Counted from the stretch's first letter, positions 1 through 64,000 are shown. The stretch is DNA of 64,000 nt from Coriobacteriales bacterium (GCA_031263105.1 JAISGJ010000173.1:940-64939); one strand, 5' to 3'. Numbers and translations: made by a program. The notes: generated from the letters alone by a model not told the origin.

Positions 1-42
1 TGCCATCCGTGGCATTCGGGCGGCTATGATCCCGTGCCCTAG
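1..42 (+). CDS. yidD: 3' end of membrane protein insertion efficiency factor YidD (partial, starts before window)
   Basis: Frame 1 reads CHPWHSGGYDPVP then TAG at 40-42, matching the conserved YidD C-terminus. Lies directly upstream of yidC. Confidence 0.6.
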   Translation, partial: CHPWHSGGYDPVP

Positions 43-63
43 GTGCGACTGAAGGAGGATCTT

Positions 64-840
64 GTGTGGGAGGCGTTTCAACAGGGAATTTTCTATGTGA
101 TTGACTGGTTTTATGGCATCGCCCACGACTGGGGCCTTGCCATCATCTTGATTACTATATTGTTTCGTATATTAATATATCCCATAACCAGAAAACAGTT
201 TAAATCTACCCATGAAATGCAAAAACTACAGCCAAGGCTCGCTGAGATCAAGGAGAAGTATGCCGGCGACCAGGCTCGTATCCAAGAAGAAACGATGAAG
301 ATATATCAGGAGACGAAGTTCAATCCCCTCTCGGGCTGTCTGCCGATGATTCTTCAAATGCCAATTTTTATAGCACTTTATTGGGTGCTCCGTGAGCTTC
401 CTACCTATATTCAAAACTCCACCCATTCTGAAAGTGCCCTCCCTGCGACGTTCTATGGGCTGATCCCCGATCTTTCCGTCTCGCCCGGCAGCGTGTTCTC
501 CTCACAGGGAATCCTTGCCGTTGTTCCTTACGCGATTCTTGTGCTGCTGTTCGGCGTGTCGATGCTCATACCTCTGCTGCTCAACAAGAACAGGGAGCGG
601 CAAACCTTGATAATGACAGGGGTCATGTCGATCGTCATGGTCTGGTTCGGCTGGACCTCCCCTGCCGGCGTGCTTTTGTACTGGGACGCGTCCTCGCTCC
701 TCGGCGCTGCGCAGCAGACGATGTCGCGCAAGCTGATGGAGAAGAAGGATCAGGAGCGGGAAGAGGCTGTCGAGGTCAAGCCGGTCAAAGTCGAAGTCGA
801 GCGAAAGACGAAGAAAGCACGCCCGAAAAAAACGAAGTGA
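64..840 (+). CDS. yidC: membrane protein insertase YidC (short actinobacterial/Gram-positive type)
   Basis: ORF 43..840. Sequence WGLAIILITILFRILIYPITRKQ...MQKLQP...NPLSGCLPMILQMPIFIALY is typical YidC/Oxa1, with a Lys-rich C-tail. GTG at 64 has SD AAGGAGGA 4 nt upstream; the alternative GTG at 43 abuts the yidD stop. Confidence 0.9.
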   Translation: MWEAFQQGIFYVIDWFYGIAHDWGLAIILITILFRILIYPITRKQFKSTHEMQKLQPRLAEIKEKYAGDQARIQEETMKIYQETKFNPLSGCLPMILQMPIFIALYWVLRELPTYIQNSTHSESALPATFYGLIPDLSVSPGSVFSSQGILAVVPYAILVLLFGVSMLIPLLLNKNRERQTLIMTGVMSIVMVWFGWTSPAGVLLYWDASSLLGAAQQTMSRKLMEKKDQEREEAVEVKPVKVEVERKTKKARPKKTK

Positions 841-903
841 CAAGGAACGATGAGAGACGACGCTCCATTGCTCCTTTTCAAACCATAGAACGGAGGAGTC
901 ATT

Positions 904-1749
904 ATGAGGAAAGAGCTTGTTGCCGCAGCTCCCACGGTCGAGGAAGCGATTGAGAGGGCACTCGCAGAGATGGATGTGCAAAGGGAAGACGTCGAGGTCG
1001 AAGTAATAAAGGAACCGACGAAGCGCTTCTTTGGAGAGGCCAGGGACGCCGAAGTAAGGGTGACGCTCCTGTCGTCGGACTTCGAGGATGACGAAGACGG
1101 TGACGAAGACCCTGACGAAGACGGCGCACTGCCGAAAGACCGGGAACAAAGCGACTCTGACGAAGGCCCGGACGAGGAAAGCGAGGACATGGTTGCGGAT
1201 GAGGCAGAGGACGACCTGCCGCCCTCCGAGGATCCCCCCGAGGAGAACGAGAGGAACTTCAACAGGGCGCTTCCCCAACTGAGCGACGAGGAAGTGGACA
1301 CGATAGCGGACACCGCAATCGAGGCCATTCAAAGCATGTTGGGATATTTCGGCATACAGGATGCGACCATTGAGGAGTTCGAAGGAGAAGAGGGGGAACT
1401 TATCCTCGACATCGGCGGCAACAACCTGGCAATACTCATCGGTCGTCACGGAAAGACCTTGGAGTCCCTTCAGTTCATAGTCTCCTCTATTGTGGGAAAG
1501 AAGACAGGGTATCGGTTCCCGGTCATAATCGACATCGAGGGCTACAAGCACCGCAGGAAGCAGAAGCTGGTGAGCATAGCGCGCTCTTCGGCGGCCCGGG
1601 CAATCCGACAAAAACAGCAGGTGGATTTACGGCCGATGTCCCCCTATGAGCGGCGCATCGTCCATGTTGCTCTCAAGGACGACAAAAGAATCACCACTCA
1701 TTCCGAGGGAGCCGAGCCGAACCGCTATGTTGTTATTCGGCTTACATAA
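904..1749 (+). CDS. jag: Jag/KhpB RNA-binding protein (Jag_N, KH and R3H domains) with an acidic insert
   Basis: SD GGAGGAG 4 nt before the ATG. The C-terminal LRPMSPYERRIVHVAL...TTHSEGAEPNRYVVI is an R3H motif. Conserved position after yidC. Confidence 0.85.
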   Translation: MRKELVAAAPTVEEAIERALAEMDVQREDVEVEVIKEPTKRFFGEARDAEVRVTLLSSDFEDDEDGDEDPDEDGALPKDREQSDSDEGPDEESEDMVADEAEDDLPPSEDPPEENERNFNRALPQLSDEEVDTIADTAIEAIQSMLGYFGIQDATIEEFEGEEGELILDIGGNNLAILIGRHGKTLESLQFIVSSIVGKKTGYRFPVIIDIEGYKHRRKQKLVSIARSSAARAIRQKQQVDLRPMSPYERRIVHVALKDDKRITTHSEGAEPNRYVVIRLT

Positions 1750-1880
1750 CGACGCAGCACGTAGCACAGGGGTATGCAGGAACACAGGCAACGCTCCCTT
1801 CGTTTATGGATTGTCTGCCTGTAGGATCCACCAGATGACAAAAACATCTGTCTCTAGGAGTTTTGTCAGACAGTAGGAAC

Positions 1881-2594
1881 ATGAACCCAACGACACTACA
1901 GAGACACATCAAAGAAGCCCTGGGCTGTTCGATATCTAAGGAACAGGCAGGGCTTCTTTTTGCGCACCTTTCTTTTATAGTCAAACAGAACGAGGCCCTG
2001 AATCTTACCAGCATTCGAGACCTAGAGACAGGAGCCGTTCTCCATGTCGAAGACTCCCTTGCCGCCCTTCCCGAAATAGAGGCTGCTCCAGACGGAGGGC
2101 TTGTCGACCTTGGGAGCGGTGCCGGCTTCCCCGGGATCCCTCTGGCGCTCATGACGACAAGGAAGAGCGTGCTTGTTGAGGCAAGGGCAAAGAAGGCACG
2201 AATCCTACAGAGCTTCGTGCAACGCCATGCATTTGACGGGCAAATTGCCGTAGAAGCCCTTAGAATTGAGGACTATGGCGCTGTGGCCCCAGAACAGTTT
2301 GCAGTCGCCACGGCACGGGCTTTGGGTTCGTTACCTGTATTGATGGAGCTGGCGGCTCCTTTGCTCCAAGTGGGAGGCCTGTTGGTGGCCTACAAGGCGC
2401 GACTCAGTGAGGAGGAATGGCAGAGCGCCGTTTCTGTTGAAACCGTCCTTGGCATGAAGACACAGGAGCCGCGCACGTTCCTCCTCTCTGACGGAACCTC
2501 CCAAAGGAGCATCGTTCGTATAGTAAAACAAGCCGAGTCCAAGATTTCGCTTCCCCGCAGGGTCGGAAAGGCGCAAAAGCGCCCCTTGGCCTGA
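1881..2594 (+). CDS. rsmG: 16S rRNA (guanine527-N7)-methyltransferase RsmG (GidB)
   Basis: SAM motif LVDLGSGAGFPGIPLAL and synteny with parAB. The ORF track starts at TTG 1863; the in-frame ATG 1881 (MNPTT) is preferred. Confidence 0.9.
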   Translation: MNPTTLQRHIKEALGCSISKEQAGLLFAHLSFIVKQNEALNLTSIRDLETGAVLHVEDSLAALPEIEAAPDGGLVDLGSGAGFPGIPLALMTTRKSVLVEARAKKARILQSFVQRHAFDGQIAVEALRIEDYGAVAPEQFAVATARALGSLPVLMELAAPLLQVGGLLVAYKARLSEEEWQSAVSVETVLGMKTQEPRTFLLSDGTSQRSIVRIVKQAESKISLPRRVGKAQKRPLA

Positions 2595-2595
2595 T

Positions 2596-2615
2596 TTCTT
2601 TTCACGTGAAAAGAA
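2596..2615. promoter_or_regulatory. parS-like centromere site (perfect 20-bp palindrome TTCTTTTCACGTGAAAAGAA)
   Basis: The central 12 nt TTTCACGTGAAA are identical to the core of the parS consensus tGTTtCACGTGAAACa. Located 77 bp upstream of parA. Confidence 0.5.
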
Positions 2616-2691
2616 GTGGACAAGAGAGGCAAAAGGGCTATACTGATTTTTAAGAAAGGCCGATTAGGCAAACGTCGTTTTCAAAGGCAAG

Positions 2692-3480
2692 GTGATCAAA
2701 ACGGGAACAAAACCAAGGCAGACGATTACCCTGGCAGTCATCAACCAAAAAGGCGGAGTTGGAAAGTCAACAACTGCCGTTAACCTTGCTGCCGCATTAG
2801 GGGAGAAGGGCAAGCGGACGCTCGTCGTTGACCTTGATCCGCAAGGCAATGCGAGCAGCGGGTTCGGGGTTGAAAAGGTTGCCGACATGAAGAGCATCTA
2901 TGACGGCCTTATGAACGATGTTGCCATCGGTGACCTGATTCTTCCAACAGCCGAGAAAAACGTAGACATTGTTCCTGCAACTATCGACCTTGCTGGAGCA
3001 GAGCCGGAACTTGCAGTGGTCATCTCTCGCGAGAACCGCCTTAAGGACAGCTTGGAACCCGCCAAGGGCCTCTATGACTTCATATTGATCGACTGCCCTC
3101 CTTCCTTGGGGTTGCTCACAATCAATTCGTTGGCAGCCGCAGATGAGTTGATAATTCCTATCCAGTGTGAGTTCTATGCGTTGGAAGGGCTGTCAAAACT
3201 TCTCGATACTATAAAGCTTGTCAAAATGCGCCTTAATCGAGACCTTGAGGTACAGGGTGTCCTCCTTACCATGTATGACGGGAGAACCACTTTGGCTCGT
3301 CAGGTTGCTGACGAGGTGCGCGACTTCTTTAAAGAAAAGGTCTATAAGGCAGAGGTTCCTCGGTCGGTGAAGCTTGCGGAAGCCCCTAGTTTTGGACAAT
3401 CGATTCTTGTATACAGTTCCGGCAGCAAGGGAGCGGGTGCCTATCGTGACTTGGCAAAGGAAGTGATCAGACGTGGCTGA
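2692..3480 (+). CDS. parA: chromosome partitioning ATPase ParA/Soj
   Basis: Deviant Walker A motif NQKGGVGKSTTAVNLAAAL and full-length ParA similarity. GTG start. Confidence 0.92.
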   Translation: MIKTGTKPRQTITLAVINQKGGVGKSTTAVNLAAALGEKGKRTLVVDLDPQGNASSGFGVEKVADMKSIYDGLMNDVAIGDLILPTAEKNVDIVPATIDLAGAEPELAVVISRENRLKDSLEPAKGLYDFILIDCPPSLGLLTINSLAAADELIIPIQCEFYALEGLSKLLDTIKLVKMRLNRDLEVQGVLLTMYDGRTTLARQVADEVRDFFKEKVYKAEVPRSVKLAEAPSFGQSILVYSSGSKGAGAYRDLAKEVIRRG

Positions 3481-4351
3481 GAAAAAGAACAGCAAAGGAA
3501 AAAGCGGGCTTGGCAAAGGGCTGGGCTCACTGATTCAAGGTACCGACGCAGAAACCGGTCGCAACACTGACTTCACGGAAATCAAAATAAGCCAGATCAA
3601 ACCGAACCCCGATCAGCCGCGAACGGATTTCTCGGAGGAAAAGCTTGCGGAGCTTATGCAGTCGATTGAAAAGGACGGACTCCTGCAACCTGTCCTTGTG
3701 CGTCCCGATGGAGGCGACTACCAGATTATTGCTGGAGAGCGCAGGTGGCAGGCGTGCAAGAAATTGGGACTCAAGACAATTGCAGCCAAGATTCTTGTTG
3801 CCAACGATGCCGAGGCACAGGAAATCGCTCTCGTCGAAAACCTCCAGCGCGACAACCTTAATGCAATAGAGGAGGCGCGTGGCTATCAGCGTCTGATCGA
3901 GCTAAGGAACTGCAAGCAAAAGGATGTCGCAGAAGCGGTCTCCAAGAACCAGGCAACCATCTCCAATGCCCTGCGTCTTCTCAGTCTGCCTGAGGAGGTG
4001 CAAGACCTTATGTTTGACGGCTTGCTGACCTCGGGCCATGGGCGCGCCATCCTTGCTGTCCCCGACGAAGAGGGTCGCATTCGCTTGGCAAAGAAGATTG
4101 TCGACGAGAGCCTTTCTGTTCGTGAGGCAGAGGCGCTTGCCCGCCTGTACGGGAGCCAAGGCATCGGACATGCGCGACGGATACCCTCGCCGCGCTCTTT
4201 CAAGGTCGTTGCACGCAAGCTTCGGCAACAACTGGCGACGAATGTGCGCGTGAAGAACGTCCGAGGAAAAAATCGCATCGAAATCGAATTCAAGGACGAG
4301 GAAGACCTCGAAAGGATTTATCACGCGCTAAGCGACACGGGAGGCACCTGA
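3473..4351 (+). CDS. parB: chromosome partitioning protein ParB/Spo0J
   Basis: Has the ParB box GERRWQA, the LVENLQRDNLNAIEEARGYQRL segment and an HTH. The GTG start overlaps the parA stop by 8 nt. Confidence 0.92.
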   Translation: MAEKKNSKGKSGLGKGLGSLIQGTDAETGRNTDFTEIKISQIKPNPDQPRTDFSEEKLAELMQSIEKDGLLQPVLVRPDGGDYQIIAGERRWQACKKLGLKTIAAKILVANDAEAQEIALVENLQRDNLNAIEEARGYQRLIELRNCKQKDVAEAVSKNQATISNALRLLSLPEEVQDLMFDGLLTSGHGRAILAVPDEEGRIRLAKKIVDESLSVREAEALARLYGSQGIGHARRIPSPRSFKVVARKLRQQLATNVRVKNVRGKNRIEIEFKDEEDLERIYHALSDTGGT

Positions 4352-4396
4352 TGTCGTTCAACACGAGCGTGCGTTTTCCTGACCAAAAGAGCTCCC

Positions 4397-4723
4397 ATGA
4401 GTGAGAAGAACGCAAAGATGCTGTCCTTTGTCGGAGGGCTGCTCTTCTTTTCTGTTGTTGCCGCCTCCCTTCTCAGGAACGACGACATCTTGCGGGCAAA
4501 CCTTACGGAGCAGGCTCAGGGCTATCTGAGGATAAGCAAAGAGATTCTTCGTCGGGCAAGCCTCGTTCTCTCGAAGGCGGGGGCCGGGGTCTCAGAAAGT
4601 GCTAAAGGGAATAGTAATTTTAAAAAGGGGAGCGTCGTTGCTCCTGCCGACGAATACGACAGGGCATGGGGCCAAGCGGAAGAGCAAGGCGCCGCCCGCC
4701 TCAAAAGGCGCTCCGTGCCCTGA
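4397..4723 (+). CDS. hypothetical small membrane protein (one N-terminal TM helix)
   Basis: 108-aa ORF with the hydrophobic segment LSFVGGLLFFSVVAASLL. No recognisable family and a weak SD. Confidence 0.4.
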   Translation: MSEKNAKMLSFVGGLLFFSVVAASLLRNDDILRANLTEQAQGYLRISKEILRRASLVLSKAGAGVSESAKGNSNFKKGSVVAPADEYDRAWGQAEEQGAARLKRRSVP

Positions 4724-4889
4724 TAGAATAGAAGGGCATCGTATGCGTGGGGAGCCGTGGGGCCTTCTCCCGCTCCTTCTCTGCCGTTCGTCGCGACGAA
4801 ACGCCCCGTTTCGCTATGGATTAAGGCGTTGAATATGCGTATCATCTGATGCGGGGATTAGCAAGGGCCTGTTTCAACGAAGGGGTTCC

Positions 4890-5435
4890 ATGAAAAGGCT
4901 GCCACAACACACAATCGTTCTGCCAGTGCTTTTGCTGCTGGTAGGGCTTGCGTTCGTCACAGGGATGCTCTCTGCATGTGCCGGAGATCCTGCCGGGACA
5001 CCCCCTGCCGAACAGGCCGCACCCGGCTCGGCGACCGAACCGGGCGAGGCGGGCGACCTGGTCGTCCATGGCGTCCCAGGGTCTTGGTCCTATGTGAACG
5101 GCGCGCTCAGCCTTGTCGGCTTCATGGAGGCGCTGCTCGCGTTCATGGGTTTTTTCTTTCGGAGCAAGCGTCCCCCAAATCTGTTCAGCAGGCACTTTCT
5201 TTTGAGGGCGGTGGCGCAGGCCATCGCGTTCGTGGTCCTCGTGGCCACCTGTATCTCGGCAGACTTCTCCGGCATGGCCGTTGCCTTTGACAAGATGAGC
5301 ATTTTCGTCATCGTGCTCTTTGTCTTGCAGCAGGGGGCGCTGTTCGGCGCGAGGCAGAAAAGAAGGAAAAGGCCGAAGCTTGCGGACGATGAGCCCAAGG
5401 AACACTTTCGTGCGAAGACGCGGTTTGACGGATAG
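4890..5435 (+). CDS. putative lipoprotein / polytopic membrane protein
   Basis: Signal peptide with lipobox (LLLLVGLAFVTGMLSAC), SD GAAGGGG, and further TM segments downstream. Confidence 0.55.
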   Translation: MKRLPQHTIVLPVLLLLVGLAFVTGMLSACAGDPAGTPPAEQAAPGSATEPGEAGDLVVHGVPGSWSYVNGALSLVGFMEALLAFMGFFFRSKRPPNLFSRHFLLRAVAQAIAFVVLVATCISADFSGMAVAFDKMSIFVIVLFVLQQGALFGARQKRRKRPKLADDEPKEHFRAKTRFDG

Positions 5436-5594
5436 GGCGTCAGCTTTATCATAAGTGCACGTTTTTGTCAAGCACCTTTTGTCAAGACAGACAGGACTAT
5501 CAAAGCCCACGTCAGGCGAGTATAGTAAAGACTGTAAGCGCAAGGCTCTCGTTAAGAGGGAAGCGGCGATTACACCAAAGGGGCGTCGTCCTTT

Positions 5595-5621
5595 GGGGCG
5601 TCAGGGGCGTCAGGGGCGTCA
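5595..5621. repeat. 3 x 9-bp tandem repeat GGGGCGTCA
   Basis: Read directly in the intergenic region. Confidence 0.8.
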
Positions 5622-5629
5622 GCAGATAG

Positions 5630-5663
5630 CGGGAGCGACCGTTTGGCCGCTCCCGTTTCTGTT
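5630..5663 (+). terminator. intrinsic terminator-like hairpin (CGGGAGCG / CGCTCCCG) followed by TTTCTGTT
   Basis: 8-bp GC stem, 10-nt loop and a T-rich tail. Lies between the convergent lipoprotein gene and rlmN. Confidence 0.5.
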
Positions 5664-5671
5664 ATATGGTC

Positions 5672-6721
5672 TCATGCAGGGGCTTCGGCGAGTCCCTTGA
5701 GCTGTCCGCAGGCTCCGCCGATGTCCATGCCGCGCGAGCGTCGGATGGAACACTCGACGCCGGCGGCCTGTAGTTGGGACGCGATGGCGGCGCAGCGTTC
5801 GGGAGGGCTGGAGGGGCCGATGCCTTCCGACAGGGGAGGACTGGGCGGGTTGAGGGGTATCAAGTTCACGTGACAGAGCATCCCACGCGCAAAACCGATA
5901 AGAGCCTCGACCTCGGCAGGGGTGTCGTTGACTTGGGAGACGAGCGTGACCTCGAGGGAGGGGCGCCGTCGGGTTCGCTCGCCATAGGAGGCCAGAGCCT
6001 CGCGAAGCGCCGCAAGCGGCTGCTGTGCCAAGGCGGGCATGAGGGCGTCACGGGTGGCCTGGACCGCCGAGTGCAGGGATACCGCGAGCGTGAACTGGTC
6101 CGGCTCATGGGAAAAGCGCCCAAGCGGCGTCAGCAGCCCGCAGGTCGAGACCGTGAGGTGCCGTGCACCGATCCCTAGGCCGTCTGGGGAGTTCATGATG
6201 CGCAGTGCGGCGAGGGTTGCATCGTAGTTTGCGAAGGGCTCGCCTTCTCCCATTGCGACCGCGTTCGTGACACGCTGCCCCAGATCCCTGGAGACGGCTA
6301 TGAGCTGGTCGACCATCTCGCCTGGGGCAAGCGAGCGGACCAGGCCGCTCCTTCCCGTCGAGCAGAACGTGCAGCCCATGGCGCAGCCCACCTGCGTCGA
6401 GAAGCAGACGGTGAGACGCTTGGCGTGAGGGATGGCAACGGTCTCTATCCGCGAGCCGTCAGCGAGCCCGAACAGGTATTTCCGCGTGCCGTCGGAGGAC
6501 GTCTGCCGCTTGAGAAGCCCAAGGGGCGCAAGGGGCTCATCAGCCTTCAGCCGTTCCCTCAGCGACGCAGGCAGGCTGCTCATCTCCTCGTAGCTTTGGG
6601 CGCCGTGGGCATACAGCCACTGAAGGAGCTGGGTCGCTCGGAACGAGGGCTCTCCCCACGAGTGCAAAAGGGCTTGCAGCCCTGGTATGTCGTAACGCTT
6701 GATGCCGGATGCAGCAGGCAT
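5672..6721 (-). CDS. rlmN: 23S rRNA/tRNA (adenine-C2)-methyltransferase RlmN (radical SAM)
   Basis: FRATQLLQWLY N-domain, the radical-SAM cluster motif CAMGCTFCSTG and a C-terminal GGACGQL. Start set to ATG 6721 (MPAASGIKRY). The 47 codons upstream in the track ORF are translated repeat element. Confidence 0.9.
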   Translation of the reverse strand: MPAASGIKRYDIPGLQALLHSWGEPSFRATQLLQWLYAHGAQSYEEMSSLPASLRERLKADEPLAPLGLLKRQTSSDGTRKYLFGLADGSRIETVAIPHAKRLTVCFSTQVGCAMGCTFCSTGRSGLVRSLAPGEMVDQLIAVSRDLGQRVTNAVAMGEGEPFANYDATLAALRIMNSPDGLGIGARHLTVSTCGLLTPLGRFSHEPDQFTLAVSLHSAVQATRDALMPALAQQPLAALREALASYGERTRRRPSLEVTLVSQVNDTPAEVEALIGFARGMLCHVNLIPLNPPSPPLSEGIGPSSPPERCAAIASQLQAAGVECSIRRSRGMDIGGACGQLKGLAEAPA

Positions 6722-6749
6722 GCAGGAACTCCTTACGTTCGTCCATTGC

Positions 6750-6840
6750 AGCAGGGCGGGGCGCCTTCCGGCCGAGTCGACCGCTGCGCGGTCGAGGATC
6801 CCTCGGCAGGCTCGGGATGACAGTGGGGGTGTGAACAGCA
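6750..6840. repeat. half copy (right arm only) of the dispersed inverted-repeat element family
   Basis: ...CCGGCCGAGTCGACCGCTGCGCGGTCGAGGATCCCTCGGCAGGCTCGGGATGACAGTGGGGGTGTGAACAGC is near-identical to the right arms at 10000-10143, 35800-35878 and 45820-45893. Ends about 30 bp upstream of the rlmN ATG. Confidence 0.8.
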
Positions 6841-7067
6841 GCCAAGGAAACGCGAAGAACACTGTACCATGCTTCTCGCATCGCTACGGGGAGCAATCAT
6901 CGTTATAATTGTAAGATGCGGAGGCGGCAGGGCGTCCCGCCCTTGGCGCTTTTGCCTGACGGCAGAACAAAGGAAACGGCCGACCGGGCGGCGGAAGCCG
7001 ACCGGGCGGCATGAGGACGGAACGGACGGCCATGGGGTCTCGAAGCGACGTGGAGGAGGCACAGGGT

Positions 7068-8138
7068 ATGGATAATGCTGGTTGCCCAGGAACTGCGGAC
7101 AGGATGACAAGGCTCCGGGACCTGGCCGCCGCCGTCTCGACGCGCGTCGAGACGGTCGCATTGCTGTATGGGGGCACGAGCGGCGAACGCGAGGTCTCCC
7201 TTGCCAGCGGGAGCGGCGTGCGCGAGGTGCTCGAGAAGGAGGGGTTCTCGGTCTTGTCCATAGACACCGGGGAGGCGGGCTTCGTCGACACGCTTCTTGC
7301 GGGCAGGCCTGACGTCGCCTTTGTCGCCCTGCATGGCAAGGGCGGCGAGGACGGCTGCATCCAGGGCCTGTTGGAGACCTTGGGCATCCCCTATACCCAC
7401 AGCGGCGTCGAGGCAAGCGCACTTGCCATGGACAAGCGGGTCAGCAAGCTCCTCTATCAGGCGGGCGGGCTTCTCACTGCCAGGTTCGCCGTGGCAAGCC
7501 GGGACGAGTTCGGCGACGTTGCCGACACGGACGACGGTCGGGCGTTCGTCATGCATGGAAGCGACAAGGTCGCCGCAGGCATCGATGCCCTTGTCGCCTC
7601 GATCGGGCTGCCCTGCGTGGTAAAGCCCCTCAGCGACGGCTCGTCGCTCGGCGTCTCGATACCCAAGACGCGCGACGGCTTCGTCCAGGCCTTGGACACG
7701 GGCTTCAGGGTGGGCGACACCTTGCTGGTGGAGGAGTTCGTCGCGGGCATCGAGGTGACCGTGCCGGTGCTCGGCAACGGGCGACACGACCTGCTTGCGC
7801 TGCCGGTCATCGAGATCGTGCCGAAAAACGAGTTCTATGACTATGAGTCGAAATATGCGGAAGGAGGCTCGGAGCATGTCATCCCCGCGCGTATCGACGA
7901 AAGGGAGACCGCAGCCTGCAAGCAGGCTGCCATAGAGGCACACGCCGCACTGGGCTGTGCAGGGGTCTCTCGGACGGACATGATCGTCACCAAGGCGGGC
8001 GTCCCCTGCCTCATCGAGACGAACACGGTGCCGGGCATGACGCGCACCTCCCTTATTCCCGAGGACGCGAAGAAAGCCGGCATCACGCCGGGCGAGCTCT
8101 ACCGCCTTTTGCTTCACTTTGCCCTTGAGCGGCGCTGA
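7068..8138 (+). CDS. ddl: D-alanine--D-alanine ligase
   Basis: LLYGGTSGEREVSLASG, HGKGGEDGCIQGLLE and EIEVTVPVLGN are ATP-grasp Ddl signatures. ATG 7068 has SD GGAGGAGG 8 nt upstream; alternatives are 7011 and 7104. Confidence 0.9.
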   Translation: MDNAGCPGTADRMTRLRDLAAAVSTRVETVALLYGGTSGEREVSLASGSGVREVLEKEGFSVLSIDTGEAGFVDTLLAGRPDVAFVALHGKGGEDGCIQGLLETLGIPYTHSGVEASALAMDKRVSKLLYQAGGLLTARFAVASRDEFGDVADTDDGRAFVMHGSDKVAAGIDALVASIGLPCVVKPLSDGSSLGVSIPKTRDGFVQALDTGFRVGDTLLVEEFVAGIEVTVPVLGNGRHDLLALPVIEIVPKNEFYDYESKYAEGGSEHVIPARIDERETAACKQAAIEAHAALGCAGVSRTDMIVTKAGVPCLIETNTVPGMTRTSLIPEDAKKAGITPGELYRLLLHFALERR

Positions 8139-8157
8139 GCGGAGGATTGGGGAAACC

Positions 8158-9024
8158 ATGTACGACATCATCGTAATAGGAGGAGGCCCTGCAGGGCTCT
8201 CTGCTGCGATAACGGCCCGGGTGCGCAACAAGAAGGTTCTGGTCATCTCCAACAGGCTTTCGCAAAACCCCCTTGCAAAGACAAAGGTGGTCAACAATTA
8301 TCCAGGGATTCCGCAGGTGAGCGGCTTGCAGTTGCTCAAACAGATGCTTTCCCACGCACGGGGCCTGGGAGCCGATTTCGTGTTCGAACGCGTGGTGTCC
8401 ATACTGCCGACAGAAGGCCGCTTCGCCGTTGCCACCGGCAGCATGAACAGCGAGGGCCAAAGCATCATATTGGCGACGGGCACCCAGCACGCCAAGGCCT
8501 TCGAGGGGGAGAAGGAGTTTCTTGGCCGAGGAGTGAGCTATTGCGCCACCTGCGACGGCATGCTGTACCGTACGCAGTCCGTCTGCGTCGTAGGGCTTGG
8601 TGCGGACGCGGTCGACGAGGCGAACTTCCTTGGAGAGATCGGCGCCACGGTGCTCTTTCTTGGCAAGAAGCCCCCCGTTGGCCTCGACAGTGGAATCCTG
8701 TTCAAGAACGGCGAGGTCGTCAGGATCAGAGGGGACGAGATGGGTGTCACGGGGCTGGAGTTCAAGGAGAGGGCCACGGGAAGCATCGAGACGGCCCCTT
8801 GCAGCGGCGTGTTCGTTCTCAGGCCGTCCATAGCGCCGGACGCACTGATGGACGGCCTGACGATTGCCGACAGCGGCATTGTGGTCGACGACACGATGTG
8901 CGCCGGCGTCGAGGGCGTCTTTGCGGCGGGGGACTGTCTCGGCCAGCCCTTCCAGGTCTCGAAAGCGGCGGGAGAGGGCCAGCGCGCCTGCTTCGGTGCC
9001 GTGCGGTATCTCGACCAGAGATAA
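8158..9024 (+). CDS. thioredoxin-reductase-like FAD-dependent disulfide oxidoreductase
   Basis: FAD motif YDIIVIGGGPAGLSAA and redox-active CATCDG. The second dinucleotide motif is VVGLGADAVDEA, with no HRRxxxR NADPH signature. Confidence 0.85.
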   Translation: MYDIIVIGGGPAGLSAAITARVRNKKVLVISNRLSQNPLAKTKVVNNYPGIPQVSGLQLLKQMLSHARGLGADFVFERVVSILPTEGRFAVATGSMNSEGQSIILATGTQHAKAFEGEKEFLGRGVSYCATCDGMLYRTQSVCVVGLGADAVDEANFLGEIGATVLFLGKKPPVGLDSGILFKNGEVVRIRGDEMGVTGLEFKERATGSIETAPCSGVFVLRPSIAPDALMDGLTIADSGIVVDDTMCAGVEGVFAAGDCLGQPFQVSKAAGEGQRACFGAVRYLDQR

Positions 9025-9102
9025 GACGACAGCTCGGCGGGCCGTTTTCGGGCGAGGCAACGAGGCAGCGAGGAGGCGAATGCGCCTCAGGCCGGTGCCT
9101 CC

Positions 9103-9687
9103 CTACAGCTCCTTGCAGTACAGGATGACCTCGTGGTCGAGGTCGGCTATCTTGAGAGGGTACCGCTCTGTCCTCATCGAGTAGCCCATGTCCTGCCAGA
9201 AGTTCATGCCCTTCCTTTGCAGGGGTATCGCAAAGATGCTCGTCGCCTCCACCTCGGAGCCCAGCGCATACTTCTCCACCTTCTTCACGATGGCGCTGCC
9301 GATGCCCTGTAGGCGGAACTGCGGGTCGATGACGAGGTGCTGGATGACCCAGTCCCCCTTCTTCGGCCAGCCGATGACGACAAGGGCATATCCGACAAGG
9401 GCCTTGTCCCGATAGGCGCGGAACAGCAACTTGTCCGAGGCCTCCCTGCCGGACAGTATGTTCGTCTCCTGTTCAAAGGAGATGAACTCGTTTGTCAGGC
9501 CGACCAACGACCTGATGCCGGAGAACGCCCGCTTGCGCATGGCGTCGATCTCTGCAAGCTCTATTCGTGCAAGTTGGCTGATAAAAGCACAATCTATGCG
9601 GAGGGCGTCGATCGGAGAGCCCTTGCCGAGTATGGACTCATACCCTTTTGGCGGTTCCTCTCCTGTGGGTAGCGGTTTCTTGGGCAT
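9103..9687 (-). CDS. GNAT family N-acetyltransferase
   Basis: Acetyl-CoA motif A: VIDPQFRLQGIGSAIVKKVEKYA. ATG 9687 is preceded by GAAGGG. Confidence 0.8.
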   Translation of the reverse strand: MPKKPLPTGEEPPKGYESILGKGSPIDALRIDCAFISQLARIELAEIDAMRKRAFSGIRSLVGLTNEFISFEQETNILSGREASDKLLFRAYRDKALVGYALVVIGWPKKGDWVIQHLVIDPQFRLQGIGSAIVKKVEKYALGSEVEATSIFAIPLQRKGMNFWQDMGYSMRTERYPLKIADLDHEVILYCKEL

Positions 9688-9828
9688 CGCTGCCACCCTT
9701 CTCTAAAATCTACTCTGGCCCCTCAGTCTATCAGCAGTCTATCAGAGCCACGTCCCCGCTCGCAGTTTGTTCTGGCATCGTTACCATGCGTGTTGCCGTG
9801 ACGTTACTGGCCACACCTTCCACGGACA

Positions 9829-10143
9829 CCCCACTGTCATCCCGAGCCCCCCACTGTCATCCCGAGCCCCCCACTGTCATCCCGAGCGAAGCCGAGGGAT
9901 CCTTGGGTCCGAGCGCCCGGAAAACGCACCGCGTTTTCAGCGAGGACGGGCCGACAGGCCCACGGAACGCAAAGCAGCCGACCGCAGGTCGAGGCACCCT
10001 CTAGCCGCAGTCGACCGCTTACGCGGTCGAGGATCCCTCGGCAGGCTCGGGATGACAGTGGGGGCCGGGATGGCAGTGGGGGCCGGGATGACAGTGGGGG
10101 CTCGGGGCGGCGGCGGGGGGGGCTCGGGATGACAGTGGAGGGG
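9829..10143. repeat. full copy of the dispersed inverted-repeat element, with 3-4 fold reiterated termini and one 60-bp hairpin module
   Basis: Left end has CCCCACTGTCATCCCGAGC three times; right end has GGGATGRCAGTGGGGGC three to four times. The interior matches the other copies. Sits 16 bp downstream of the hisG stop. Confidence 0.85.
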
Positions 10144-10158
10144 TGAACAGCAATCCGG

Positions 10159-10797
10159 TCACTCCAGCTGCTCAAGCCGTGACGCGAGTTCGCGCACACG
10201 GGGGTCGATGCGCACGCTTGCGGGGTTGCCCACGAAGCGGGCGGTGGAGGCAAGCACCTCGTCGACGATGACGAGGTTGTTCTCGCGCAGGGTCGTCCCC
10301 GTCGCGGTGATGTCGACGATGCGCTGCGCCATGCCGCACAGCGGGGCGAGCTCGATGTTGCCGTGCATCTTGACGAGCTCGACCTGCACGCCGAGGGCGC
10401 GATAGTACGCCGCCGTTATGCGGGGGTACTTGGTCGCGACGCGAAGGACGCCGAGCGTCCGGTAGGCCTCCTCCGTCTCCCCTGCCGCCTGCGCCGGCTC
10501 CGCCACGACGAAGCGGCAGGCGCCGAAGCCCAGATCGGACAGCTCGACCACTTCGAGCGCCGCCTCGACGAGGGAGTCCTTGCCGCAGATGGCGCAGTCG
10601 ACGCCCCCGTAGCTGACGAAGATCGGCACGTCGGTGGGGCGCACGATGTAGAACTCGGCCTCCTCGTTGGCAATGACGAGCTGCCTGCCGGGGTCGTCCA
10701 GGCCACGGATGTCGAGTCCCGCCCTGCCCAGCAGCGCGACGCTCTCCTTGTAAAGCGCGCCTTTGGGCACCGCTATCTTGAGGGGAGGGGCGCTCAT
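10159..10797 (-). CDS. hisG: ATP phosphoribosyltransferase, short form (HisG-S)
   Basis: 212 aa: MSAPPLKIAVPKGALY...IVRPTDVPIFVSYGGVDCAICGKD...DITATGTTLRENNL. The ATG overlaps the hisZ stop (ATGA). The upstream part of the track ORF is a shadow frame of hisZ. Confidence 0.9.
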   Translation of the reverse strand: MSAPPLKIAVPKGALYKESVALLGRAGLDIRGLDDPGRQLVIANEEAEFYIVRPTDVPIFVSYGGVDCAICGKDSLVEAALEVVELSDLGFGACRFVVAEPAQAAGETEEAYRTLGVLRVATKYPRITAAYYRALGVQVELVKMHGNIELAPLCGMAQRIVDITATGTTLRENNLVIVDEVLASTARFVGNPASVRIDPRVRELASRLEQLE

Positions 10798-12068
10798 CGC
10801 TTCCTCCTTTCGCCCGGCTGCACGAGCACGGCGCGCATTCCCGCCGCACGCAGGCGGGCGGCTTCGGCGAAGGCGACCGCAGGCGCGTCTGCGTCCACCT
10901 CCACGGCCGCACAGGGAGGGTCGAGGATGTCTGCGGCGGCGGTGACGCCCTGCTCCGCCAGCGCGGTCATCACGCGATCGAGGCCGAAGGCAAAGCCGGC
11001 CGCAGGCGCCTTTGCCCCGTATGCCTCCAGCATGCGGTCGTAGCGCCCCCCTGCCCCCAGGGGCACGCCGAGCTTGGGCGCATAGGCCGCGAACACCAGG
11101 CCGGTGTAGTAGTCGAAGGCGCTCATGACGCTGAAATCGACCGTCACCTGCCCCGCCGCCCCCATCTCCTCGACGATCCCATAGGTCTTGGCGAGAACAT
11201 CGAGCCCGTCGGTGCAGCCGAGCGGCCCTGCGAGCTCCTGGCAGCGCCTGATGGCGTCGCCGCCGCCCCGCAGGCCGGAGAGCTCCTTGAGCGCCTGGCC
11301 GTAGCGCCGCTCGACCCTGGGGTCGTCCGCCAGGGCGGCGAGCTCGACGGCGTTGCTCAGATGGCAGGCGGCCAGCACCTCGTCGCGCCACGAGGGGCCG
11401 ACCTCGGAGTCCCTGACGATGACGTCCAAAAGCTCACGGAGCACGCCGACGGTGCAGATGGCGATCGTGAAGTCCACAAGGCCGCAGGCCTTGAGGGCGT
11501 CCCGCATCAGCAGGACGACCTCGGCGTCCGCCGCAGGGCCCGAAGGCCCTATGGCCTCGATGCCGATCTGGGTGAACTCGCGCGCCTGCCCGCGCAGCGA
11601 CTCCTCCTCACGGAACACCGGCTGGACGTAGCGGAAGCGCAGGGGGGCGTCGGCGCACACGGGGGGCGTGGGAGACGCTTCGGAGGTCGGGCCTGCGGAG
11701 AGCGAGGCGACCGGTTCGGAGGCCAAGCCTGTGGGGGACGAAACGGCCGATCCAGAGGCCAAGCGGGCGGGGGGCCGTCCTGCGGGCCCGCCGGCGAGCG
11801 CGAGGCGCGAGGCGACCAGCCGTGCGACGGGCAGGGTCACATCGGGCCGCAGCACGAGGAGGGCCCCGTCGGAGTCGAAGAGCCGGAAGGGGGGCTCGGC
11901 GAGCCGCCCGCCCTGCTCCAGGACGTCGAGCACCTCGAGCGTGGGGGTCTCGATGGGCGCGTAGCCCCACGACGACAACACGTGCTGCACCTTGGTCGAG
12001 ATGCTCTCGCGCCAACGCGCCTCGTCGGGCAGGACGTCTTTGAACCCTCGCGGGGTGACAGGGAGCAT
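10794..12068 (-). CDS. hisZ: ATP phosphoribosyltransferase regulatory subunit HisZ (HisRS paralogue) with a low-complexity insert
   Basis: Class II aaRS-like motifs (PRGFKDVLP, LRPDVTLPVARL, FRY..PVFREE, GGRYD). Translationally coupled to short-form hisG. ATG 12068 is preceded by AAGGAAGG. Confidence 0.85.
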   Translation of the reverse strand: MLPVTPRGFKDVLPDEARWRESISTKVQHVLSSWGYAPIETPTLEVLDVLEQGGRLAEPPFRLFDSDGALLVLRPDVTLPVARLVASRLALAGGPAGRPPARLASGSAVSSPTGLASEPVASLSAGPTSEASPTPPVCADAPLRFRYVQPVFREEESLRGQAREFTQIGIEAIGPSGPAADAEVVLLMRDALKACGLVDFTIAICTVGVLRELLDVIVRDSEVGPSWRDEVLAACHLSNAVELAALADDPRVERRYGQALKELSGLRGGGDAIRRCQELAGPLGCTDGLDVLAKTYGIVEEMGAAGQVTVDFSVMSAFDYYTGLVFAAYAPKLGVPLGAGGRYDRMLEAYGAKAPAAGFAFGLDRVMTALAEQGVTAAADILDPPCAAVEVDADAPAVAFAEAARLRAAGMRAVLVQPGERRKR

Positions 12069-12194
12069 GGCCTTCCTTTCTGCTGCGGCTGTTGTTGCTG
12101 CCGTCTGCTGCTGCTCCCGATACTTTATCACACTACTGTACTAAAGTGCAAGGGGGGAACAACCGGGTCGTCAGGAGGGGGGCTACTGTTCTCA

Positions 12195-12439
12195 CCCCAC
12201 TGTCATTCCGAGCGCAGCGAAGGACCTTCGCTGCGCTCAGGATAAACTCCGCCGAGGAATCTTCGGGTTCGAGCGCCCGGAAAACAGTCCGGCGGACTGT
12301 TTTCAGCGAGAACGGGCCGACAGGCCCACGGGGCGCGAAGCAGCCGACCGCAGGTCGAAGCGCCTCCCGGCCGCAGTCGGGCGCTTCGCGCCCGAGGATT
12401 CCTCGGCTCCGCTCCGCTGCGCTCGGAATGACAGCGGAG
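12195..12439. repeat. full copy of the dispersed inverted-repeat element (one variant hairpin module)
   Basis: Bounded by CCCCACTGTCATTCCGAGC ... GCTCGGAATGACAGCGGAG. The interior is collinear with the copy at 9829-10143. Confidence 0.85.
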
Positions 12440-12441
12440 CA

Positions 12442-12458
12442 GGGGGGGGGGGGGGGGG
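12442..12458. repeat. G17 homopolymer tract
   Basis: 17 consecutive G, abutting the repeat element and 24 bp downstream of the HD-GYP gene stop. Confidence 0.9.
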
Positions 12459-12481
12459 TGCGACCAGTAACCGGCGCTTCC

Positions 12482-13570
12482 CTACCCCACCGCCTTGAGG
12501 ATGCGGACCCTGCGGTAGGCGGGGTCGGTGCGCGTGTCGACGACGAAGGTCCTGTAGGGCCCATAGACCCGAAGGAGGGGCCGGGCGAGGTTGTCGGGGT
12601 GGTTGCGCAGCACGAGGCAGCGCTCGTCGGTCTTGAGCTGCACGAGCGTGCCGGTGGGGTACGGGGCTATGATGCGCTCGAACACGTCCACGATGTCGGG
12701 GTCGAACTTGCGGTCGGACTGCTGCATCACCATGTCGAGCGCCTGGCTGGGGTAGAGCGCCGTGCGGAACGAGCGCTTGGAGACCAGTGCATCGTAGGCG
12801 TCGGCGATGGCGATGATGCGCGCGTAGAGCGATATCTTCTTGCGCCTCAGGCCGTTGGGATAGCCTGTGCCGTTGTAGTTCTCGTGGTACTGCATCACGC
12901 CCAACGATGCGCTTGCGGAAAGGGCGTAGGCGCGCACCAGATAGTCGTAGCCCTTTTGCATGTACACCCTCATCGCCTCGGACTCCTCGTCTGTGAGGCG
13001 TCCTGGCCTGTTGAAGAGCACTGCGGGCAAAAACGTGCTGCTCTTGTCATGGAGGGGCGGCAGATACGCATTGGCCATATCGTGCAGCAGCGCCGCGACA
13101 CCCAGGTCGAAGAGCTGGCGACTGCCCAAGCCGAGCTCGAGCCCCATCGCAAGCGAGAGCGTCATGACCATCGCTGCGTGATAGCTGCTGTAGCCAGCAT
13201 AGGGCTTGGTGTCGATGGAATCCACGAACCGGTGCTGCCTGGAGGCAAGCGCGGCCAGCGCGGCCTGCACCACGCCCTCCTGTTCCTCGACGGCCAGCGC
13301 CGCATCGCGGGCCTCGCCACGGCTCGCCCTCACGCGACAGTGCTCCACGAACTGCGCAGCGTACAGATAGACCATATCGGGGACGAGCGGGGCGGGCACC
13401 ACCTTGTCGGCCCGTGCGTCGAGCACATAGGCACCCGCATAGCCTGCCCTCTTTATGGCCTCGACCTGCGTGTTGCCGAGATAGGCACCTTCCTTGAAAA
13501 CCGGACGATGGCTCTTGTCGTATAGGCTGCGCGCAAGCAGCATCCCTTTCCCCAGCCTGGCGGCCGACAC
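12482..13570 (-). CDS. stand-alone HD-GYP domain protein (putative c-di-GMP phosphodiesterase)
   Basis: Has LHDMANAY (HD) and YHENYNGTGYPNG (HHE..GYP), plus IIAIADAYDALVSKR. GTG 13570 follows GAGGGAGGAAG; the alternative is ATG 27 nt downstream. Confidence 0.85.
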   Translation of the reverse strand: MSAARLGKGMLLARSLYDKSHRPVFKEGAYLGNTQVEAIKRAGYAGAYVLDARADKVVPAPLVPDMVYLYAAQFVEHCRVRASRGEARDAALAVEEQEGVVQAALAALASRQHRFVDSIDTKPYAGYSSYHAAMVMTLSLAMGLELGLGSRQLFDLGVAALLHDMANAYLPPLHDKSSTFLPAVLFNRPGRLTDEESEAMRVYMQKGYDYLVRAYALSASASLGVMQYHENYNGTGYPNGLRRKKISLYARIIAIADAYDALVSKRSFRTALYPSQALDMVMQQSDRKFDPDIVDVFERIIAPYPTGTLVQLKTDERCLVLRNHPDNLARPLLRVYGPYRTFVVDTRTDPAYRRVRILKAVG

Positions 13571-13727
13571 GTACCTCAGACTTCCTCCCTCGTTTGTCCA
13601 GCAGCCGTTAGCCGCTGCATGCCTCGCGAATGCAACATACTATACCAATATCGGTGTTTAGGAAAGCAGATTCGCATTGAAAACCGAAAACGAAACTGAA
13701 AACCCGCTCCGCTCCTGTTACTCGCAT

Positions 13728-13861
13728 CCTACTGTCATTCCGAGCGAAGCCGAGGAATCTTTGGGCGCACCAGCGCCCAACCGGGCCAGTCGGACACTAC
13801 GTGCCCGAGGATTCTCACGCTGCGCGCCCTTGCGGGCGCTTCGCTCAGAATGACAGTGAGG
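13728..13861. repeat. short copy of the dispersed inverted-repeat element (no 60-bp module)
   Basis: Bounded by CCTACTGTCATTCCGAGCGAAGCCGAGGAATC ... GCTCAGAATGACAGTGAGG. Lies 114 bp downstream of the giant gene stop. Confidence 0.8.
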
Positions 13862-13974
13862 TGTGAGTGACCCGCTCCTTGGCCGTTGCTGACGCTATGG
13901 GCCTTTGCCACATAGGCCAAGGAGCGGTCACCTGTTTGAAGTGCCCTAAAGAGTCCGTTGCGCCGTGGCTGTGG

Positions 13975-16900
13975 TCAAGCACCTTTTTGTACGCACCTCC
14001 GCTTGGAGGGCACCTGTCTGTTTCCCGCAACAACCGTACAGAGGAGAAGGAGCAGCAGCTGGACGGCAAAGGCCGCACCTATAAGAAGCGTCCACTGGTT
14101 GATCCACGACATCGGTTGCGAAAAGTCCTCCAGCCTGAGCTCGGCCACGAGCACGAACACTCCCATGGCAAGAGCGAGGATCCTCAGAGGCGCGCCACGG
14201 CTTTTCGTCCCCGCGTCCCTCTCGCTCCCTTCGTCCGTGTCCGAGGCGGCACCGCGACGGCGAAGGATTCTGAGCAGCGCACGCGCGACGAGCCCTAGGG
14301 AGAGTATGACGGCGACTAGGGTCATGCCAAGATTGAGCAGGCTCCACGTTCCGGTGAGCTGAAGGCTGCCCAGAGGCACGCGGCCCTCAAGGATGTCGAC
14401 GATCGGGTTGCCGGTCGGCGCCTGAAGCGGCACCGGGCCGTCGCTGAGATCAAGTATCTCTGGCAGCGGGGCCAGATCGACCTCCTCCCGCGTCGATGTC
14501 GTCGTGTCCTCGGCGCTGCCCTGTTCAGACAGCGCATCGCGCGACGGGCCCGACGAATCTGTCGATGGGCCCGAGGCCTGGGCAGCGGCAGGCGTCGGGG
14601 CCGTCGGCGTTGCGGAGGCCGGCGACGGCACAGGGCCCGGGCTCACGGGCGTTCCGGGGCCTGCGGGCCCCTCCGGGCCATCCGGCACCTCTGGGCCCGG
14701 CACATCCGGCGTCTCCGGGTCAGGACCTGGCACCTCCGGCGTCTCCGGGTCAGGGTCTGGGCCTTCCGGCACCTCCGGGTCAGGGTCCGGTGTCTCCGGC
14801 ACCTCCGGGTCGGGGTCCGGGCCTTCCGGTGGCTGCGCCGCAGCGCGATGCAGGGTCGCAACACGGCTCGTGGGCACAAAGACAGAGCCCGTCTGGAGGA
14901 CGTGCACCGCCACGATGGCGCCCTCTGTCCAGGTCCCGCTTATCGAGAGGTCGTACACACCGAAGGCGACGTGGGTGAGCGTCCCGCCGTTCACGGCACC
15001 GTCACCGGAGGGGACAAGGGTGGTGTTTCCAGCGGAGAGGCCCATGACATCGCTGTCGAAGGCCAGCCGTATCCGGGTGGAGTCGACGCTTTCCGCCACG
15101 CCGTCGGCGGTTGCGGAGAGAAAGCCCACGCTCGTATCGAGCAGCACATAGAACCCGACGGTCGCAGCCGTCCCTATCCCGACGGAGAAGCCGCCCTGCT
15201 GCCAGAGGAGCCTCTGTGCCTCCCCCTCGCTCAGGACGGCCACGCTCTCCCCTTCTGCTGCAAGCTTCTGCGCCACTGCCGTCCCTGCGACGGCGCCTTC
15301 CTTGCCCGCAAGCACGAGGCAGGCGCCCTCGGCCAGATCGCCCGTTATCGTGACGGTGCGGTCTGCGGCAAGATGGATGCCGTTGTCCGCCGGCCCCACA
15401 CCGACACGGACGGCACCCGAGACGCGCATCTCGCCGGCCGACGACACGCTCACCGCGTGCCCGCCCACGTTTTCTGTGATGTCGCCGCCCGTCATCTCGA
15501 ACAGTCCGTCCATGACGGCCACACCCGCCGCGCTGTCCGCCGCGCCCGCAGAGGTCCGGTTCGCGGCGATCTCGCCGCCCTCCATGCGGAAGGTCGCGCC
15601 GTCCTGTATCTGTACGGCCGCCGTGCCCTCGGCAGACGACAGGTCGAAGAGCCGTCCGCTGTCCATGACGAAGGTCGAGCCTGCGCCGCGCAGGTCGACG
15701 CCCGCAACGCCCGTGGCGTTGTTCGCATGCAGGACGGCATCGTGCAGGACGAGGCTGCCGCCGTTGACGACCACGAGCGGCCGCGTGTTCTGCATCTCGG
15801 CATTGCCGTCGAGGCTCAGGTTGCGCAGCGTGACGGCACCGGCCTCCAGGCGCAACAGCTGGCCCGTGTAGCCTGCAGCACGCGTGAGGGAGACCTCGCC
15901 GACCGCCTCCGGGTACTTGAGGACGTCGACCGCCTTCTCGGAAAGCCCACTGGGAAAGACGATCTCCGCTCCGACCGAAAGCGAGTCCATGACGAAGATG
16001 TTGTAGTAGTCGTAGGAGGAGGTGGCCGCATATTCGAGCGCCCGCTGGATGCTCGCGTAGGGACTCGTGACGATGCCGTTGCCGCTGGAGTTGTCGCCAA
16101 GCTCCAAGGAGACATAGAGGTTGGCCACGGGCACGAGCAGGTAGGACTGCGCCGCAGGGTCGGGGACCACACGGAACTGGCCGGCCTGCCAACGGAAGTA
16201 ATCCGACTCGAGCAACGTGGCCGCAGAGCCCTCCTTGAAGGCGATGAAGGTGTTCTGTGCGGCGCCCGCCTTGCCCTCGAGGTTGATGTTCGAACCGACC
16301 TCGAGGTCGCCCGTCTGCCGAATGGCGGCATCAGGGTCGGCCAGGTACAGGCCGTTGTCGGCATCGTCGGCACCGATGCGCATGCGTCCGGCCAGCTTCA
16401 CGGTGCCGCCCTCGGCATAGATGGCGCTGCCGTAGACGCGCGGCTCGCCCTCGTCGGACGGCGCGGTGTTCCCCACAGAGGTGACATCCGCAAGCTGCAA
16501 GGTCGCATTCCTCTCATAGACGGCCCCGCCGTATGAGGCCGCACCGTTGGCCTCGAGCGTCGTGTCGCTCAGGCTCACCATGGTCGTGTCCACGCCGCCC
16601 GTCGTGTCATTCAGGTACAGGCCGCCGCCACATGCCGCCTCGTTGCCCGCGATACGGACGCCCGCGAGATCAAGCCTCACGTTTGCGCCGGTCGCCGTGT
16701 TGTTCAGATACAGTGCGCCGCCGTCGCCCGTCGCACGGTTGCCCTCCATGCGCCCGCCGTTTACCGAGACCGCCACCAAGGCGTTTGCGGCAGCGGACAC
16801 ACTGAGGGCACCGCCACATGCCGCACGGTTGTTCACGAGGCTGACGTTCGTGAGCCACAGTCGTGCCGTCTGCCAGGCTGCGACGCTTCGGATGGCGATG

Positions 16901-19900
16901 AGAGAGGCGGTGTTCAGGGCATTCTCGCTCCTGTTGCCGTCCAGCGTCAGCCCCTCGACACGCAGGGTGGCGCCCGCCACGCCCGTCTCGACCGTCAAGA
17001 AGGCGCCGTCGAAGGCATCCGTGCGCGTGAGAAGGGGCGTCGGGAAGGCCTCGGCCCAAGGCTTCAGCGCGATGTCGCGGTTCGGGCCGACCGTGGCAGT
17101 GGTCGCGATGGCGAGGTCGTCCATGACGTAGACCGTGACGGGCAGGCCCGCCGGTGCCAGGGCGCATGCGGCCGCGATGGTTCGCAGAGGATGCTCGACC
17201 GTGCCCCGGGCACCGTCGTCTCCCGTTGCAGACACGAAGAAGACGGTACGGCCTGCGAGGACGTACTGATTGTTGGCGGCATCCGCCGTTATGCAAAAGG
17301 AGCTGTTGTTTTGATAGTGGTAGAGGTCCGCCTCTGCGTCGCTCGGCGCATCGCCTGCGGTCTTGGTCGCGACGAGCACTCCGAAGCCCTCGCCTGCCTT
17401 GCTCGCGATGTTCACACGGGCACCGGTGCCCAGGTCGCCGTTTTGGACGATCGCAGAGCTCGCGGGCAGGACGATGCCGTTGTCCGTGTCGCTCGTGCCG
17501 ATGCGCACCGAACCGGACAGGGAAAGCCTTTCGTATTCGGCCTGACCCGAGAACGACACCGCCGTGCCATTGCCGGATATCGTGCCTCCGAGCAGGTTGG
17601 CGGATGCGGTATTGCGGTTGTACGAGTTGCCTTGGAGGTAGATGCCGCCGCCGCTCGTCGCCGTGTTGCCGCGTATCTCGCCGCCCTCCACGGTGATGAG
17701 GGCCTGACCGTTGCTTGAGGTCAAGGCTGTGCCGATGGCACCGCCGTTCAGCCCATGGTTGTCGATGAGCCTGCCGCTTCTCATGGTGAAGGCGGCCTTG
17801 GTGTTGTATGCCGCTCCGACAAGCACCAAGGGTTGATTGTTGGTGTCGTAGACGTCCTTTTTGCCGTCGAGCGTCACGCCGTCGAGCGTGAGGGTCGAAT
17901 TGTGGCTCACGGCGAGCAGGGCGAATCCGCTGCCCGCACGGCGTATCGTTACCTCGCCGTCGGGATCGTCGTCCAAGCCGTCTTCGTCAAGGGCCTCGGG
18001 GTCAGGGGCAAGCGTCACGTTCTTCGCGGGCACCGTCGAGGTCCCCAGCGTCGCCGTGGCGGTGGCATCGAGGTCGTCCATGACGTAGACGGTCACGGGC
18101 GTGGTCGACCAGGCGCGCTCGAAAGCGCACGCTATCGTTGCCAATGGGTTCTCCCGCGAGCCGTCGCCCGCCGTATCGTTGCCTGTACTGCCCGATACAT
18201 AGAAGTCGGTGCGGCCTGTCAGGACGTATTGCCCGCTCTCTTCCGCGCCCGGTGCCACGTACAGGGCGTTGTTGTCCTGATAGTAGTAGTGCGCGGCCTC
18301 TGGGACGTTTATCTCGTTCCCTGCGGTCTTGGTCGCTATGACCGTCCCGAAGTCCGCGCTTGCCTTGCTCGCGATATTCACGCGAGCACTGTCGGCGAGG
18401 TCGCCGTTCTGGGTGACGGTATAGTTCGCAGGAAGGACGATGCCGTTGTCGGCATTGCTCGTGCCCACCTGCACCGAGCCCGAGACGGAGACCTTCTCGT
18501 AATTTGGGCCCATGCCCAAGAAGTCCAGCGCCGTGCCGTTGCCCGTTATCGTGCCGCCCGACAGGTTGACGGAGATCGCGCCGGAATTAATGTAATTGCG
18601 TACATAGATGCCGCCGCCGATGCCGGAAGTTGCGCTATTGTCTGCAATCTCACCGGCAGTGAGATTCAGGGCAGGATTCCCATAATAGTCGTAAAGGTAC
18701 ACGCCGCCGCCGCGCAGTGCAGTGTTTTCCTTGAGCGCGACGCCGGAAAGATTCAGGGCAGGCGCAGAGGATTCGGTGCTGATATAGATGCCGCCGCCGC
18801 CGCTACCGGCGTTAGAGCCGCCTGGGGCCACAAGACCGCCAGCCTTGTTATGCGAGATGTCTCCGCCGGAAAGATTCAACGCCATTGTTCCTCTGGAGCG
18901 TACATACAGGGCACCGCCGCTATCGACTGCGGTATTGTTCTCAATTTCGCCGCCTGTGAGGTTCAGGGTCACCGGTCCCTGATAGTTTTCGAGATAGATG
19001 CCGCCGCCGGCATTCGCGGTATTATCGGAAATCTCACCACCCTCTATAGTGATGACGACCTGGCGGGAGCTGTTGTCGGCATACGTATAGATGGCGCCGC
19101 CGTTTGCACCGTCGTTGCTGACGAGCCGACCGCTTTTCATGATAAAGGTCGTGGTGTTGTTGACCGCAGGGCTGGCGTCGACCAAGGGCTTGTTGTTGTC
19201 GGGGTAGATGTTCCTGGCGCCGTCAAGCGTCACCCCGTCAAGCGTGAGGGTCGCACCGCCCTGAACGGCTATCATGGCAAACCCGTCGGCTGCGCGCGTC
19301 ACGGTGACCTCGCCGTCCGGGTCATCTTCAAAGCCGTCCGCATCCAGCGCCTCGGGGTCGGGGGCGAGCGTCACATTCTTGCCCGCAGTCAGCGTCGCCA
19401 TGGAGCTGATGTCCATGTCGTCCATGACGTAGACGGTCACCGGCGCGGTCGTCCAGGCGCGCGTGAAAGCGTGGGAGAGCGTCTCGAAGGGCTTCGCCCG
19501 AGAGCCGTCGCCCGTCACGTCATTGCCTCCGCTCGATACATAGAAGTCCAGACTGCCCGTCAGGATATAGCGGTCGTTATCCGCGTCGGGAACCACGCGC
19601 AGGGAGTTGTTGGATTGGTAGTGGTAGCAGAGCGCTTCATCGGCATCGGGCTTCTCGCCGTCCACTTTGTTTGCCAGGACGACACCGTAGTCCTCGTCCC
19701 CCTTGCTTTTGATGTTGACGTGCGCGTCTGTGCCCAGATCGCCGTCCTGGGTGACGGTGTAGCCGACGGGCAGGACGATGCCGTTGTCAGTATTGTCTTC
19801 GCCGACGCGCATCGAGTCCGAGATACGGAGTTGGTTGTAGGGTGCGGACGCCGCACCTGAACCGGAGAAGGCCACCGCCTCCCCGTTACCGCCTATCGTA

Positions 19901-22900
19901 CCGCCCATGAGGCGTACGATGTTGAGCGCATATGCGGAACCTCCGGCGATATAGATGCCGCCACCGCTCGCCGCGCTGTTGTCCTCTATCGCAACATCGC
20001 GCTGGCAGAGCTCGGATTTGACAGGATTGGAAGCGTAGTTGCTGCCTACTCCGACGTAGATGCCGCCGCCGTTGCCCGCCGCCGTGTTGTTTGCAATCAG
20101 GCCTTTGTCAAGGTTTATGGCAGCCGTCGACGTGTTGGAGCTATTGACGTATATCCCGCCGCCGCCGTAGGTGGGGCTGCCGGTGCCGGTCGTGGTGTTG
20201 TAGGTTATATCACTGCCATCAAGGGTCAGGATCGCCGTTGCCCGGTCATTGTTGACGCTGACCCCGCCGCCGCTGTTAATGGCCGTATTGCCGGTGATCT
20301 CGCCGCCGTTAAGGTTCAGGCTAAACGTCCCTCCTCCGTAACTATAGTTCGTGCCGTAGCCGATACCACCGCCGTTGGTGGCCGTATTGCCGCTTATCTC
20401 TCCATCGTTTATGGTGACGACGACCGAACTGGAGGAGCCACTGGTCTCCGCAAGGACGGCGCCGCCTGAGTTGCCTCCCTTGTTGTTTGTAAGCTTGCCG
20501 CTTTCCATCGTAAAGGTGGCCGGCGAGCCGTTCGTTGCGATCCATATCAGCGGCTGGTTGTTGTTGGTGTAGGTGTTCTTTTTGCCGTCGAGCGTCACGC
20601 CGTCGAGCGTGAAGGTCGCACCGCTGCCAACCGTGATCATCGCAAAGCCAGTCGCCGCCCGGCTCACGGTCACGCCGTCCGGGTCGTAAGCCGGGTCATC
20701 CACATCCAGGGCCGCAGGGTCGGGAACGAGCCTCACGCTCTTGTTCGCAGCCAGCGTCGCCGTGGAGTCGGCATCGATGTCGTCCATGACATAGACGGTC
20801 ACCGGAGTGACGGCGGAAGCAACCGCAAAGGCCTTCGCAATTGTCAGGAAGGGCTCCTCCCTGCTGCCAAAGCCGGTCTCGTCACTGCCCGTGCTCTTTA
20901 CGTAGAGTTCCGAGACGGCGCTCAAGATATAGGTGTTGTTGTCCATGTCTTCCACTATGTGAACCAGGGGCGATTCGAGCCACAGATAGAGCGCCGCCTC
21001 CCCGGCGCTGACGGGCCCTCCGTCGGACTTCTCTGCGATGACCGTGCCCGCATCCGCGCTCATCTTGCCCTCGACGTTTATGCGCGCGTCGGTGTCAAGG
21101 TCGTCCTTTTGGGCGATGGTCAGGTTTGTGCGCAGGTAGATGCCGTTGTCCGTATCGTCCGCCCCGATATGAGGGCTGCCCTTTACGCGCAGCGTGCCGC
21201 CGTGATGGTCGATGGCTGCGCCGAGGGTGGCGGTGTTTCCCGTGATGAGCCCGCCGCTTATCTCGGCTGTTCCATTAAGGTAGATGGCACCGCCCTCCGT
21301 GGCGTGGTTGTTTGCGAGCACGCCGCTTTCGAGGACGAAGGTCCCGCCGACCCTGACAAGCGATTTGGTGTTCGCCGCAAAGTCCGCATCATCGCCGGCG
21401 CCGTCGAGCGTCACGTCGCGCCAAGTGAGTTTTCCGTCTGCCTGCACCAGGTTGATGTCATTCGCCGTGCGCGTGACGGTGATGTCTGCGGGGTCGCCGC
21501 CCGCATCCGGGTCGGCCTGCACCGTGATGGTCTTGCCGCTTATGACGGTGGCGGGCGCGGGAGCGACCGTGTCGTCCATGACGTAGACGTCCGAGGATGC
21601 GCCCGGCGCGGCTACGTCAAAGGCACGCGCGAGCGTCTTGAAGGGATAGGCCTTCGTGCCGTCGCCGCCTCTGTCGTCGCCGCTGCCGCTCACGTAGAGG
21701 GCGCTCGGGCGCTGCAGGACGTACTGCCTCGTGCTCTGCGGGACGATGCGCAGGTCGCCGGGGCCCTGCCAGTGGTAATGCGCCGCCTCTGGATCGTTGA
21801 CATTCACGCCGTTCGCCGTCTTGCTTGCGATGAGGGAGTTGGTTGCGATGTCTGCCCGGTCCTCGATGACGATGAAGGCGCCGCCGCCCAGGTCGCCGTC
21901 ATGGGAGATGGTCATGCCGGTATTCAGATAGACGCCGTTGTCCGTGGCGCTCGCGCCGATGTGCGGCGAGCCTTTCACGCGCAGGACAGAGGATGTGCCG
22001 CTGTGGTAGATGGCCGCGCCGATCATGGCGGTGTTTCCCGTTATGAGCCCGCCGCTTATCTCGGCTACAGCGTTGTCGCCCAGCGCTATGGCACCGCCGT
22101 TCGTCGCCTTGTTGCCCTCTATCGTCGTGCCGGTGAGGGACAGCGAGGAACTCTGGTAGCGGTTCGAGTAAAGGTAGACGGCACCGCCGTTTGCTGCCTC
22201 GTTGTCGTGTATGCTGCCGCCCCTCAGCTCGATCGTCACAAGGGGAACCGAGCCCCAACTGGTATAGCCGTCCCCCCGGATGGCGCCGCCGTCCTTTCCG
22301 TGGTTGTTTCGTATCTCGCCGTCTTCCAAAATAAAGGCAGCGGTGCCTGTGGCGTTCCCGGCATTGACGTACACCGCCGGAAACTCGTTCTCGGGGCAGG
22401 CTGCCTTTGCGCCGTCGAGGATGAGGCCGTCAAGCGTGAGTACGCCGCCGTTTTGTACTTCGAGCAGCGCAAAGCCCTCCGCCGTGCGCGTGGCGGTGAC
22501 GTCCGCCGGGGCCCCGGGGTCGTCGTCAGGCCTCAAGACGATGTTCTTGCCCGCTGTCACCACGGCGGTCACGGAAACGTCTATATCGTCCATCACATAG
22601 ACCGTGCTGCAATCATCGGGGTTGCCAGGATCGTCTGGAAGCGCCATCCTGAAGGCCTTCGCCAACGTCGCAAAGGGATGGGCGCGGCTTCCGTCGCCGC
22701 TCACGTCGTCGCCGTGTGCACTGACGTAGAGCCCGGCCCCGCCCTGCAGGACGTACTGCTGCGACGTACCGGAGGGCACGATGCCCACGGATGCCGGGCC
22801 CTGCCATACGTAGTGGGCCGCCTCTTCGGGAGAAACGGTTGCGCCGTCGGCCTTGTCCGCGATGACGCTCCCCGCGCTCGAGCCGGGCTTGTCCTCTATG

Positions 22901-25900
22901 ACGACGAGGGCGTCCGCTTCGAGGTCGCCCTGCTGCTTGACCGTGAACGTCTCTGCGGGCAGATAGACGCCGTTGTCCGAAGCGCTCGTGCCGATTTGAA
23001 TGGAGGCGCCCACATACAGCAGCTGCGCAGAGTGGTAAGCGCCCTCCTGGAAACCGACCGCTCCGCCGTGCCCGCCTGCGCCCACGGTATTGCCCGTGAT
23101 CACGCCTCCCGTGAGGACTGCGCGGGCGCCGGCGGCGTTGCTGTAGTTATAGGCGCTTCCCAGGTAGACGCCGCCGCCGTTCGAGGCCGTATTGCCGCTG
23201 ACCGTACCGCCTGTCTGATAGAAGTAGGCCGGGGAACCGGTGTTCACAAAGTAGACCGGCGCTCCATAGGCGTACACGCCGCCGCCGACCCCTGACGCCG
23301 TGTTGTCTCGTATGACGCCGTCCCCCTCCAACCGAACCGCTACCGTCGAGGCACCGGAATACGTGTTGTTGAAAACGTAGGCACCGCCGCCATTGGCCGC
23401 ATCGTTGCCGTATATCTCGCCGCCCTTGATAAGGGCGGTCGCGTTGGCAGGGTCGGGATAGGCTATTGTAGCGATTGCTTCTACCCGTAGCGCGCCGCCG
23501 TTTGTCGCGTGGTTGTTTGTGAGCGCGCCGCCCAACATGGTAAAGAGCGCCGGTTGGCCGTTGGAATTGATGTTGTTCAAACTGCCATTGACGTGTATGA
23601 GAGGCTCGGTATTCGTCGGATAGGCGGTTTTATTCCCATCTATCGTCACGTCGACAAGGGTGAGCGATGCACCCGCCTGTGTGCTCGAATTCACCCGTAT
23701 AAGGGCGGCGTTATCCACGGTGCGGACGAGCCTTACCGTGCCGGGAGCAGCCTGGGGATCTTCGGCGAGCACTATGTTCCTGCCGCCGGCGACCTCCGCC
23801 GTCGCAGGGACCTCGACCTCGTCCATGATGTAGACGGTCGTCTTTTCCGCTGCGGGCGACGCCGCCGCAAACGCGCGGCTTATGGTCTTGAAGGGTCTCG
23901 CGCGATTGCCGAGGCCGTCCGCGTCGTCGCCGACGCTCGATACATAGAACTCCGGCTCGCCGCTGAGGATGTAGGAGGAGGGCGCCAGGGCCTTTACGCT
24001 CAGCCCGTTGCCGGGCTGCCAAAGGTACGCGGCGGCTTCCGTGTCGGAGACCTCCGCATCGCTTTTCGTGACGAGCAGCGTGCCAACGTTCGCGTCCGGC
24101 TTGCCCTCGATGTTCACGCGGGCGCCCTCGTCCGCAAACGAGCCGCTCTGGTTGACCTTGTAGGCGCCCGCAGGCAGGTAGACGCCGTTGTCAGCGCCTG
24201 TCGTGCCGATCGTCACCGAACCGCCTACGTAGAGAAGCTGCTGCGTAGGCAAGGAGCCCGCAAAGCCGACCGCCGTGCCTCTGCCGGCGGGGTCGGTGAC
24301 CGTATTGCCCGTCACGCTCCCGCCTGTGAGGCGGGCGGTGGCGATGGCGTTCGAGCCGCCTGCGGACACATAGAGGCCCCCGCCGTTACGGGCGCTGTTG
24401 CCACAGACCGTGCCTCCCGTCTGAGCGAAGGCGGTCGCACGTTGGGCGCCGGCGTTCAGAAAGACGCCGCCGCCTGCCGCACCCGTGCCTCCGACGACGA
24501 CGTTGCCCTGTATCGCGCCGCCGTCCATGGTGCAGGAGACGTTCCCCGCAAGAGAGACACCGCCGCCGCCAAAGGCCGACGCGCTGGCACTCTCCGCCCT
24601 GTTGCCGCTGATGGCCGTGCCCTCCAGGCTGACATATGACTCATGGCCGGCATAGGAGCCTGTCGCGCTCACGTACATGCCTCCGCCGTTGCCGTTTGCC
24701 GCAACGTTACCGGTGATGCTGCCGCCCCTCAGGGCGATCTGAAGCGAGGTGTTCCCCCAGTCCGCCTCCGCGACGAGGGCGCCGCCGTTGCCGGCGCGAT
24801 TGTTTTTCAGGGTCCCGCTTTCCATCGTGAACCGAGCGGACGCACCGGTGCTGCTGCCGGGAGAGACGGTGACCAATGACGTGGTGTTGCCGGCATAGGT
24901 CTCTTTGGCGCCGTCTATCGTCAGATCCTCGAGCGTAAGCCTGCCGTCGGCACCCACCTGCAAAAGGGTGCTCGATGTGCCGCGCGTGAGCGTCACGGGC
25001 ATGACCGTCTCAGGGTCCGGGTCGGCACGCAGGACGATGTTCCTGTTCGCCAAGACCGCCGCCGTCGCCGCAACCGTGACGTCGTCCATCACGTTGACCG
25101 TCGACTGCGCCGTCAGCGAAGCCGTCTCAAAGGCGCGTCGCAGCGTCGCAAAGGGATGGTCCCGCGAGCCGTCGCCCGCTGTATCGTTGCCGCCGCCGGC
25201 CTCGCTCTTGACATATATCGTCTTCAGGCCGTCGATGACGTAGGTGGTGCCGTCGCCCGCAGGCTGTGCGGCGATGCGCTGTAGGGGGCTTGCCTGCCAA
25301 TGGTAGCGGTCCTCCTCTTCGACCGTGGCGGCTCCGCCGTCCGTCCGGGTGGCAATGACCGTGCCGAGCGCGTTGGGGCTGCCTGTCCTGCCTTCGATGT
25401 TGATCCGCGCCTCTGCCCCGAGGTCGCCGCTCTGAGCGATGCTGCTCGCAGCTCCATACGCGAAGAAGATGCCGTTGTCGGTATCGCTCGTGCCCACCTG
25501 CGGGCTTCCGCTCACCGTGATGAGGTTCACGGCGTTTTGCGCCTGATAGACAGCTGCACCGCGATCGGCGGGGGCCGTATTGTTCGTGATGACGCCGCCC
25601 GTGAGCGTTGCCCGTGCGCCTGCGCCCGTCAGGTAGACGGCACCGCCGTACTGGGTGGCCGTGTTGCCGTCTATCTCGCCGCCCTCCACGTCGACCTGCG
25701 CCCTGCCCGTCGTCGCGCTCACGCTCACGGCACCGCCGTTCACGGCCCTGTTGCCGCGCATCTCGCCGCTGCGCAGGACAAAACGTGCCGTGGCGCTCGG
25801 TATCGAGGCCCGCACCGTGACCGGCGAGGAGGCGTTCGAGACGTTGTTTCTCAAGGATGCGCCGTCAAGAACCACCTCTGCGACAGCGTCTGCCGTGTTG

Positions 25901-28734
25901 CCCTGGACCTCTACAAGGGGGCCGGCGTTCGTTGCCACCGCACCGTTGCCGTCCAGCGCCACGTCGCCGAGCGTCAGCGTCGCCGACCCCGAAACCGAGA
26001 GCATGGTGCCCGTGAAGCCGGCGGCGCGCCGTATCTCGACCTCCTCCTCGTCTGTGGCAAGGCGCATGAGACGTGCCGCCTTTGAGTCCGACAGCACGGC
26101 GGTTTGGGCGTGCGCCAGGTCGTCCATGACCACGACGGCGGCGGGCGTGTCTTCCTCCACCGCAGAGAAGGCCTTGGCTATCGTGGCATAGGGCTTCTCT
26201 TTCGTGCCGAGGCCCGTCGTGTCGTTGCCCCAGGATGCGACATAGATGGTCGCGGCACCGGGCCCGAAGACATAGCTGTTCGCCTCGGTCTCGGGCAGGA
26301 TGGAGAAGTCCTGGTAGAGATAGTAGACGCGCTCTGCCTCCGTCTCGTTCACGGCCGCTCCGCCCTGCTTGGTGGCGACGACCGTGCCGATGCCGGCGTT
26401 CGCCTTGTTCTCCACGCAGAGCATGCCGCCTGTGGGGATGTCGCCTTCAAGGGTGAGGGAGAGGTTCTGCGAGCCGAAGAGGATGCCCTCCGTCCCCGCG
26501 CTGTCCCCAATGACGACCGTGCCCTTCACGACGAGCTCCGGTGCCTGCGCTCCTTCGCCGAAGAGGTACAGGGCCCCGCCCATGCGCTCGGGCGCACGGT
26601 TGCCGCGTATGACGGTGCCCTCGTCGGCAACGAGGCGGCTGCCTCCCACGAGCGACACGCCGCCGCCGGTGAGGCTCGTGACGTTGCGCGTGATCGCCGT
26701 GTGGCGCGTGACGACTTCGGAGCCACCCTCTATCCTCAGCGCGGAGAGGCTGTTGGGAACCTCCTCGCCGTCGATGATGAGCGTGTCGAGCGCGAGCTTT
26801 GCTCCGCCTCGTACCTGGATGATATGCTGCCCGAAGTCCCCACGGCGTATTGTGGCAGGGCCTGCCTCGGCACCTGCCCAGGTGCACACCGTGACGTCGC
26901 CCTCGTTCAGGATGGCGATTGCGCGCTCGGTGACGCTTGACTTCACGTGGACGACACAGGCGACGCCCGCACCGCGCGGCAGTTCCTCGAACACGCGCGT
27001 AAGGGTCGCGAAGGGCCGGTCGAGCGAGCCTTTGCCAACGGCGTCGCTGCCGCCCTCCGCTTCTCCCGCGAGGTAGAAGTCGGTCTCGTGCACCGCAAGG
27101 ACGCAATCGCCCGCACTGCCGCCTGTGCCCGCAACGGCTTTATAGGCGATGGTCTGCCAGAAAAAGGCGGCCACGTCGCCGGCGGTCAGCCCCCCGCCCG
27201 GCTTCGTCGCAATCCGCCGCCCCACCCGTGCATCCTGATGGTTCTCGATATTGACATGCGCAGAGGCGCCGAGCGTCCCGGCGATGGTCAGCAGGGCGTT
27301 TGACGAGAGATAGATGCCGTTGTCGTCGTTTGCCGCGCCGACGCGCACGTCGCCTGAGAGGCTCATGGTGCCGGAGTAGAAGTAGACGCCCGAGCCGCCC
27401 TGCGTGGCGGTGTTGCCGGTGATGGTGCCGCCGGCCATGTCGAAGCGCGCCGCGTCGCCCATCACATAGACGCCGCCGCCCATGCCGGCGACGGTGTTGT
27501 TCCGTATCGTCGTGTCGTTCATGGCGAAGCTGCCATAGACCGCGACGGCGGCGTTCGAGCCGACGACCTGGCTGCCGTCGATGGTGAGGCCTTCGAGGGC
27601 GAGGGCGTTGCCGTTTGCGACATGCAGCAGGAAGCCATGGTAGCTCTGCGCGTCGTTGCCCGCATCCCGGTGGCGCGTGAGCGTGAGGGGGGCCATGCTG
27701 CCGGGAGCCCTCTTGAGGGCGATGCTGCGGGCGGGGATGCCCTTGGCCGGCGAGCCCGCGACGGTCGCCTCGCTCGCCAGCGTGAGGTCGTCCATAACGT
27801 AGACGGTGGCTACGGCGGCAGCCTCCTCGAAGGCCTTTCCCAGCGTGGCATAGGGATTCTGCTTCGTGCCGTTGCCGGCGTCGTCGTCGCCTGCGGAACC
27901 CACGTAGAGCTCCGACGCGTTGCCGGCACTGTCGAGGGGGCTTATGGAGGCAGGAGCGAACCTGTCGAGGGCTTCGGCAGAAGAGAGGGCGCCCCCTGCG
28001 GAACCGGGAGCCGTTTCGATGGGGTTGGAGGACGGCGCGTCTCCTGCCGGGCCGGGGCCGACGGACACGTCGGGCAAGGCGGCGGACTCGACGGGCCGGT
28101 CGGGCCGAGCAGGCTGGTCGGGCCGGTCGCTGCCCCCCTCACGGGAGGGATCGGGGGCCTCGATGCCGCCTGCGGCGCTGTCTGCGTCGGCATCGGCGCC
28201 AGAGCCGCTGGACGGCACGTCGCCGACGATGGGCATGTCGTCGTCTACAGAGACGTCCCCAGCAGCATCGGCGGGGCCGGCGGGGGCGGCGGCATCGGCG
28301 GGGCCGGCGGCCTCCTCCTCGGCGCCTGAAGGCACGGGGGGCTCGGCAGCATCGGCAGGCTCAGGCGAGCCGCCCGCAGGGGAAGAGGAATCGCCCTGCG
28401 TCCCGCTCCCACCGGAATCGCTGCCTGGGACAACAGGGTCAGAGGAGGCGGATCCGTCGTCCGAAGAAGAGGCGGCGACGTCGTCCGCAGGGCTGCCCGA
28501 TGCAGAGGTGCCCGGACCGAACTGCGCCGTCGCCACAAAGAACGCAAGCAGGAGACAGAGGGCGGAGCGGAGCACCCTCTGCGCAGACGCCCTACGCCTT
28601 GCCCGTGGCTTCCCGGGCACCGCACGTGCAGGGCGCACCGCCTGCGTCCCTGGCACCGTATGCGCCTGAGCCGGCCCTTGCCCCTTGGGCGCCGTCCACG
28701 GCTCGCTTGGCTCCAGCATCGTCTCCCTAGTCAT
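13975..28734 (-). CDS. giant (4,919 aa) secreted beta-helix-repeat cell-surface protein, putative adhesin
   Basis: Uninterrupted 14.76-kb ORF with SD AAGGGGG 5 nt before the ATG. The N-terminal basic region plus hydrophobic helix (RSALCLLLAFFVATAQF) looks like a signal peptide. There are 12 tandem modules of about 265-450 aa. Each opens with a P[FY]ATL..AF...VYVMDD segment and then Gly/Asn-rich turns (GGAIY, GNTA, NGGG) typical of right-handed parallel beta-helix / Pmp-type repeats. Each closes with VG..DTDNGIYL...GDL...ARVNIE. A PDPDPE-type proline linker and hydrophobic C-terminal segments follow. Confidence 0.9.
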   Translation of the reverse strand: MTRETMLEPSEPWTAPKGQGPAQAHTVPGTQAVRPARAVPGKPRARRRASAQRVLRSALCLLLAFFVATAQFGPGTSASGSPADDVAASSSDDGSASSDPVVPGSDSGGSGTQGDSSSPAGGSPEPADAAEPPVPSGAEEEAAGPADAAAPAGPADAAGDVSVDDDMPIVGDVPSSGSGADADADSAAGGIEAPDPSREGGSDRPDQPARPDRPVESAALPDVSVGPGPAGDAPSSNPIETAPGSAGGALSSAEALDRFAPASISPLDSAGNASELYVGSAGDDDAGNGTKQNPYATLGKAFEEAAAVATVYVMDDLTLASEATVAGSPAKGIPARSIALKRAPGSMAPLTLTRHRDAGNDAQSYHGFLLHVANGNALALEGLTIDGSQVVGSNAAVAVYGSFAMNDTTIRNNTVAGMGGGVYVMGDAARFDMAGGTITGNTATQGGSGVYFYSGTMSLSGDVRVGAANDDNGIYLSSNALLTIAGTLGASAHVNIENHQDARVGRRIATKPGGGLTAGDVAAFFWQTIAYKAVAGTGGSAGDCVLAVHETDFYLAGEAEGGSDAVGKGSLDRPFATLTRVFEELPRGAGVACVVHVKSSVTERAIAILNEGDVTVCTWAGAEAGPATIRRGDFGQHIIQVRGGAKLALDTLIIDGEEVPNSLSALRIEGGSEVVTRHTAITRNVTSLTGGGVSLVGGSRLVADEGTVIRGNRAPERMGGALYLFGEGAQAPELVVKGTVVIGDSAGTEGILFGSQNLSLTLEGDIPTGGMLCVENKANAGIGTVVATKQGGAAVNETEAERVYYLYQDFSILPETEANSYVFGPGAATIYVASWGNDTTGLGTKEKPYATIAKAFSAVEEDTPAAVVVMDDLAHAQTAVLSDSKAARLMRLATDEEEVEIRRAAGFTGTMLSVSGSATLTLGDVALDGNGAVATNAGPLVEVQGNTADAVAEVVLDGASLRNNVSNASSPVTVRASIPSATARFVLRSGEMRGNRAVNGGAVSVSATTGRAQVDVEGGEIDGNTATQYGGAVYLTGAGARATLTGGVITNNTAPADRGAAVYQAQNAVNLITVSGSPQVGTSDTDNGIFFAYGAASSIAQSGDLGAEARINIEGRTGSPNALGTVIATRTDGGAATVEEEDRYHWQASPLQRIAAQPAGDGTTYVIDGLKTIYVKSEAGGGNDTAGDGSRDHPFATLRRAFETASLTAQSTVNVMDDVTVAATAAVLANRNIVLRADPDPETVMPVTLTRGTSSTLLQVGADGRLTLEDLTIDGAKETYAGNTTSLVTVSPGSSTGASARFTMESGTLKNNRAGNGGALVAEADWGNTSLQIALRGGSITGNVAANGNGGGMYVSATGSYAGHESYVSLEGTAISGNRAESASASAFGGGGVSLAGNVSCTMDGGAIQGNVVVGGTGAAGGGVFLNAGAQRATAFAQTGGTVCGNSARNGGGLYVSAGGSNAIATARLTGGSVTGNTVTDPAGRGTAVGFAGSLPTQQLLYVGGSVTIGTTGADNGVYLPAGAYKVNQSGSFADEGARVNIEGKPDANVGTLLVTKSDAEVSDTEAAAYLWQPGNGLSVKALAPSSYILSGEPEFYVSSVGDDADGLGNRARPFKTISRAFAAASPAAEKTTVYIMDEVEVPATAEVAGGRNIVLAEDPQAAPGTVRLVRTVDNAALIRVNSSTQAGASLTLVDVTIDGNKTAYPTNTEPLIHVNGSLNNINSNGQPALFTMLGGALTNNHATNGGALRVEAIATIAYPDPANATALIKGGEIYGNDAANGGGAYVFNNTYSGASTVAVRLEGDGVIRDNTASGVGGGVYAYGAPVYFVNTGSPAYFYQTGGTVSGNTASNGGGVYLGSAYNYSNAAGARAVLTGGVITGNTVGAGGHGGAVGFQEGAYHSAQLLYVGASIQIGTSASDNGVYLPAETFTVKQQGDLEADALVVIEDKPGSSAGSVIADKADGATVSPEEAAHYVWQGPASVGIVPSGTSQQYVLQGGAGLYVSAHGDDVSGDGSRAHPFATLAKAFRMALPDDPGNPDDCSTVYVMDDIDVSVTAVVTAGKNIVLRPDDDPGAPADVTATRTAEGFALLEVQNGGVLTLDGLILDGAKAACPENEFPAVYVNAGNATGTAAFILEDGEIRNNHGKDGGAIRGDGYTSWGSVPLVTIELRGGSIHDNEAANGGAVYLYSNRYQSSSLSLTGTTIEGNKATNGGAIALGDNAVAEISGGLITGNTAMIGAAIYHSGTSSVLRVKGSPHIGASATDNGVYLNTGMTISHDGDLGGGAFIVIEDRADIATNSLIASKTANGVNVNDPEAAHYHWQGPGDLRIVPQSTRQYVLQRPSALYVSGSGDDRGGDGTKAYPFKTLARAFDVAAPGASSDVYVMDDTVAPAPATVISGKTITVQADPDAGGDPADITVTRTANDINLVQADGKLTWRDVTLDGAGDDADFAANTKSLVRVGGTFVLESGVLANNHATEGGAIYLNGTAEISGGLITGNTATLGAAIDHHGGTLRVKGSPHIGADDTDNGIYLRTNLTIAQKDDLDTDARINVEGKMSADAGTVIAEKSDGGPVSAGEAALYLWLESPLVHIVEDMDNNTYILSAVSELYVKSTGSDETGFGSREEPFLTIAKAFAVASAVTPVTVYVMDDIDADSTATLAANKSVRLVPDPAALDVDDPAYDPDGVTVSRAATGFAMITVGSGATFTLDGVTLDGKKNTYTNNNQPLIWIATNGSPATFTMESGKLTNNKGGNSGGAVLAETSGSSSSVVVTINDGEISGNTATNGGGIGYGTNYSYGGGTFSLNLNGGEITGNTAINSGGGVSVNNDRATAILTLDGSDITYNTTTGTGSPTYGGGGIYVNSSNTSTAAINLDKGLIANNTAAGNGGGIYVGVGSNYASNPVKSELCQRDVAIEDNSAASGGGIYIAGGSAYALNIVRLMGGTIGGNGEAVAFSGSGAASAPYNQLRISDSMRVGEDNTDNGIVLPVGYTVTQDGDLGTDAHVNIKSKGDEDYGVVLANKVDGEKPDADEALCYHYQSNNSLRVVPDADNDRYILTGSLDFYVSSGGNDVTGDGSRAKPFETLSHAFTRAWTTAPVTVYVMDDMDISSMATLTAGKNVTLAPDPEALDADGFEDDPDGEVTVTRAADGFAMIAVQGGATLTLDGVTLDGARNIYPDNNKPLVDASPAVNNTTTFIMKSGRLVSNDGANGGAIYTYADNSSRQVVITIEGGEISDNTANAGGGIYLENYQGPVTLNLTGGEIENNTAVDSGGALYVRSRGTMALNLSGGDISHNKAGGLVAPGGSNAGSGGGGIYISTESSAPALNLSGVALKENTALRGGGVYLYDYYGNPALNLTAGEIADNSATSGIGGGIYVRNYINSGAISVNLSGGTITGNGTALDFLGMGPNYEKVSVSGSVQVGTSNADNGIVLPANYTVTQNGDLADSARVNIASKASADFGTVIATKTAGNEINVPEAAHYYYQDNNALYVAPGAEESGQYVLTGRTDFYVSGSTGNDTAGDGSRENPLATIACAFERAWSTTPVTVYVMDDLDATATATLGTSTVPAKNVTLAPDPEALDEDGLDDDPDGEVTIRRAGSGFALLAVSHNSTLTLDGVTLDGKKDVYDTNNQPLVLVGAAYNTKAAFTMRSGRLIDNHGLNGGAIGTALTSSNGQALITVEGGEIRGNTATSGGGIYLQGNSYNRNTASANLLGGTISGNGTAVSFSGQAEYERLSLSGSVRIGTSDTDNGIVLPASSAIVQNGDLGTGARVNIASKAGEGFGVLVATKTAGDAPSDAEADLYHYQNNSSFCITADAANNQYVLAGRTVFFVSATGDDGARGTVEHPLRTIAAACALAPAGLPVTVYVMDDLAIATTATVGPNRDIALKPWAEAFPTPLLTRTDAFDGAFLTVETGVAGATLRVEGLTLDGNRSENALNTASLIAIRSVAAWQTARLWLTNVSLVNNRAACGGALSVSAAANALVAVSVNGGRMEGNRATGDGGALYLNNTATGANVRLDLAGVRIAGNEAACGGGLYLNDTTGGVDTTMVSLSDTTLEANGAASYGGAVYERNATLQLADVTSVGNTAPSDEGEPRVYGSAIYAEGGTVKLAGRMRIGADDADNGLYLADPDAAIRQTGDLEVGSNINLEGKAGAAQNTFIAFKEGSAATLLESDYFRWQAGQFRVVPDPAAQSYLLVPVANLYVSLELGDNSSGNGIVTSPYASIQRALEYAATSSYDYYNIFVMDSLSVGAEIVFPSGLSEKAVDVLKYPEAVGEVSLTRAAGYTGQLLRLEAGAVTLRNLSLDGNAEMQNTRPLVVVNGGSLVLHDAVLHANNATGVAGVDLRGAGSTFVMDSGRLFDLSSAEGTAAVQIQDGATFRMEGGEIAANRTSAGAADSAAGVAVMDGLFEMTGGDITENVGGHAVSVSSAGEMRVSGAVRVGVGPADNGIHLAADRTVTITGDLAEGACLVLAGKEGAVAGTAVAQKLAAEGESVAVLSEGEAQRLLWQQGGFSVGIGTAATVGFYVLLDTSVGFLSATADGVAESVDSTRIRLAFDSDVMGLSAGNTTLVPSGDGAVNGGTLTHVAFGVYDLSISGTWTEGAIVAVHVLQTGSVFVPTSRVATLHRAAAQPPEGPDPDPEVPETPDPDPEVPEGPDPDPETPEVPGPDPETPDVPGPEVPDGPEGPAGPGTPVSPGPVPSPASATPTAPTPAAAQASGPSTDSSGPSRDALSEQGSAEDTTTSTREEVDLAPLPEILDLSDGPVPLQAPTGNPIVDILEGRVPLGSLQLTGTWSLLNLGMTLVAVILSLGLVARALLRILRRRGAASDTDEGSERDAGTKSRGAPLRILALAMGVFVLVAELRLEDFSQPMSWINQWTLLIGAAFAVQLLLLLLCTVVAGNRQVPSKRRCVQKGA
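14560..14838 (-). repeat. proline-rich PE/PD tandem-repeat linker inside the giant gene
   Basis: Encodes PPEGPDPDPEVPETPDPDPEVPEGPDPDPETPEVPGPDPETPDVPG... The nucleotide sequence is visibly reiterated (CACCTCCGGGTCAGGGTC units). Confidence 0.8.
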
Positions 28735-28787
28735 GGTTGCCCCCTTGTCGCATCGTCACGTCGTCTCTGTTGCCTCGTTGCCGAAGG

Positions 28788-30047
28788 TCAGGCCCGCGTA
28801 TCCAGAAGCGCGGGATCGACCTCGAAATCCCGATAGAGCCTGACGGTGTTGCCGCCGATATCCGTCAAGCTGAAGTGCAGGGTGTAGACACCGCCCGCGC
28901 GTCTCTGGAGCAGTTCCCTGAGCTCGGCGCTCGCATCGTCTCCGACACCTGCGGCAACCGTCTCGCCGTTGGCATCGGTTATCGTCCAGGTCGCATCCCT
29001 GTCGCCGACCGACAGGCGCTCCAGCGCCACACCACGGGGATTGACATGGTTGTCGCCGTTGTCGCCTTCAAGGAACGTGATCTCGCGGCCCTTTATCCAG
29101 TCGCCTTCCACGCTGCTCGGCACCTGCTGCTGGTACGGATAAGGCCCCGGGTCTGCGTCTGGGGCCGCACGCTCTGCCTTGACGAGATCCGGGAGCACGG
29201 CCGCCCCGACGACCACGAGGGCGGCACCGAGGACACCCGCCGCGACCTTGGCCGCAAGCGCCGCATTGAGCATGCTGGCCGCCTTGACGGCGACAGGGAA
29301 CGACATGGTCTCAAAAGCCGCTGTCCATTGCCGCTCGAAATGGGCAAGGCGTTCGGCGGGGACCAGTTTGTCGGCCTGCTGCTGGAACATGCGCCCGAGC
29401 ACTGTTGTGGAAGCAAGGTTGCCGACGGTGCCGCTGCCGAGGACGCCGGTGAGAGCGGCCGGCTTCGTCTGCTCGCCCTCCGCATCGTGTTCCAGGGCGT
29501 CCTTGATCATGTCCCGCGCCCGCGAGATGTTCGAAGCAACCGCCCCCATCGACCGTCCCGTCGCGTCGGCGATCTCCTGATAGCTCATGTCCTCGTAGTA
29601 ATACATCAGTATCGCCTCGCGCCGTTTTGGCGGCAGCGCAAGGACGATCTCGTAGAGCCTGTCGCTCAGGAGCTCGTTTTCCATATACGCCTCAGGGAGG
29701 AATTCCATGTCGAGCTCCACGATCTCGTCGCGGACGGCCTCGTCGTCTATGTTCAACTCACCCCCTTGTCTGCCCCGCTTGCGCAGAAACCGATAGCACG
29801 TGTTCTGGACGATCCTCTGTATCCACGCATGGATCGCCGCCGGTGTCTTGAGTGCCCGGATATTGGTGAACATCGAGAGGATGACTTCCTGCGCGACATC
29901 CTCGGCAGCATGAAAATCCCCGAGGATCGTCAGGGCACTGAAGATGATATCCTTTTGTTTGCACCGGCACAGCTCCTCAAAAGCCTTCTTGTCGCCCCTG
30001 ATGGCTTTCCCGGCCAGCACCTCGATTTCACGTTTACCCATACCCAC
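28788..30047 (-). CDS. ECF (sigma-70 family group IV) sigma factor fused to a transmembrane helix and an extracytoplasmic C-terminal domain
   Basis: Residues 1-190 carry sigma region 2 (DVAQEVILSMF..., HAWIQRIVQN) and region 4 (ILMYYYEDMSYQEIADATGRSMGAVASNISRAR). A linker and one TM helix (AAKVAAGVLGAALVVVGAAVL) follow, then about 135 aa outside. The stop lies 53 nt upstream of the giant gene start. Confidence 0.85.
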   Translation of the reverse strand: MGMGKREIEVLAGKAIRGDKKAFEELCRCKQKDIIFSALTILGDFHAAEDVAQEVILSMFTNIRALKTPAAIHAWIQRIVQNTCYRFLRKRGRQGGELNIDDEAVRDEIVELDMEFLPEAYMENELLSDRLYEIVLALPPKRREAILMYYYEDMSYQEIADATGRSMGAVASNISRARDMIKDALEHDAEGEQTKPAALTGVLGSGTVGNLASTTVLGRMFQQQADKLVPAERLAHFERQWTAAFETMSFPVAVKAASMLNAALAAKVAAGVLGAALVVVGAAVLPDLVKAERAAPDADPGPYPYQQQVPSSVEGDWIKGREITFLEGDNGDNHVNPRGVALERLSVGDRDATWTITDANGETVAAGVGDDASAELRELLQRRAGGVYTLHFSLTDIGGNTVRLYRDFEVDPALLDTRA

Positions 30048-30189
30048 CGTATTCGCTTGTACTCTCTAAGACCCTTTTTCTTTGAAGTTTCTTGCTTCAA
30101 AAACAAAAAACACAGGTTTCTGACGGTTTGCCCCTGCCTGTTGCCATAATCCCACGGTGCCCGGCAAAACGCGAGAGTACGGGAATGGC

Positions 30190-31605
30190 TCACCGCACCT
30201 CGGTGTCGTCGGGAGAAAAGGCAGTCCCGTGGGACTCGAAGAGACGGTCGAGGTGCAGGTCCCTGCCCGTGGAGAGGTAGCGGGCCAAGGCGTGCAGCAG
30301 GAAGGCCACGGCCTCGGTGCCCTCGCGCTCCGTCTGGATGAGGACGGCCTCGCGCCTGCCGAGAATCCTCTTGGCGAGCCCGGTCAGCACGGTGCCGGGA
30401 CCGGCCTCGACGAAGACGCGCGCGCCCTCGTCGTACATCCGCTCCGTCTCCTCGACGAAGCGCACGGGGCCGACCAGATGCTCGGCGAGACGCCTTTTTA
30501 TGGCTTCTGGGTCCTCGGGGTAACGCTCGGCGGTCGTGTTGGACCAGACGGGCAGGCCTGCCTTGGAGAAGGCGACGTCCTTCAGGACCTCTGCGAACAG
30601 CCCTTCCGCCTCACGCAGGAGCGGGCTGTGGAAGGCACAGGCCACGTCCAGCCCGCTCGCGGAGACCCCTGCGGCCTCCAACCTGCCGAGGAAGGCCTCG
30701 ATGCCGGCGCTCGTCCCTGCCACGACGGTCTGTTGGGGGGCGTTGAGGTTGACCGCCCAGACGTCGCCCACCCCTGCGAGCAGGGCCGCGACCGCAGCGC
30801 CGTCCGCACGGACGGCGGCCATGCGCCCGGGGTCCGGCCCGAGGGCGGCCAAGACGGACTGCGCACGCAGGCGGCTCGTCGGCAGCAGGTCCTCGGGCGC
30901 GAGCACGCCCGCAAAGCAGAGGGCGGGCAGCTCTCCGTAGCTGTGGCCCGCGACCATGTCTGCCGCAAGGCCGAGGTCGCGCAGCAGCTCGGCGATCGCG
31001 AGGTCCACAAGGCCCAGGAGCGGCTGCGCGTTGCGCGTGTCGGTGATGGCTGCACGCTGTGCGCGCTCCTCGGCCGGGGTCTGTGCGGCAGGAGGGAAGA
31101 GCACCGGCCCGTACTCGGGAAAGGCATCGAGCAGGCGGCGCATCCGGGGGAAGGCAGCGAACAGGCCTGCGGCCATGTTCACGCGCTGGCTCCCCTGCCC
31201 CGGGAACAGGAAGGCCACCTGGCCCTCCACCGGCATCAGGGGATAGACGCCCTTGTCCTTCCGATCGTGCCGGACGGCATCGAGTGCGGCGGACAGCTCG
31301 TCCGGCCCGCCCGCGACGATGGCGTACTGGACGGGCCCGCCCTCCCCATGACGCGCGAGCCGACGGGCGAGGTCCCACAGGGCCGGATCCAGGGCGTTGT
31401 CCGCAGCCTCGACGGCGGCAGCGTCCGCCCCGGCAGCGGCGGTGCCGCCGACAGCCGCATCACAAAGGCCTCGGGCCTCGCCCATGAGCGCCTTCGCCTC
31501 CGTTGGCGTGTCGCCGCGAAAGACGAAGAGGCCCACCGGCCAAGGGCGCACGCCGTCCTGGGCCAAACGCCCAGAAGAAGCGGTATCCGGGAAATCCATG
31601 GTCAT
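30190..31605 (-). CDS. stand-alone PKS/FabD-type acyltransferase domain protein
   Basis: Has FLFPGQGSQ, the active-site GHSYGE, NAPQQTVVAG, AFHSPLL and GPVRFVE. About 135 aa of non-catalytic N-terminal region. No ACP, KS or other lipid/PKS genes in the window. Confidence 0.85.
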   Translation of the reverse strand: MTMDFPDTASSGRLAQDGVRPWPVGLFVFRGDTPTEAKALMGEARGLCDAAVGGTAAAGADAAAVEAADNALDPALWDLARRLARHGEGGPVQYAIVAGGPDELSAALDAVRHDRKDKGVYPLMPVEGQVAFLFPGQGSQRVNMAAGLFAAFPRMRRLLDAFPEYGPVLFPPAAQTPAEERAQRAAITDTRNAQPLLGLVDLAIAELLRDLGLAADMVAGHSYGELPALCFAGVLAPEDLLPTSRLRAQSVLAALGPDPGRMAAVRADGAAVAALLAGVGDVWAVNLNAPQQTVVAGTSAGIEAFLGRLEAAGVSASGLDVACAFHSPLLREAEGLFAEVLKDVAFSKAGLPVWSNTTAERYPEDPEAIKRRLAEHLVGPVRFVEETERMYDEGARVFVEAGPGTVLTGLAKRILGRREAVLIQTEREGTEAVAFLLHALARYLSTGRDLHLDRLFESHGTAFSPDDTEVR

Positions 31606-31639
31606 GTCGTATGCGTCGTGTGCGATGGGTGCCCGAGGC

Positions 31640-32275
31640 TCAGCCCAGAAGCCCTTGGGCCTTCTCCTCTATCAGGTCGTACCTGAAGTTCGTCAGGTGC
31701 TCCCGGAGAACCTCGACCAGGCGGGGGTCGGAGCGGTAGCGCAGGGCGTCCATCTCCTTGATGATGCGCTCCATCGCCTCCACGTCGAAACGTTGGGTCG
31801 CGTCGAGCAGCTTGCGCAGACGGCCGGGGTCGGGCGCATCCGTCTCCGGTCGCGTGTCGGTACCTGCGGCCTCGTCGGCCTCGACCTTGTCCACCAGGCC
31901 TTGGAGCTTTGCTATCAGCTCACGGACGTGGGCGATGACCGCCGGGTTGCCGCGTTGCACGGCGTCCCAGTCGGATGCCTTCGAGGCGATCTCGAGCTCC
32001 TTCGCCTCGTCGCCGAGGGCAATGGCGCTGATGCCGTAACAGCTTCCCTTCAGACCGTGTATCCGCACCGCATAGGCGTCCAAGGCATCCGGTGTCACGG
32101 CGGCAAGCTCCTCGAGCGACTCGGGCGTGTTCTTGATATAGGACTTCACGATACGGAGATAGATCGAGGGCTGGTTCCCGAAACGGGTAAGCCCGTCGGC
32201 GTAGTCGACGCCTTCTATCGGGTTCTCCTCGAATATCTTGAGTATCTGTTCTTTTGATAAAGCCATAGCGGACAT
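31640..32275 (-). CDS. histidine phosphotransfer (HPt) domain protein
   Basis: The phospho-accepting motif RIHGLKGSCYGISA sits in a four-helix context. 211 aa. Confidence 0.8.
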   Translation of the reverse strand: MSAMALSKEQILKIFEENPIEGVDYADGLTRFGNQPSIYLRIVKSYIKNTPESLEELAAVTPDALDAYAVRIHGLKGSCYGISAIALGDEAKELEIASKASDWDAVQRGNPAVIAHVRELIAKLQGLVDKVEADEAAGTDTRPETDAPDPGRLRKLLDATQRFDVEAMERIIKEMDALRYRSDPRLVEVLREHLTNFRYDLIEEKAQGLLG

Positions 32276-32292
32276 CTCCTGACTGATCCCTG

Positions 32293-33453
32293 CTAATCCT
32301 TGTCAGCAGGCGCGCGTTCTGCCACAGCTCCCATGATAAGGTCAAGTTCCGGTGTTGGCAACTGCTCGATGTCGCGGTTCGCCGTCACGATCTGGGCGAA
32401 CTCCTCCTCATGGCGCTTCACGACCTCCGTGAGGTAGGGGTCGAAATGCTTTCCTGCATCCGAATAGATGAGGTCGAAGGCGTCCCGGGGCTTCCAGGCG
32501 TTCTTGTAGGGCCGCGAGGACGTCAGGGCATCGAAGACGTCCGCCACTGCGGCGATGCGGGCGCTCAGCGGGATCTTGTCGCCCTTGGCCCCGTTGGGAT
32601 AACCCGAGCCGTCCCATTTCTCATGGTGGCCATAGACGATCTCGAAGGCGGTCCAGAGCAGGGAGTCCTCGCCCATCTTCTCGATGGCCTGGCTCAGCAT
32701 CTTCGAACCGTAGATGGGATGGGTCTTGATGATGTCGAACTCCTCCTTCGTGAGCTTCCCGGGCTTGAGGAGGACGTTGTCGGGCATGGCGAGCTTGCCC
32801 AGGTCGTGCAGTTTGACCGCGTCGACGATGTCGCGGCCGTATTGTTCCGAGAGCTCGTATCCCGGCGTGGGGTTGGCCAACAGGTCGCCCACTATCACGT
32901 CGGTGAACAGCACGACGCGCTCGATGTGCGCACCGGTCTCGTGATCGCGCATGTCCGAGGCCTTCGCGAGCAGGTCGAGGGTGACCTTGTCGCGCTGCGC
33001 GAGCTTCTGGTTGGCGGAACGCAGCTCCTCGGTCTGTAGCTCGACAAGCCTCTCAAGGGCGTAGCGGTAGTTGTAGAGCTCGAGCTGGAGACGGACACGG
33101 GTGAGGAGCGATCCGGGCCTGAAGGGCTTGAGCAGGTAGTCCATGGCCCCTATCTGCAACGCACGGACCTCGTCCTCGCTGTCCACCGAGCCGGTCAGGA
33201 AGATGACAGGGATGCTCCGTGTGGCCGGGTCGCTCTGCAACACCTTCAGCACCTCGATGCCGGTCATGCTGGGCATGTTGTGGTCGAGGAGTATGAGGTC
33301 CGCGTGGTTGTCCTTCAAAAAGGAGATCGCCGCCTCGCCTGACGTGAAAGGCCGCACCGTATAGTCGTGCTTGAGGACCTCGAGAACGGCATTGAGGATA
33401 ATCGGATCGTCGTCGACGGTGAGGATAACCGCTTTGTCTTTGCTGCCTGTCAT
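32293..33453 (-). CDS. two-component response regulator, REC + HD-GYP (RpfG-like c-di-GMP phosphodiesterase)
   Basis: Receiver domain (ILTVDDDPIILN, LILLDHNMPSMTG, LLKP) followed by HDLGKLAMP ... HHEKWDGSGYPNG ... VADVFDALTSSRPYK. Confidence 0.9.
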   Translation of the reverse strand: MTGSKDKAVILTVDDDPIILNAVLEVLKHDYTVRPFTSGEAAISFLKDNHADLILLDHNMPSMTGIEVLKVLQSDPATRSIPVIFLTGSVDSEDEVRALQIGAMDYLLKPFRPGSLLTRVRLQLELYNYRYALERLVELQTEELRSANQKLAQRDKVTLDLLAKASDMRDHETGAHIERVVLFTDVIVGDLLANPTPGYELSEQYGRDIVDAVKLHDLGKLAMPDNVLLKPGKLTKEEFDIIKTHPIYGSKMLSQAIEKMGEDSLLWTAFEIVYGHHEKWDGSGYPNGAKGDKIPLSARIAAVADVFDALTSSRPYKNAWKPRDAFDLIYSDAGKHFDPYLTEVVKRHEEEFAQIVTANRDIEQLPTPELDLIMGAVAERAPADKD

Positions 33454-33503
33454 GGAGAATTGCTATCCCTTCGCTTAGACAACCGTCAGACCTCGCACCA
33501 AGG

Positions 33504-33607
33504 CAGGAACGACCCGTCGTCGTTCCCGTCGTCTTACTAAGGGCGACCCGTCGTCGCTCCTATGATCCTGTATAAGGGCGACCCGCCGTCGCTCTTATCG
33601 TCCTGCG
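33504..33607. repeat. three tandem ~34-35-bp repeats (core CGACCCGYCGTCGYTC)
   Basis: Copies at 33504-33537, 33538-33572 and 33573-33607. Copies 2 and 3 are 29/35 identical. They lie between the UPF0104 stop and the REC-HD-GYP start. Confidence 0.75.
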
Positions 33608-33612
33608 GGACA

Positions 33613-34785
33613 TTATACCCTTGTCATAGCCGATTCTGCGCCACAAATCAGTATACGAGGTATTGCACCGATTGAACACCCCACACAAAACGGATGCCGG
33701 AACGGGGGGGGGGGGGGGGGTAACCCCACCGTGGGGCGCTTGCCCTTGGGGGCGGCGGCGCCCCGGCGAGGGCGGCGGCGCGCGAAGCTGCCCGTGCGGT
33801 GGATGAGCACCGCCCCGATGGCAAAGGGCATCCAGAAGACGATGCCCCGGTAGGTCAGGGCGACGGCGGTTGCCACGGTCATGTTCACCCGTGACGCGGC
33901 AAGGGCGACGACGAGCATCGCCTCGACCACGCCGACCCCCTGCGGGGTTATCGCCACCCAGGAGAAGAGCGTGGCCACCACATAGCCGCCGACGAGCACG
34001 GGGGCGGCCGTCAGGCCGAATGCCATCCCCACCAGACAGAAGCATCCAAGCTCGCAGGTGCTCGCAAGGACGGAGAGGGCAAGGACCTTCAGGGCCTGGC
34101 GGGGCGCCTCGCGTATCCTGCCTGCGGCCTCGGAAAAGGAGTCCGTGACCTGTTGCGCCCACGGGCCGGGCGCCTTGCCCTTGCGGATGCGCCGGGAGAT
34201 GCGGCCGACCAGGCGCTCGATGGGGAGAAGGAGGCCGACAAGGGCGTCGGGGTTGCGGTAGCCGATATACATGACGGCGACCATCACGCCCACGAAGAAC
34301 ACTATCACCATGCCGAGCAGGAACCAGACCGGCGAGAGGCGCCCCGCCACCTGCAGGACGGTGAAACCGACGACCATGATGACGATGAAGCCGGATATGA
34401 CCGAGATCTGCATGAGGAGGGCGGCGCTGGTCGCACGGCCGGCAGGGACGCCGCGCTTGCGGGCCGAGTCGATGACGAGCATGACGCCTGCGGTGTTGAA
34501 GGAAGGCGCGATGACGTTCATGAAGTAGGAGCCGAACACGAGCGGGAGCATCTCGCGGGAGCCGGTGCCGCGCTCGCCGACGACCCGGAACGCGGTCGCG
34601 TAGGCGTAGGCCTGGCTGAGGTACTTGCCGAACTGCGCCAGGACGGCGGCCACGAGCGGGAGAAGGCTGCCCCCCTCCATGGTCGCAAGCAGCTCCTTGA
34701 TCTGGTCGCCGCGCAGCCAGATGACCGCCAGGGCGACGACGATCAGCACGCCGACGAGGAGTATGCGGACGCTGCCCCGTTGCAC
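33613..34785 (-). CDS. UPF0104 / lysylphosphatidylglycerol-synthase-TM-region family membrane protein (flippase-like)
   Basis: About 8 TM helices and a family-typical N-terminus (RILLVGVLIVVALAVIWLRGD...LLPLVAAVLAQFGKYLSQAYAY). GTG start 4 nt after the upstream stop. The C-terminal tail crosses a C17 tract. Confidence 0.8.
   Translation of the reverse strand: MQRGSVRILLVGVLIVVALAVIWLRGDQIKELLATMEGGSLLPLVAAVLAQFGKYLSQAYAYATAFRVVGERGTGSREMLPLVFGSYFMNVIAPSFNTAGVMLVIDSARKRGVPAGRATSAALLMQISVISGFIVIMVVGFTVLQVAGRLSPVWFLLGMVIVFFVGVMVAVMYIGYRNPDALVGLLLPIERLVGRISRRIRKGKAPGPWAQQVTDSFSEAAGRIREAPRQALKVLALSVLASTCELGCFCLVGMAFGLTAAPVLVGGYVVATLFSWVAITPQGVGVVEAMLVVALAASRVNMTVATAVALTYRGIVFWMPFAIGAVLIHRTGSFARRRPRRGAAAPKGKRPTVGLPPPPPPFRHPFCVGCSIGAIPRILICGAESAMTRV
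33704..33720. repeat. G17 (coding-strand C17) homopolymer tract inside the 3' end of the UPF0104 gene
   Basis: 17 consecutive G, translated as LPPPPPP. Lies about 30 codons before the stop. Confidence 0.9.
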
Positions 34786-34789
34786 GACG

Positions 34790-35590
34790 CTAGGAGGACG
34801 GGCCGAAGTCGATGACCCCGAGGCCGACGAGCAGGCCGACGAAGACCGCCTGGAGGACGACCAGGGCGACGAGTATCAGGATGAACGCCTGTCTGCTGAT
34901 GCGCTCGCTGCGGGGCGGGGCGCCTTTGGGCCGATCGGCGTCGTCGGAGACGGTGTCGTCGGGGGCAGGGGCGTCGTCGGCGTCGTCCGAAGCGGGAGCG
35001 GCATCGGGAAGCGGGGACGGAGTTTCGTCCTCGTCCTCGTCCTCGTCCCCGTCCTCGTCCTCGTCCTCGTCCTCGTCCCCGTCAGGGGTTTCGTCCTCAT
35101 CAGGGGTTTCATCCGGCATCTCGTCCTCGTCCGGCACCTCGCCTTCGTCCGGCGCCTCGCCTTCGTCCGGCGCCTCGTCCGGCATCTCGTCGGGGGCCTC
35201 GTCGGGAACCTTGTCAGGGGCCTCGTCCGGCACCTCGTCGGAAGGCGGGGGCAAGGCCGTCTTCGGGCTGGCCCCGAGTATGGGCAGGGATGCAGGGACG
35301 GTGATCACCCGAGGGGGCAGAGGCACCACCTCAGGCGCGGGTTCGGGCGCGGGCGCGGACCCGGGAGCTGGAGGGGGAACAGGGGCAGCCTCGGGCTCGG
35401 GCGCAGGTTCGGGGTCGGATGCCGGCCCGGGCGCCGGCTCGAAGGTAAGGCCCGCCAGGAACTCGAAGATGTTGGATTGGGCAGGGACGCCCGTCCCCTC
35501 GGACACACCGGACGGGGAGGCATCCTGCCCGAGCGGGCCGGGGGCGGGACCGTCGCGTCCCGCTTGGTCATCGGCTTTCGGCTTCGCCAT
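34790..35590 (-). CDS. acidic Pro/Asp/Glu low-complexity protein with a single C-terminal TM helix (tail-anchored)
   Basis: SD GAGGGA 4 nt before the ATG. Contains repeats such as DEVPDEAPDKVPDEAPDEMPDEAPDEGEAPDEGEVPDEDE and a (DE)n run, with the C-terminal helix FILILVALVVLQAVFVGLLVGLGV. No recognisable family. Confidence 0.6.
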   Translation of the reverse strand: MAKPKADDQAGRDGPAPGPLGQDASPSGVSEGTGVPAQSNIFEFLAGLTFEPAPGPASDPEPAPEPEAAPVPPPAPGSAPAPEPAPEVVPLPPRVITVPASLPILGASPKTALPPPSDEVPDEAPDKVPDEAPDEMPDEAPDEGEAPDEGEVPDEDEMPDETPDEDETPDGDEDEDEDEDGDEDEDEDETPSPLPDAAPASDDADDAPAPDDTVSDDADRPKGAPPRSERISRQAFILILVALVVLQAVFVGLLVGLGVIDFGPSS

Positions 35591-35711
35591 ACGATCCCTC
35601 TTCTGAAGCGCCGTCGGGGTCTTTCCGTTACTGCAACGGCTTACATTCTACTCTACCTTGCTTCCCAAGGGAGACGATGGGCAGTCATCGTCTCCCGCAG
35701 GAGAAGGAAAG

Positions 35712-35878
35712 CCGTTACTGTTCACTCCCCCTATTGTCATTCCGAGCCTCGCGAGGAATCTTCGGCTGCGAAGCAGCCGAGCGCGGGCCGAAGCGCTTTC
35801 TGGCCGCAGTCGACCGCTTGCGCGGTCGAGGATCCCTCGGCAGGCTCGGGATGACAATAGGGGGAGTGAACAGTAACG
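35712..35878. repeat. copy of the dispersed inverted-repeat element with perfect 36-bp termini and AAAG flanking duplication
   Basis: CCGTTACTGTTCACTCCCCCTATTGTCATTCCGAGC ... GCTCGGGATGACAATAGGGGGAGTGAACAGTAACGG. AAAG is present on both flanks. Lies inside the 3' end of the ribF ORF. Confidence 0.85.
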
Positions 35879-36882
35879 GAAAGCCGGGCCGTCTGCCCGA
35901 TATCGGCCTGCACGGTGCGCTTGAGCTCGTCGATGCCGGAGAACGCCTGCATGGGACGGAGGTACTCGACAAAGGAGACCTTGAGCCTGCGCCCATAGAG
36001 GTCCCCCTCGAAGTCGAGCAGGTGCGCCTCGATGGTCGCGGACGCCCCCGCGAAGGTCGCGGGCACGCCGACGGATATGGCGGCACGGTAGCGCTCGTCG
36101 CCCAGTTCGGCCACGCCGGCGTACACGCCGTCCGCCGGCCGCACAAGCCTCTCCTCGAGCTCGAGGTTCGCCGTGGGGAAGCCGAGACGCCTCCCCATGT
36201 TGCGGCCCGCCGTCACCCGTGCCCACAGGAAGTGCGGACGCGTGAGCAGCTGGTTGGCAAGTGCCAGCTCGCCGGTCTCCAGGGCGTCACGGATGCGCGT
36301 CGAGGTCACCGGCAGCCCCTCGTCGGTAAGCAGCCTGTGGGAGAACACCGCGCAGTCGCGGTCGGCGCCCCAGAGCCTCAGGTCGTCGACCGTGCCCCTC
36401 GCCCGATGGCCGAAGCGGAAGTCCGCCCCCACGTGTATGCCGCGCGGGATGCCGTGGGCGGCGATGACCGCGTTGAGGAAGTCGAGCGGGGCCTTCGACG
36501 CAAGCAGGGCATCGAAGGGGACGACGAGGACGGCGTCCACCCCGCTTTCCGCGAGCATCCCGATGCGGTCCTCGTTGACGAGGAGCTTGCGCTGGGCGGC
36601 CGCATCGAGGAAGAACTCGTCCGGATCCCTGTCGAAGGTGATGGCGACGGCAGCCGCCCCTACACGGCGTGCCTGCGCGACCGCCTCGCCGAGAAGGAAG
36701 CGGTGCCCCTCGTGGACGCCGTCGAAGACGCCTATCGCACAGACGATTGCGCCGAGGGCCGAGTCGGCGGCAAGGGGGATGACCGGTGCGGCCTGCCCTG
36801 GCCCTCGGCCAGCGGCACCCTCGTCGGCGAGCGCCTTGCGGAAAGGGCGGTCGTTGTTATCTGGCACGCTCGTCTTCCTCAT
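35737..36882 (-). CDS. ribF: bifunctional riboflavin kinase / FMN adenylyltransferase RibF (last ~46 codons encoded by the repeat element)
   Basis: GVFDGVHEGHRFLL, the FPTANL kinase motif and a C-terminal FSGIDELKRTVQADI. ATG 36882 overlaps the truB end (alternative GTG 36867). No stop codon until 35737, inside the element. Confidence 0.88.
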   Translation of the reverse strand: MRKTSVPDNNDRPFRKALADEGAAGRGPGQAAPVIPLAADSALGAIVCAIGVFDGVHEGHRFLLGEAVAQARRVGAAAVAITFDRDPDEFFLDAAAQRKLLVNEDRIGMLAESGVDAVLVVPFDALLASKAPLDFLNAVIAAHGIPRGIHVGADFRFGHRARGTVDDLRLWGADRDCAVFSHRLLTDEGLPVTSTRIRDALETGELALANQLLTRPHFLWARVTAGRNMGRRLGFPTANLELEERLVRPADGVYAGVAELGDERYRAAISVGVPATFAGASATIEAHLLDFEGDLYGRRLKVSFVEYLRPMQAFSGIDELKRTVQADIGQTARLSVTVHSPYCHPEPAEGSSTAQAVDCGQKALRPALGCFAAEDSSRGSE

Positions 36883-37735
36883 CTCCTTCAGGGGCTGTCG
36901 GCACCGCATGGCACGGCAGGGGCGGCAAGGACGCAGGGTCGAGGAAGCAGGCGCGTATCGCCTGCTCGCGGGCCGCCCTGGCCCCGCACGGCGCGTCGGG
37001 GCCATCGGACACATCGGCCCTGGCCCCGCCCGGCGCGTCGGCCTGGGCCGCTCCGTCCGCCCGGTGCGCCAGCTCCTCGAGCGTGTGTGCCCGGGCGACG
37101 GACACCGCGCCCACCCGCGTGCGCCTGAGCGCGCCCAGATGCGCCCGCGAGCCGACCGCCTCGCCGAGGTCACGGGCAAGCGCCCGGATGTAGGTGCCCT
37201 TCGAGACCCGCGCCTCGATGTCCCAGTGCGCCGCGCCCGCCCCGACAAGGCGCAGCCGGTGGACGACGACACGGCGCGGCTCAAGCTCGACCGGCCTGCC
37301 CGCGCGCGCCAGCTCATAGGCCTTCCTGCCGTTCTTCTTGATGGCAGAGAAGCGCGGCGGCATCTGGTCCTGCTCCCCTTCGAAGCCCGCGAGCACGGAA
37401 CGGGCGAAGCCCTCGTCGGCCAGCCCCTCCGGCAGCGCCGCAGTGGCGACGACCTCGCCCTCGGCATCGTCCGTGCTCGTGGCGGAGCCGAAGGCGATGT
37501 GCGCCTCGTAGACCTTCTCGCCCTCCATGAGCGCACTGCTCAGCCGCGTGGCGGGGCCTATGCACACGAGCAGCAGGCCCGTCGCGGCGGGGTCGAGGGT
37601 CCCCGCGTGGCCTATGCGGCCCTCGCCGGTGATCCGGCGCAGACGGTCGACGACGTCATGCGAGGTCATGCCCGCAGGCTTGTCCACCGCAATGACGCCG
37701 GAAAGGCCGGTTGCCCCACGCTTCGCCTTAACCAT
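36857..37735 (-). CDS. truB: tRNA pseudouridine(55) synthase TruB
   Basis: GVIAVDKPAGMTSHDVV and the catalytic GHAGTLDPAATGLL. Start set to ATG 37735 (MVKAKRG). Confidence 0.9.
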   Translation of the reverse strand: MVKAKRGATGLSGVIAVDKPAGMTSHDVVDRLRRITGEGRIGHAGTLDPAATGLLLVCIGPATRLSSALMEGEKVYEAHIAFGSATSTDDAEGEVVATAALPEGLADEGFARSVLAGFEGEQDQMPPRFSAIKKNGRKAYELARAGRPVELEPRRVVVHRLRLVGAGAAHWDIEARVSKGTYIRALARDLGEAVGSRAHLGALRRTRVGAVSVARAHTLEELAHRADGAAQADAPGGARADVSDGPDAPCGARAAREQAIRACFLDPASLPPLPCHAVPTAPEGDEEDERAR

Positions 37736-37745
37736 GCTGCCAAGC

Positions 37746-38741
37746 CTAACAGACGAGGGCGTCGGCCTCTTTGAGGATGAGCGCCTTCGCCGCGTCGAGC
37801 GTGGTGGCAAGCGTGAAGCCGGCGGCCGCCCTGTGACCGCCGCCCTCGAAGCGCCGCGCGAACTCCCCTACGTCGCAGCTGCCCTTCGCCCGCAGGTTCA
37901 CGCGGATCCTCCCGCTCTCCTCACGCAACAGGATGGCGACCTCGGTGCCCCTCACGGAGCGCAGGATGGTGGGCAGCCCCTCGGTCTCGTCGCGCGAGAC
38001 GCCAAGCTCCCGGAAGTCTTCCTCGGTGACCCAGGAGTAGACCACGCGCCCGGATGCCGTATGCCCGATGCGCGAGATAAGGCGCGCGTCGAGCTGGAGG
38101 GAGGCGAGCGACTTCGAGTCATAGACCCGCAGGTTGACATCGGCGGGGTCCACGCCGACGGCCATCATCTCGCCCGCCGCCCGGAAGGCCTCTGCCGTGG
38201 TGTTCTGGAACGAGAAGCGCCCCGTGTCGGTCACCAGCGCGATGTAGCAGCACCGCGCCATCTCGGCACTGACCGCAACGCCGCTCGCACGGATGAGGCG
38301 CCAGATGATGAGCCCGGTCGCCGAGGCGCCCACGTCGCCGAGGTAGTGCCGCCCGAAGCCGGAGTAGTCGGGATGATGGTCGATGACGAGGGTGTCCTTG
38401 GCGCGCTCGCAGGCCGCACGGGCCTCGCCGAGCCGGTCGATATGAGGGAGGTCGACGGCGATGAACAGGTCGGGGACCTCCCGGTAACGGGCCGCAGGGA
38501 CGAAGCGGTAGTCCGCAAGGAACTCATAGAGCTCGGGGGCCTTCTTGTCGCTTGCCAACAGGTTCGTGACCGTATGCCCCTTCGCCCGCAGCAGCGCCGC
38601 CAGCGCAAGCGCCGAGCCGAGCGAGTCGCCGTCGGGGTTCACATGCCCACAGATGGCGACCTCGCACGGCTCGACGGAAAGGAACGCGAGCGTCTCGTCT
38701 ACGGTAAATGCCTCCGCGTCCGTCGTGCACGTAGCGCTCAT
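37746..38741 (-). CDS. nrnA: DHH-family phosphoesterase NrnA (oligoribonuclease / pAp phosphatase)
   Basis: GHVNPDGDSLGS, DHHPD and GGGHRAAAGF (DHH plus DHHA1 motifs). Confidence 0.85.
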   Translation of the reverse strand: MSATCTTDAEAFTVDETLAFLSVEPCEVAICGHVNPDGDSLGSALALAALLRAKGHTVTNLLASDKKAPELYEFLADYRFVPAARYREVPDLFIAVDLPHIDRLGEARAACERAKDTLVIDHHPDYSGFGRHYLGDVGASATGLIIWRLIRASGVAVSAEMARCCYIALVTDTGRFSFQNTTAEAFRAAGEMMAVGVDPADVNLRVYDSKSLASLQLDARLISRIGHTASGRVVYSWVTEEDFRELGVSRDETEGLPTILRSVRGTEVAILLREESGRIRVNLRAKGSCDVGEFARRFEGGGHRAAAGFTLATTLDAAKALILKEADALVC

Positions 38742-39115
38742 AGCGGGTAGCCTTCCTCGTCCTTGGGCGTCTGCAGGGTCTCCGGGGCATCCGCGAGCGC
38801 CGAGGCTATCCGCTCCGCCTCGTCGACGCTTGTGTCGATGAAGAAGCGCAGCTCGGGCGTCACGCGCCAGTCGAGCTGCTGCCCCAACAGGCTGCGAATG
38901 CGCCCTTTGGCGCTCTCCAGGCCCGCCTGGACGTCCTCGTAGTGCGCACGTTCGGCCGACACGTAGACATGCGCGACGGCGCGGTCGCGGGAGACTTCGG
39001 CACCCGTGACCGTCACGAGGGCAAGGCGCGGATCGAACACCTGCGTGAGCAGGATGTTCGCGAGCGCCGTGCGGGCCGCCTCGTTGACCTTACGTGACTG
39101 TGGCGTCTGCTTCAT
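38738..39115 (-). CDS. rbfA: ribosome-binding factor A
   Basis: RKVNEAARTALANIL...VTVTGAEVSRDRAVAHVYV. Position after infB. Confidence 0.9.
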   Translation of the reverse strand: MKQTPQSRKVNEAARTALANILLTQVFDPRLALVTVTGAEVSRDRAVAHVYVSAERAHYEDVQAGLESAKGRIRSLLGQQLDWRVTPELRFFIDTSVDEAERIASALADAPETLQTPKDEEGYPL

Positions 39116-39144
39116 TGCCGCCCGCTCCCCTGCTCTCTCTGTCG

Positions 39145-41937
39145 TCAGCCCTCACGGGCGACCTCCTTCACCGTGTAGCCTTCGAGCACGTCGCCCACCT
39201 TCACGTCCTGGAAGCCCTCTATGCCGATGCCGCACTCGAAGCCGCTCTTGACGCTCTTCACGTCCTCCTTGAAGTGGCGCAACGACGAGAGCGCGCCCTC
39301 GTAGACGACGGCGCCGTCACGCACGACGCGCAAGCGGTTGTCGTGGCCGATCTCGCCCTCCTCGACGAAGCAGCCGGCGACCGTGCCCGCCTTGGGCACC
39401 TTGAACAGCTCGCGCACTATGGCGCTCCCGGTATCGACCTCCACTATCTCAGGCTTGAGCAGGCCGACCCGTGCGGCATTGATGTCGTCGATGGCCTGGT
39501 AGATGACACGATAGGTCTTGATCTCGACCTTCTCCTTCTCCGCATGCGCCCGTGCCTTCTGCTGGGGGCGGACGTTGAAGCCCACGATGACGGCATCGGA
39601 TGCGGCCGCCAGCGTGACGTCGGTCTCGGTGATGCCGCCCACCGCAGAGTGGATGACGTTGATGTGGACCTCGGACTGGTCCATCTTGTCGAGGGCGTCC
39701 TGAAGCGCCTCGATGGAGCCCTGCACGTCGGCCTTGACGACGAGGTTGAGCTCGGCGGCCGAGCCCTCCCCGATGCGGGCGAACAGGTCCTCGAGCGACA
39801 TATGGCCCCGCTGGTGCTCGGCCAGGCGCTTGCGCAGGGCGCGGTCCTCCGCAAGGCTGCGCGCTTCGCGCTCCTCGGCGAAGACGCGGAACTCGTCGCC
39901 TGCGTCCGGCACGCTGTTCAGGCCGAGGACCTCGACGGGGTCGGCGGGGCAGGCGGCACCGATGTTCTCGCCCTTGGGGCTCACGAGCGCACGGACGCGC
40001 CCATGGGAGGTGCCGACGACCAATGCGTCCCCGACGTTGAGCGTGCCACGCTGCACGAGGACGGTCGCAACGGGGCCACGCCCCTTGTCGAGCTTCGCCT
40101 CGATGACGAAGCCCGAGGCGAGCGCATGGGGGTTCGCCTTCAGTTCGAGCACGTCGGCCTGCAACAGGATGGTCTCGAGCAGGTCGTCGATGCCGACGCG
40201 CTGCTTGGCGCTCACGTCGACGAACATGTTCTGCCCGCCCCATTCCTCGGGGATGATGTTGTGCTCGGTGAGCTCCTGGCGCACACGCTCGGGGGTGGCG
40301 CCCGCCTTGTCTATCTTGTTGACGGCGACCACGATGGGCACGCCGGCGGCCTCGGCATGGTGGATGGCCTCGACGGTCTGGGGCATGACGCCGTCGTCGG
40401 CCGCAACGACGAGCACCACGACGTCGGTGACCTTCGCGCCGCGCGCGCGCATGGCGGTGAAGGCCTCGTGCCCGGGCGTGTCGATGAAGGTGATGCGGTG
40501 CTCCTTGATCTCGACGACCGAGGCGCCGATATGCTGCGTGATGCCGCCTGCCTCGGTCGCGACGACGCCGGTCGAACGGATGGCGTCGAGCAGCGAGGTC
40601 TTGCCATGGTCCACGTGTCCCATGACGGTGACGACGGGCGGCCTCGGCTCCAGGTCCCCGGGCGCGTCCACGACGGCGACCGCGTACTCCTCCTCCGGGG
40701 AGACCATACGGACCTTGCGCCCGATGTCGTCCGAGATGAGCTCCACCAGCTCGTCGCTCATGGTCTGGGTGACGGTGAGCGGCGTGCCCAGAAGGAACAG
40801 CCGCTTGACGATGTCGCCCGCCGGGACGTGCAGCGCATCCGCGAACTGCTGCACGGTCGTGCCGCTGGTGAGCTGCACCACCGATCCGTCGAGGGCGAGC
40901 TCGGGGTCGATGCCCCGCTCGATGGCCTCGATCTCGGCCTTCTCCTTTGCCTCGGCCACACGTTTCTCCTTGCGTTTCCTGCGACGGCCCTCGCCCTCGC
41001 CCGTGGCGGCCTCGACGGCGGCACGCGCCTCGGCGAGCACGCGGTCGCGTTGGAACTGCTCGGCCTGCACCGCCATCTGACGGTAGCGCTCGTCCTCGCC
41101 CGCGTCCGCGCCGAGGACATAGGCGGTCGGGGCGGCATCGGGCGCACGGCGGCCCTCCTTCGCCTTGCCCCGGCCCTTGCCCTTGCCCTTGAGGTGCCCG
41201 TCCTTGTCGCCCGACACGCCGTCCGCCCCTTGGCGGGCCGCAGCGGGCACGGCGTCGGCGGGAGACGGGGCGGCCGGCTGCTGCGTGCGTCCGGCACCTT
41301 GCGTGCCCCCTGCGCCCTGCGCCGCCCCGGCACGGGCGGCCGCCGCATCCTGCACGTCCGCTGCGGCCTTGGATGCGCCCCGCCCCTTGGCGGCAGCGGC
41401 GCCGCCTGCATCGGCGGCGCCGCTCTCCCGCTGTTGGCTCCTTGCGGCCTTCTCGGCGTCAAGGCGCGCCTTCTCGGCCTCTATCTGCGAGAGCAGCCCG
41501 CTGAAGCGGGGGATGGCCTTCTCCTGACGCCGTCCCGTGCCCGCATCGGCCGCCACGCCGGCCCGTGCATCGGCACCGGCCTCTGCGGCGGCCTCCTGCC
41601 CCTCGTCCCTGAGCTTCGCCTCGCGCTCCAGGCGCTCCTGTTCCCTGAGTGCGCGCTCCTGCTCCACAGCGTTCTTGCGGGCGGCCTCCTCCTCCTCGCG
41701 GCGCCGCTCCTCCTCGGCCGCCTGCCTGGCCTCCTCGGCGACGCGCTCGGCCTCTGCGGCGGCGGCACGCTGGGCCATCTCGGGCGCAAGCCGTTTGCGG
41801 ATACGGTCGACATAGGCGTCGTTGAGTGTCGAGGCATGGTTCTTGACCGGCATCTTCATCTCAAGGAGCCGCTCGAGGAACTCCTTGGAGTTCATCCCGA
41901 ATTCCTTTGCCAACTCATGGACACGCATACTTGCCAT
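39145..41937 (-). CDS. infB: translation initiation factor IF-2
   Basis: G domain ([28 protein letters not shown]), a low-complexity Ala/Glu/Arg N-terminal region, and a conserved C2 domain at the end. Confidence 0.95.
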
Positions 41938-41948
41938 ATTCCCAGCTC

Positions 41949-42248
41949 CTAAACCATGCTCTTGCCGTGGTGCTCGAGCTCCAGCCGCTCGTAGTCACCA
42001 TCGCTCAGTTTCGTCCTCAATGCCCGGTCGAGCAGACGGCCCTTCCGTGCGCGCACGAAGCACCGCTCGTCGTCGCACAGGTATGCCCCCCGTCCGGGCA
42101 GCCTGCCCGTCGGGTCGCAGACCGTCCCTGCGTCCGCCGTGCGCACGAAGCGGACGAGCGTGCGCTTGTCCGCCGTCGTGCGACAGGCGACGCACGAGCG
42201 CAGCGGCTTCTTGCGCGAAGGGCGGGAAGGCTGTGCGGTCATAGGCAC
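41949..42248 (-). CDS. ylxR: YlxR/RnpM family (DUF448) RNA-binding protein
   Basis: PLRSCVACRTTADKRTLVRFVR...GRGAYLC. Lies between nusA and infB. Confidence 0.85.
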   Translation of the reverse strand: MPMTAQPSRPSRKKPLRSCVACRTTADKRTLVRFVRTADAGTVCDPTGRLPGRGAYLCDDERCFVRARKGRLLDRALRTKLSDGDYERLELEHHGKSMV

Positions 42249-42251
42249 GCG

Positions 42252-43598
42252 TCAGGCCCCGCTCTCCTCGGGCGCAGGCGCCTCGGGGGGGACATCGGAG
42301 GGCGCCTCGGAGGCACGCGCCTCCTCGGCCTCCTGAGAGGCACGGACGGCGTCCGAGAGCTCCGTGACGTCGTCGGTCGTCTCCCCCAGCGTGGCGTTCT
42401 CGTGCAGGCGGCAGAAACGTGAGTGGGGCTGCGCATGGTTGCGGCAACGGATGCCGTCGGGCGAGACGTACTCGCAGCGCCCGCCCTCGGGCTCGGACTC
42501 GTGCTCGTCGTCATCGAAGAGCGTCGTCACCGCCGACGGCATATCGCCCATGAGCGACGAGCTCTTGATGTCGATATGCCAGCCGGTCAGGCGGGCTGCC
42601 AGGCGGGCGTTCTGCCCCTCCTTGCCGATGGCAAGCGAGAGCTGGTCGTCCGGCACGATGACGGTGGCATAGTGCGTCCCCTCGTCCACGATGACGTTGT
42701 TCACCTTGGCGGGCGAGAGCGCGTTCGCCACGTACACGCTCGGGTTGTCGTCGAACTGTATGACGTCGACGCGCTCGTTGCGCAGCTCCTCGACCACCAT
42801 GCGCACGCGCGAGCCCTTGGGGCCCACGCAGGCGCCGACAGGGTCGAGGTTGCCCTCGCGGGAGGACACCGCGATCTTGGAGCGCGCCCCCGCCTCGCGG
42901 GCGATGGACTTGATCTCGACGATGCCGTCGTATATCTCCGGCACCTCTATCTCGAAGAGCCGGCGGATGAGGTCGGGATGGGTGCGGCTGACGACGATCG
43001 ACGGACGGGTGTTCTCGTTGCGGCTGCCGGGGTCGACGAAGTTGGGGTCGCGGACCTCGATGATGAGCGACTTGAGGCGCTGGTTGTGACGGTAATGTTC
43101 GTTGGCGGGCTTCTCGTTGCGCTCGCCTCCGTAGCGCTTCACGTCGAAGTGCGGCAGCTCGGCCTCCACGCCGTCGCGTATCTTGATGATGGTGAAGTCC
43201 GGCGTGGACTGCAGGACCGTGCCGGTGACGAGCTCGCCCTTGCGGTCCGAGTACTCGGTGAAGATGGCCTGGCGCCCGGCATCGCGCACGATGGACATGA
43301 TGACGTTCTTGGCGTTCTGCGCGGCGATGCGGCTCACGTCGCGCGGCGTGACGTCGCGCTCCTCGAAGCTCGCGTACTCGCCCGTCTCCTCGTCGGGCTC
43401 CCCGACGGGCACCAGCTCGTAGACGTAGATGCTGCCCGTCTCGCGGTTGATGGTGACGCGCGCGTCCCACTCGAGCTTGAGGATGCCCTCGTAGCTCCTC
43501 GCAAGCGACTGCTCCAGACGTTCGAGCAGATAGATCTCGTCGATGTTCTTCTCCGCTGCCAAAGCCTCCAGGGCTGCCATTAACTCAGACGACATCAT
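42252..43598 (-). CDS. nusA: transcription termination/antitermination factor NusA with a ~100-aa Cys/His-containing acidic C-terminal extension
   Basis: N-domain, S1 and KH1/KH2 ([47 protein letters not shown]). ATG 43598 is preceded by GGAAGGA. Confidence 0.93.
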
Positions 43599-44091
43599 CG
43601 GTTCCTTCCTGTGACCGGCTCTTCCTGTTGTCAGGGCCGACGCGCCCCAACAGGTGCGCCTTCCTGATGCTCTCATACGGTATGGCCCGCTCCTCGCCGT
43701 CGACAAGGAGCAGGACGGCGGCCTCGGTGACGCCGACGAGGGTGCCCGTCCAGCTGCGGCGTCCCTCGAGGGGGCCGGTCGCAAGCCGCGCCTCCTCGCC
43801 GACGAAGCGCGCGAAATGCGCGGGCGTGCGCAACGGGCGGTCGATGCCGGGCGAGGAGACCTCCAAGGTGTAGGCCCCGAAGTACGGCTCGTTGGCCTCG
43901 ACGGCCGCGTCGACCCAAGGGTTCGCCCCGGCAAGCTCGTCGATGCCGCAGCCGCCCTCGCGGTCGAGGAGGACGCGGACGATGCGCGAGGAACCCGCCG
44001 AGGCAAGCTCCACGTCGACCAGCTCGAAGCCGTTGTCGGCCGCCGCCGCATCCAGCGCCGCTATGAGCCTCTGGCGCTTCTCGCCCTTCAC
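43585..44091 (-). CDS. rimP: ribosome maturation factor RimP
   Basis: GFELVDVEL...VRVLLD...YTLEVSSPGIDRPLR. GTG 44091 is preceded by GAAGGAG 4 nt upstream. The longer track ORF is rejected. Confidence 0.85.
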   Translation of the reverse strand: MKGEKRQRLIAALDAAAADNGFELVDVELASAGSSRIVRVLLDREGGCGIDELAGANPWVDAAVEANEPYFGAYTLEVSSPGIDRPLRTPAHFARFVGEEARLATGPLEGRRSWTGTLVGVTEAAVLLLVDGEERAIPYESIRKAHLLGRVGPDNRKSRSQEGTDDVV

Positions 44092-44326
44092 ACCGCTCCT
44101 TCTTCCTCGGGGAGGCACCGGGCCACCTAACAAAAGAAAGCGGGACAAAGCCCACTTCCTCACCGACCCGATCATCGTTGAAAACCGCAAGAAAACCTGC
44201 ACCTGTTCCCATGGAAGAGGCGCAGAGGCATTTATACCATAAAAGCCCTGACCTGAACAGCCCCGCCGTCGACACGGGCGCACAGGGCGCGCGGGGAGCG
44301 CGGCGTGAGGCATTGCCGGCCCCGCA

Positions 44327-44784
44327 CCCCACTGTCATTCCGAGCCCTTCGGCTGCGCTCAGGGCAAACTCCGGGGCGCAAGCCCCGCAGCCGAGGAATC
44401 CTTGGGTCCGAGCGCCCGGAAAACGCACCGCGTTCTCAGCGAGGACGGGCCGACAGGCCCACGGAACACGAGCGCCCGGAAAACGCACCGCGTTCTCAGC
44501 GAGGACGGGCCGACAGGCCCACGGAACCCGAGCGCCCGGAAAACGCACCGCGTTCTCAGCGAGGACGGGCCGACAGGCCCACGGGACCCGAGCGCCCGGA
44601 AAACGCACCGCGTTCTCAGCGAGGACGGGCCGACAGGCCCACGGAACGCGAAGCAGCCAGCCATAGGTTGAGGGATCCTCCAACCTATGGCTGGCTGCTC
44701 TGCAGCCAGAGATTCCTCGGCTGCGGGGCTTGCGCCCCGGAGTTTACCCTGAGCGCAGCCGAAGGGCTCGGAATGACAGTGTGG
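44327..44784. repeat. largest copy (458 bp) of the dispersed inverted-repeat element
   Basis: Bounded by CCCCACTGTCATTCCGAGC ... GCTCGGAATGACAGTGTGG. Contains the 4 x 60-bp array and a near-perfect central palindrome around GGATCC. Lies 27 bp downstream of the focA stop. Confidence 0.85.
44410..44649. repeat. 4 x 60-bp perfect-phase tandem array of the hairpin module
   Basis: Unit GAGCGCCCGGAAAACGCACCGCGTTCTCAGCGAGGACGGGCCGACAGGCCCACGGAACNC starts at 44410, 44470, 44530 and 44590. Units differ only in their last few nt. Confidence 0.95.
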
Positions 44785-44810
44785 ACGGCGGCCCTGTGCG
44801 GCGGGCGCCC

Positions 44811-45677
44811 CTACTTCTCCGCCTTGGGCTTGTGGAAGGCGATCCAGTACAGGACGCCGACGAGGATGATGCCGCCGATCATGTTGCCGACGGTCACCAT
44901 GCCGAGGTTGTAGGCTATGGCGCCGATGTCGATCTTGTCGGCGGCCTCCAAGGCCTTCTCCCCCACCGCGCTGCCCGAGAGCTTGAGCACGTAGCCCATC
45001 GGGAGGAAGAACATGTTGGCCACGCTGTGCTCCGCCCCTGCGGCCACGAACGCGGTGATCGGGAAGAGGATCGCGAAGAACTTGTCTACGAACGTGCGGC
45101 CCGCAAAGGACATCCACACGGCGAGGCAGACGAGGAAGTTGCAGAGGATCGCCTTGAACAGCAGGGTGAGCGGCGGAATGGTCGCCTTCATCGCCGCCAG
45201 GTTTATGAAGGCGTCGCCCACCGCCCCGGGCGTGGGGCCCATGGCGCCGGTGTTCGCCAGGAACACGACCGCGACCGCGATGAGCGAGCCTATCAGGTTG
45301 GTGACCCAGATGATCACCAGGTTCTTGATATAGGAGCCCCACGGGACCTTGCCGCTCAGGACCGCAGCGATTATGAGGTTGTTGCCCGTGAACAGCTCCG
45401 CCCCCGCCAGCAGCACCAGAATGAGGCCGATGCAGAACCCCAGGCCTCCCAGCAGGCGCTGGGCGATAAAGGGCATGTTGGCCGAGTCCCCCAGGACCAG
45501 TCCGAGCATCATCCCGCCCATGCCGATGAATATGCCCGCAAAGATGCCTAAGGGAATGGCCCGTATCATCGGCATGTTCGCCTTGGCGACGCCGATGGCC
45601 TCGAGCTTCTGCTCGGTCTCTGCGGGCACCAGCACGTCCGGCTTGATGCTTGCAACCGTCTTGTCATCCATACTCAT
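44811..45677 (-). CDS. focA: formate/nitrite transporter family channel (FocA-like)
   Basis: Six-TM FNT signature including LLAGAELFTGNNL and GAEHSVANMF. ATG 45677 is preceded by GGAGGA. Adjacent to the hydrogenlyase genes. Confidence 0.88.
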   Translation of the reverse strand: MSMDDKTVASIKPDVLVPAETEQKLEAIGVAKANMPMIRAIPLGIFAGIFIGMGGMMLGLVLGDSANMPFIAQRLLGGLGFCIGLILVLLAGAELFTGNNLIIAAVLSGKVPWGSYIKNLVIIWVTNLIGSLIAVAVVFLANTGAMGPTPGAVGDAFINLAAMKATIPPLTLLFKAILCNFLVCLAVWMSFAGRTFVDKFFAILFPITAFVAAGAEHSVANMFFLPMGYVLKLSGSAVGEKALEAADKIDIGAIAYNLGMVTVGNMIGGIILVGVLYWIAFHKPKAEK

Positions 45678-45757
45678 ATCATCCTCCAAAAACGTAGTCA
45701 TTGATAGTATCCACAATCATTGCACATGCGCCACCCCACAGCCCGTTGCAGCTCACA

Positions 45758-45893
45758 CCCCCACTGTCATTCCGAGCCCTGCCGAGGAATCTTCGACTGC
45801 GGAGCAGCCGACCGCAGGCCGAGGCACCTTCCGGCCGCAGTCGACCGCTGACGCGGTCGAGGATCCCTCGGCAGGCTCGGGATGACAGTGGGG
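45758..45893. repeat. short copy of the dispersed inverted-repeat element
   Basis: Bounded by CCCCCACTGTCATTCCGAGC ... GCTCGGGATGACAGTGGGG. Lies 43 bp downstream of the hycI stop. Confidence 0.85.
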
Positions 45894-45935
45894 CGCGGAC
45901 AGCAACCACAGCCTGCGGCCCCATCGTTCAGGGAC

Positions 45936-46397
45936 TCAGGTGCCATAGGGAGGACAAGCCGGGTCACCGCCTTTCTGCAGCCATGCGTACAACGATTCGA
46001 CCGCCTGACGCACGGGAGGCGTCAAGGGAGCAAAGAACGACGTGTCTCCGGGCTGGATGCCCAAAAAGGTCATCTCCTCGCAGCTTTCCTTCAGGTTGCC
46101 GAGCAGGAAGGTCATGGGGAGCGAGTGGGTGGTCATCAGGAAGCCGGTCGCCACATCCTCCTCGTCGAGCTCCCGGATCGTGCCTGCCGCGTCCCCCATG
46201 TCCGCAGCGTCTACCAGCAGCAGGAAATCCGGCCGCATCCTGCGAACGACCGCCAGTTCGTCCTCAGGCATCTGGCCGCCGTCCACCACCGTCCAGCCGG
46301 GCGCGGGGTCGTGTTCGAGCATCTTTGCAAGCAGGGGGCCGACCGCGTCGTCGCCGCGAAGCACGTTGCCGACCGTGAAGACGACCCTGCCGCTCAT
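45936..46397 (-). CDS. hycI: hydrogenase 3/4 maturation endopeptidase HycI
   Basis: VVFTVGNVLRGDDAVGPLLA...LLLVDAADMG. The ATG overlaps the stop of the upstream gene (ATGA). Confidence 0.85.
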   Translation of the reverse strand: MSGRVVFTVGNVLRGDDAVGPLLAKMLEHDPAPGWTVVDGGQMPEDELAVVRRMRPDFLLLVDAADMGDAAGTIRELDEEDVATGFLMTTHSLPMTFLLGNLKESCEEMTFLGIQPGDTSFFAPLTPPVRQAVESLYAWLQKGGDPACPPYGT

Positions 46398-46819
46398 ACC
46401 TCCTGCATCCTTCCCATGAGGTAGACGCCCGGATGGCACTTCATGTCGTCCAGTGACAGCGAGAAGCCGTCGAGCCAGTCCCGCATCGTCGCATAGGCCT
46501 CGTCATCGACGTCCAAGGACGCGATGGCGTCGTTGACGCTGGTGTCGAAAAGGCCGAGATGGCTTTTGTCTATCTGGATCTCGCCCTTGCGTCCGATGCC
46601 GTCCAGCTTGTAGCGGGCGGCGCTCTCGGGCGGAAACAAATCGACGATCCTCTGGTACACGTCCTTCGGACAGCCGAAGGACTCGCTGAGGCAGTCGATG
46701 ATGCCGGTATGGTGGCCGACGGCAAGCGTGTAGTAGAGGACGTCGCTGGTCTCCTGCGGCACGGACCGCTCGTTATCGACGAACTTCGCACACAACCGGT
46801 AAAAGACGACCCGAGACAT
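46394..46819 (-). CDS. hyfJ: formate hydrogenlyase maturation protein HycH/HyfJ
   Basis: VVFYRLCAKFVDN...VLYYTLAVGHHTGIIDCL aligns by eye with the E. coli HycH N-terminus (VVFSQLSRKFIDEN...VVYYSLAIGHHLGVIDCL). Confidence 0.8.
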   Translation of the reverse strand: MSRVVFYRLCAKFVDNERSVPQETSDVLYYTLAVGHHTGIIDCLSESFGCPKDVYQRIVDLFPPESAARYKLDGIGRKGEIQIDKSHLGLFDTSVNDAIASLDVDDEAYATMRDWLDGFSLSLDDMKCHPGVYLMGRMQEV

Positions 46820-46848
46820 CCCTGTCCTTTCTGCTCGAACCGTTTATG

Positions 46849-47682
46849 CTATGCGCCAGAGGGCGAGGCTGCTTGCAGGAGGGGGCGAGGAGCCACGTCC
46901 GTGCCATCAAGCATCGAGACAAGCTCGGCCTTCAGCTGCGTGAGGACCTCTGCCAGACGGGGGTCGTCCTGCCGTGCGATAAGGGCATCCACCTTCTCCA
47001 AGGGCGCCGGTCCCTCTGCCTGCAGGGCCTCCATGAACTCCTCCGCGAGCGCAAGGCCGGTGCGGTAGCCCGCATACAGGCGCGCCTTGCGTTCGAAGGC
47101 GACGCGCATCTTGTAGGGAATCTCCTCGAACCTGAACGGCACCTGTTCGTCGGCGCCTTCCACCAGTTCGCTGTGATGGAGCTTCTGCCCCAACAGCCCC
47201 AACGCTATGGCAAAGCCGTAGATCGTCTGCGGCGGCGAGGGAGGGCACCCGGGGATGTAGACGTCGACCGGGAACAGCTTGTCGGTGCCTCCCCAGACGC
47301 AGTAGTTGTCGTGGAATATTCCTCCCGTGCAGCCGCAGGCCCCATAGGAGACCACGAGCTTCGGGTCGGGCGCGCCCTGGTAGGCCCTGACGGCCGGCAT
47401 GCGCATGGAGCGGGTCATGGCCCCCGTATAGACGAGGATGTCGGCGTGGCGGGGGCTCGGGGTGTTCTTGATGCCGAAGCGCTCGACGTCGAACACGGGG
47501 GTTATCGACGAGAATATCTCGATCTCGCATCCGTTGCATCCGCCACAGTCGACACGGTAGAGGTAGATCGAGCGTTTGATGTCGTTGAGCAGGGCGGCCT
47601 TCGCCTTGGCAATGCCTTCGTCCAAGACCATCCTGTCGGGCTGGAACTGCAGGTTCAGCGGAACCTCGCGTTCGAGTATCAT
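46849..47682 (-). CDS. hyfI: [NiFe] hydrogenase small subunit of formate hydrogenlyase (HycG/HyfI, NuoB-like)
   Basis: VDCGGCNGCEIE, SPRHADILVYTG, GACGCTGGIF and IPGCPPSP. Confidence 0.92.
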   Translation of the reverse strand: MILEREVPLNLQFQPDRMVLDEGIAKAKAALLNDIKRSIYLYRVDCGGCNGCEIEIFSSITPVFDVERFGIKNTPSPRHADILVYTGAMTRSMRMPAVRAYQGAPDPKLVVSYGACGCTGGIFHDNYCVWGGTDKLFPVDVYIPGCPPSPPQTIYGFAIALGLLGQKLHHSELVEGADEQVPFRFEEIPYKMRVAFERKARLYAGYRTGLALAEEFMEALQAEGPAPLEKVDALIARQDDPRLAEVLTQLKAELVSMLDGTDVAPRPLLQAASPSGA

Positions 47683-48218
47683 GACGCACCCCCTAGGGAG
47701 CCAAAGCCCTGCTTCGCCCTTTGCGAGTCCCGTTTCTGCTTGCAGCGCGGACAGACCTTGACAAGCCCTGCGGCCTCCCGGGCATCCGGGTCATCGATGA
47801 ACTGCGTGAGTATCCGATACGCGTAATCGACCTCCTTTGCCGGGGCAAAGGGGCTGCCGCACTCAGCGCAGGGCTGAAGCGTGTACATGCATATCTCCTC
47901 CAGGTCGTTCTTGTCCATCACCGCAAGCTCGAATTCCGCAGAAAGCCGCAGCGCCTTGGTCGGGCAGACCTCCTCGCAGCGTCCGCAGTACACGCAGCGC
48001 CCATAGTTGATCGACCAGGAGGTGGTCTGGGCCTGGGGATCGACCACCATCTGGATTGCGTTGGGCGGACAGGCGACGGCGCAGGCGCCGCAGGCCATGC
48101 AGTTGACGAGGTCGTGTTCCGGTTTGCCCCGGGCGTCCTTGGGGCGCTCGATCGGCGCGAACGGGTATTTGACCGTTGCGTTGCCCGTGCGTATGATCCC
48201 TTGCAGTGTCTTGAGCAT
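47679..48218 (-). CDS. hyfH: 2x[4Fe-4S] ferredoxin subunit HycF/HyfH (NuoI-like)
   Basis: CMACGACAVACPP and CVYCGRCEEVCP cluster motifs. Confidence 0.9.
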   Translation of the reverse strand: MLKTLQGIIRTGNATVKYPFAPIERPKDARGKPEHDLVNCMACGACAVACPPNAIQMVVDPQAQTTSWSINYGRCVYCGRCEEVCPTKALRLSAEFELAVMDKNDLEEICMYTLQPCAECGSPFAPAKEVDYAYRILTQFIDDPDAREAAGLVKVCPRCKQKRDSQRAKQGFGSLGGAS

Positions 48219-48233
48219 ATCGAGGCCTCCTCT

Positions 48234-49961
48234 CTAGTATTCCAACGGCGTATGCCGACGGTCCCTGCAGTAGTCCTCCAACTGCCGTTGCGTCAGAACC
48301 TGTTGCTTCCTCTTCTTCACGTCGACGACGGTCACGCGCTCCGTGCACGAATAGCAGGGGTCGAGGCTTCCGACTATCATCGCGGCATCGGAGATCGTGT
48401 TGCCTCTGAACATGTACCGCAGCGCCGGCCAGTTGCTGTAGGTGGAGGCCTTGGCCCGCCAACGATAGCACTTCTGGTTGTTGCCGATCATGCTCCAGTG
48501 CACGTCCTCCCCGCGGGGGGCCTCGGTCCAGCCGACGGCGAAACGATGGGGCTCGTAAGTCCAGTTCTCGTTGAGGACCGGCCCTGCAGGGGCGTTCTCC
48601 AGAAGCTCGGATATGATGTCGAGGCTGTCCATGAACTCGCCGATGCGGACGAGGGTCCTGCCCTTGACGTCGCAGCTGCCTGCGGTGACGGCCTCCCGTC
48701 TGAGGCTCTTGTAGCCGTCGAAGGGATGGCACCACCGGGCGTCACGCGCAAAGCCGCTCCCACGGACCGTGGGGCCCACGGGGCTGTAGTCGCGGGCGAC
48801 CTTCCGGTCGAGGATGCCGACGCCTGCGGTACGGTCGATGAAGTTGGGCGTCGAGAGCAGCTCGTCCACCAGGTTCGCCACCTCGGAGCGCATCTCGTCC
48901 AGATACCTGAACGTCGAGACCTTCTGCTCGGCCAGGATGTCGCGCCTGACACCGCCGATAAGGTTCAGCCCATAGGTCTTGCGGGCCCCCGTGAGCATCT
49001 CAGCCAAGTCCATCGATTTCTCGCGCACGCGGAACATATGGTGAAAACCCGTGTCGAAACCCGTGAAGTGGCACACCAGACCCAGGTTGAGCAGATGCGA
49101 GTGCAGCCGCTCGGTCTCAAGTACGATGCTGCGGATGAACTGCGCGCGCAGGGGGATCTCGATGCCCTGGGCGTGCTCGATGGACTCGGCGTAGGCCACG
49201 GAATGCGCAAAGCCGCAGATGCCGCAGATGCGCTCGGCGAGAAAGGGGACCGCATCGTAGTTCATGCGCGACTCGGCGCACTTCTCCATACCGCGATGCA
49301 CGTAGAACATGCGGTAGTCGGCATCTATGATCTGCTCGCCTTCGACGAAGAGGCGAAAATGCCCCGGCTCGTCGGAGGTGATGTGCAAGGGGCCCATGGG
49401 GATGACGGTCGTCTCCCTGTCGCCCGTGTCCTTCAGGAACTCGTAGTTCTCGACGTCGGTCGTCGGCTGGGGCCGGTACCGGTAGTCCATCGTGTCCTTG
49501 CGCAGCGGATACAGGCCCTGTGGCCAGTCGTCGGGCAGGACCAGGTTGCGGTTGTCGACGATGCCGAGGGCGGTAAGGCCGAACAGGTCTTGGACCTCGC
49601 GCTCGCCCCAGACGACCGCAGGCACCCTATGCGATGCCGAGTAGAACTCGCCGGTGTCCTTCGGGACCTCCACGCGAACCATGCAATAACCGGGATCGGC
49701 CTCTTCCATGGAAAGCACGTAATAGACCGCGAACGCGTCGTTGATAGGACGCTCGTCGTTGCCGACGACGACCGACAGCCAGCCGCCCCGCCCGTAGTAG
49801 AGATGCTCGATGACATCGGGGGCCCTCTCGGGCACGACGTCGAGCACGACCTGGTCGTCGCAGAGCCACTTGACCTCACGGACCGCGCCCGGGAAACGGC
49901 TCTTCGCCTCCCGCACGTGCGACTCGCAGATGCGCAGTCCCTCGTCACTGATCATATTCAC
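48234..49961 (-). CDS. hyfG: [NiFe] hydrogenase large subunit HycE/HyfG (fused NuoC-NuoD-like)
   Basis: The N-terminal metal motif RICGICGFAHS and the C-terminal DPCYSCTERV. 575 aa. Confidence 0.93.
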   Translation of the reverse strand: MNMISDEGLRICESHVREAKSRFPGAVREVKWLCDDQVVLDVVPERAPDVIEHLYYGRGGWLSVVVGNDERPINDAFAVYYVLSMEEADPGYCMVRVEVPKDTGEFYSASHRVPAVVWGEREVQDLFGLTALGIVDNRNLVLPDDWPQGLYPLRKDTMDYRYRPQPTTDVENYEFLKDTGDRETTVIPMGPLHITSDEPGHFRLFVEGEQIIDADYRMFYVHRGMEKCAESRMNYDAVPFLAERICGICGFAHSVAYAESIEHAQGIEIPLRAQFIRSIVLETERLHSHLLNLGLVCHFTGFDTGFHHMFRVREKSMDLAEMLTGARKTYGLNLIGGVRRDILAEQKVSTFRYLDEMRSEVANLVDELLSTPNFIDRTAGVGILDRKVARDYSPVGPTVRGSGFARDARWCHPFDGYKSLRREAVTAGSCDVKGRTLVRIGEFMDSLDIISELLENAPAGPVLNENWTYEPHRFAVGWTEAPRGEDVHWSMIGNNQKCYRWRAKASTYSNWPALRYMFRGNTISDAAMIVGSLDPCYSCTERVTVVDVKKRKQQVLTQRQLEDYCRDRRHTPLEY

Positions 49962-49997
49962 AGCACTTCTCCTATCTGATGCGGCTTGCTCGGCGGC

Positions 49998-51542
49998 TTA
50001 TTCGATAGCGGCAAAGATGTCCTTGAACAGGGGCGCCTCGTGCAATATGCCGGCATCCTGTTGCAAGACGACCTGGGTCGCAGACTCCAGCCCGTACAGG
50101 ATCGGCTGCGGCATCGCGACGCCGAACCAGAGTATGGCAAGCGTCAGGGCAAACTGCGGGAGCAGGGCCATCACCCCCACATCGCCCTTCGGGACGTTCT
50201 CGGGCGCCTTGCCGAGGACAGAGCCCGTCACAACATGCACGCAGGCGGCAATGACGACGGTCAATGCGATACCGAAGACGACGATGATGACAAGATGGCC
50301 CGCCTGGATGCCGCTTATGAAGCCCAGGACCTCGGAGAGGAACATGGCGAAGGGCGGAAAGCCGGCAAGCGCGAAGAAGCCGATCGCCATGAGCACCGCC
50401 GTGACGGGGGCGACCTGGAGTATCCCCTTGACCTTCTTCAGGTCGCGGGTCCCGTATTTGATGAGGACGTTGCCGGAGATGCTGAACAGGAGCGCCTTGG
50501 TGACCCCATGGGTGATGCAGTGGAGCAGGGCCGCCGCAACGCCCAGCGGCCCGCCGAAGCCGAGGCAGAGCGCGACGATGCCGATGTTCTCGCAGGAATG
50601 GTAGGCCAGCTTGCGCTTCAGGTCGTCCTGCGAGAACACCGCGAAAGCGGCAACCACGACAGAGAGCAGGCCGACGACGAGCATGATGGTCTGGGGGAAC
50701 TGCGGGCCGATCGCCTGGACGGCAAGGATGTAGAAGCGGATGATGATGAGCATCGCGCACTTGAGCAGGACCCCCGAGAGCAGCGCAGAGACCGGACTGG
50801 GAGCCTCCGAGTGCGCATCGGGAAGCCAGGTGTGCATCGGGAACAGGCCGGCCTTGGTCCCGAAGCCGATGGCCGCGAACAGGAAGGCGATCTGGATGAT
50901 CATGATGTCGAACTGCGACGCATAGGGCAGAAGCGAGGTCCAGAATATCGCCTGCTGGGGATCGGCCATGACGTCGGCTGCGTTCGCATACACCAGGACG
51001 GTGCCATAGAGCCCGAAGGCGACCCCTGCGGTGCAGACGACGATGTACTTCCAAGCGGCCTCCAACGAGAGCTTCGTGTTGTAGGCACCGACCAGAAACG
51101 CGGTCGCCAGGGTCGTCGCCTCGATTGCAGCCCACATCATGATGATGTTGTTCGACAGCACCACCAGCAGCATGGTGAAGACGAACAGGTTGAAGAACAC
51201 ATAGTACTGCTTGACCTGGCGGGGCCCCATGGCCCCCCTCTTGACGTCATGGCGGATATAGGACAGGGAGTAGAAACCCGTCAGGAAGCCGATGCCGCCT
51301 ATCAGGACGACGAACAGCGAGCCGAGCGCGTCGAGGTAGAACCACAGCCCCAAGGCGTGGATCGGCTCCCCGCTCGACATGACGTCGACGACGAGATAGA
51401 TGCCGAGGGCACAGGTCGAAGCCACAGAGACGAGATGGACGCCTTCGTAGACGACGGTCGGCACCGCCTTCGACGGCAGGAGCGCCATGAGGACGGCGGC
51501 GCAGAGCGGCAACACAAAGAGCGTTACGAGCAAGGAATCCAT
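49998..51542 (-). CDS. hyfF: hydrogenase-4 antiporter-like membrane subunit HyfF (NuoN/M-like)
   Basis: 514-aa polytopic protein with the proton-pump signature (WLPDAHSEAPSPVSALLSG). Confidence 0.88.
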   Translation of the reverse strand: MDSLLVTLFVLPLCAAVLMALLPSKAVPTVVYEGVHLVSVASTCALGIYLVVDVMSSGEPIHALGLWFYLDALGSLFVVLIGGIGFLTGFYSLSYIRHDVKRGAMGPRQVKQYYVFFNLFVFTMLLVVLSNNIIMMWAAIEATTLATAFLVGAYNTKLSLEAAWKYIVVCTAGVAFGLYGTVLVYANAADVMADPQQAIFWTSLLPYASQFDIMIIQIAFLFAAIGFGTKAGLFPMHTWLPDAHSEAPSPVSALLSGVLLKCAMLIIIRFYILAVQAIGPQFPQTIMLVVGLLSVVVAAFAVFSQDDLKRKLAYHSCENIGIVALCLGFGGPLGVAAALLHCITHGVTKALLFSISGNVLIKYGTRDLKKVKGILQVAPVTAVLMAIGFFALAGFPPFAMFLSEVLGFISGIQAGHLVIIVVFGIALTVVIAACVHVVTGSVLGKAPENVPKGDVGVMALLPQFALTLAILWFGVAMPQPILYGLESATQVVLQQDAGILHEAPLFKDIFAAIE

Positions 51543-51551
51543 GAGCGTCCC

Positions 51552-52208
51552 CTAGCCTTTCAGTTCCCTGAGATCGTCGGCATCGAGCGACCCTACGACC
51601 TTGTGGATGCGGACGGCGACTATCGCCATGATGACGACGGCGAAGATGGCATCGGTGGCGATGCCGATCTCGACCAGGCCGGGCGCCTCGGGCGCCAGCA
51701 GCGCAAGCGTCACATGCGAGCCGTTTTCCATAAGGCAATACCCGAAGACCTGCTTGAGGATATTGCGTTGCGTGATGATGCAGGTCAGACCGACGAAGAA
51801 GTGCGCAAGCGACACCGCAAGCGCAGGCTTCACCTCCACGGCGGTCGGCAGCCCGATGCCGTTGACGGCAATGAAGCACAGGAACAGCTCGACTGCCACG
51901 AGGATGATAGCGACGACCGGGCTGATTGCCGAAGGCACCGCCTGCTTTGCGTCGGCCCCTATCTTCCTCAAGGCGAAGAGCATGATGCCCGGCACGAGCA
52001 CCGCCTTGGTGATGAAGGCGGTCACGGCCCAGGTGAAGAGCTCACGAGACCCGGTCGTCACCCCCAATGCCACCAACAGCGCGACCAGGATCATCGACTG
52101 GAGGGAATAGAGCAGAGTGGCCCGTTGGGGCGTCTTGGAAAGCACCACAAGAAGCGACGTGACTATCAGGAGCCCTCCGAGGATGTTCACCGCTAGATAA
52201 CTCGTCAT
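51552..52208 (-). CDS. hyfE: hydrogenase-4 membrane subunit HyfE
   Basis: 218-aa, ~7-TM protein. Its position and size match HyfE (NuoK-related). Confidence 0.85.
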   Translation of the reverse strand: MTSYLAVNILGGLLIVTSLLVVLSKTPQRATLLYSLQSMILVALLVALGVTTGSRELFTWAVTAFITKAVLVPGIMLFALRKIGADAKQAVPSAISPVVAIILVAVELFLCFIAVNGIGLPTAVEVKPALAVSLAHFFVGLTCIITQRNILKQVFGYCLMENGSHVTLALLAPEAPGLVEIGIATDAIFAVVIMAIVAVRIHKVVGSLDADDLRELKG

Positions 52209-52229
52209 GATCCCTCTTTCTCCCCTCTC

Positions 52230-53159
52230 CTATATTCCAAGGACCCAGAACACGAAGCCGAAGACGGCGATGCCGAAGACGGCCCAGGTCTGTCGTCCCA
52301 GGAACTTGAAACGGACACGGGACACGGCGTTCTCGAAAACGGAGCAGACGAAGAAGACAAGGGCCAGCTTGAGCAGATAGACGACGAGGCCGACGACGAG
52401 GGCCACTGCCGTGAGCTCGACGGCGCTTCCGAAGGGGAGGAATATCGCCATGAACCAACTGACCACGAGGATCTGCTTCATGGACATGGCCATCTTGACC
52501 ATCGCAAGGGAAGGGCCGGAGTACTCGGCAAGCGGCCCTTCCTGGATCTCCTGCTCGGCCTCCGCCAGGTCGTAGGGCAGCTTTCCCAGCTCGACATAGC
52601 AGGCCAGCGCGAACGCAGCACCGACGATGACCATGGTGATCGGGTGTGCGACGGAGAGTGACCCTATCGCCTCGCCCATGACGCCCACATTGGTGCTCCC
52701 GGTGGAAAGGGCCGCAATGAACAGGGCGAGCATCATCGAGGGCTCGACAAGGACGCCGATCATCAGCTCGCGGATGCCGCCGACGCCCGCATAGGAAGAG
52801 CCCGAGTCGATCGCCGACAACGAAAAGAAGAAGCGCGGCAACGCCAACAGGTAGATGATCAGGATCACGTCGGCAAGGAACGGCAAGGGGCTGAGCCGCG
52901 TGAGCATGGGCATGCCGAGCGCCAGGACCAGCATGGTGCCCAGGAACAGGGGCGGCATCAGACGATGGACGAAGCTCGACTCCTTCGTATGGAGGTCCTG
53001 GCGCTTGAAGAGCTTGGCGATGTCATAGTAGTCCTGCAGGATCGGCGGGCCCTTGCGCGTATGCATCTTCGCGCGCAGCCAGCGGCCGACGCCCGATACC
53101 AGCGGTGCCAGCACGACGAGCAGAAGGACCTGGGCGCAGGCAATCAGTATCTCGATCAT
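52230..53159 (-). CDS. hyfC: formate hydrogenlyase membrane subunit HyfC/HycD (NuoH-like)
   Basis: RWLRAKMHTRKGPPILQDYYDIAKLFKRQ matches the NuoH/HycD N-terminal signature. Confidence 0.9.
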   Translation of the reverse strand: MIEILIACAQVLLLVVLAPLVSGVGRWLRAKMHTRKGPPILQDYYDIAKLFKRQDLHTKESSFVHRLMPPLFLGTMLVLALGMPMLTRLSPLPFLADVILIIYLLALPRFFFSLSAIDSGSSYAGVGGIRELMIGVLVEPSMMLALFIAALSTGSTNVGVMGEAIGSLSVAHPITMVIVGAAFALACYVELGKLPYDLAEAEQEIQEGPLAEYSGPSLAMVKMAMSMKQILVVSWFMAIFLPFGSAVELTAVALVVGLVVYLLKLALVFFVCSVFENAVSRVRFKFLGRQTWAVFGIAVFGFVFWVLGI

Positions 53160-53171
53160 AGGGCACTCCTC

Positions 53172-55220
53172 CTAGTACGCCAGTACCGACATCGACAGGA
53201 AGACCAGGAGCGCAACGACGATATAGACAAGGTAGACCCGGTAGTTGCCTCCCTCGATCCTCTTGGCCAGGTGCCCCAGCCAGTCGACGAATGCGCCCGT
53301 CGAATCGGCAAGGTATCGATCGCCCTGGGCTTCGGCGGCCTGGGCATCGGCGCCCTGGGCCCCCTTGATCGCCCCCTCGAGCAAGTCGACCAGACGGCCG
53401 GCCTTGCGGGACACCGCCGCGCGAAGCCGATAGAGCGGCCTCATGAACATCTGGACGTCCGCCCCGAAACTCGTGGCGATCATGGGCATTCCCGGCTCAT
53501 GCCGATAGCCGCAGGCCCAAGGCTCCTTCGTGGCATCCACGCCGCCTCGGGCGAACACCATGCGAACCAGCAACGGAATCAGGATGAGGCCGACGAGCAG
53601 GACCGCCAACAAGGGAGTGGAGATGATGTTTCCCATCTCGGGATTGGCGATCAGGGTGCCCTGTGCGACCGCGACGGGGCCTGCGGCCAGCGTCGCAGAG
53701 GCCGCCGCCTGCATGACCGGAGCGACCAGAGGGGCGCCCACCCCCAAGAACACGCAGACGGCGGCCAGCACCACCATGCTCAGCCTCATCGGCACCGGGA
53801 CCTCCCGTGCCTTGCCCGCTGCCTCCGAACGGCTCGCGCCGAGGAAGGTCACCCCATAGGCCTTGACGAAGCAGGTCACGGCAAGGGCGCCCGTGATGGC
53901 AAGGGACACCGCACCGAACCCCGCAAAGAGCTGGATGACGGCGTCGCCTCTGAAGGCCACGTCGAACAGGGCCTGATAGGTGAACCACTCGGACACGAAG
54001 CCGTTGAGCGGCGGTATGGCGGAGATCGCGAGCGAGCCGAGCAGGAAGCACATCGCCGTCACGGGCATCGCGCGGACGAGGCCCCCCATCTTCTCCATGT
54101 CCCTCGTGTGCGTGCTGAACAGCACCGAGCCCGCCCCCAGGAAGAGGAGGGCCTTGAACACCGCGTGGTTGAGCAGGTGGTACAGCCCCGCCATGAGCCC
54201 GAGCGCGGCGAGGAGCGGCTGCTCCAAGGCGATGCCGATGAACCCGATGCCGACACCGAGCAGGATGATGCCGATGTTCTCCACCGAGTGGTACGCAAGC
54301 AGCCGCTTGATGTCGTGCTCGGCCAGCGCGTAGGCGACGCCGAGCACGGACGAGACGGCACCGATGCTCAAAACGAGGATCCCCCACCACAGCTCGCAGC
54401 CGGAGGCGGCAAGGATGTCGAGGCCGACCTTCACGATACCGAAGACACCGATCTTGATCATGCCTCCGGACATGAGCGCCGAGACGTGCGAGGGAGCGGC
54501 AGGGTGCGCCTGGGGCAACCAGGAATGGAAGGGGACCATGCCTGCCTTGCAGCCAAAGCCCAGAAAGGTGAGCACGAACACCAACGAGGCGACGGCCGGG
54601 GCGAACTGCGTGCCACGGAACACCGCGAACTCGAAGCTGCCCGTCACGCCTGCCATGACGAAGAAGGCGACCATGATCATCAGGAAGCCGACGTGGGCCA
54701 TGATCAGGTAGAGGAAGCCTCCGTTGGTCGATTTCTCGTCCTGCTCGATGATCACGAGGAAGTAGGAGGAAAGCGACATCAGCTCGAAGAAGACGAGGAA
54801 CCAGAACGCGTTGTCGACCGTGACCACGAAGTTCATGGAAACGACGAACAGGTTCATGAAGAAGCCGATGGCCCCGATCCCCTTGCCCCTGTACTCGGCC
54901 AGATAGGAGGCGCCGTATATCCACGCCAGGACCGCGAGGAGGTTGATGACCACGAGCAAGAGGCCGGCAAGCGGGCTGAACAACAGCGAGAACGACGCGA
55001 AGGCGAAGGGGGTCGGGATGCTGACGGCAGCCGCCGACCCCAACAGGCTGCCTGCGCCGACGCCCAACATGGCAAGCGACGCCAGGACGCCGAAGATGCT
55101 CGCAAGGCCTTTCGACAGGCCCTCCGAGCGTCCCGTCAGCAAGGCGACGAGGGCGCCGACGACGGAGAGGGCCGCCGAGAACGAGAAGACCGAGGGGGCA
55201 TCGAGGCTCAGAATATCCAT
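53172..55220 (-). CDS. hyfB: formate hydrogenlyase antiporter-like membrane subunit HyfB/HycC (NuoL-like)
   Basis: 682-aa polytopic protein with WLPQAHPAAPSHVSALMSG. The ATG overlaps the hyfA stop. Confidence 0.9.
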   Translation of the reverse strand: MDILSLDAPSVFSFSAALSVVGALVALLTGRSEGLSKGLASIFGVLASLAMLGVGAGSLLGSAAAVSIPTPFAFASFSLLFSPLAGLLLVVINLLAVLAWIYGASYLAEYRGKGIGAIGFFMNLFVVSMNFVVTVDNAFWFLVFFELMSLSSYFLVIIEQDEKSTNGGFLYLIMAHVGFLMIMVAFFVMAGVTGSFEFAVFRGTQFAPAVASLVFVLTFLGFGCKAGMVPFHSWLPQAHPAAPSHVSALMSGGMIKIGVFGIVKVGLDILAASGCELWWGILVLSIGAVSSVLGVAYALAEHDIKRLLAYHSVENIGIILLGVGIGFIGIALEQPLLAALGLMAGLYHLLNHAVFKALLFLGAGSVLFSTHTRDMEKMGGLVRAMPVTAMCFLLGSLAISAIPPLNGFVSEWFTYQALFDVAFRGDAVIQLFAGFGAVSLAITGALAVTCFVKAYGVTFLGASRSEAAGKAREVPVPMRLSMVVLAAVCVFLGVGAPLVAPVMQAAASATLAAGPVAVAQGTLIANPEMGNIISTPLLAVLLVGLILIPLLVRMVFARGGVDATKEPWACGYRHEPGMPMIATSFGADVQMFMRPLYRLRAAVSRKAGRLVDLLEGAIKGAQGADAQAAEAQGDRYLADSTGAFVDWLGHLAKRIEGGNYRVYLVYIVVALLVFLSMSVLAY

Positions 55221-55807
55221 TATCTGCTCCTGAGAACGTAAGGGTCAGCGACGAAATCGCCGAGAACAGCAGCTCGTCTGTGCTTCTCGGCGCTGATCCT
55301 CTCCCTGCTCTCCTCGTCGATGAGCCGTATGGACCGCGTCGGACAGACGCTGACACAGGACGGGCCCTCTTCCTTGAACGAGCAGAGGTCGCATTTGACG
55401 GCACAGGCATAGACGCCGATCTCCCACTGGAGGATCGGGCTCGTCGAGGCGACAAAGGTGGGGGTGGGATACTCGATCCCCGCCACGCCGGAGATCGGGG
55501 TGCCGCCCATGTGGACCGCCCCGAAGGGACAGGCGATCGCGCAGAGCTTGCAGCCCACACAGGTCTTCTCGTCGACGGCCACGCAGCCGTCCTCGCACTG
55601 CCGGATGGCATTGACAGGGCAGACCTTAACACAGGGAGCGCCCATGCAGTGGTGGCAGGAGACGGTGGCGGATATGTCGCGGGTCTTGACCAGGCTCAGG
55701 CGCGGATTGCCCTGACGTCCCACCTGCTCATGTGCCGTGCTGCACGCCAAAAGGCAGGTTCCGCACCCGATACAGGTATTGGGGTTAACAACTATGAATT
55801 GGCTCAT
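55220..55807 (-). CDS. hyfA: 4x[4Fe-4S] ferredoxin HyfA/HycB
   Basis: CIGCGTCLLAC, CHHCMGAPCVKVCP, CVGCKLCAIACPFGA and CDLC...CVSVCP. Confidence 0.88.
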   Translation of the reverse strand: MSQFIVVNPNTCIGCGTCLLACSTAHEQVGRQGNPRLSLVKTRDISATVSCHHCMGAPCVKVCPVNAIRQCEDGCVAVDEKTCVGCKLCAIACPFGAVHMGGTPISGVAGIEYPTPTFVASTSPILQWEIGVYACAVKCDLCSFKEEGPSCVSVCPTRSIRLIDEESRERISAEKHRRAAVLGDFVADPYVLRSR

Positions 55808-55893
55808 TCCTCACCTCGTTCGCTTTGATGCGTCAACCTTCGGCTGCGCCCGTGTCGGGGGCGCAGCCCTCCATCGTGCGTCTGGCCTCTGCG

Positions 55894-56424
55894 TCACACG
55901 GCACTGAGCACCATGTCCGCCGCCTGGGCCGCCGCATGCTGCTTCTTGCGTGAAAGCCTCTCCATCTGCTCTCCGTCCACATATGCGAGCGCATCGGTCA
56001 GACAGGCCCGTATGCATGCGGGGCCGTCCTCACGGGTCTCGCACAGGTCGCATTTGATGACGACGGGCTTGCGGGCGGCGCGGTACTCGAACGCACCGCC
56101 GGACACCGTCGTGTTCGAAGGAACGACATCGACCGCCCCGAAGGGACAGGCAAGGATGCAGCTGCTGCAGCCGATGCAGCGGTCCTGGCGTATCTTCACC
56201 ATCTCGTCACTGATATACAGGGCGTTCTGTGGACAGGCTGCGGCACAAGGCGCATCCTGGCAGTGGTGGCAGCCGACCGGTGCCGATATCCTGTAGGTCT
56301 TGACAAGCGTCAGGCGAGGAACAGGGACCCCGTCGATCGGGTCGTGCTCCATCATGCATGCGGCCATGCAGGTCCCACAGCCTATGCAGCGCCTTGAATC
56401 AGCCACGACGAATCTGTTGCTCAT
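55894..56424 (-). CDS. second HycB-like 4x[4Fe-4S] ferredoxin (tandem paralogue)
   Basis: CIGCGTCMAAC, CHHCQDAPCAAACP, CIGCSSCILACPFGA and CDLC...CIRAC. ATG 56424 (MSNRFVV) is preceded by GGTGGAGAG. Confidence 0.8.
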   Translation of the reverse strand: MSNRFVVADSRRCIGCGTCMAACMMEHDPIDGVPVPRLTLVKTYRISAPVGCHHCQDAPCAAACPQNALYISDEMVKIRQDRCIGCSSCILACPFGAVDVVPSNTTVSGGAFEYRAARKPVVIKCDLCETREDGPACIRACLTDALAYVDGEQMERLSRKKQHAAAQAADMVLSAV

Positions 56425-56580
56425 CTTCTCTCCACCTCTTCTTCCTGCCTTCTCTGACATTCTTCTGCTCACGTCCTGCAGCCATAGGGCCTGCAGTGTC
56501 GAGCCGAGCGGCCATTTCTCCGTTCTCTCCACTGTTTCTTGGAAATTACCGCTGGGTGCAATGGTCGCGCGACTTCGGAT

Positions 56581-56604
56581 GCCCCTGTCACCTGATGGGG
56601 GGGC
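56581..56604. promoter_or_regulatory. 24-nt motif GCCCCTGTCACCTGATGGGGGGGC shared with the fdhF upstream region
   Basis: 21/24 identical to 60321-60344. Lies about 160 bp upstream of the first hyf-operon gene. Self-complementary ends. Confidence 0.45.
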
Positions 56605-56808
56605 AAATCAAAAAGAACAGAAAGATACCCTGTTTTTGGGCCGAGGCCGGGAAACGCCGCAGGGACACCCTCTTTGAGGGTACATCCGAGCCGCTGTCGA
56701 ATCGAAATGACCCCGCTTCAGGACTAACCATGTGAGGGATAATGATGTAACCGGCACCTGCCGCAATCGGCACTGCCCACTCTCATGGAAAGCGAGCCAC
56801 ACAGAGAA

Positions 56809-57975
56809 ATGACGGCCTATCTGGACAACGCCTCGACGACGAGACCGTATCCCGAAGTGATCGACGTCGTCCACACGGTGCTGCGGGATCATTTTGGGAA
56901 CCCTTCCTCGCTGCATCGCAAAGGGGTCGAGGCAAAAAGGATACTGGAGCTCAGCCGCACGACCATAGCCCGGGCCCTGGAGGTCGAACCCGAGGAGGTC
57001 TTCTTCACCTCGGGAGGCACGGAATCCAACAACCTGGCAATAGCCGGTGCCAGCCTGGCACGCAGGGACCGCCAAAACCGCATCATAACCACGGAGCTCG
57101 AACATCCCTCGGTGACCAAGCCCGTCCGCAACCTCAGGCGGGAGGGCTGGGACGTCGGATACCTGCATGCGGCGGGTGGCGCACTCGACTTGGAGCAGCT
57201 AACCGAGCTGCTGGATCCTGCCACGGCCCTTGTCTCCGTCATGGGCGTGCAGAACGAGCTGGGCTACCGCTTCCCGCTGGAGCAGGTCTCACGGATACGG
57301 ACGGAGCGTGCCCCGCAGGCCCTTCTGCATACCGACGCGGTGCAGCTGTTCTGCAAGCTCCCGCTGCTGCCTCACAGGGTCGGCATCGACCTCGCAAGCC
57401 TGAGCGCACACAAGATAGGCGGCCCCAAGGGCATCGGCGCCCTTTACGTGCGACGGGGGACCAGACTGTTCACCACGGCCTTTGGCGGAGGGCAGGAGAA
57501 AGGGCTGCGCTCGGGCACCGAGGCGCTCCCTTTGATAGCGGGCTTCGGCAAAGCCGTCGAGATCGCTTCGAGGGAACGGGAGAAGACCGCCTGTCTGGCC
57601 CTTGAGCTGAAGGCCTACCTCATAGGACGTCTGCGGGCGGGCTTCGAGCAGGTCATCGTCAACTCCCGTGAGGACGGCTCGCCCTATATCGTCAACTTCG
57701 CCCTTCCGGGCGTAGACAGCAGCAAGGCCCTCCTCCTTTTGAGCGACAAGGGCGTCTTCCTGTCGACGGCATCTGCCTGCGAGTCGAATCACGCCACGGT
57801 GCCACCGGGCACCTGGCGCAAGAAGCACCCTTTGGCCCTGCAGCTCGCGGGCATCCCCAAGCACATCGGCAAGAGCGTCTTTCGCGTCAGTTTCTTTGCT
57901 GGGAACACCCGGGCGGACATCGACCGCCTCATCGACGCATTGCAGCAGACAACACACGCTGTCACGACGACATGA
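56809..57975 (+). CDS. cysteine desulfurase (NifS/IscS, class V aminotransferase)
   Basis: YLDNASTTRP, GNPSSLH, the PLP-lysine SLSAHKIGGPKGIGALYV, and the active-site Cys in STASACES. The alternative upstream ATG is at 56785. Confidence 0.88.
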   Translation: MTAYLDNASTTRPYPEVIDVVHTVLRDHFGNPSSLHRKGVEAKRILELSRTTIARALEVEPEEVFFTSGGTESNNLAIAGASLARRDRQNRIITTELEHPSVTKPVRNLRREGWDVGYLHAAGGALDLEQLTELLDPATALVSVMGVQNELGYRFPLEQVSRIRTERAPQALLHTDAVQLFCKLPLLPHRVGIDLASLSAHKIGGPKGIGALYVRRGTRLFTTAFGGGQEKGLRSGTEALPLIAGFGKAVEIASREREKTACLALELKAYLIGRLRAGFEQVIVNSREDGSPYIVNFALPGVDSSKALLLLSDKGVFLSTASACESNHATVPPGTWRKKHPLALQLAGIPKHIGKSVFRVSFFAGNTRADIDRLIDALQQTTHAVTTT

Positions 57976-57981
57976 CGCGGA

Positions 57982-58023
57982 CACAGAAGTGGGCGGCGCA
58001 TCGGTGCGCCGCCCACTTCTGTG
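57982..58023. terminator. bidirectional terminator hairpin (19-bp perfect stem, TCGG loop)
   Basis: CACAGAAGTGGGCGGCGCA-TCGG-TGCGCCGCCCACTTCTGTG, between the convergent cysteine desulfurase and fdhF genes. Confidence 0.75.
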
Positions 58024-58047
58024 CCGCTCTATGTGAGAGTCGGGCGC

Positions 58048-60240
58048 TCAGGCCGTGACCAGATCGGCCTGTGGCACCGGGGCCTGCTCCTGGGGCTGCG
58101 CCTCTTGGTACAGACGGCCCCTGAGGTCCAGGTACAGCTCCTGCAGATGGCGCTCGGCCCAAAGCTGGTCCTCGATGCCCTCCACCTGACAGGCGCTGAA
58201 CTTGTCCTCGGGGGTACCCGAGAGCGGATCGGTCTGGTGCATGGTCAGGTCGTTGCACTTCCCTATCCACCACTGGTAGGTCATGTAGACGGTGCCCTTG
58301 TTGCAGCGGTCGGTGACGTCGGCACGGCTCATGACCTTGCCGCGCCGCGAGTACACCCACACGAGCTGCTCCTGCTCGATGCCGCGCGCCTCGGCGTCAT
58401 CGGGATGGATCGTCACATAGCCCGGCTCCTCCGCCAGCGAGCTCAAGGCCTTGCAGTTGCCGGTCATGGAGCGGCAGGAATAGTGCCCCACTTCCCGGAC
58501 GGTGCACAGCACCAGCGGGTAGCCATCGTCCGGCATCTCCGTCGGGGCGATGTGGTCGTGGGCGACCAGCAGCATCCTGCCGTCCGGCTTGTTGAACTTT
58601 CCTCCGAGGTAGAGGTTGGGAGAGCCGGGGTGGTCCTCGGTCGGGATCGGCCACTGTGCGTAGCCGGTGCCCTCCATGCGCTCATAGGTCGCACCCGCGA
58701 AGTTCGGGCACAGCGAGCGGATCTCGTCCCATATCTCCTTCGTGTCGTTGTAGTGCATGGGGTAGCCCATGCGGGTCGAGAGATCCGCGAATATCTCCCA
58801 GTCATGACGGCACTCTTCCTTAGGCGGCACGACGGCGGTGAAGCGCTGGAAGGTGCGGTCGGATGCCGTGAAGACGCCGTCGTGCTCCCCCCAGGACGTG
58901 CCGGGGAACACCACGTCGGCCAGCGCGGTGGTCTGGGTCATGAAGATGTCCTGGCTGATGAAGAACTCGAGGTTCTCCAAGGTCTCCTTCATGTCGCCGG
59001 AGTCGGGCTCGGTCTGCAACGGGTCCTCCCCGAAGTTGTAGAAGGCCTTTATCTTCCCCTCCTTCACCCCGTGCGGCAGGTCGGTGAGCTTGAAGCCGGG
59101 CTCCAGCAGCAGCTGCTCCTCCGGGACGCCCCACGCCTTGGCGAACTTCTCGCGCATGGCGGGGTCCTCCACCTTCTGATACCCGGGATACAGGCTCGGC
59201 CACATGCCCATGTCGCAGCTTCCCTGCACGTTGTTCTGGCCACGGACGGGGGCAAGGCCGCAGTTGGGACGCCCGATCTGGTTGGTGATCGTGGCCAAGG
59301 CCGCTATGGTATGGACGGTCTTGACGCCTTGTTTCTGCTGGGTGACCCCCATGCCCCAGCCGATGATGGCGTTCTCGGCCGTGGCATACATGCGAACGGC
59401 CTCGCGCGCAAGCGCAGGCTCGATTCCGGTGATCTCCTGCGTCGCCTCGGGCGTGTACTTCTTGATCGTCTCCCACCACTCGTCGAAGCCGTTAGAGTGC
59501 GCGTCGACAAAGACGCGGTCTATGAGGCCGTCGTTGACCGCGATGTTGCAGAACGTGTTCATCATGGCGAGGTTGCAGCCGTTTTTGATGGGGAGGTACA
59601 GATCGGCGATCCGGGCCGTCTCGATGACGCGGGGGTCGGCGACGATGATCTTGGCGCCCTTCTCCTTGGCCTTCACGATGCGACGGGAGACGATCGGGTG
59701 CGACGCAGAGGGATTGTAGCCGAAGAGGAAGACGCAGTCCGCGTTCTCCATCTGCGGGATGGAGAGGGTCATGGCGCCGCTGCCGACGGTGTCCATCAGG
59801 CCGATGACCGAAGGGCCGTGACAGGTGCGCGCGCAGTTGTCGATGTTGTTGTTGCCGATACATGCCCGCGTGAACTTCTGCATGACGTAGTTCGCCTCGT
59901 TGCCAGGTCCGCGCGACGAGCCGGTGAGCATGATGGAGCGGGGCCCATACGTCTTCTTGATGCGCACGAGGTTCTCGGCTGTGAAGTCAAGCGCCTCGTC
60001 CCACGAGACACGCTCGAGAGGGGCCCCTTTCTTGCGGCGTATCATAGGATGCAGGATGCGGGGCACGAGTATATTGGTGTCGTTGATAAAGTCGAATCCG
60101 TAATAGCCCTTGAGGCAGAGCTCGCCCTCGTTGGTTATGCCGTCGAGGGGCTCGACCCCCACGACCTTCCCGTTCTCCGCCAGCAAATTGAGTTTGCAGC
60201 CTGCCCCGCAATACGGACAGACTGCCCATGCCTTTTCCAT
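58048..60240 (-). CDS. fdhF: formate dehydrogenase H catalytic subunit (FdhF), cysteine-type
   Basis: Collinear with E. coli FdhF (VCPYCGAGCKLNL, LCLKGYYGFDFINDT, GSSRGPGNEANYVMQKF). The position of E. coli Sec140 is Cys (CARTCHGPSV, codon TGT at 59821-59823). Confidence 0.93.
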   Translation of the reverse strand: MEKAWAVCPYCGAGCKLNLLAENGKVVGVEPLDGITNEGELCLKGYYGFDFINDTNILVPRILHPMIRRKKGAPLERVSWDEALDFTAENLVRIKKTYGPRSIMLTGSSRGPGNEANYVMQKFTRACIGNNNIDNCARTCHGPSVIGLMDTVGSGAMTLSIPQMENADCVFLFGYNPSASHPIVSRRIVKAKEKGAKIIVADPRVIETARIADLYLPIKNGCNLAMMNTFCNIAVNDGLIDRVFVDAHSNGFDEWWETIKKYTPEATQEITGIEPALAREAVRMYATAENAIIGWGMGVTQQKQGVKTVHTIAALATITNQIGRPNCGLAPVRGQNNVQGSCDMGMWPSLYPGYQKVEDPAMREKFAKAWGVPEEQLLLEPGFKLTDLPHGVKEGKIKAFYNFGEDPLQTEPDSGDMKETLENLEFFISQDIFMTQTTALADVVFPGTSWGEHDGVFTASDRTFQRFTAVVPPKEECRHDWEIFADLSTRMGYPMHYNDTKEIWDEIRSLCPNFAGATYERMEGTGYAQWPIPTEDHPGSPNLYLGGKFNKPDGRMLLVAHDHIAPTEMPDDGYPLVLCTVREVGHYSCRSMTGNCKALSSLAEEPGYVTIHPDDAEARGIEQEQLVWVYSRRGKVMSRADVTDRCNKGTVYMTYQWWIGKCNDLTMHQTDPLSGTPEDKFSACQVEGIEDQLWAERHLQELYLDLRGRLYQEAQPQEQAPVPQADLVTA

Positions 60241-60320
60241 CGATGACCTCCTAGTTTAAAACCTACTCCTATTCGAGACCGAACTTCTGACGCTGTGCCA
60301 TGGTAGCCTCATGCCGAAAC

Positions 60321-60344
60321 GCCCCTGTCCCCTGATGCAGGGGC
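60321..60344. promoter_or_regulatory. 24-nt motif GCCCCTGTCCCCTGATGCAGGGGC shared with the hyf upstream region
   Basis: 21/24 identical to 56581-56604. Lies 81 bp upstream of the fdhF ATG. The ends GCCCCTG/CAGGGGC are self-complementary. Confidence 0.45.
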
Positions 60345-60670
60345 ACTTTTGGACAATTTCTATGGTTTCTTGAGAACCAAGCCCTTCCGCACACCTTGCC
60401 GATGTCCCCCCGATAGGGGTATACTGCCCCACAGGCTCTCACGGTTTCGCTGCATCAAAGCAAGGGGCATGGCGTGATTCCTGCAACTTCTCCCCCTTTG
60501 CCGGGCACAACCGCACAAAGCCGCACCTACTCCGACTATTCGAGAAAATACCCTGTTTCAGGGACAGCAGCAGCGTCATAAAAATGAGAGAATCCTCATC
60601 TGGGGATTGCGTGGCCCCATCCGAGGGCCGCGCAGCTGTCTAGTATCTCCTCTCTATTCCCAAAGCAGGG

Positions 60671-62221
60671 TTGGCATCGTCGATTGACACAGAAGTCCGT
60701 TGGCTCAAAGACTGGGAGAATGTGTTGAACAAAGAGATCAAGGACTCCCTGACACCGTACCTTGCCTTGCTTCCCTACGTGATAGGGATGTCGATCCCGC
60801 AATCGGCCGTCTCGTTGGTCGAGTACGAGGCCGTCGGAGGGCTTTCTTCGAACCTCGTGGGCGTCGCGACGTCCTTCGGCACAGCCTTGGTGATGCTGGC
60901 CCTCTTCGTTTGCACCGTGCGCCTGAAGCACTGGAAGAAGAACCTGGAGCAGAGGAGCGTCTACGGGGCGATCATCATCCTGGCCACTGCATCGCTTCTC
61001 CTCGACAAGGACATGGTCACAAACGTGCAGCTCACCCCCCTGCTCCGCTCGCTCTTCTTTTTCGTCTGCCTCACTGCGGCCTGCTGGTGCTCCTTTTGGT
61101 GGCTGCGCCAGCTGGCGCACACCTCACGTGTCGCAGCCGCCTTGTTCGCCTTCGGCTCGATCGTGCTCAGCGAGGCGCTGACCTTCGTCCTCCAGCTGCT
61201 CCCGCCGTCCACCCGTTGCTCGGTCTTCGCCCTCCTTGCCCTTTCGCAGGTCATCCTTATCATGTTCGTCAGAAACCAGGATGCCATATCGGATGTGCTG
61301 CCCTACGCGAGCGACGGGTTCTTTCATTTTGTGAAAGTGAACATATCGAACAGCTCGTTCCTCGTCACCATAGCAATCGGGGTCTATTGCGTCGCCGTCC
61401 CCTTGGGGATGTCGCATGCCTATTACGAGAACCTGGGGTTCCTGTTCATCGTGCCCTTCCATGTCGTCTTCCTCGCGCTGGTGACGGCCCTTTCGATAAC
61501 CTGGATCGTCCTGATCGGCCTGGGGAAGGAATCCGCCTACACCACCCTGTTCTGGATCGCGGCCCAGCTGATCCTTGCGCTGGGCATCGTGTCCTATGCC
61601 CTTTTCCCGGCAGAGCCGCAGGTCGGTGCCCTTCTCACGCGGCTGGTGACGACGTTCGTCTGGGCCTTTATCTGGTTCACGACCATCGCGTTCATCAACC
61701 ACGGCTGGCGCAACCCCTATTACTACGTGGTCTCGGGCTGGTTCGCCTTGGTGATCCCCCAGAACCTCGGCTACCTTATCGCCGACAGCGCACTTCAGGT
61801 CTCGGGCAGCCACCAGGTCATACTGGCGGTCATGAGCCTGCTTATCCTGGTCTCGTCGCAGGTGTTCTTCGTCCGACTGTTCAAGACGTCGAGCAGTCCC
61901 GACCCCGACCATCCCCCTGCGATGCAGGAGCAGAGGCCCCTGCAGAACTTCATGGGCCTGAACGACGAGGCGGACTTCCCCGTCGAGCACAGGAAGAACC
62001 TGATGGAGGTGAAGCTCGCAGCCCTGGGAAAGATGTTCGCACTGACCGAACGCGAGGTCGAGATACTCTCGTTGTTCGCACTCGGCTACACCCAGAAGAA
62101 GGTCGCGAACGAGCTCTGCCTTTCGACGGACACGGTCCACACCTACGTCAAGCGCATCTACAAGAAGACGGACTTCCACTCGCGCAACGACATCCTGGAC
62201 TTCATGCAGGAGCATCTGTAG
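60671..62221 (+). CDS. membrane-anchored LuxR-family transcriptional regulator (about 10 TM helices + C-terminal HTH)
   Basis: The C-terminus LTEREVEILSLFALGYTQKKVANELCLSTDTVHTYVKRIYKK is a LuxR/GerE HTH. The N-terminal 400 aa are polytopic. The start codon is uncertain (the track uses TTG 60671). Confidence 0.8.
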   Translation: MASSIDTEVRWLKDWENVLNKEIKDSLTPYLALLPYVIGMSIPQSAVSLVEYEAVGGLSSNLVGVATSFGTALVMLALFVCTVRLKHWKKNLEQRSVYGAIIILATASLLLDKDMVTNVQLTPLLRSLFFFVCLTAACWCSFWWLRQLAHTSRVAAALFAFGSIVLSEALTFVLQLLPPSTRCSVFALLALSQVILIMFVRNQDAISDVLPYASDGFFHFVKVNISNSSFLVTIAIGVYCVAVPLGMSHAYYENLGFLFIVPFHVVFLALVTALSITWIVLIGLGKESAYTTLFWIAAQLILALGIVSYALFPAEPQVGALLTRLVTTFVWAFIWFTTIAFINHGWRNPYYYVVSGWFALVIPQNLGYLIADSALQVSGSHQVILAVMSLLILVSSQVFFVRLFKTSSSPDPDHPPAMQEQRPLQNFMGLNDEADFPVEHRKNLMEVKLAALGKMFALTEREVEILSLFALGYTQKKVANELCLSTDTVHTYVKRIYKKTDFHSRNDILDFMQEHL

Positions 62222-62280
62222 GCGCTTCCGTGTACTGGGGACGCGCCCCGCGCCGCCCTTGCAGGAAGGCGCGGCCTTCC

Positions 62281-63231
62281 CTATCCGTCCTCCTGGGGGC
62301 TGCGCAGCAGCAGCCGCATGGAGGGGCCGCACAGCACCAGCGCGGTGGCGAGGTTGTACAGCAGCATCGCAACGAGCAGGCCCTGTGGAGGAAGGCCCTC
62401 CAGGCCCAATGCCGCAGCCGCCTGCCCGAGCGAGCCTGCGAAGGCCCATACATCGACGTTGAAGGCTGCGGCCTGCTCGCCGAGACGACCCTTCAGGGCC
62501 TGACGGTCGAGCGTCGTCCCTGGGACGGCATTGATGACGATCAGCTGCTCGGTGTGCCCTCCGCCGAGCGTCACCGAGCTCCCGTGCTCCCCTATCAGGG
62601 AAAGCCGCTGCACGGGGGTGCCCAGCAGGACGCTTCCGCTCACGCTCAGGGCGTCTGCCCGCTTCGAGATGCGCAGGATGCCGGCCTCGCTGACGGGAAC
62701 CCCCATATCCTCGACCAGCGCGACGATACGGTCAAGGGCCGGCCCTGTGCCGACCAGCTCAAGGATGCGCCCCAGCTTGTCGTTGGCACCGCAGCCGGAC
62801 GCCTCGCCGTGCGCATGGTCGTCGGTATGGCCGCCTATGGGGACACCGGCCCTCTGCAGCCCCTTCAGGAAGTCCTCCAGCGGCAGGTCGCAGCCGTTCA
62901 GCACGAACGCGACCCAGAGCGCCAGCGTTCCCCCTGCGGCATCGGGACGGCGCCCCGACGCGTCGGTGGGGCCGAGGGGAGGCTGAGCGGCACCGCCTGC
63001 GGCGCTGCTCGCGGCATCATCGACGCTCCCGCTCGTGGCACCGCCTGCAATGCCGCGCCCGTCGATACAGGAGGCCACCACCGTTGCGGTCGTTGGGACG
63101 TAGGCGGAATCCAAGGTGTCTCGTATCGTCTGCGACAGGCTTCCCTCGCCCTCGCCGTCAGGAACGATGCCGCCTGTGGCAAAGGGGCCGAGGGGGCCGA
63201 GGTCGCTGACGACAGGTGCTTCCTGCTTCAT
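62281..63231 (-). CDS. hypothetical protein (no family recognised)
   Basis: ATG 63231 is preceded by GGAG 5 nt upstream. The codon usage looks coding. Conserved-looking SCIDGR and GGHTDDHAHGEASGCGANDK segments suggest a metal or active site but are not assignable. Confidence 0.55.
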   Translation of the reverse strand: MKQEAPVVSDLGPLGPFATGGIVPDGEGEGSLSQTIRDTLDSAYVPTTATVVASCIDGRGIAGGATSGSVDDAASSAAGGAAQPPLGPTDASGRRPDAAGGTLALWVAFVLNGCDLPLEDFLKGLQRAGVPIGGHTDDHAHGEASGCGANDKLGRILELVGTGPALDRIVALVEDMGVPVSEAGILRISKRADALSVSGSVLLGTPVQRLSLIGEHGSSVTLGGGHTEQLIVINAVPGTTLDRQALKGRLGEQAAAFNVDVWAFAGSLGQAAAALGLEGLPPQGLLVAMLLYNLATALVLCGPSMRLLLRSPQEDG

Positions 63232-63339
63232 GGGTGCTCCGTTCTGCTTCAGGGGATACCGGGAGACTCGGAGCATACTCGTATGGCACGCGACGCTGAC
63301 CCTGTTTGAGGGGATATCGCCCTTCCTTTTACAGGTGAT

Positions 63340-63430
63340 TCATGCCCGACCCGTCGGCCTGTCCGGGAATGTGCCGCATGCATGCCCGACCTATGCCGGA
63401 TGCCGCATGCATGCCCCGGCCTATGCCGGA
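63340..63430. repeat. 2-3 tandem ~30-bp repeats (TGCCGCATGCATGCCCSGMCCTATGCCGGA)
   Basis: Copies at 63372-63400 and 63401-63430, plus a degenerate copy at 63340-63368. They overlap the stop of the rhodanese-like gene. Confidence 0.7.
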
Positions 63431-64000
63431 TGCAGGCGCTCGAAGTCGATCAGGGCATAGTCGGCACGCCAGGTGGCGTAGGTGGCGGGGGCATCGGGGC
63501 CTGCGCCGGGAATCACCAGCTGCTCCTGGTAGGGGCCGGCATAGGTCCAAGCGGCACCGATGTTGTAGAGCCTGCCCTCGTCCCAGCCGAGATGGGCGAG
63601 CAGGGAGCGGGTCGAGGCCGCATAGCCGCCGGCACCGCACATCAGGAAGACGGCCTTGTCGGCAGGGAAGAGGTCGTCGAGCACCAGGCGCGACTCCTGG
63701 TAGTTGGGGACGGCCGCAGCGATGCTGCCGTCCTCGGCCCAGGTCAGGCTGTAGAGCGCGGGGCCTGCATAGGCACCCTCCACCGGCAGTTCGGACACCG
63801 TCGCCAGGTAGGGATAGGGGACGACCTTGAAGCCCGTGAGCGTGAAGCTGAGCTCGGAGTCGCCGCCGATGTCCTCGTAGCGCGCGGGGTCGAAGAGCAT
63901 GCGCACGTCACGGTAGGCGACGTCGGGGCGGCCGAGGTAGTCCTCGATGCTGTCCATGTTGACGGTGAGGTCGATGCCGAACTGGTCGTCAGGGTCGGGC
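63421..64000 (-). CDS. rhodanese-like domain protein (partial; ORF stays open to the window end)
   Basis: AVFLMCGAGGYAASTRSLLAHLGW...LYNIGAAW resembles a rhodanese active-site loop. There is no stop between 63957 and 64000 in this frame. Confidence 0.5.
   Translation of the reverse strand, partial: PDPDDQFGIDLTVNMDSIEDYLGRPDVAYRDVRMLFDPARYEDIGGDSELSFTLTGFKVVPYPYLATVSELPVEGAYAGPALYSLTWAEDGSIAAAVPNYQESRLVLDDLFPADKAVFLMCGAGGYAASTRSLLAHLGWDEGRLYNIGAAWTYAGPYQEQLVIPGAGPDAPATYATWRADYALIDFERLHPA

Follow-up and report, generated by a model that had tools for sequence, protein, structure and literature searches.

What controls the formate hydrogenlyase (FHL) genes of a Coriobacteriia member, and does it follow the formate circuit of E. 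coli? The question arises from a 64-kb stretch of DNA from a Coriobacteriales bacterium (the window), in which a preliminary description had singled out two similar 24-mers, one upstream of the formate dehydrogenase gene fdhF and the other upstream of the hyf-type hydrogenase operon. They were proposed to act either as a protein operator or as an RNA hairpin, under a control other than that by FhlA. That interpretation, taken as a whole, is partly supported. The source organism is uncultured, and the window sequence is present only in DNA runs of a termite-gut metagenome (and in no RNA runs).

Palindromic sites in three intergenic regions

On the minus strand of the window, fdhF (58048–60240) encodes a Cys-type formate dehydrogenase H of 730 amino acids, and fer1-fer2-hyfB-hyfC-hyfE-hyfF with the following hydrogenase operon covers 45936–56424 (analyzed at its 56424 end). 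Divergent from the hyf operon is a class-V aminotransferase gene (cysteine desulfurase-like, csd) at 56785–57975 on the plus strand; a csd homolog adjoins FHL genes also in the related contigs L082, L086, L087, L209, L210, and L211. Divergent from fdhF is the gene of a membrane LuxR-type regulator, the candidate binder of the sites (60671–62221, plus strand; 516 amino acids from a putative TTG start). A CDCA-like (PF18484), carbonic-anhydrase-like gene follows on the minus strand (62281–63231), with a likely ATG start at 63231 and a GGAG upstream of it; its longest open reading frame begins at 63276.

The two 24-mers, GCCCCTGTCACCTGATGGGGGGGC (56581–56604) and GCCCCTGTCCCCTGATGCAGGGGC (60321–60344), are indeed identical at 21 of 24 positions and are oriented alike relative to their own genes, both on the minus strand. 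With fdhF starting at 60240 and the hyf operon's leading ferredoxin gene at 56424 (both minus strand), the 24-mers lie 80 nt and 156 nt upstream, respectively, close to the 81 and about 160 nt first given. With up to two mismatches, GCCCCTGTCNCCTGATG matches the window only at these 24-mers (chance expectation 0.10), and two matches are reached in 1 of 100 shuffles. The boundaries at 24 nt are not upheld: both 24-mers are variants of an imperfect palindrome of about 20 bp, with the consensus TGyCCCyn-AWC-AGGGkAYa and an invariant CC-N7-GG. The second shared element, ATACCCTGTTTNNGGG, does occur at 56625–56640 and 60548–60563, but it is a version of the same motif and not a separate element. 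A gapless alignment of 22 sites shows no variation at C5, C6, G14, G15, and A18. The dyad symmetry fits a site of about 18–20 bp, and the best copies have CCCTG-N3-CAGGG.

Upstream of the fer1-fer2-hyf operon, the promoter-proximal site TGCCCCCCCATCAGGTGACAGG (56584–56605, minus strand) is the one with the 24-mer; it scores 19.0 with the position weight matrix (PWM) and 16.7 in the leave-out version, and orthologous sites occur in L082, L084, L087, L209, and L211. The hyf upstream site CGGCCCAAAAACAGGGTATCTT (56622–56643, minus strand), which is the second element of the preliminary description, has its center 38 bp from the proximal site. A third site of the hyf/csd intergenic region, ACACCCTCTTTGAGGGTACATC (56665–56686, plus strand), is a further copy found by the PWM, also in the leave-out version, with an ortholog in L082 (10609–10633).

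In front of fdhF, the promoter-proximal site TGCCCCTGCATCAGGGGACAGG (60324–60345, minus strand) is again the one with the 24-mer (PWM 21.0, leave-out 18.5). The distal fdhF site ATACCCCTATCGGGGGGACATC (60401–60425, minus strand), another further copy, scores on both strands and is kept in L083 (712–733) and L082 (6789–6810); within it begins or ends no gene, but a match resembling a promoter, TTGCCG-18-TATACT, overlaps it on the plus strand and is directed toward luxR. The strongest site of all, TGTCCCTGAAACAGGGTATTTT (60545–60566, minus strand; PWM 27.7), is the other second element and lies in the fdhF/luxR divergent region; it is identical in L082 and differs at two positions in L083. Two further copies precede the CDCA-like gene: the promoter-proximal site ATCCCCTCAAACAGGGTCAG (63294–63318, minus strand, given in gene orientation), found by PWM and pattern match, and a second upstream site CCTTCCTTTTACAGGTGATTCA (63321–63342, plus strand), found by the PWM, also in the leave-out version, with an ortholog in L082 (4057–4078). 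The two 24-mers and two second elements first counted thus become eight sites in the window.

Within the window, PWM matches scoring at least 13 are confined to three intergenic regions (one between fer1 of the hyf operon and csd, one shared by fdhF and luxR, and one preceding the CDCA-like gene), and the seven matches of CCCNNNNNNRGGKKAYW all fall in these same regions (0.64 expected in the window). The PWM specificity is partly circular; the non-circular part consists of the L209, L210, and L211 sites and of the leave-out test, in which a matrix trained with no window site recovers seven of the eight window sites at a score of at least 12 (the distal fdhF site is below the cut-off). Strong sites in the window, and in related contigs totaling about 100 kb, are almost all intergenic and beside FHL-linked genes. 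This distribution, together with the far fewer matches in shuffles and the retention of sites across genomes with diverged flanks, makes it very unlikely that the motif is a chance similarity or an interspersed repeat (REP/MITE-like) unrelated to formate metabolism. In a pattern scan of the metagenome for the motif, chance matches dominate.

Conservation and promoter geometry

Phylogenetic footprinting, suggested in the preliminary description, reveals the sites as conserved islands in nine related contigs from termite guts, three of them obtained through the LuxR ortholog. In the upstream regions of L082, L083, L084, and L087, the sites are kept and the surroundings are diverged and rich in indels; the fdhF proximal site is such an island in the alignment of the window with L083 and L082. 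The related contigs contain 38 sites scoring at least 15 in 167 kb. At the same score, no site is found in 914 kb around 80 fdhF loci of other Coriobacteriia (Collinsella, Adlercreutzia, and others).

A −10-like hexamer is present 18–20 nt past the end of the proximal site in 13/13 promoters examined, although the pattern used to assign it (nAnn[A/C]T or TAnnnT) is loose and the hexamers of L211 and L210 are poor. For the putative hyf promoter, the hexamer is GACCAT (56561–56566, minus strand), 19 nt downstream of the proximal site, and it aligns at equal spacing with AACCAT, GATACT, and GATAAT in L082, L084, and L087. For the putative fdhF promoter, it is TACCAT (60300–60305, minus strand), at 20 nt, aligned with TACTAT (L083) and TATTAT (L082). 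In the CDCA-like promoter, TATGCT (63272–63277) is 18 nt downstream of the proximal site, and the arrangement of site and hexamer recurs in L082 and L210. No canonical −35/−10 promoter was found on the gene strand in the promoters scanned. The fixed spacing of 18–20 nt would place the center of the proximal site near −42 from a predicted transcription start, in a lux-box-like position.

The same geometry bears on the idea of a hairpin in the 5′ leaders, acting as an attenuator, a stabilizer, or a riboswitch-like element. GCCCC can pair with GGGGC in both window copies, the fdhF copy folds at −17.3 kcal/mol, and a consensus scan flagged the upstream-type site as terminator-like. The self-complementary GC ends noted earlier are peculiar to this genome: orthologous promoters do not keep them, and L082 and L084 lack the outer GC ends. 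Changes from G to T in the right arm go uncompensated in the left. There is no covariation in the motif (73.5% of cells paired vs. 70.8% in shuffles, with 82 of 500 shuffles equal or better) and no conserved stable fold (z-scores from −2.5 to +0.09, with structures unlike between orthologs). In Rfam, no match reaches the gathering score, and none at E up to 10 overlaps the motif. Further, some sites occur in either orientation, and the distance from proximal site to start codon varies from 51 to 253 nt in the 13 promoters, whereas that to the −10-like hexamer is fixed. An RNA hairpin is therefore very unlikely; the protein operator, the other possibility raised at the outset, agrees with the comparative data.

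The membrane LuxR as candidate regulator

Control of the E. coli type, by FhlA and sigma-54, was considered and rejected for the window. The sigma-54 −24/−12 promoter TGGCAC-N5-TTGCW has no match anywhere in the window, and within the three intergenic regions a loose version matches just once, on the opposite strand to fdhF. The enhancer-binding-protein signatures GAFTGA, ESELFGH, and GESGTGKE do not occur in the six-frame translation of the window. Within the window, the earlier view that FHL control is not of the FhlA/sigma-54 type is supported.

The divergent membrane LuxR, already pointed to as the nearby regulator, is the best candidate, with orthologs beside FHL genes and sites on contigs fetched via LuxR alone. 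It has a C-terminal GerE HTH (PF00196, residues 458–510, E = 1.8e-12) and, as in all five orthologs, a stretch from residue 30 to 400 in which a Kyte-Doolittle scan separates roughly ten or more hydrophobic segments (approximate count). The solved domains closest to its DNA-binding domain are those of VraR, DesR, NarL, and DosR, which bind as dimers to inverted repeats. At most a few genes separate the ortholog from fdhF or hyf in L082, L083, L086, L087/L088, L209, L210, and L211, and through at least five different gene orders the LuxR stays a few genes from the sites. Three contigs fetched independently via LuxR orthologs (75%, 70%, and 54% identity) all place them beside FHL genes, with sites in the FHL upstream regions. 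A LuxR ortholog occurs in every motif-bearing locus with enough flank, every related locus encoding an ortholog also bears sites, and none of the 80 fdhF loci of other Coriobacteriia has one; this co-occurrence is phylogenetically confounded, clade membership and LuxR presence going together. Among 5.8 billion proteins, no more than 12 belong to this orthogroup, and nearly all of those retrieved come from JGI metagenome samples in a single accession series.

As the link between LuxR and sites is one of co-occurrence and synteny, the sites could be operators of another transcription factor encoded elsewhere (for example Crp/Fnr-type, or redox), with the LuxR a mere neighbor. In L210, a Crp-like gene heads the csd-fdhF operon and has two sites upstream. 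No Crp-like gene is found beside the sites in the window or in the contigs other than L210, and the 20-bp CC-N7-GG dyad exceeds the usual Crp/Fnr site of 14–16 bp. With the persistence of the LuxR near the sites through so many gene orders, and with an orthogroup so small in which each related locus has sites, another factor appears rather improbable.

The direction of control is a separate matter. Site pairs 37–39 bp apart (nearest upstream site to proximal site) recur in six genomes, and the upstream-type sites all carry TATTTT or TATCTT, oriented toward the FHL genes. The same regulator at the same sites could then repress: the promoter would be GGGTATTTT, the extended −10-like end of the upstream-type site, and the regulator, on that site and on the 24-mer site 38 bp downstream (about +24), would block or loop the promoter until the signal arrives. 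GnTAnnnT is an actinobacterial form of the extended −10; if TATTTT were such an element, the proximal site would lie downstream of a start. Yet for fdhF, in the window and in L083, some 220 bp separate the upstream-type site from the proximal one, and some 300 bp separate it from the ATG. In CDCA-like promoters, the proximal site comes without TATTTT and still has TATGCT at the usual spacing. Moreover, the characterized transmembrane (TM) LuxRs are activators (PMC9734109). Repression is thus unlikely.

The reading we favor, and hold to be fairly probable from the sequences compared, is that the sites are operators of the adjacent, putatively 10–12-TM LuxR-type regulator, which would activate the FHL genes in place of FhlA/sigma-54. 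The palindrome of about 20 bp would be the DNA operator of a small clade-specific regulon, comprising fdhF, the hyf-type hydrogenase operon, and the CDCA-like gene, with cysteine-desulfurase and S/Se-carrier genes added in relatives. As a dimer, the C-terminal NarL/GerE-type HTH would occupy one site about 42 bp upstream of the transcription start, over a weak −35, and one to three more sites upstream, the nearest 37–39 bp away in operon promoters. Activation by the LuxR would proceed through the housekeeping sigma factor, and the signal sensed by its membrane domain is probably formate or a related compound. More tentatively, a termite-gut Coriobacteriia lineage may have swapped the FhlA/sigma-54 formate circuit for a membrane LuxR that senses formate (or CO2, H2, or pH) and activates from −42 lux-box-like sites a regulon of formate dehydrogenase, hyf-type hydrogenase, a zeta-type (CDCA-like) carbonic anhydrase, and S/Se-mobilizing enzymes.

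Comparison with known regulators

In Eggerthella lenta, the 10–12-TM LuxRs DadR, CadR, and HcdR are substrate-specific activators of adjacent Mo-/flavin-enzyme genes (Dong et al. 2022; PMC9734109), and we found no operator for TM-LuxRs described in that paper. The window LuxR is alike in its C-terminal GerE/LuxR HTH, which follows a large membrane domain predicted to be polytopic, and in that its gene, likewise from the Coriobacteriia, adjoins a molybdoenzyme cluster. It differs in its candidate target, FHL (fdhF and hyf-type hydrogenase) with accessory genes rather than a catechol dehydroxylase or flavin reductase, in its tiny orthogroup, and in a multi-site operator and promoter geometry that are legible from the sequences. 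Membrane LuxRs, with dozens of paralogs per Eggerthella genome, govern a large part of how gut Coriobacteriia metabolize drugs, diet, and hormones. If the reading is right, the present sites would define, for the first time in the whole TM-LuxR family, an operator and a promoter architecture. The locus is a clean case: it has a single orthogroup, some 40 sites in alignment, a promoter geometry that stays fixed, and a candidate ligand that is simple, and it could be moved into the existing E. lenta reporter system. For FHL, a central H2-producing step of gut fermentations, it would mean different local regulators in different Coriobacteriia, and it would bring sulfur/selenium-trafficking genes, along with one that is carbonic-anhydrase-like, under this control as well.

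With the class II lux box of Vibrio fischeri luxI, the sites share a dyad of about 20 bp and a predicted center near −42 over a poor −35; the HTH belongs to the superfamily of those acting at the lux box and at NarL and DosR operators. The half-site (T/G)(A/T)CCC(C/T) is reminiscent of the heptamer bound by NarL (TACYYMT) and of GGGAC in the DosR box. The sites differ from these operators in sequence and in the several copies per promoter with a conserved 37–39 bp pair, and the regulator is membrane-embedded, with neither an acyl-homoserine-lactone domain nor a receiver domain. As with FhlA and sigma-54 in E. coli, formate dehydrogenase H and the hydrogenase operon have common upstream sites for one dedicated regulator (here a candidate). 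Unlike in E. coli, that candidate belongs to an unrelated family, and its sites would lie at about −42 instead of in a distant upstream activating sequence.

Copies of the motif in the window

The motif shared by the fdhF and hyf upstream regions is real and far beyond chance. As given in the preliminary description, the two 24-mers occur at 56581-56604 and 60321-60344 and agree at 21 of 24 positions. With up to two mismatches to GCCCCTGTCNCCTGATG, they are the sole matches in the 64-kb window (0.10 expected). In gene orientation, they read TGCCCCCCCATCAGGTGACAGGGGC (hyf) and TGCCCCTGCATCAGGGGACAGGGGC (fdhF). The second shared element of that description is present and conserved but is not separate: side by side (GTCCCTGAAACAGGGTAT vs. 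GCCCCTGCATCAGGGGAC) and in a gapless alignment of 22 sites, it is the same motif as the 24-mer. In that alignment, C5, C6, G14, G15, and A18 are invariant, and the best copies have the dyad CCCTG-N3-CAGGG.

The degenerate form CCCNNNNNNRGGKKAYW has seven matches in the window vs. 0.64 expected, all within three intergenic regions. The search adds sites at 56665-56686 (between hyf and csd, the class-V aminotransferase gene), at 60401-60425 (between fdhF and luxR, the distal fdhF site), and at 63294-63318, upstream of a cadmium carbonic anhydrase-like (CDCA-like) gene; a weight-matrix scan adds a site at 63321-63342 upstream of that same gene. A leave-out matrix, built only from the sites of other genomes, finds all but one of the eight window sites at a score of at least 12 (the exception, the distal fdhF site, falls below the cut-off) and yields a single borderline match elsewhere in the window (4838-4859, score 12.1). 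The motif is a predicted transcription-factor operator common to three promoters, those of fdhF, of the hyf-type operon, and of the CDCA-like gene.

Conservation and gene order in relatives

In the window, fdhF (60240 to 58048, minus strand, with a catalytic Cys) is separate and has its own upstream region, as in the related contig L082. Between it and the hyf operon lies the aminotransferase gene (56785-57975, plus strand). The operon, on the minus strand, starts with two ferredoxin genes, fer1 (56424 to 55894) and fer2 (55807 to 55220), followed by hyfB, hyfC, hyfE, hyfF, and more hydrogenase genes. In most Coriobacteriia, and in the related contigs L084, L085, L087, and L211, the genes fer1-fdhF-fer2-hyfB and onward form one operon (the order is fdhF-fer1-fer2-hyfB in L209). 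With fdhF split off in the window, the two motif-bearing regions are therefore the promoters of two units that elsewhere are one. In L082 (10784-11397), the gene calls divide fer1 into two ORFs (41 and 157 amino acids) and give a short ORF for the second ferredoxin (134 amino acids); these breaks may be frameshifts or assembly errors of that contig. In the fdhF upstream region of the window, there is also a direct repeat (60260-60280 and 60524-60547; TCTCGAATAG..GGAGTAGGT in gene orientation, with CTATTCGAGA twice). Its copies lie directly before the fdhF ribosome-binding site and directly after the strongest operator site, so that they flank the segment with the proximal and distal sites; L082 and L083 have a much weaker form of the repeat.

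The nearest FdhF proteins of reference genomes (Adlercreutzia, Denitrobacterium, Gordonibacter, Collinsella) are 71-78% identical. The upstream regions of their operons have other sequences and the motif is absent, so these loci serve as outgroup only. Closer relatives (80-95% FdhF identity) are found in JGI, NCBI, and Logan metagenome contigs annotated as Coriobacteriales. The sequencing runs that hold the stretch are termite-gut metagenome DNA runs only, with no RNA runs, and the exact-protein look-up of fer1 returned the same strain only, with an identical and thus uninformative intergenic region.

Footprinting of the fdhF and hyf upstream regions, which had been proposed as a check, makes the sites stand out in the orthologue alignments, together with the ribosome-binding site and a short box that lies about 20 nt beyond the proximal site in the downstream direction; the remainder is diverged and rich in indels. 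The core of the 24-mer is kept in relatives with 80-92% FdhF identity (TGCCCCTCTATCAGGGGACA, TGTCCCCGTATCAGGGGACA, TGCCCCTCCAACAGGGGACA, TGCCCCTTTATGAGGGGACA), but the GC ends to which attention had been drawn are not, the 3' GGGGC end being lost. The second element is better conserved than the 24-mer (CCCnAAAACAGGGTATTTT). At a score of at least 15, the window and nine related contigs (167 kb) contain 38 sites vs. none in 914 kb from 80 fdhF loci of other Coriobacteriia. Some of the sites had been used to train the matrix, which makes this comparison partly circular. A metagenome scan with CCCNNAAACAGGGTATYTT gave, among the matches listed, chance occurrences in unrelated and mostly low-GC environments. 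One contig (L140), alone among the matches listed, combines two sites with a similar G+C content; it proved to be an unrelated glycosyltransferase locus. The pattern is too short for such a collection.

In Adlercreutzia-type relatives, a different, GTAGTGCAATCGTACTAC-like palindrome is found upstream of fer1 (L001 at about 5005-5025, L002, L003, and L004), and a different small divergent regulator gene lies upstream of the same operon. This points to a swap of formate hydrogenlyase control between lineages of Coriobacteriia.

Promoter geometry and other readings of the motif

In all 13 promoters examined, the proximal (GACA-type) site, the copy nearest the promoter, has a -10-like hexamer 18-20 nt downstream (TACCAT, TACTAT, TATTAT, GACCAT, AACCAT, GATACT, GATAAT, AATCAT, TATGCT twice, TACGCT; weaker in L211 and L210). 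In the same 13 promoters, the start codon lies anywhere between 51 and 253 nt from the site. No canonical -35/-10 pair was found on the gene strand. With the hexamer set at -12 to -7, we infer that the dyad centre would lie between -41 and -43, where class II activators are positioned, as LuxR is at the lux box. A MerR-type reading of the 19-20 nt spacing does not fit, since the dyad lies upstream of and over the -35 region and not within the spacer. Recent duplication is unlikely as the sole cause of the similarity between fdhF and hyf: the spacers that separate site from -10 are unrelated, while resemblance is seen in the site itself, the -10, and the start region.

The motif had also been considered as an RNA hairpin in the leaders, a reading that was rejected. 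Its arms pair (73.5%) no better than shuffled partners (70.8%), and 82 of 500 shuffles equal it. No change in the left arm makes up for the G-to-T substitutions of the right arm, the folds differ in structure between orthologues and have z-scores from +0.09 to -2.5, Rfam has no match at the motif, and some sites occur in either orientation. An intrinsic terminator at CCCTGAAACAGGGTATTTT was rejected: the stem is down to 3 bp in orthologues and there is no upstream unit to terminate. The absence of a sigma-54 promoter and of fhlA, noted from the start, holds for the window, which has neither such a promoter nor an enhancer-binding-protein signature; at fdhF, the TGGCAC after the -10 lacks a TTGC partner.

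The adjacent LuxR-type regulator and the predicted regulon

The most likely binder of the predicted operator, as judged from gene neighbourhood and co-occurrence, is the membrane LuxR-type regulator encoded divergently from fdhF (60671-62221, plus strand). It has a GerE helix-turn-helix (residues 458-510), closest to the DNA-binding domains of VraR, DesR, NarL, and DosR, and ahead of it some ten or more hydrophobic segments. The layout is common to five orthologues, in which the recognition helix is nearly invariant. Among 5.8 billion proteins, only 12 are homologues at E < 1e-20. In each of the three contigs fetched via such homologues (L209, L210, and L211; 75, 70, and 54% identity), fdhF or hyf genes lie within about 7 kb and high-scoring sites are present in the upstream regions of these genes, a test that, unlike the count of 38 vs. 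none, is not circular. In L209 and L211, the site pair of the window hyf promoter recurs, with an upstream TATTTT-type site and a GACA-type site 37-39 bp on. With tblastn, a LuxR orthologue is found at every motif-bearing locus with a long enough flank and is absent from 80 of 80 outgroup fdhF loci. The gene remains near the sites across at least five different gene orders. A promoter-like TTGCCG-18-TATACT (60396-60425, plus strand) faces luxR and overlaps the distal site, so that LuxR autoregulation is possible; in L209, a strong site lies about 155 nt upstream of its luxR.

The CDCA-like gene (62281-63276, minus strand; weak PF18484 match, 30 bits vs. a cut-off of 29.2) has two operator sites upstream and is kept beside formate hydrogenlyase genes in L082, L084, L087, and L210. 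Its product could act with formate hydrogenlyase as a carbonic-anhydrase-like partner. The aminotransferase, cysteine desulfurase or selenocysteine lyase-like, is a constant companion of these genes. In relatives, the predicted operator is also at cysteine-desulfurase and S/Se-carrier operons: TusA/DsrE and Se_S_carrier genes join the aminotransferase, with sites upstream (L210, 2082-4193; L211, 8642-12179), and in L211 so do HGD-D and BcrAD_BadFG genes. This association suggests sulfur or selenium delivery to the formate dehydrogenase cofactor. Within fdhF, a weak bacterial SECIS_3 match (59768-59826, minus strand; 29.6 bits vs. a gathering score of 63; E = 0.0011) directly follows the catalytic codon, here Cys (ARTCHGPS), and may be left over from a selenocysteine ancestor. 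At the catalytic codon of fdhF, L211 carries an in-frame TGA, and selA and selB adjoin the LuxR gene in L210.

LuxR-type proteins with 10-12 TM are common in Coriobacteriia, and their genes often neighbour those for Mo- or flavin-dependent enzymes; DadR, CadR, and HcdR activate the adjacent genes in a substrate-specific manner (Dong et al. 2022, PMC9734109). By this family precedent, the LuxR of the window would most likely be an activator as well. In the same study, the operator is not described and the mechanism is called unclear, and our literature search found no later papers on operators of 10-12-TM LuxRs. The locus appears to be a TM-LuxR module and, as such, a known kind of system; what it adds is a predicted operator and promoter architecture that can be read from sequence.
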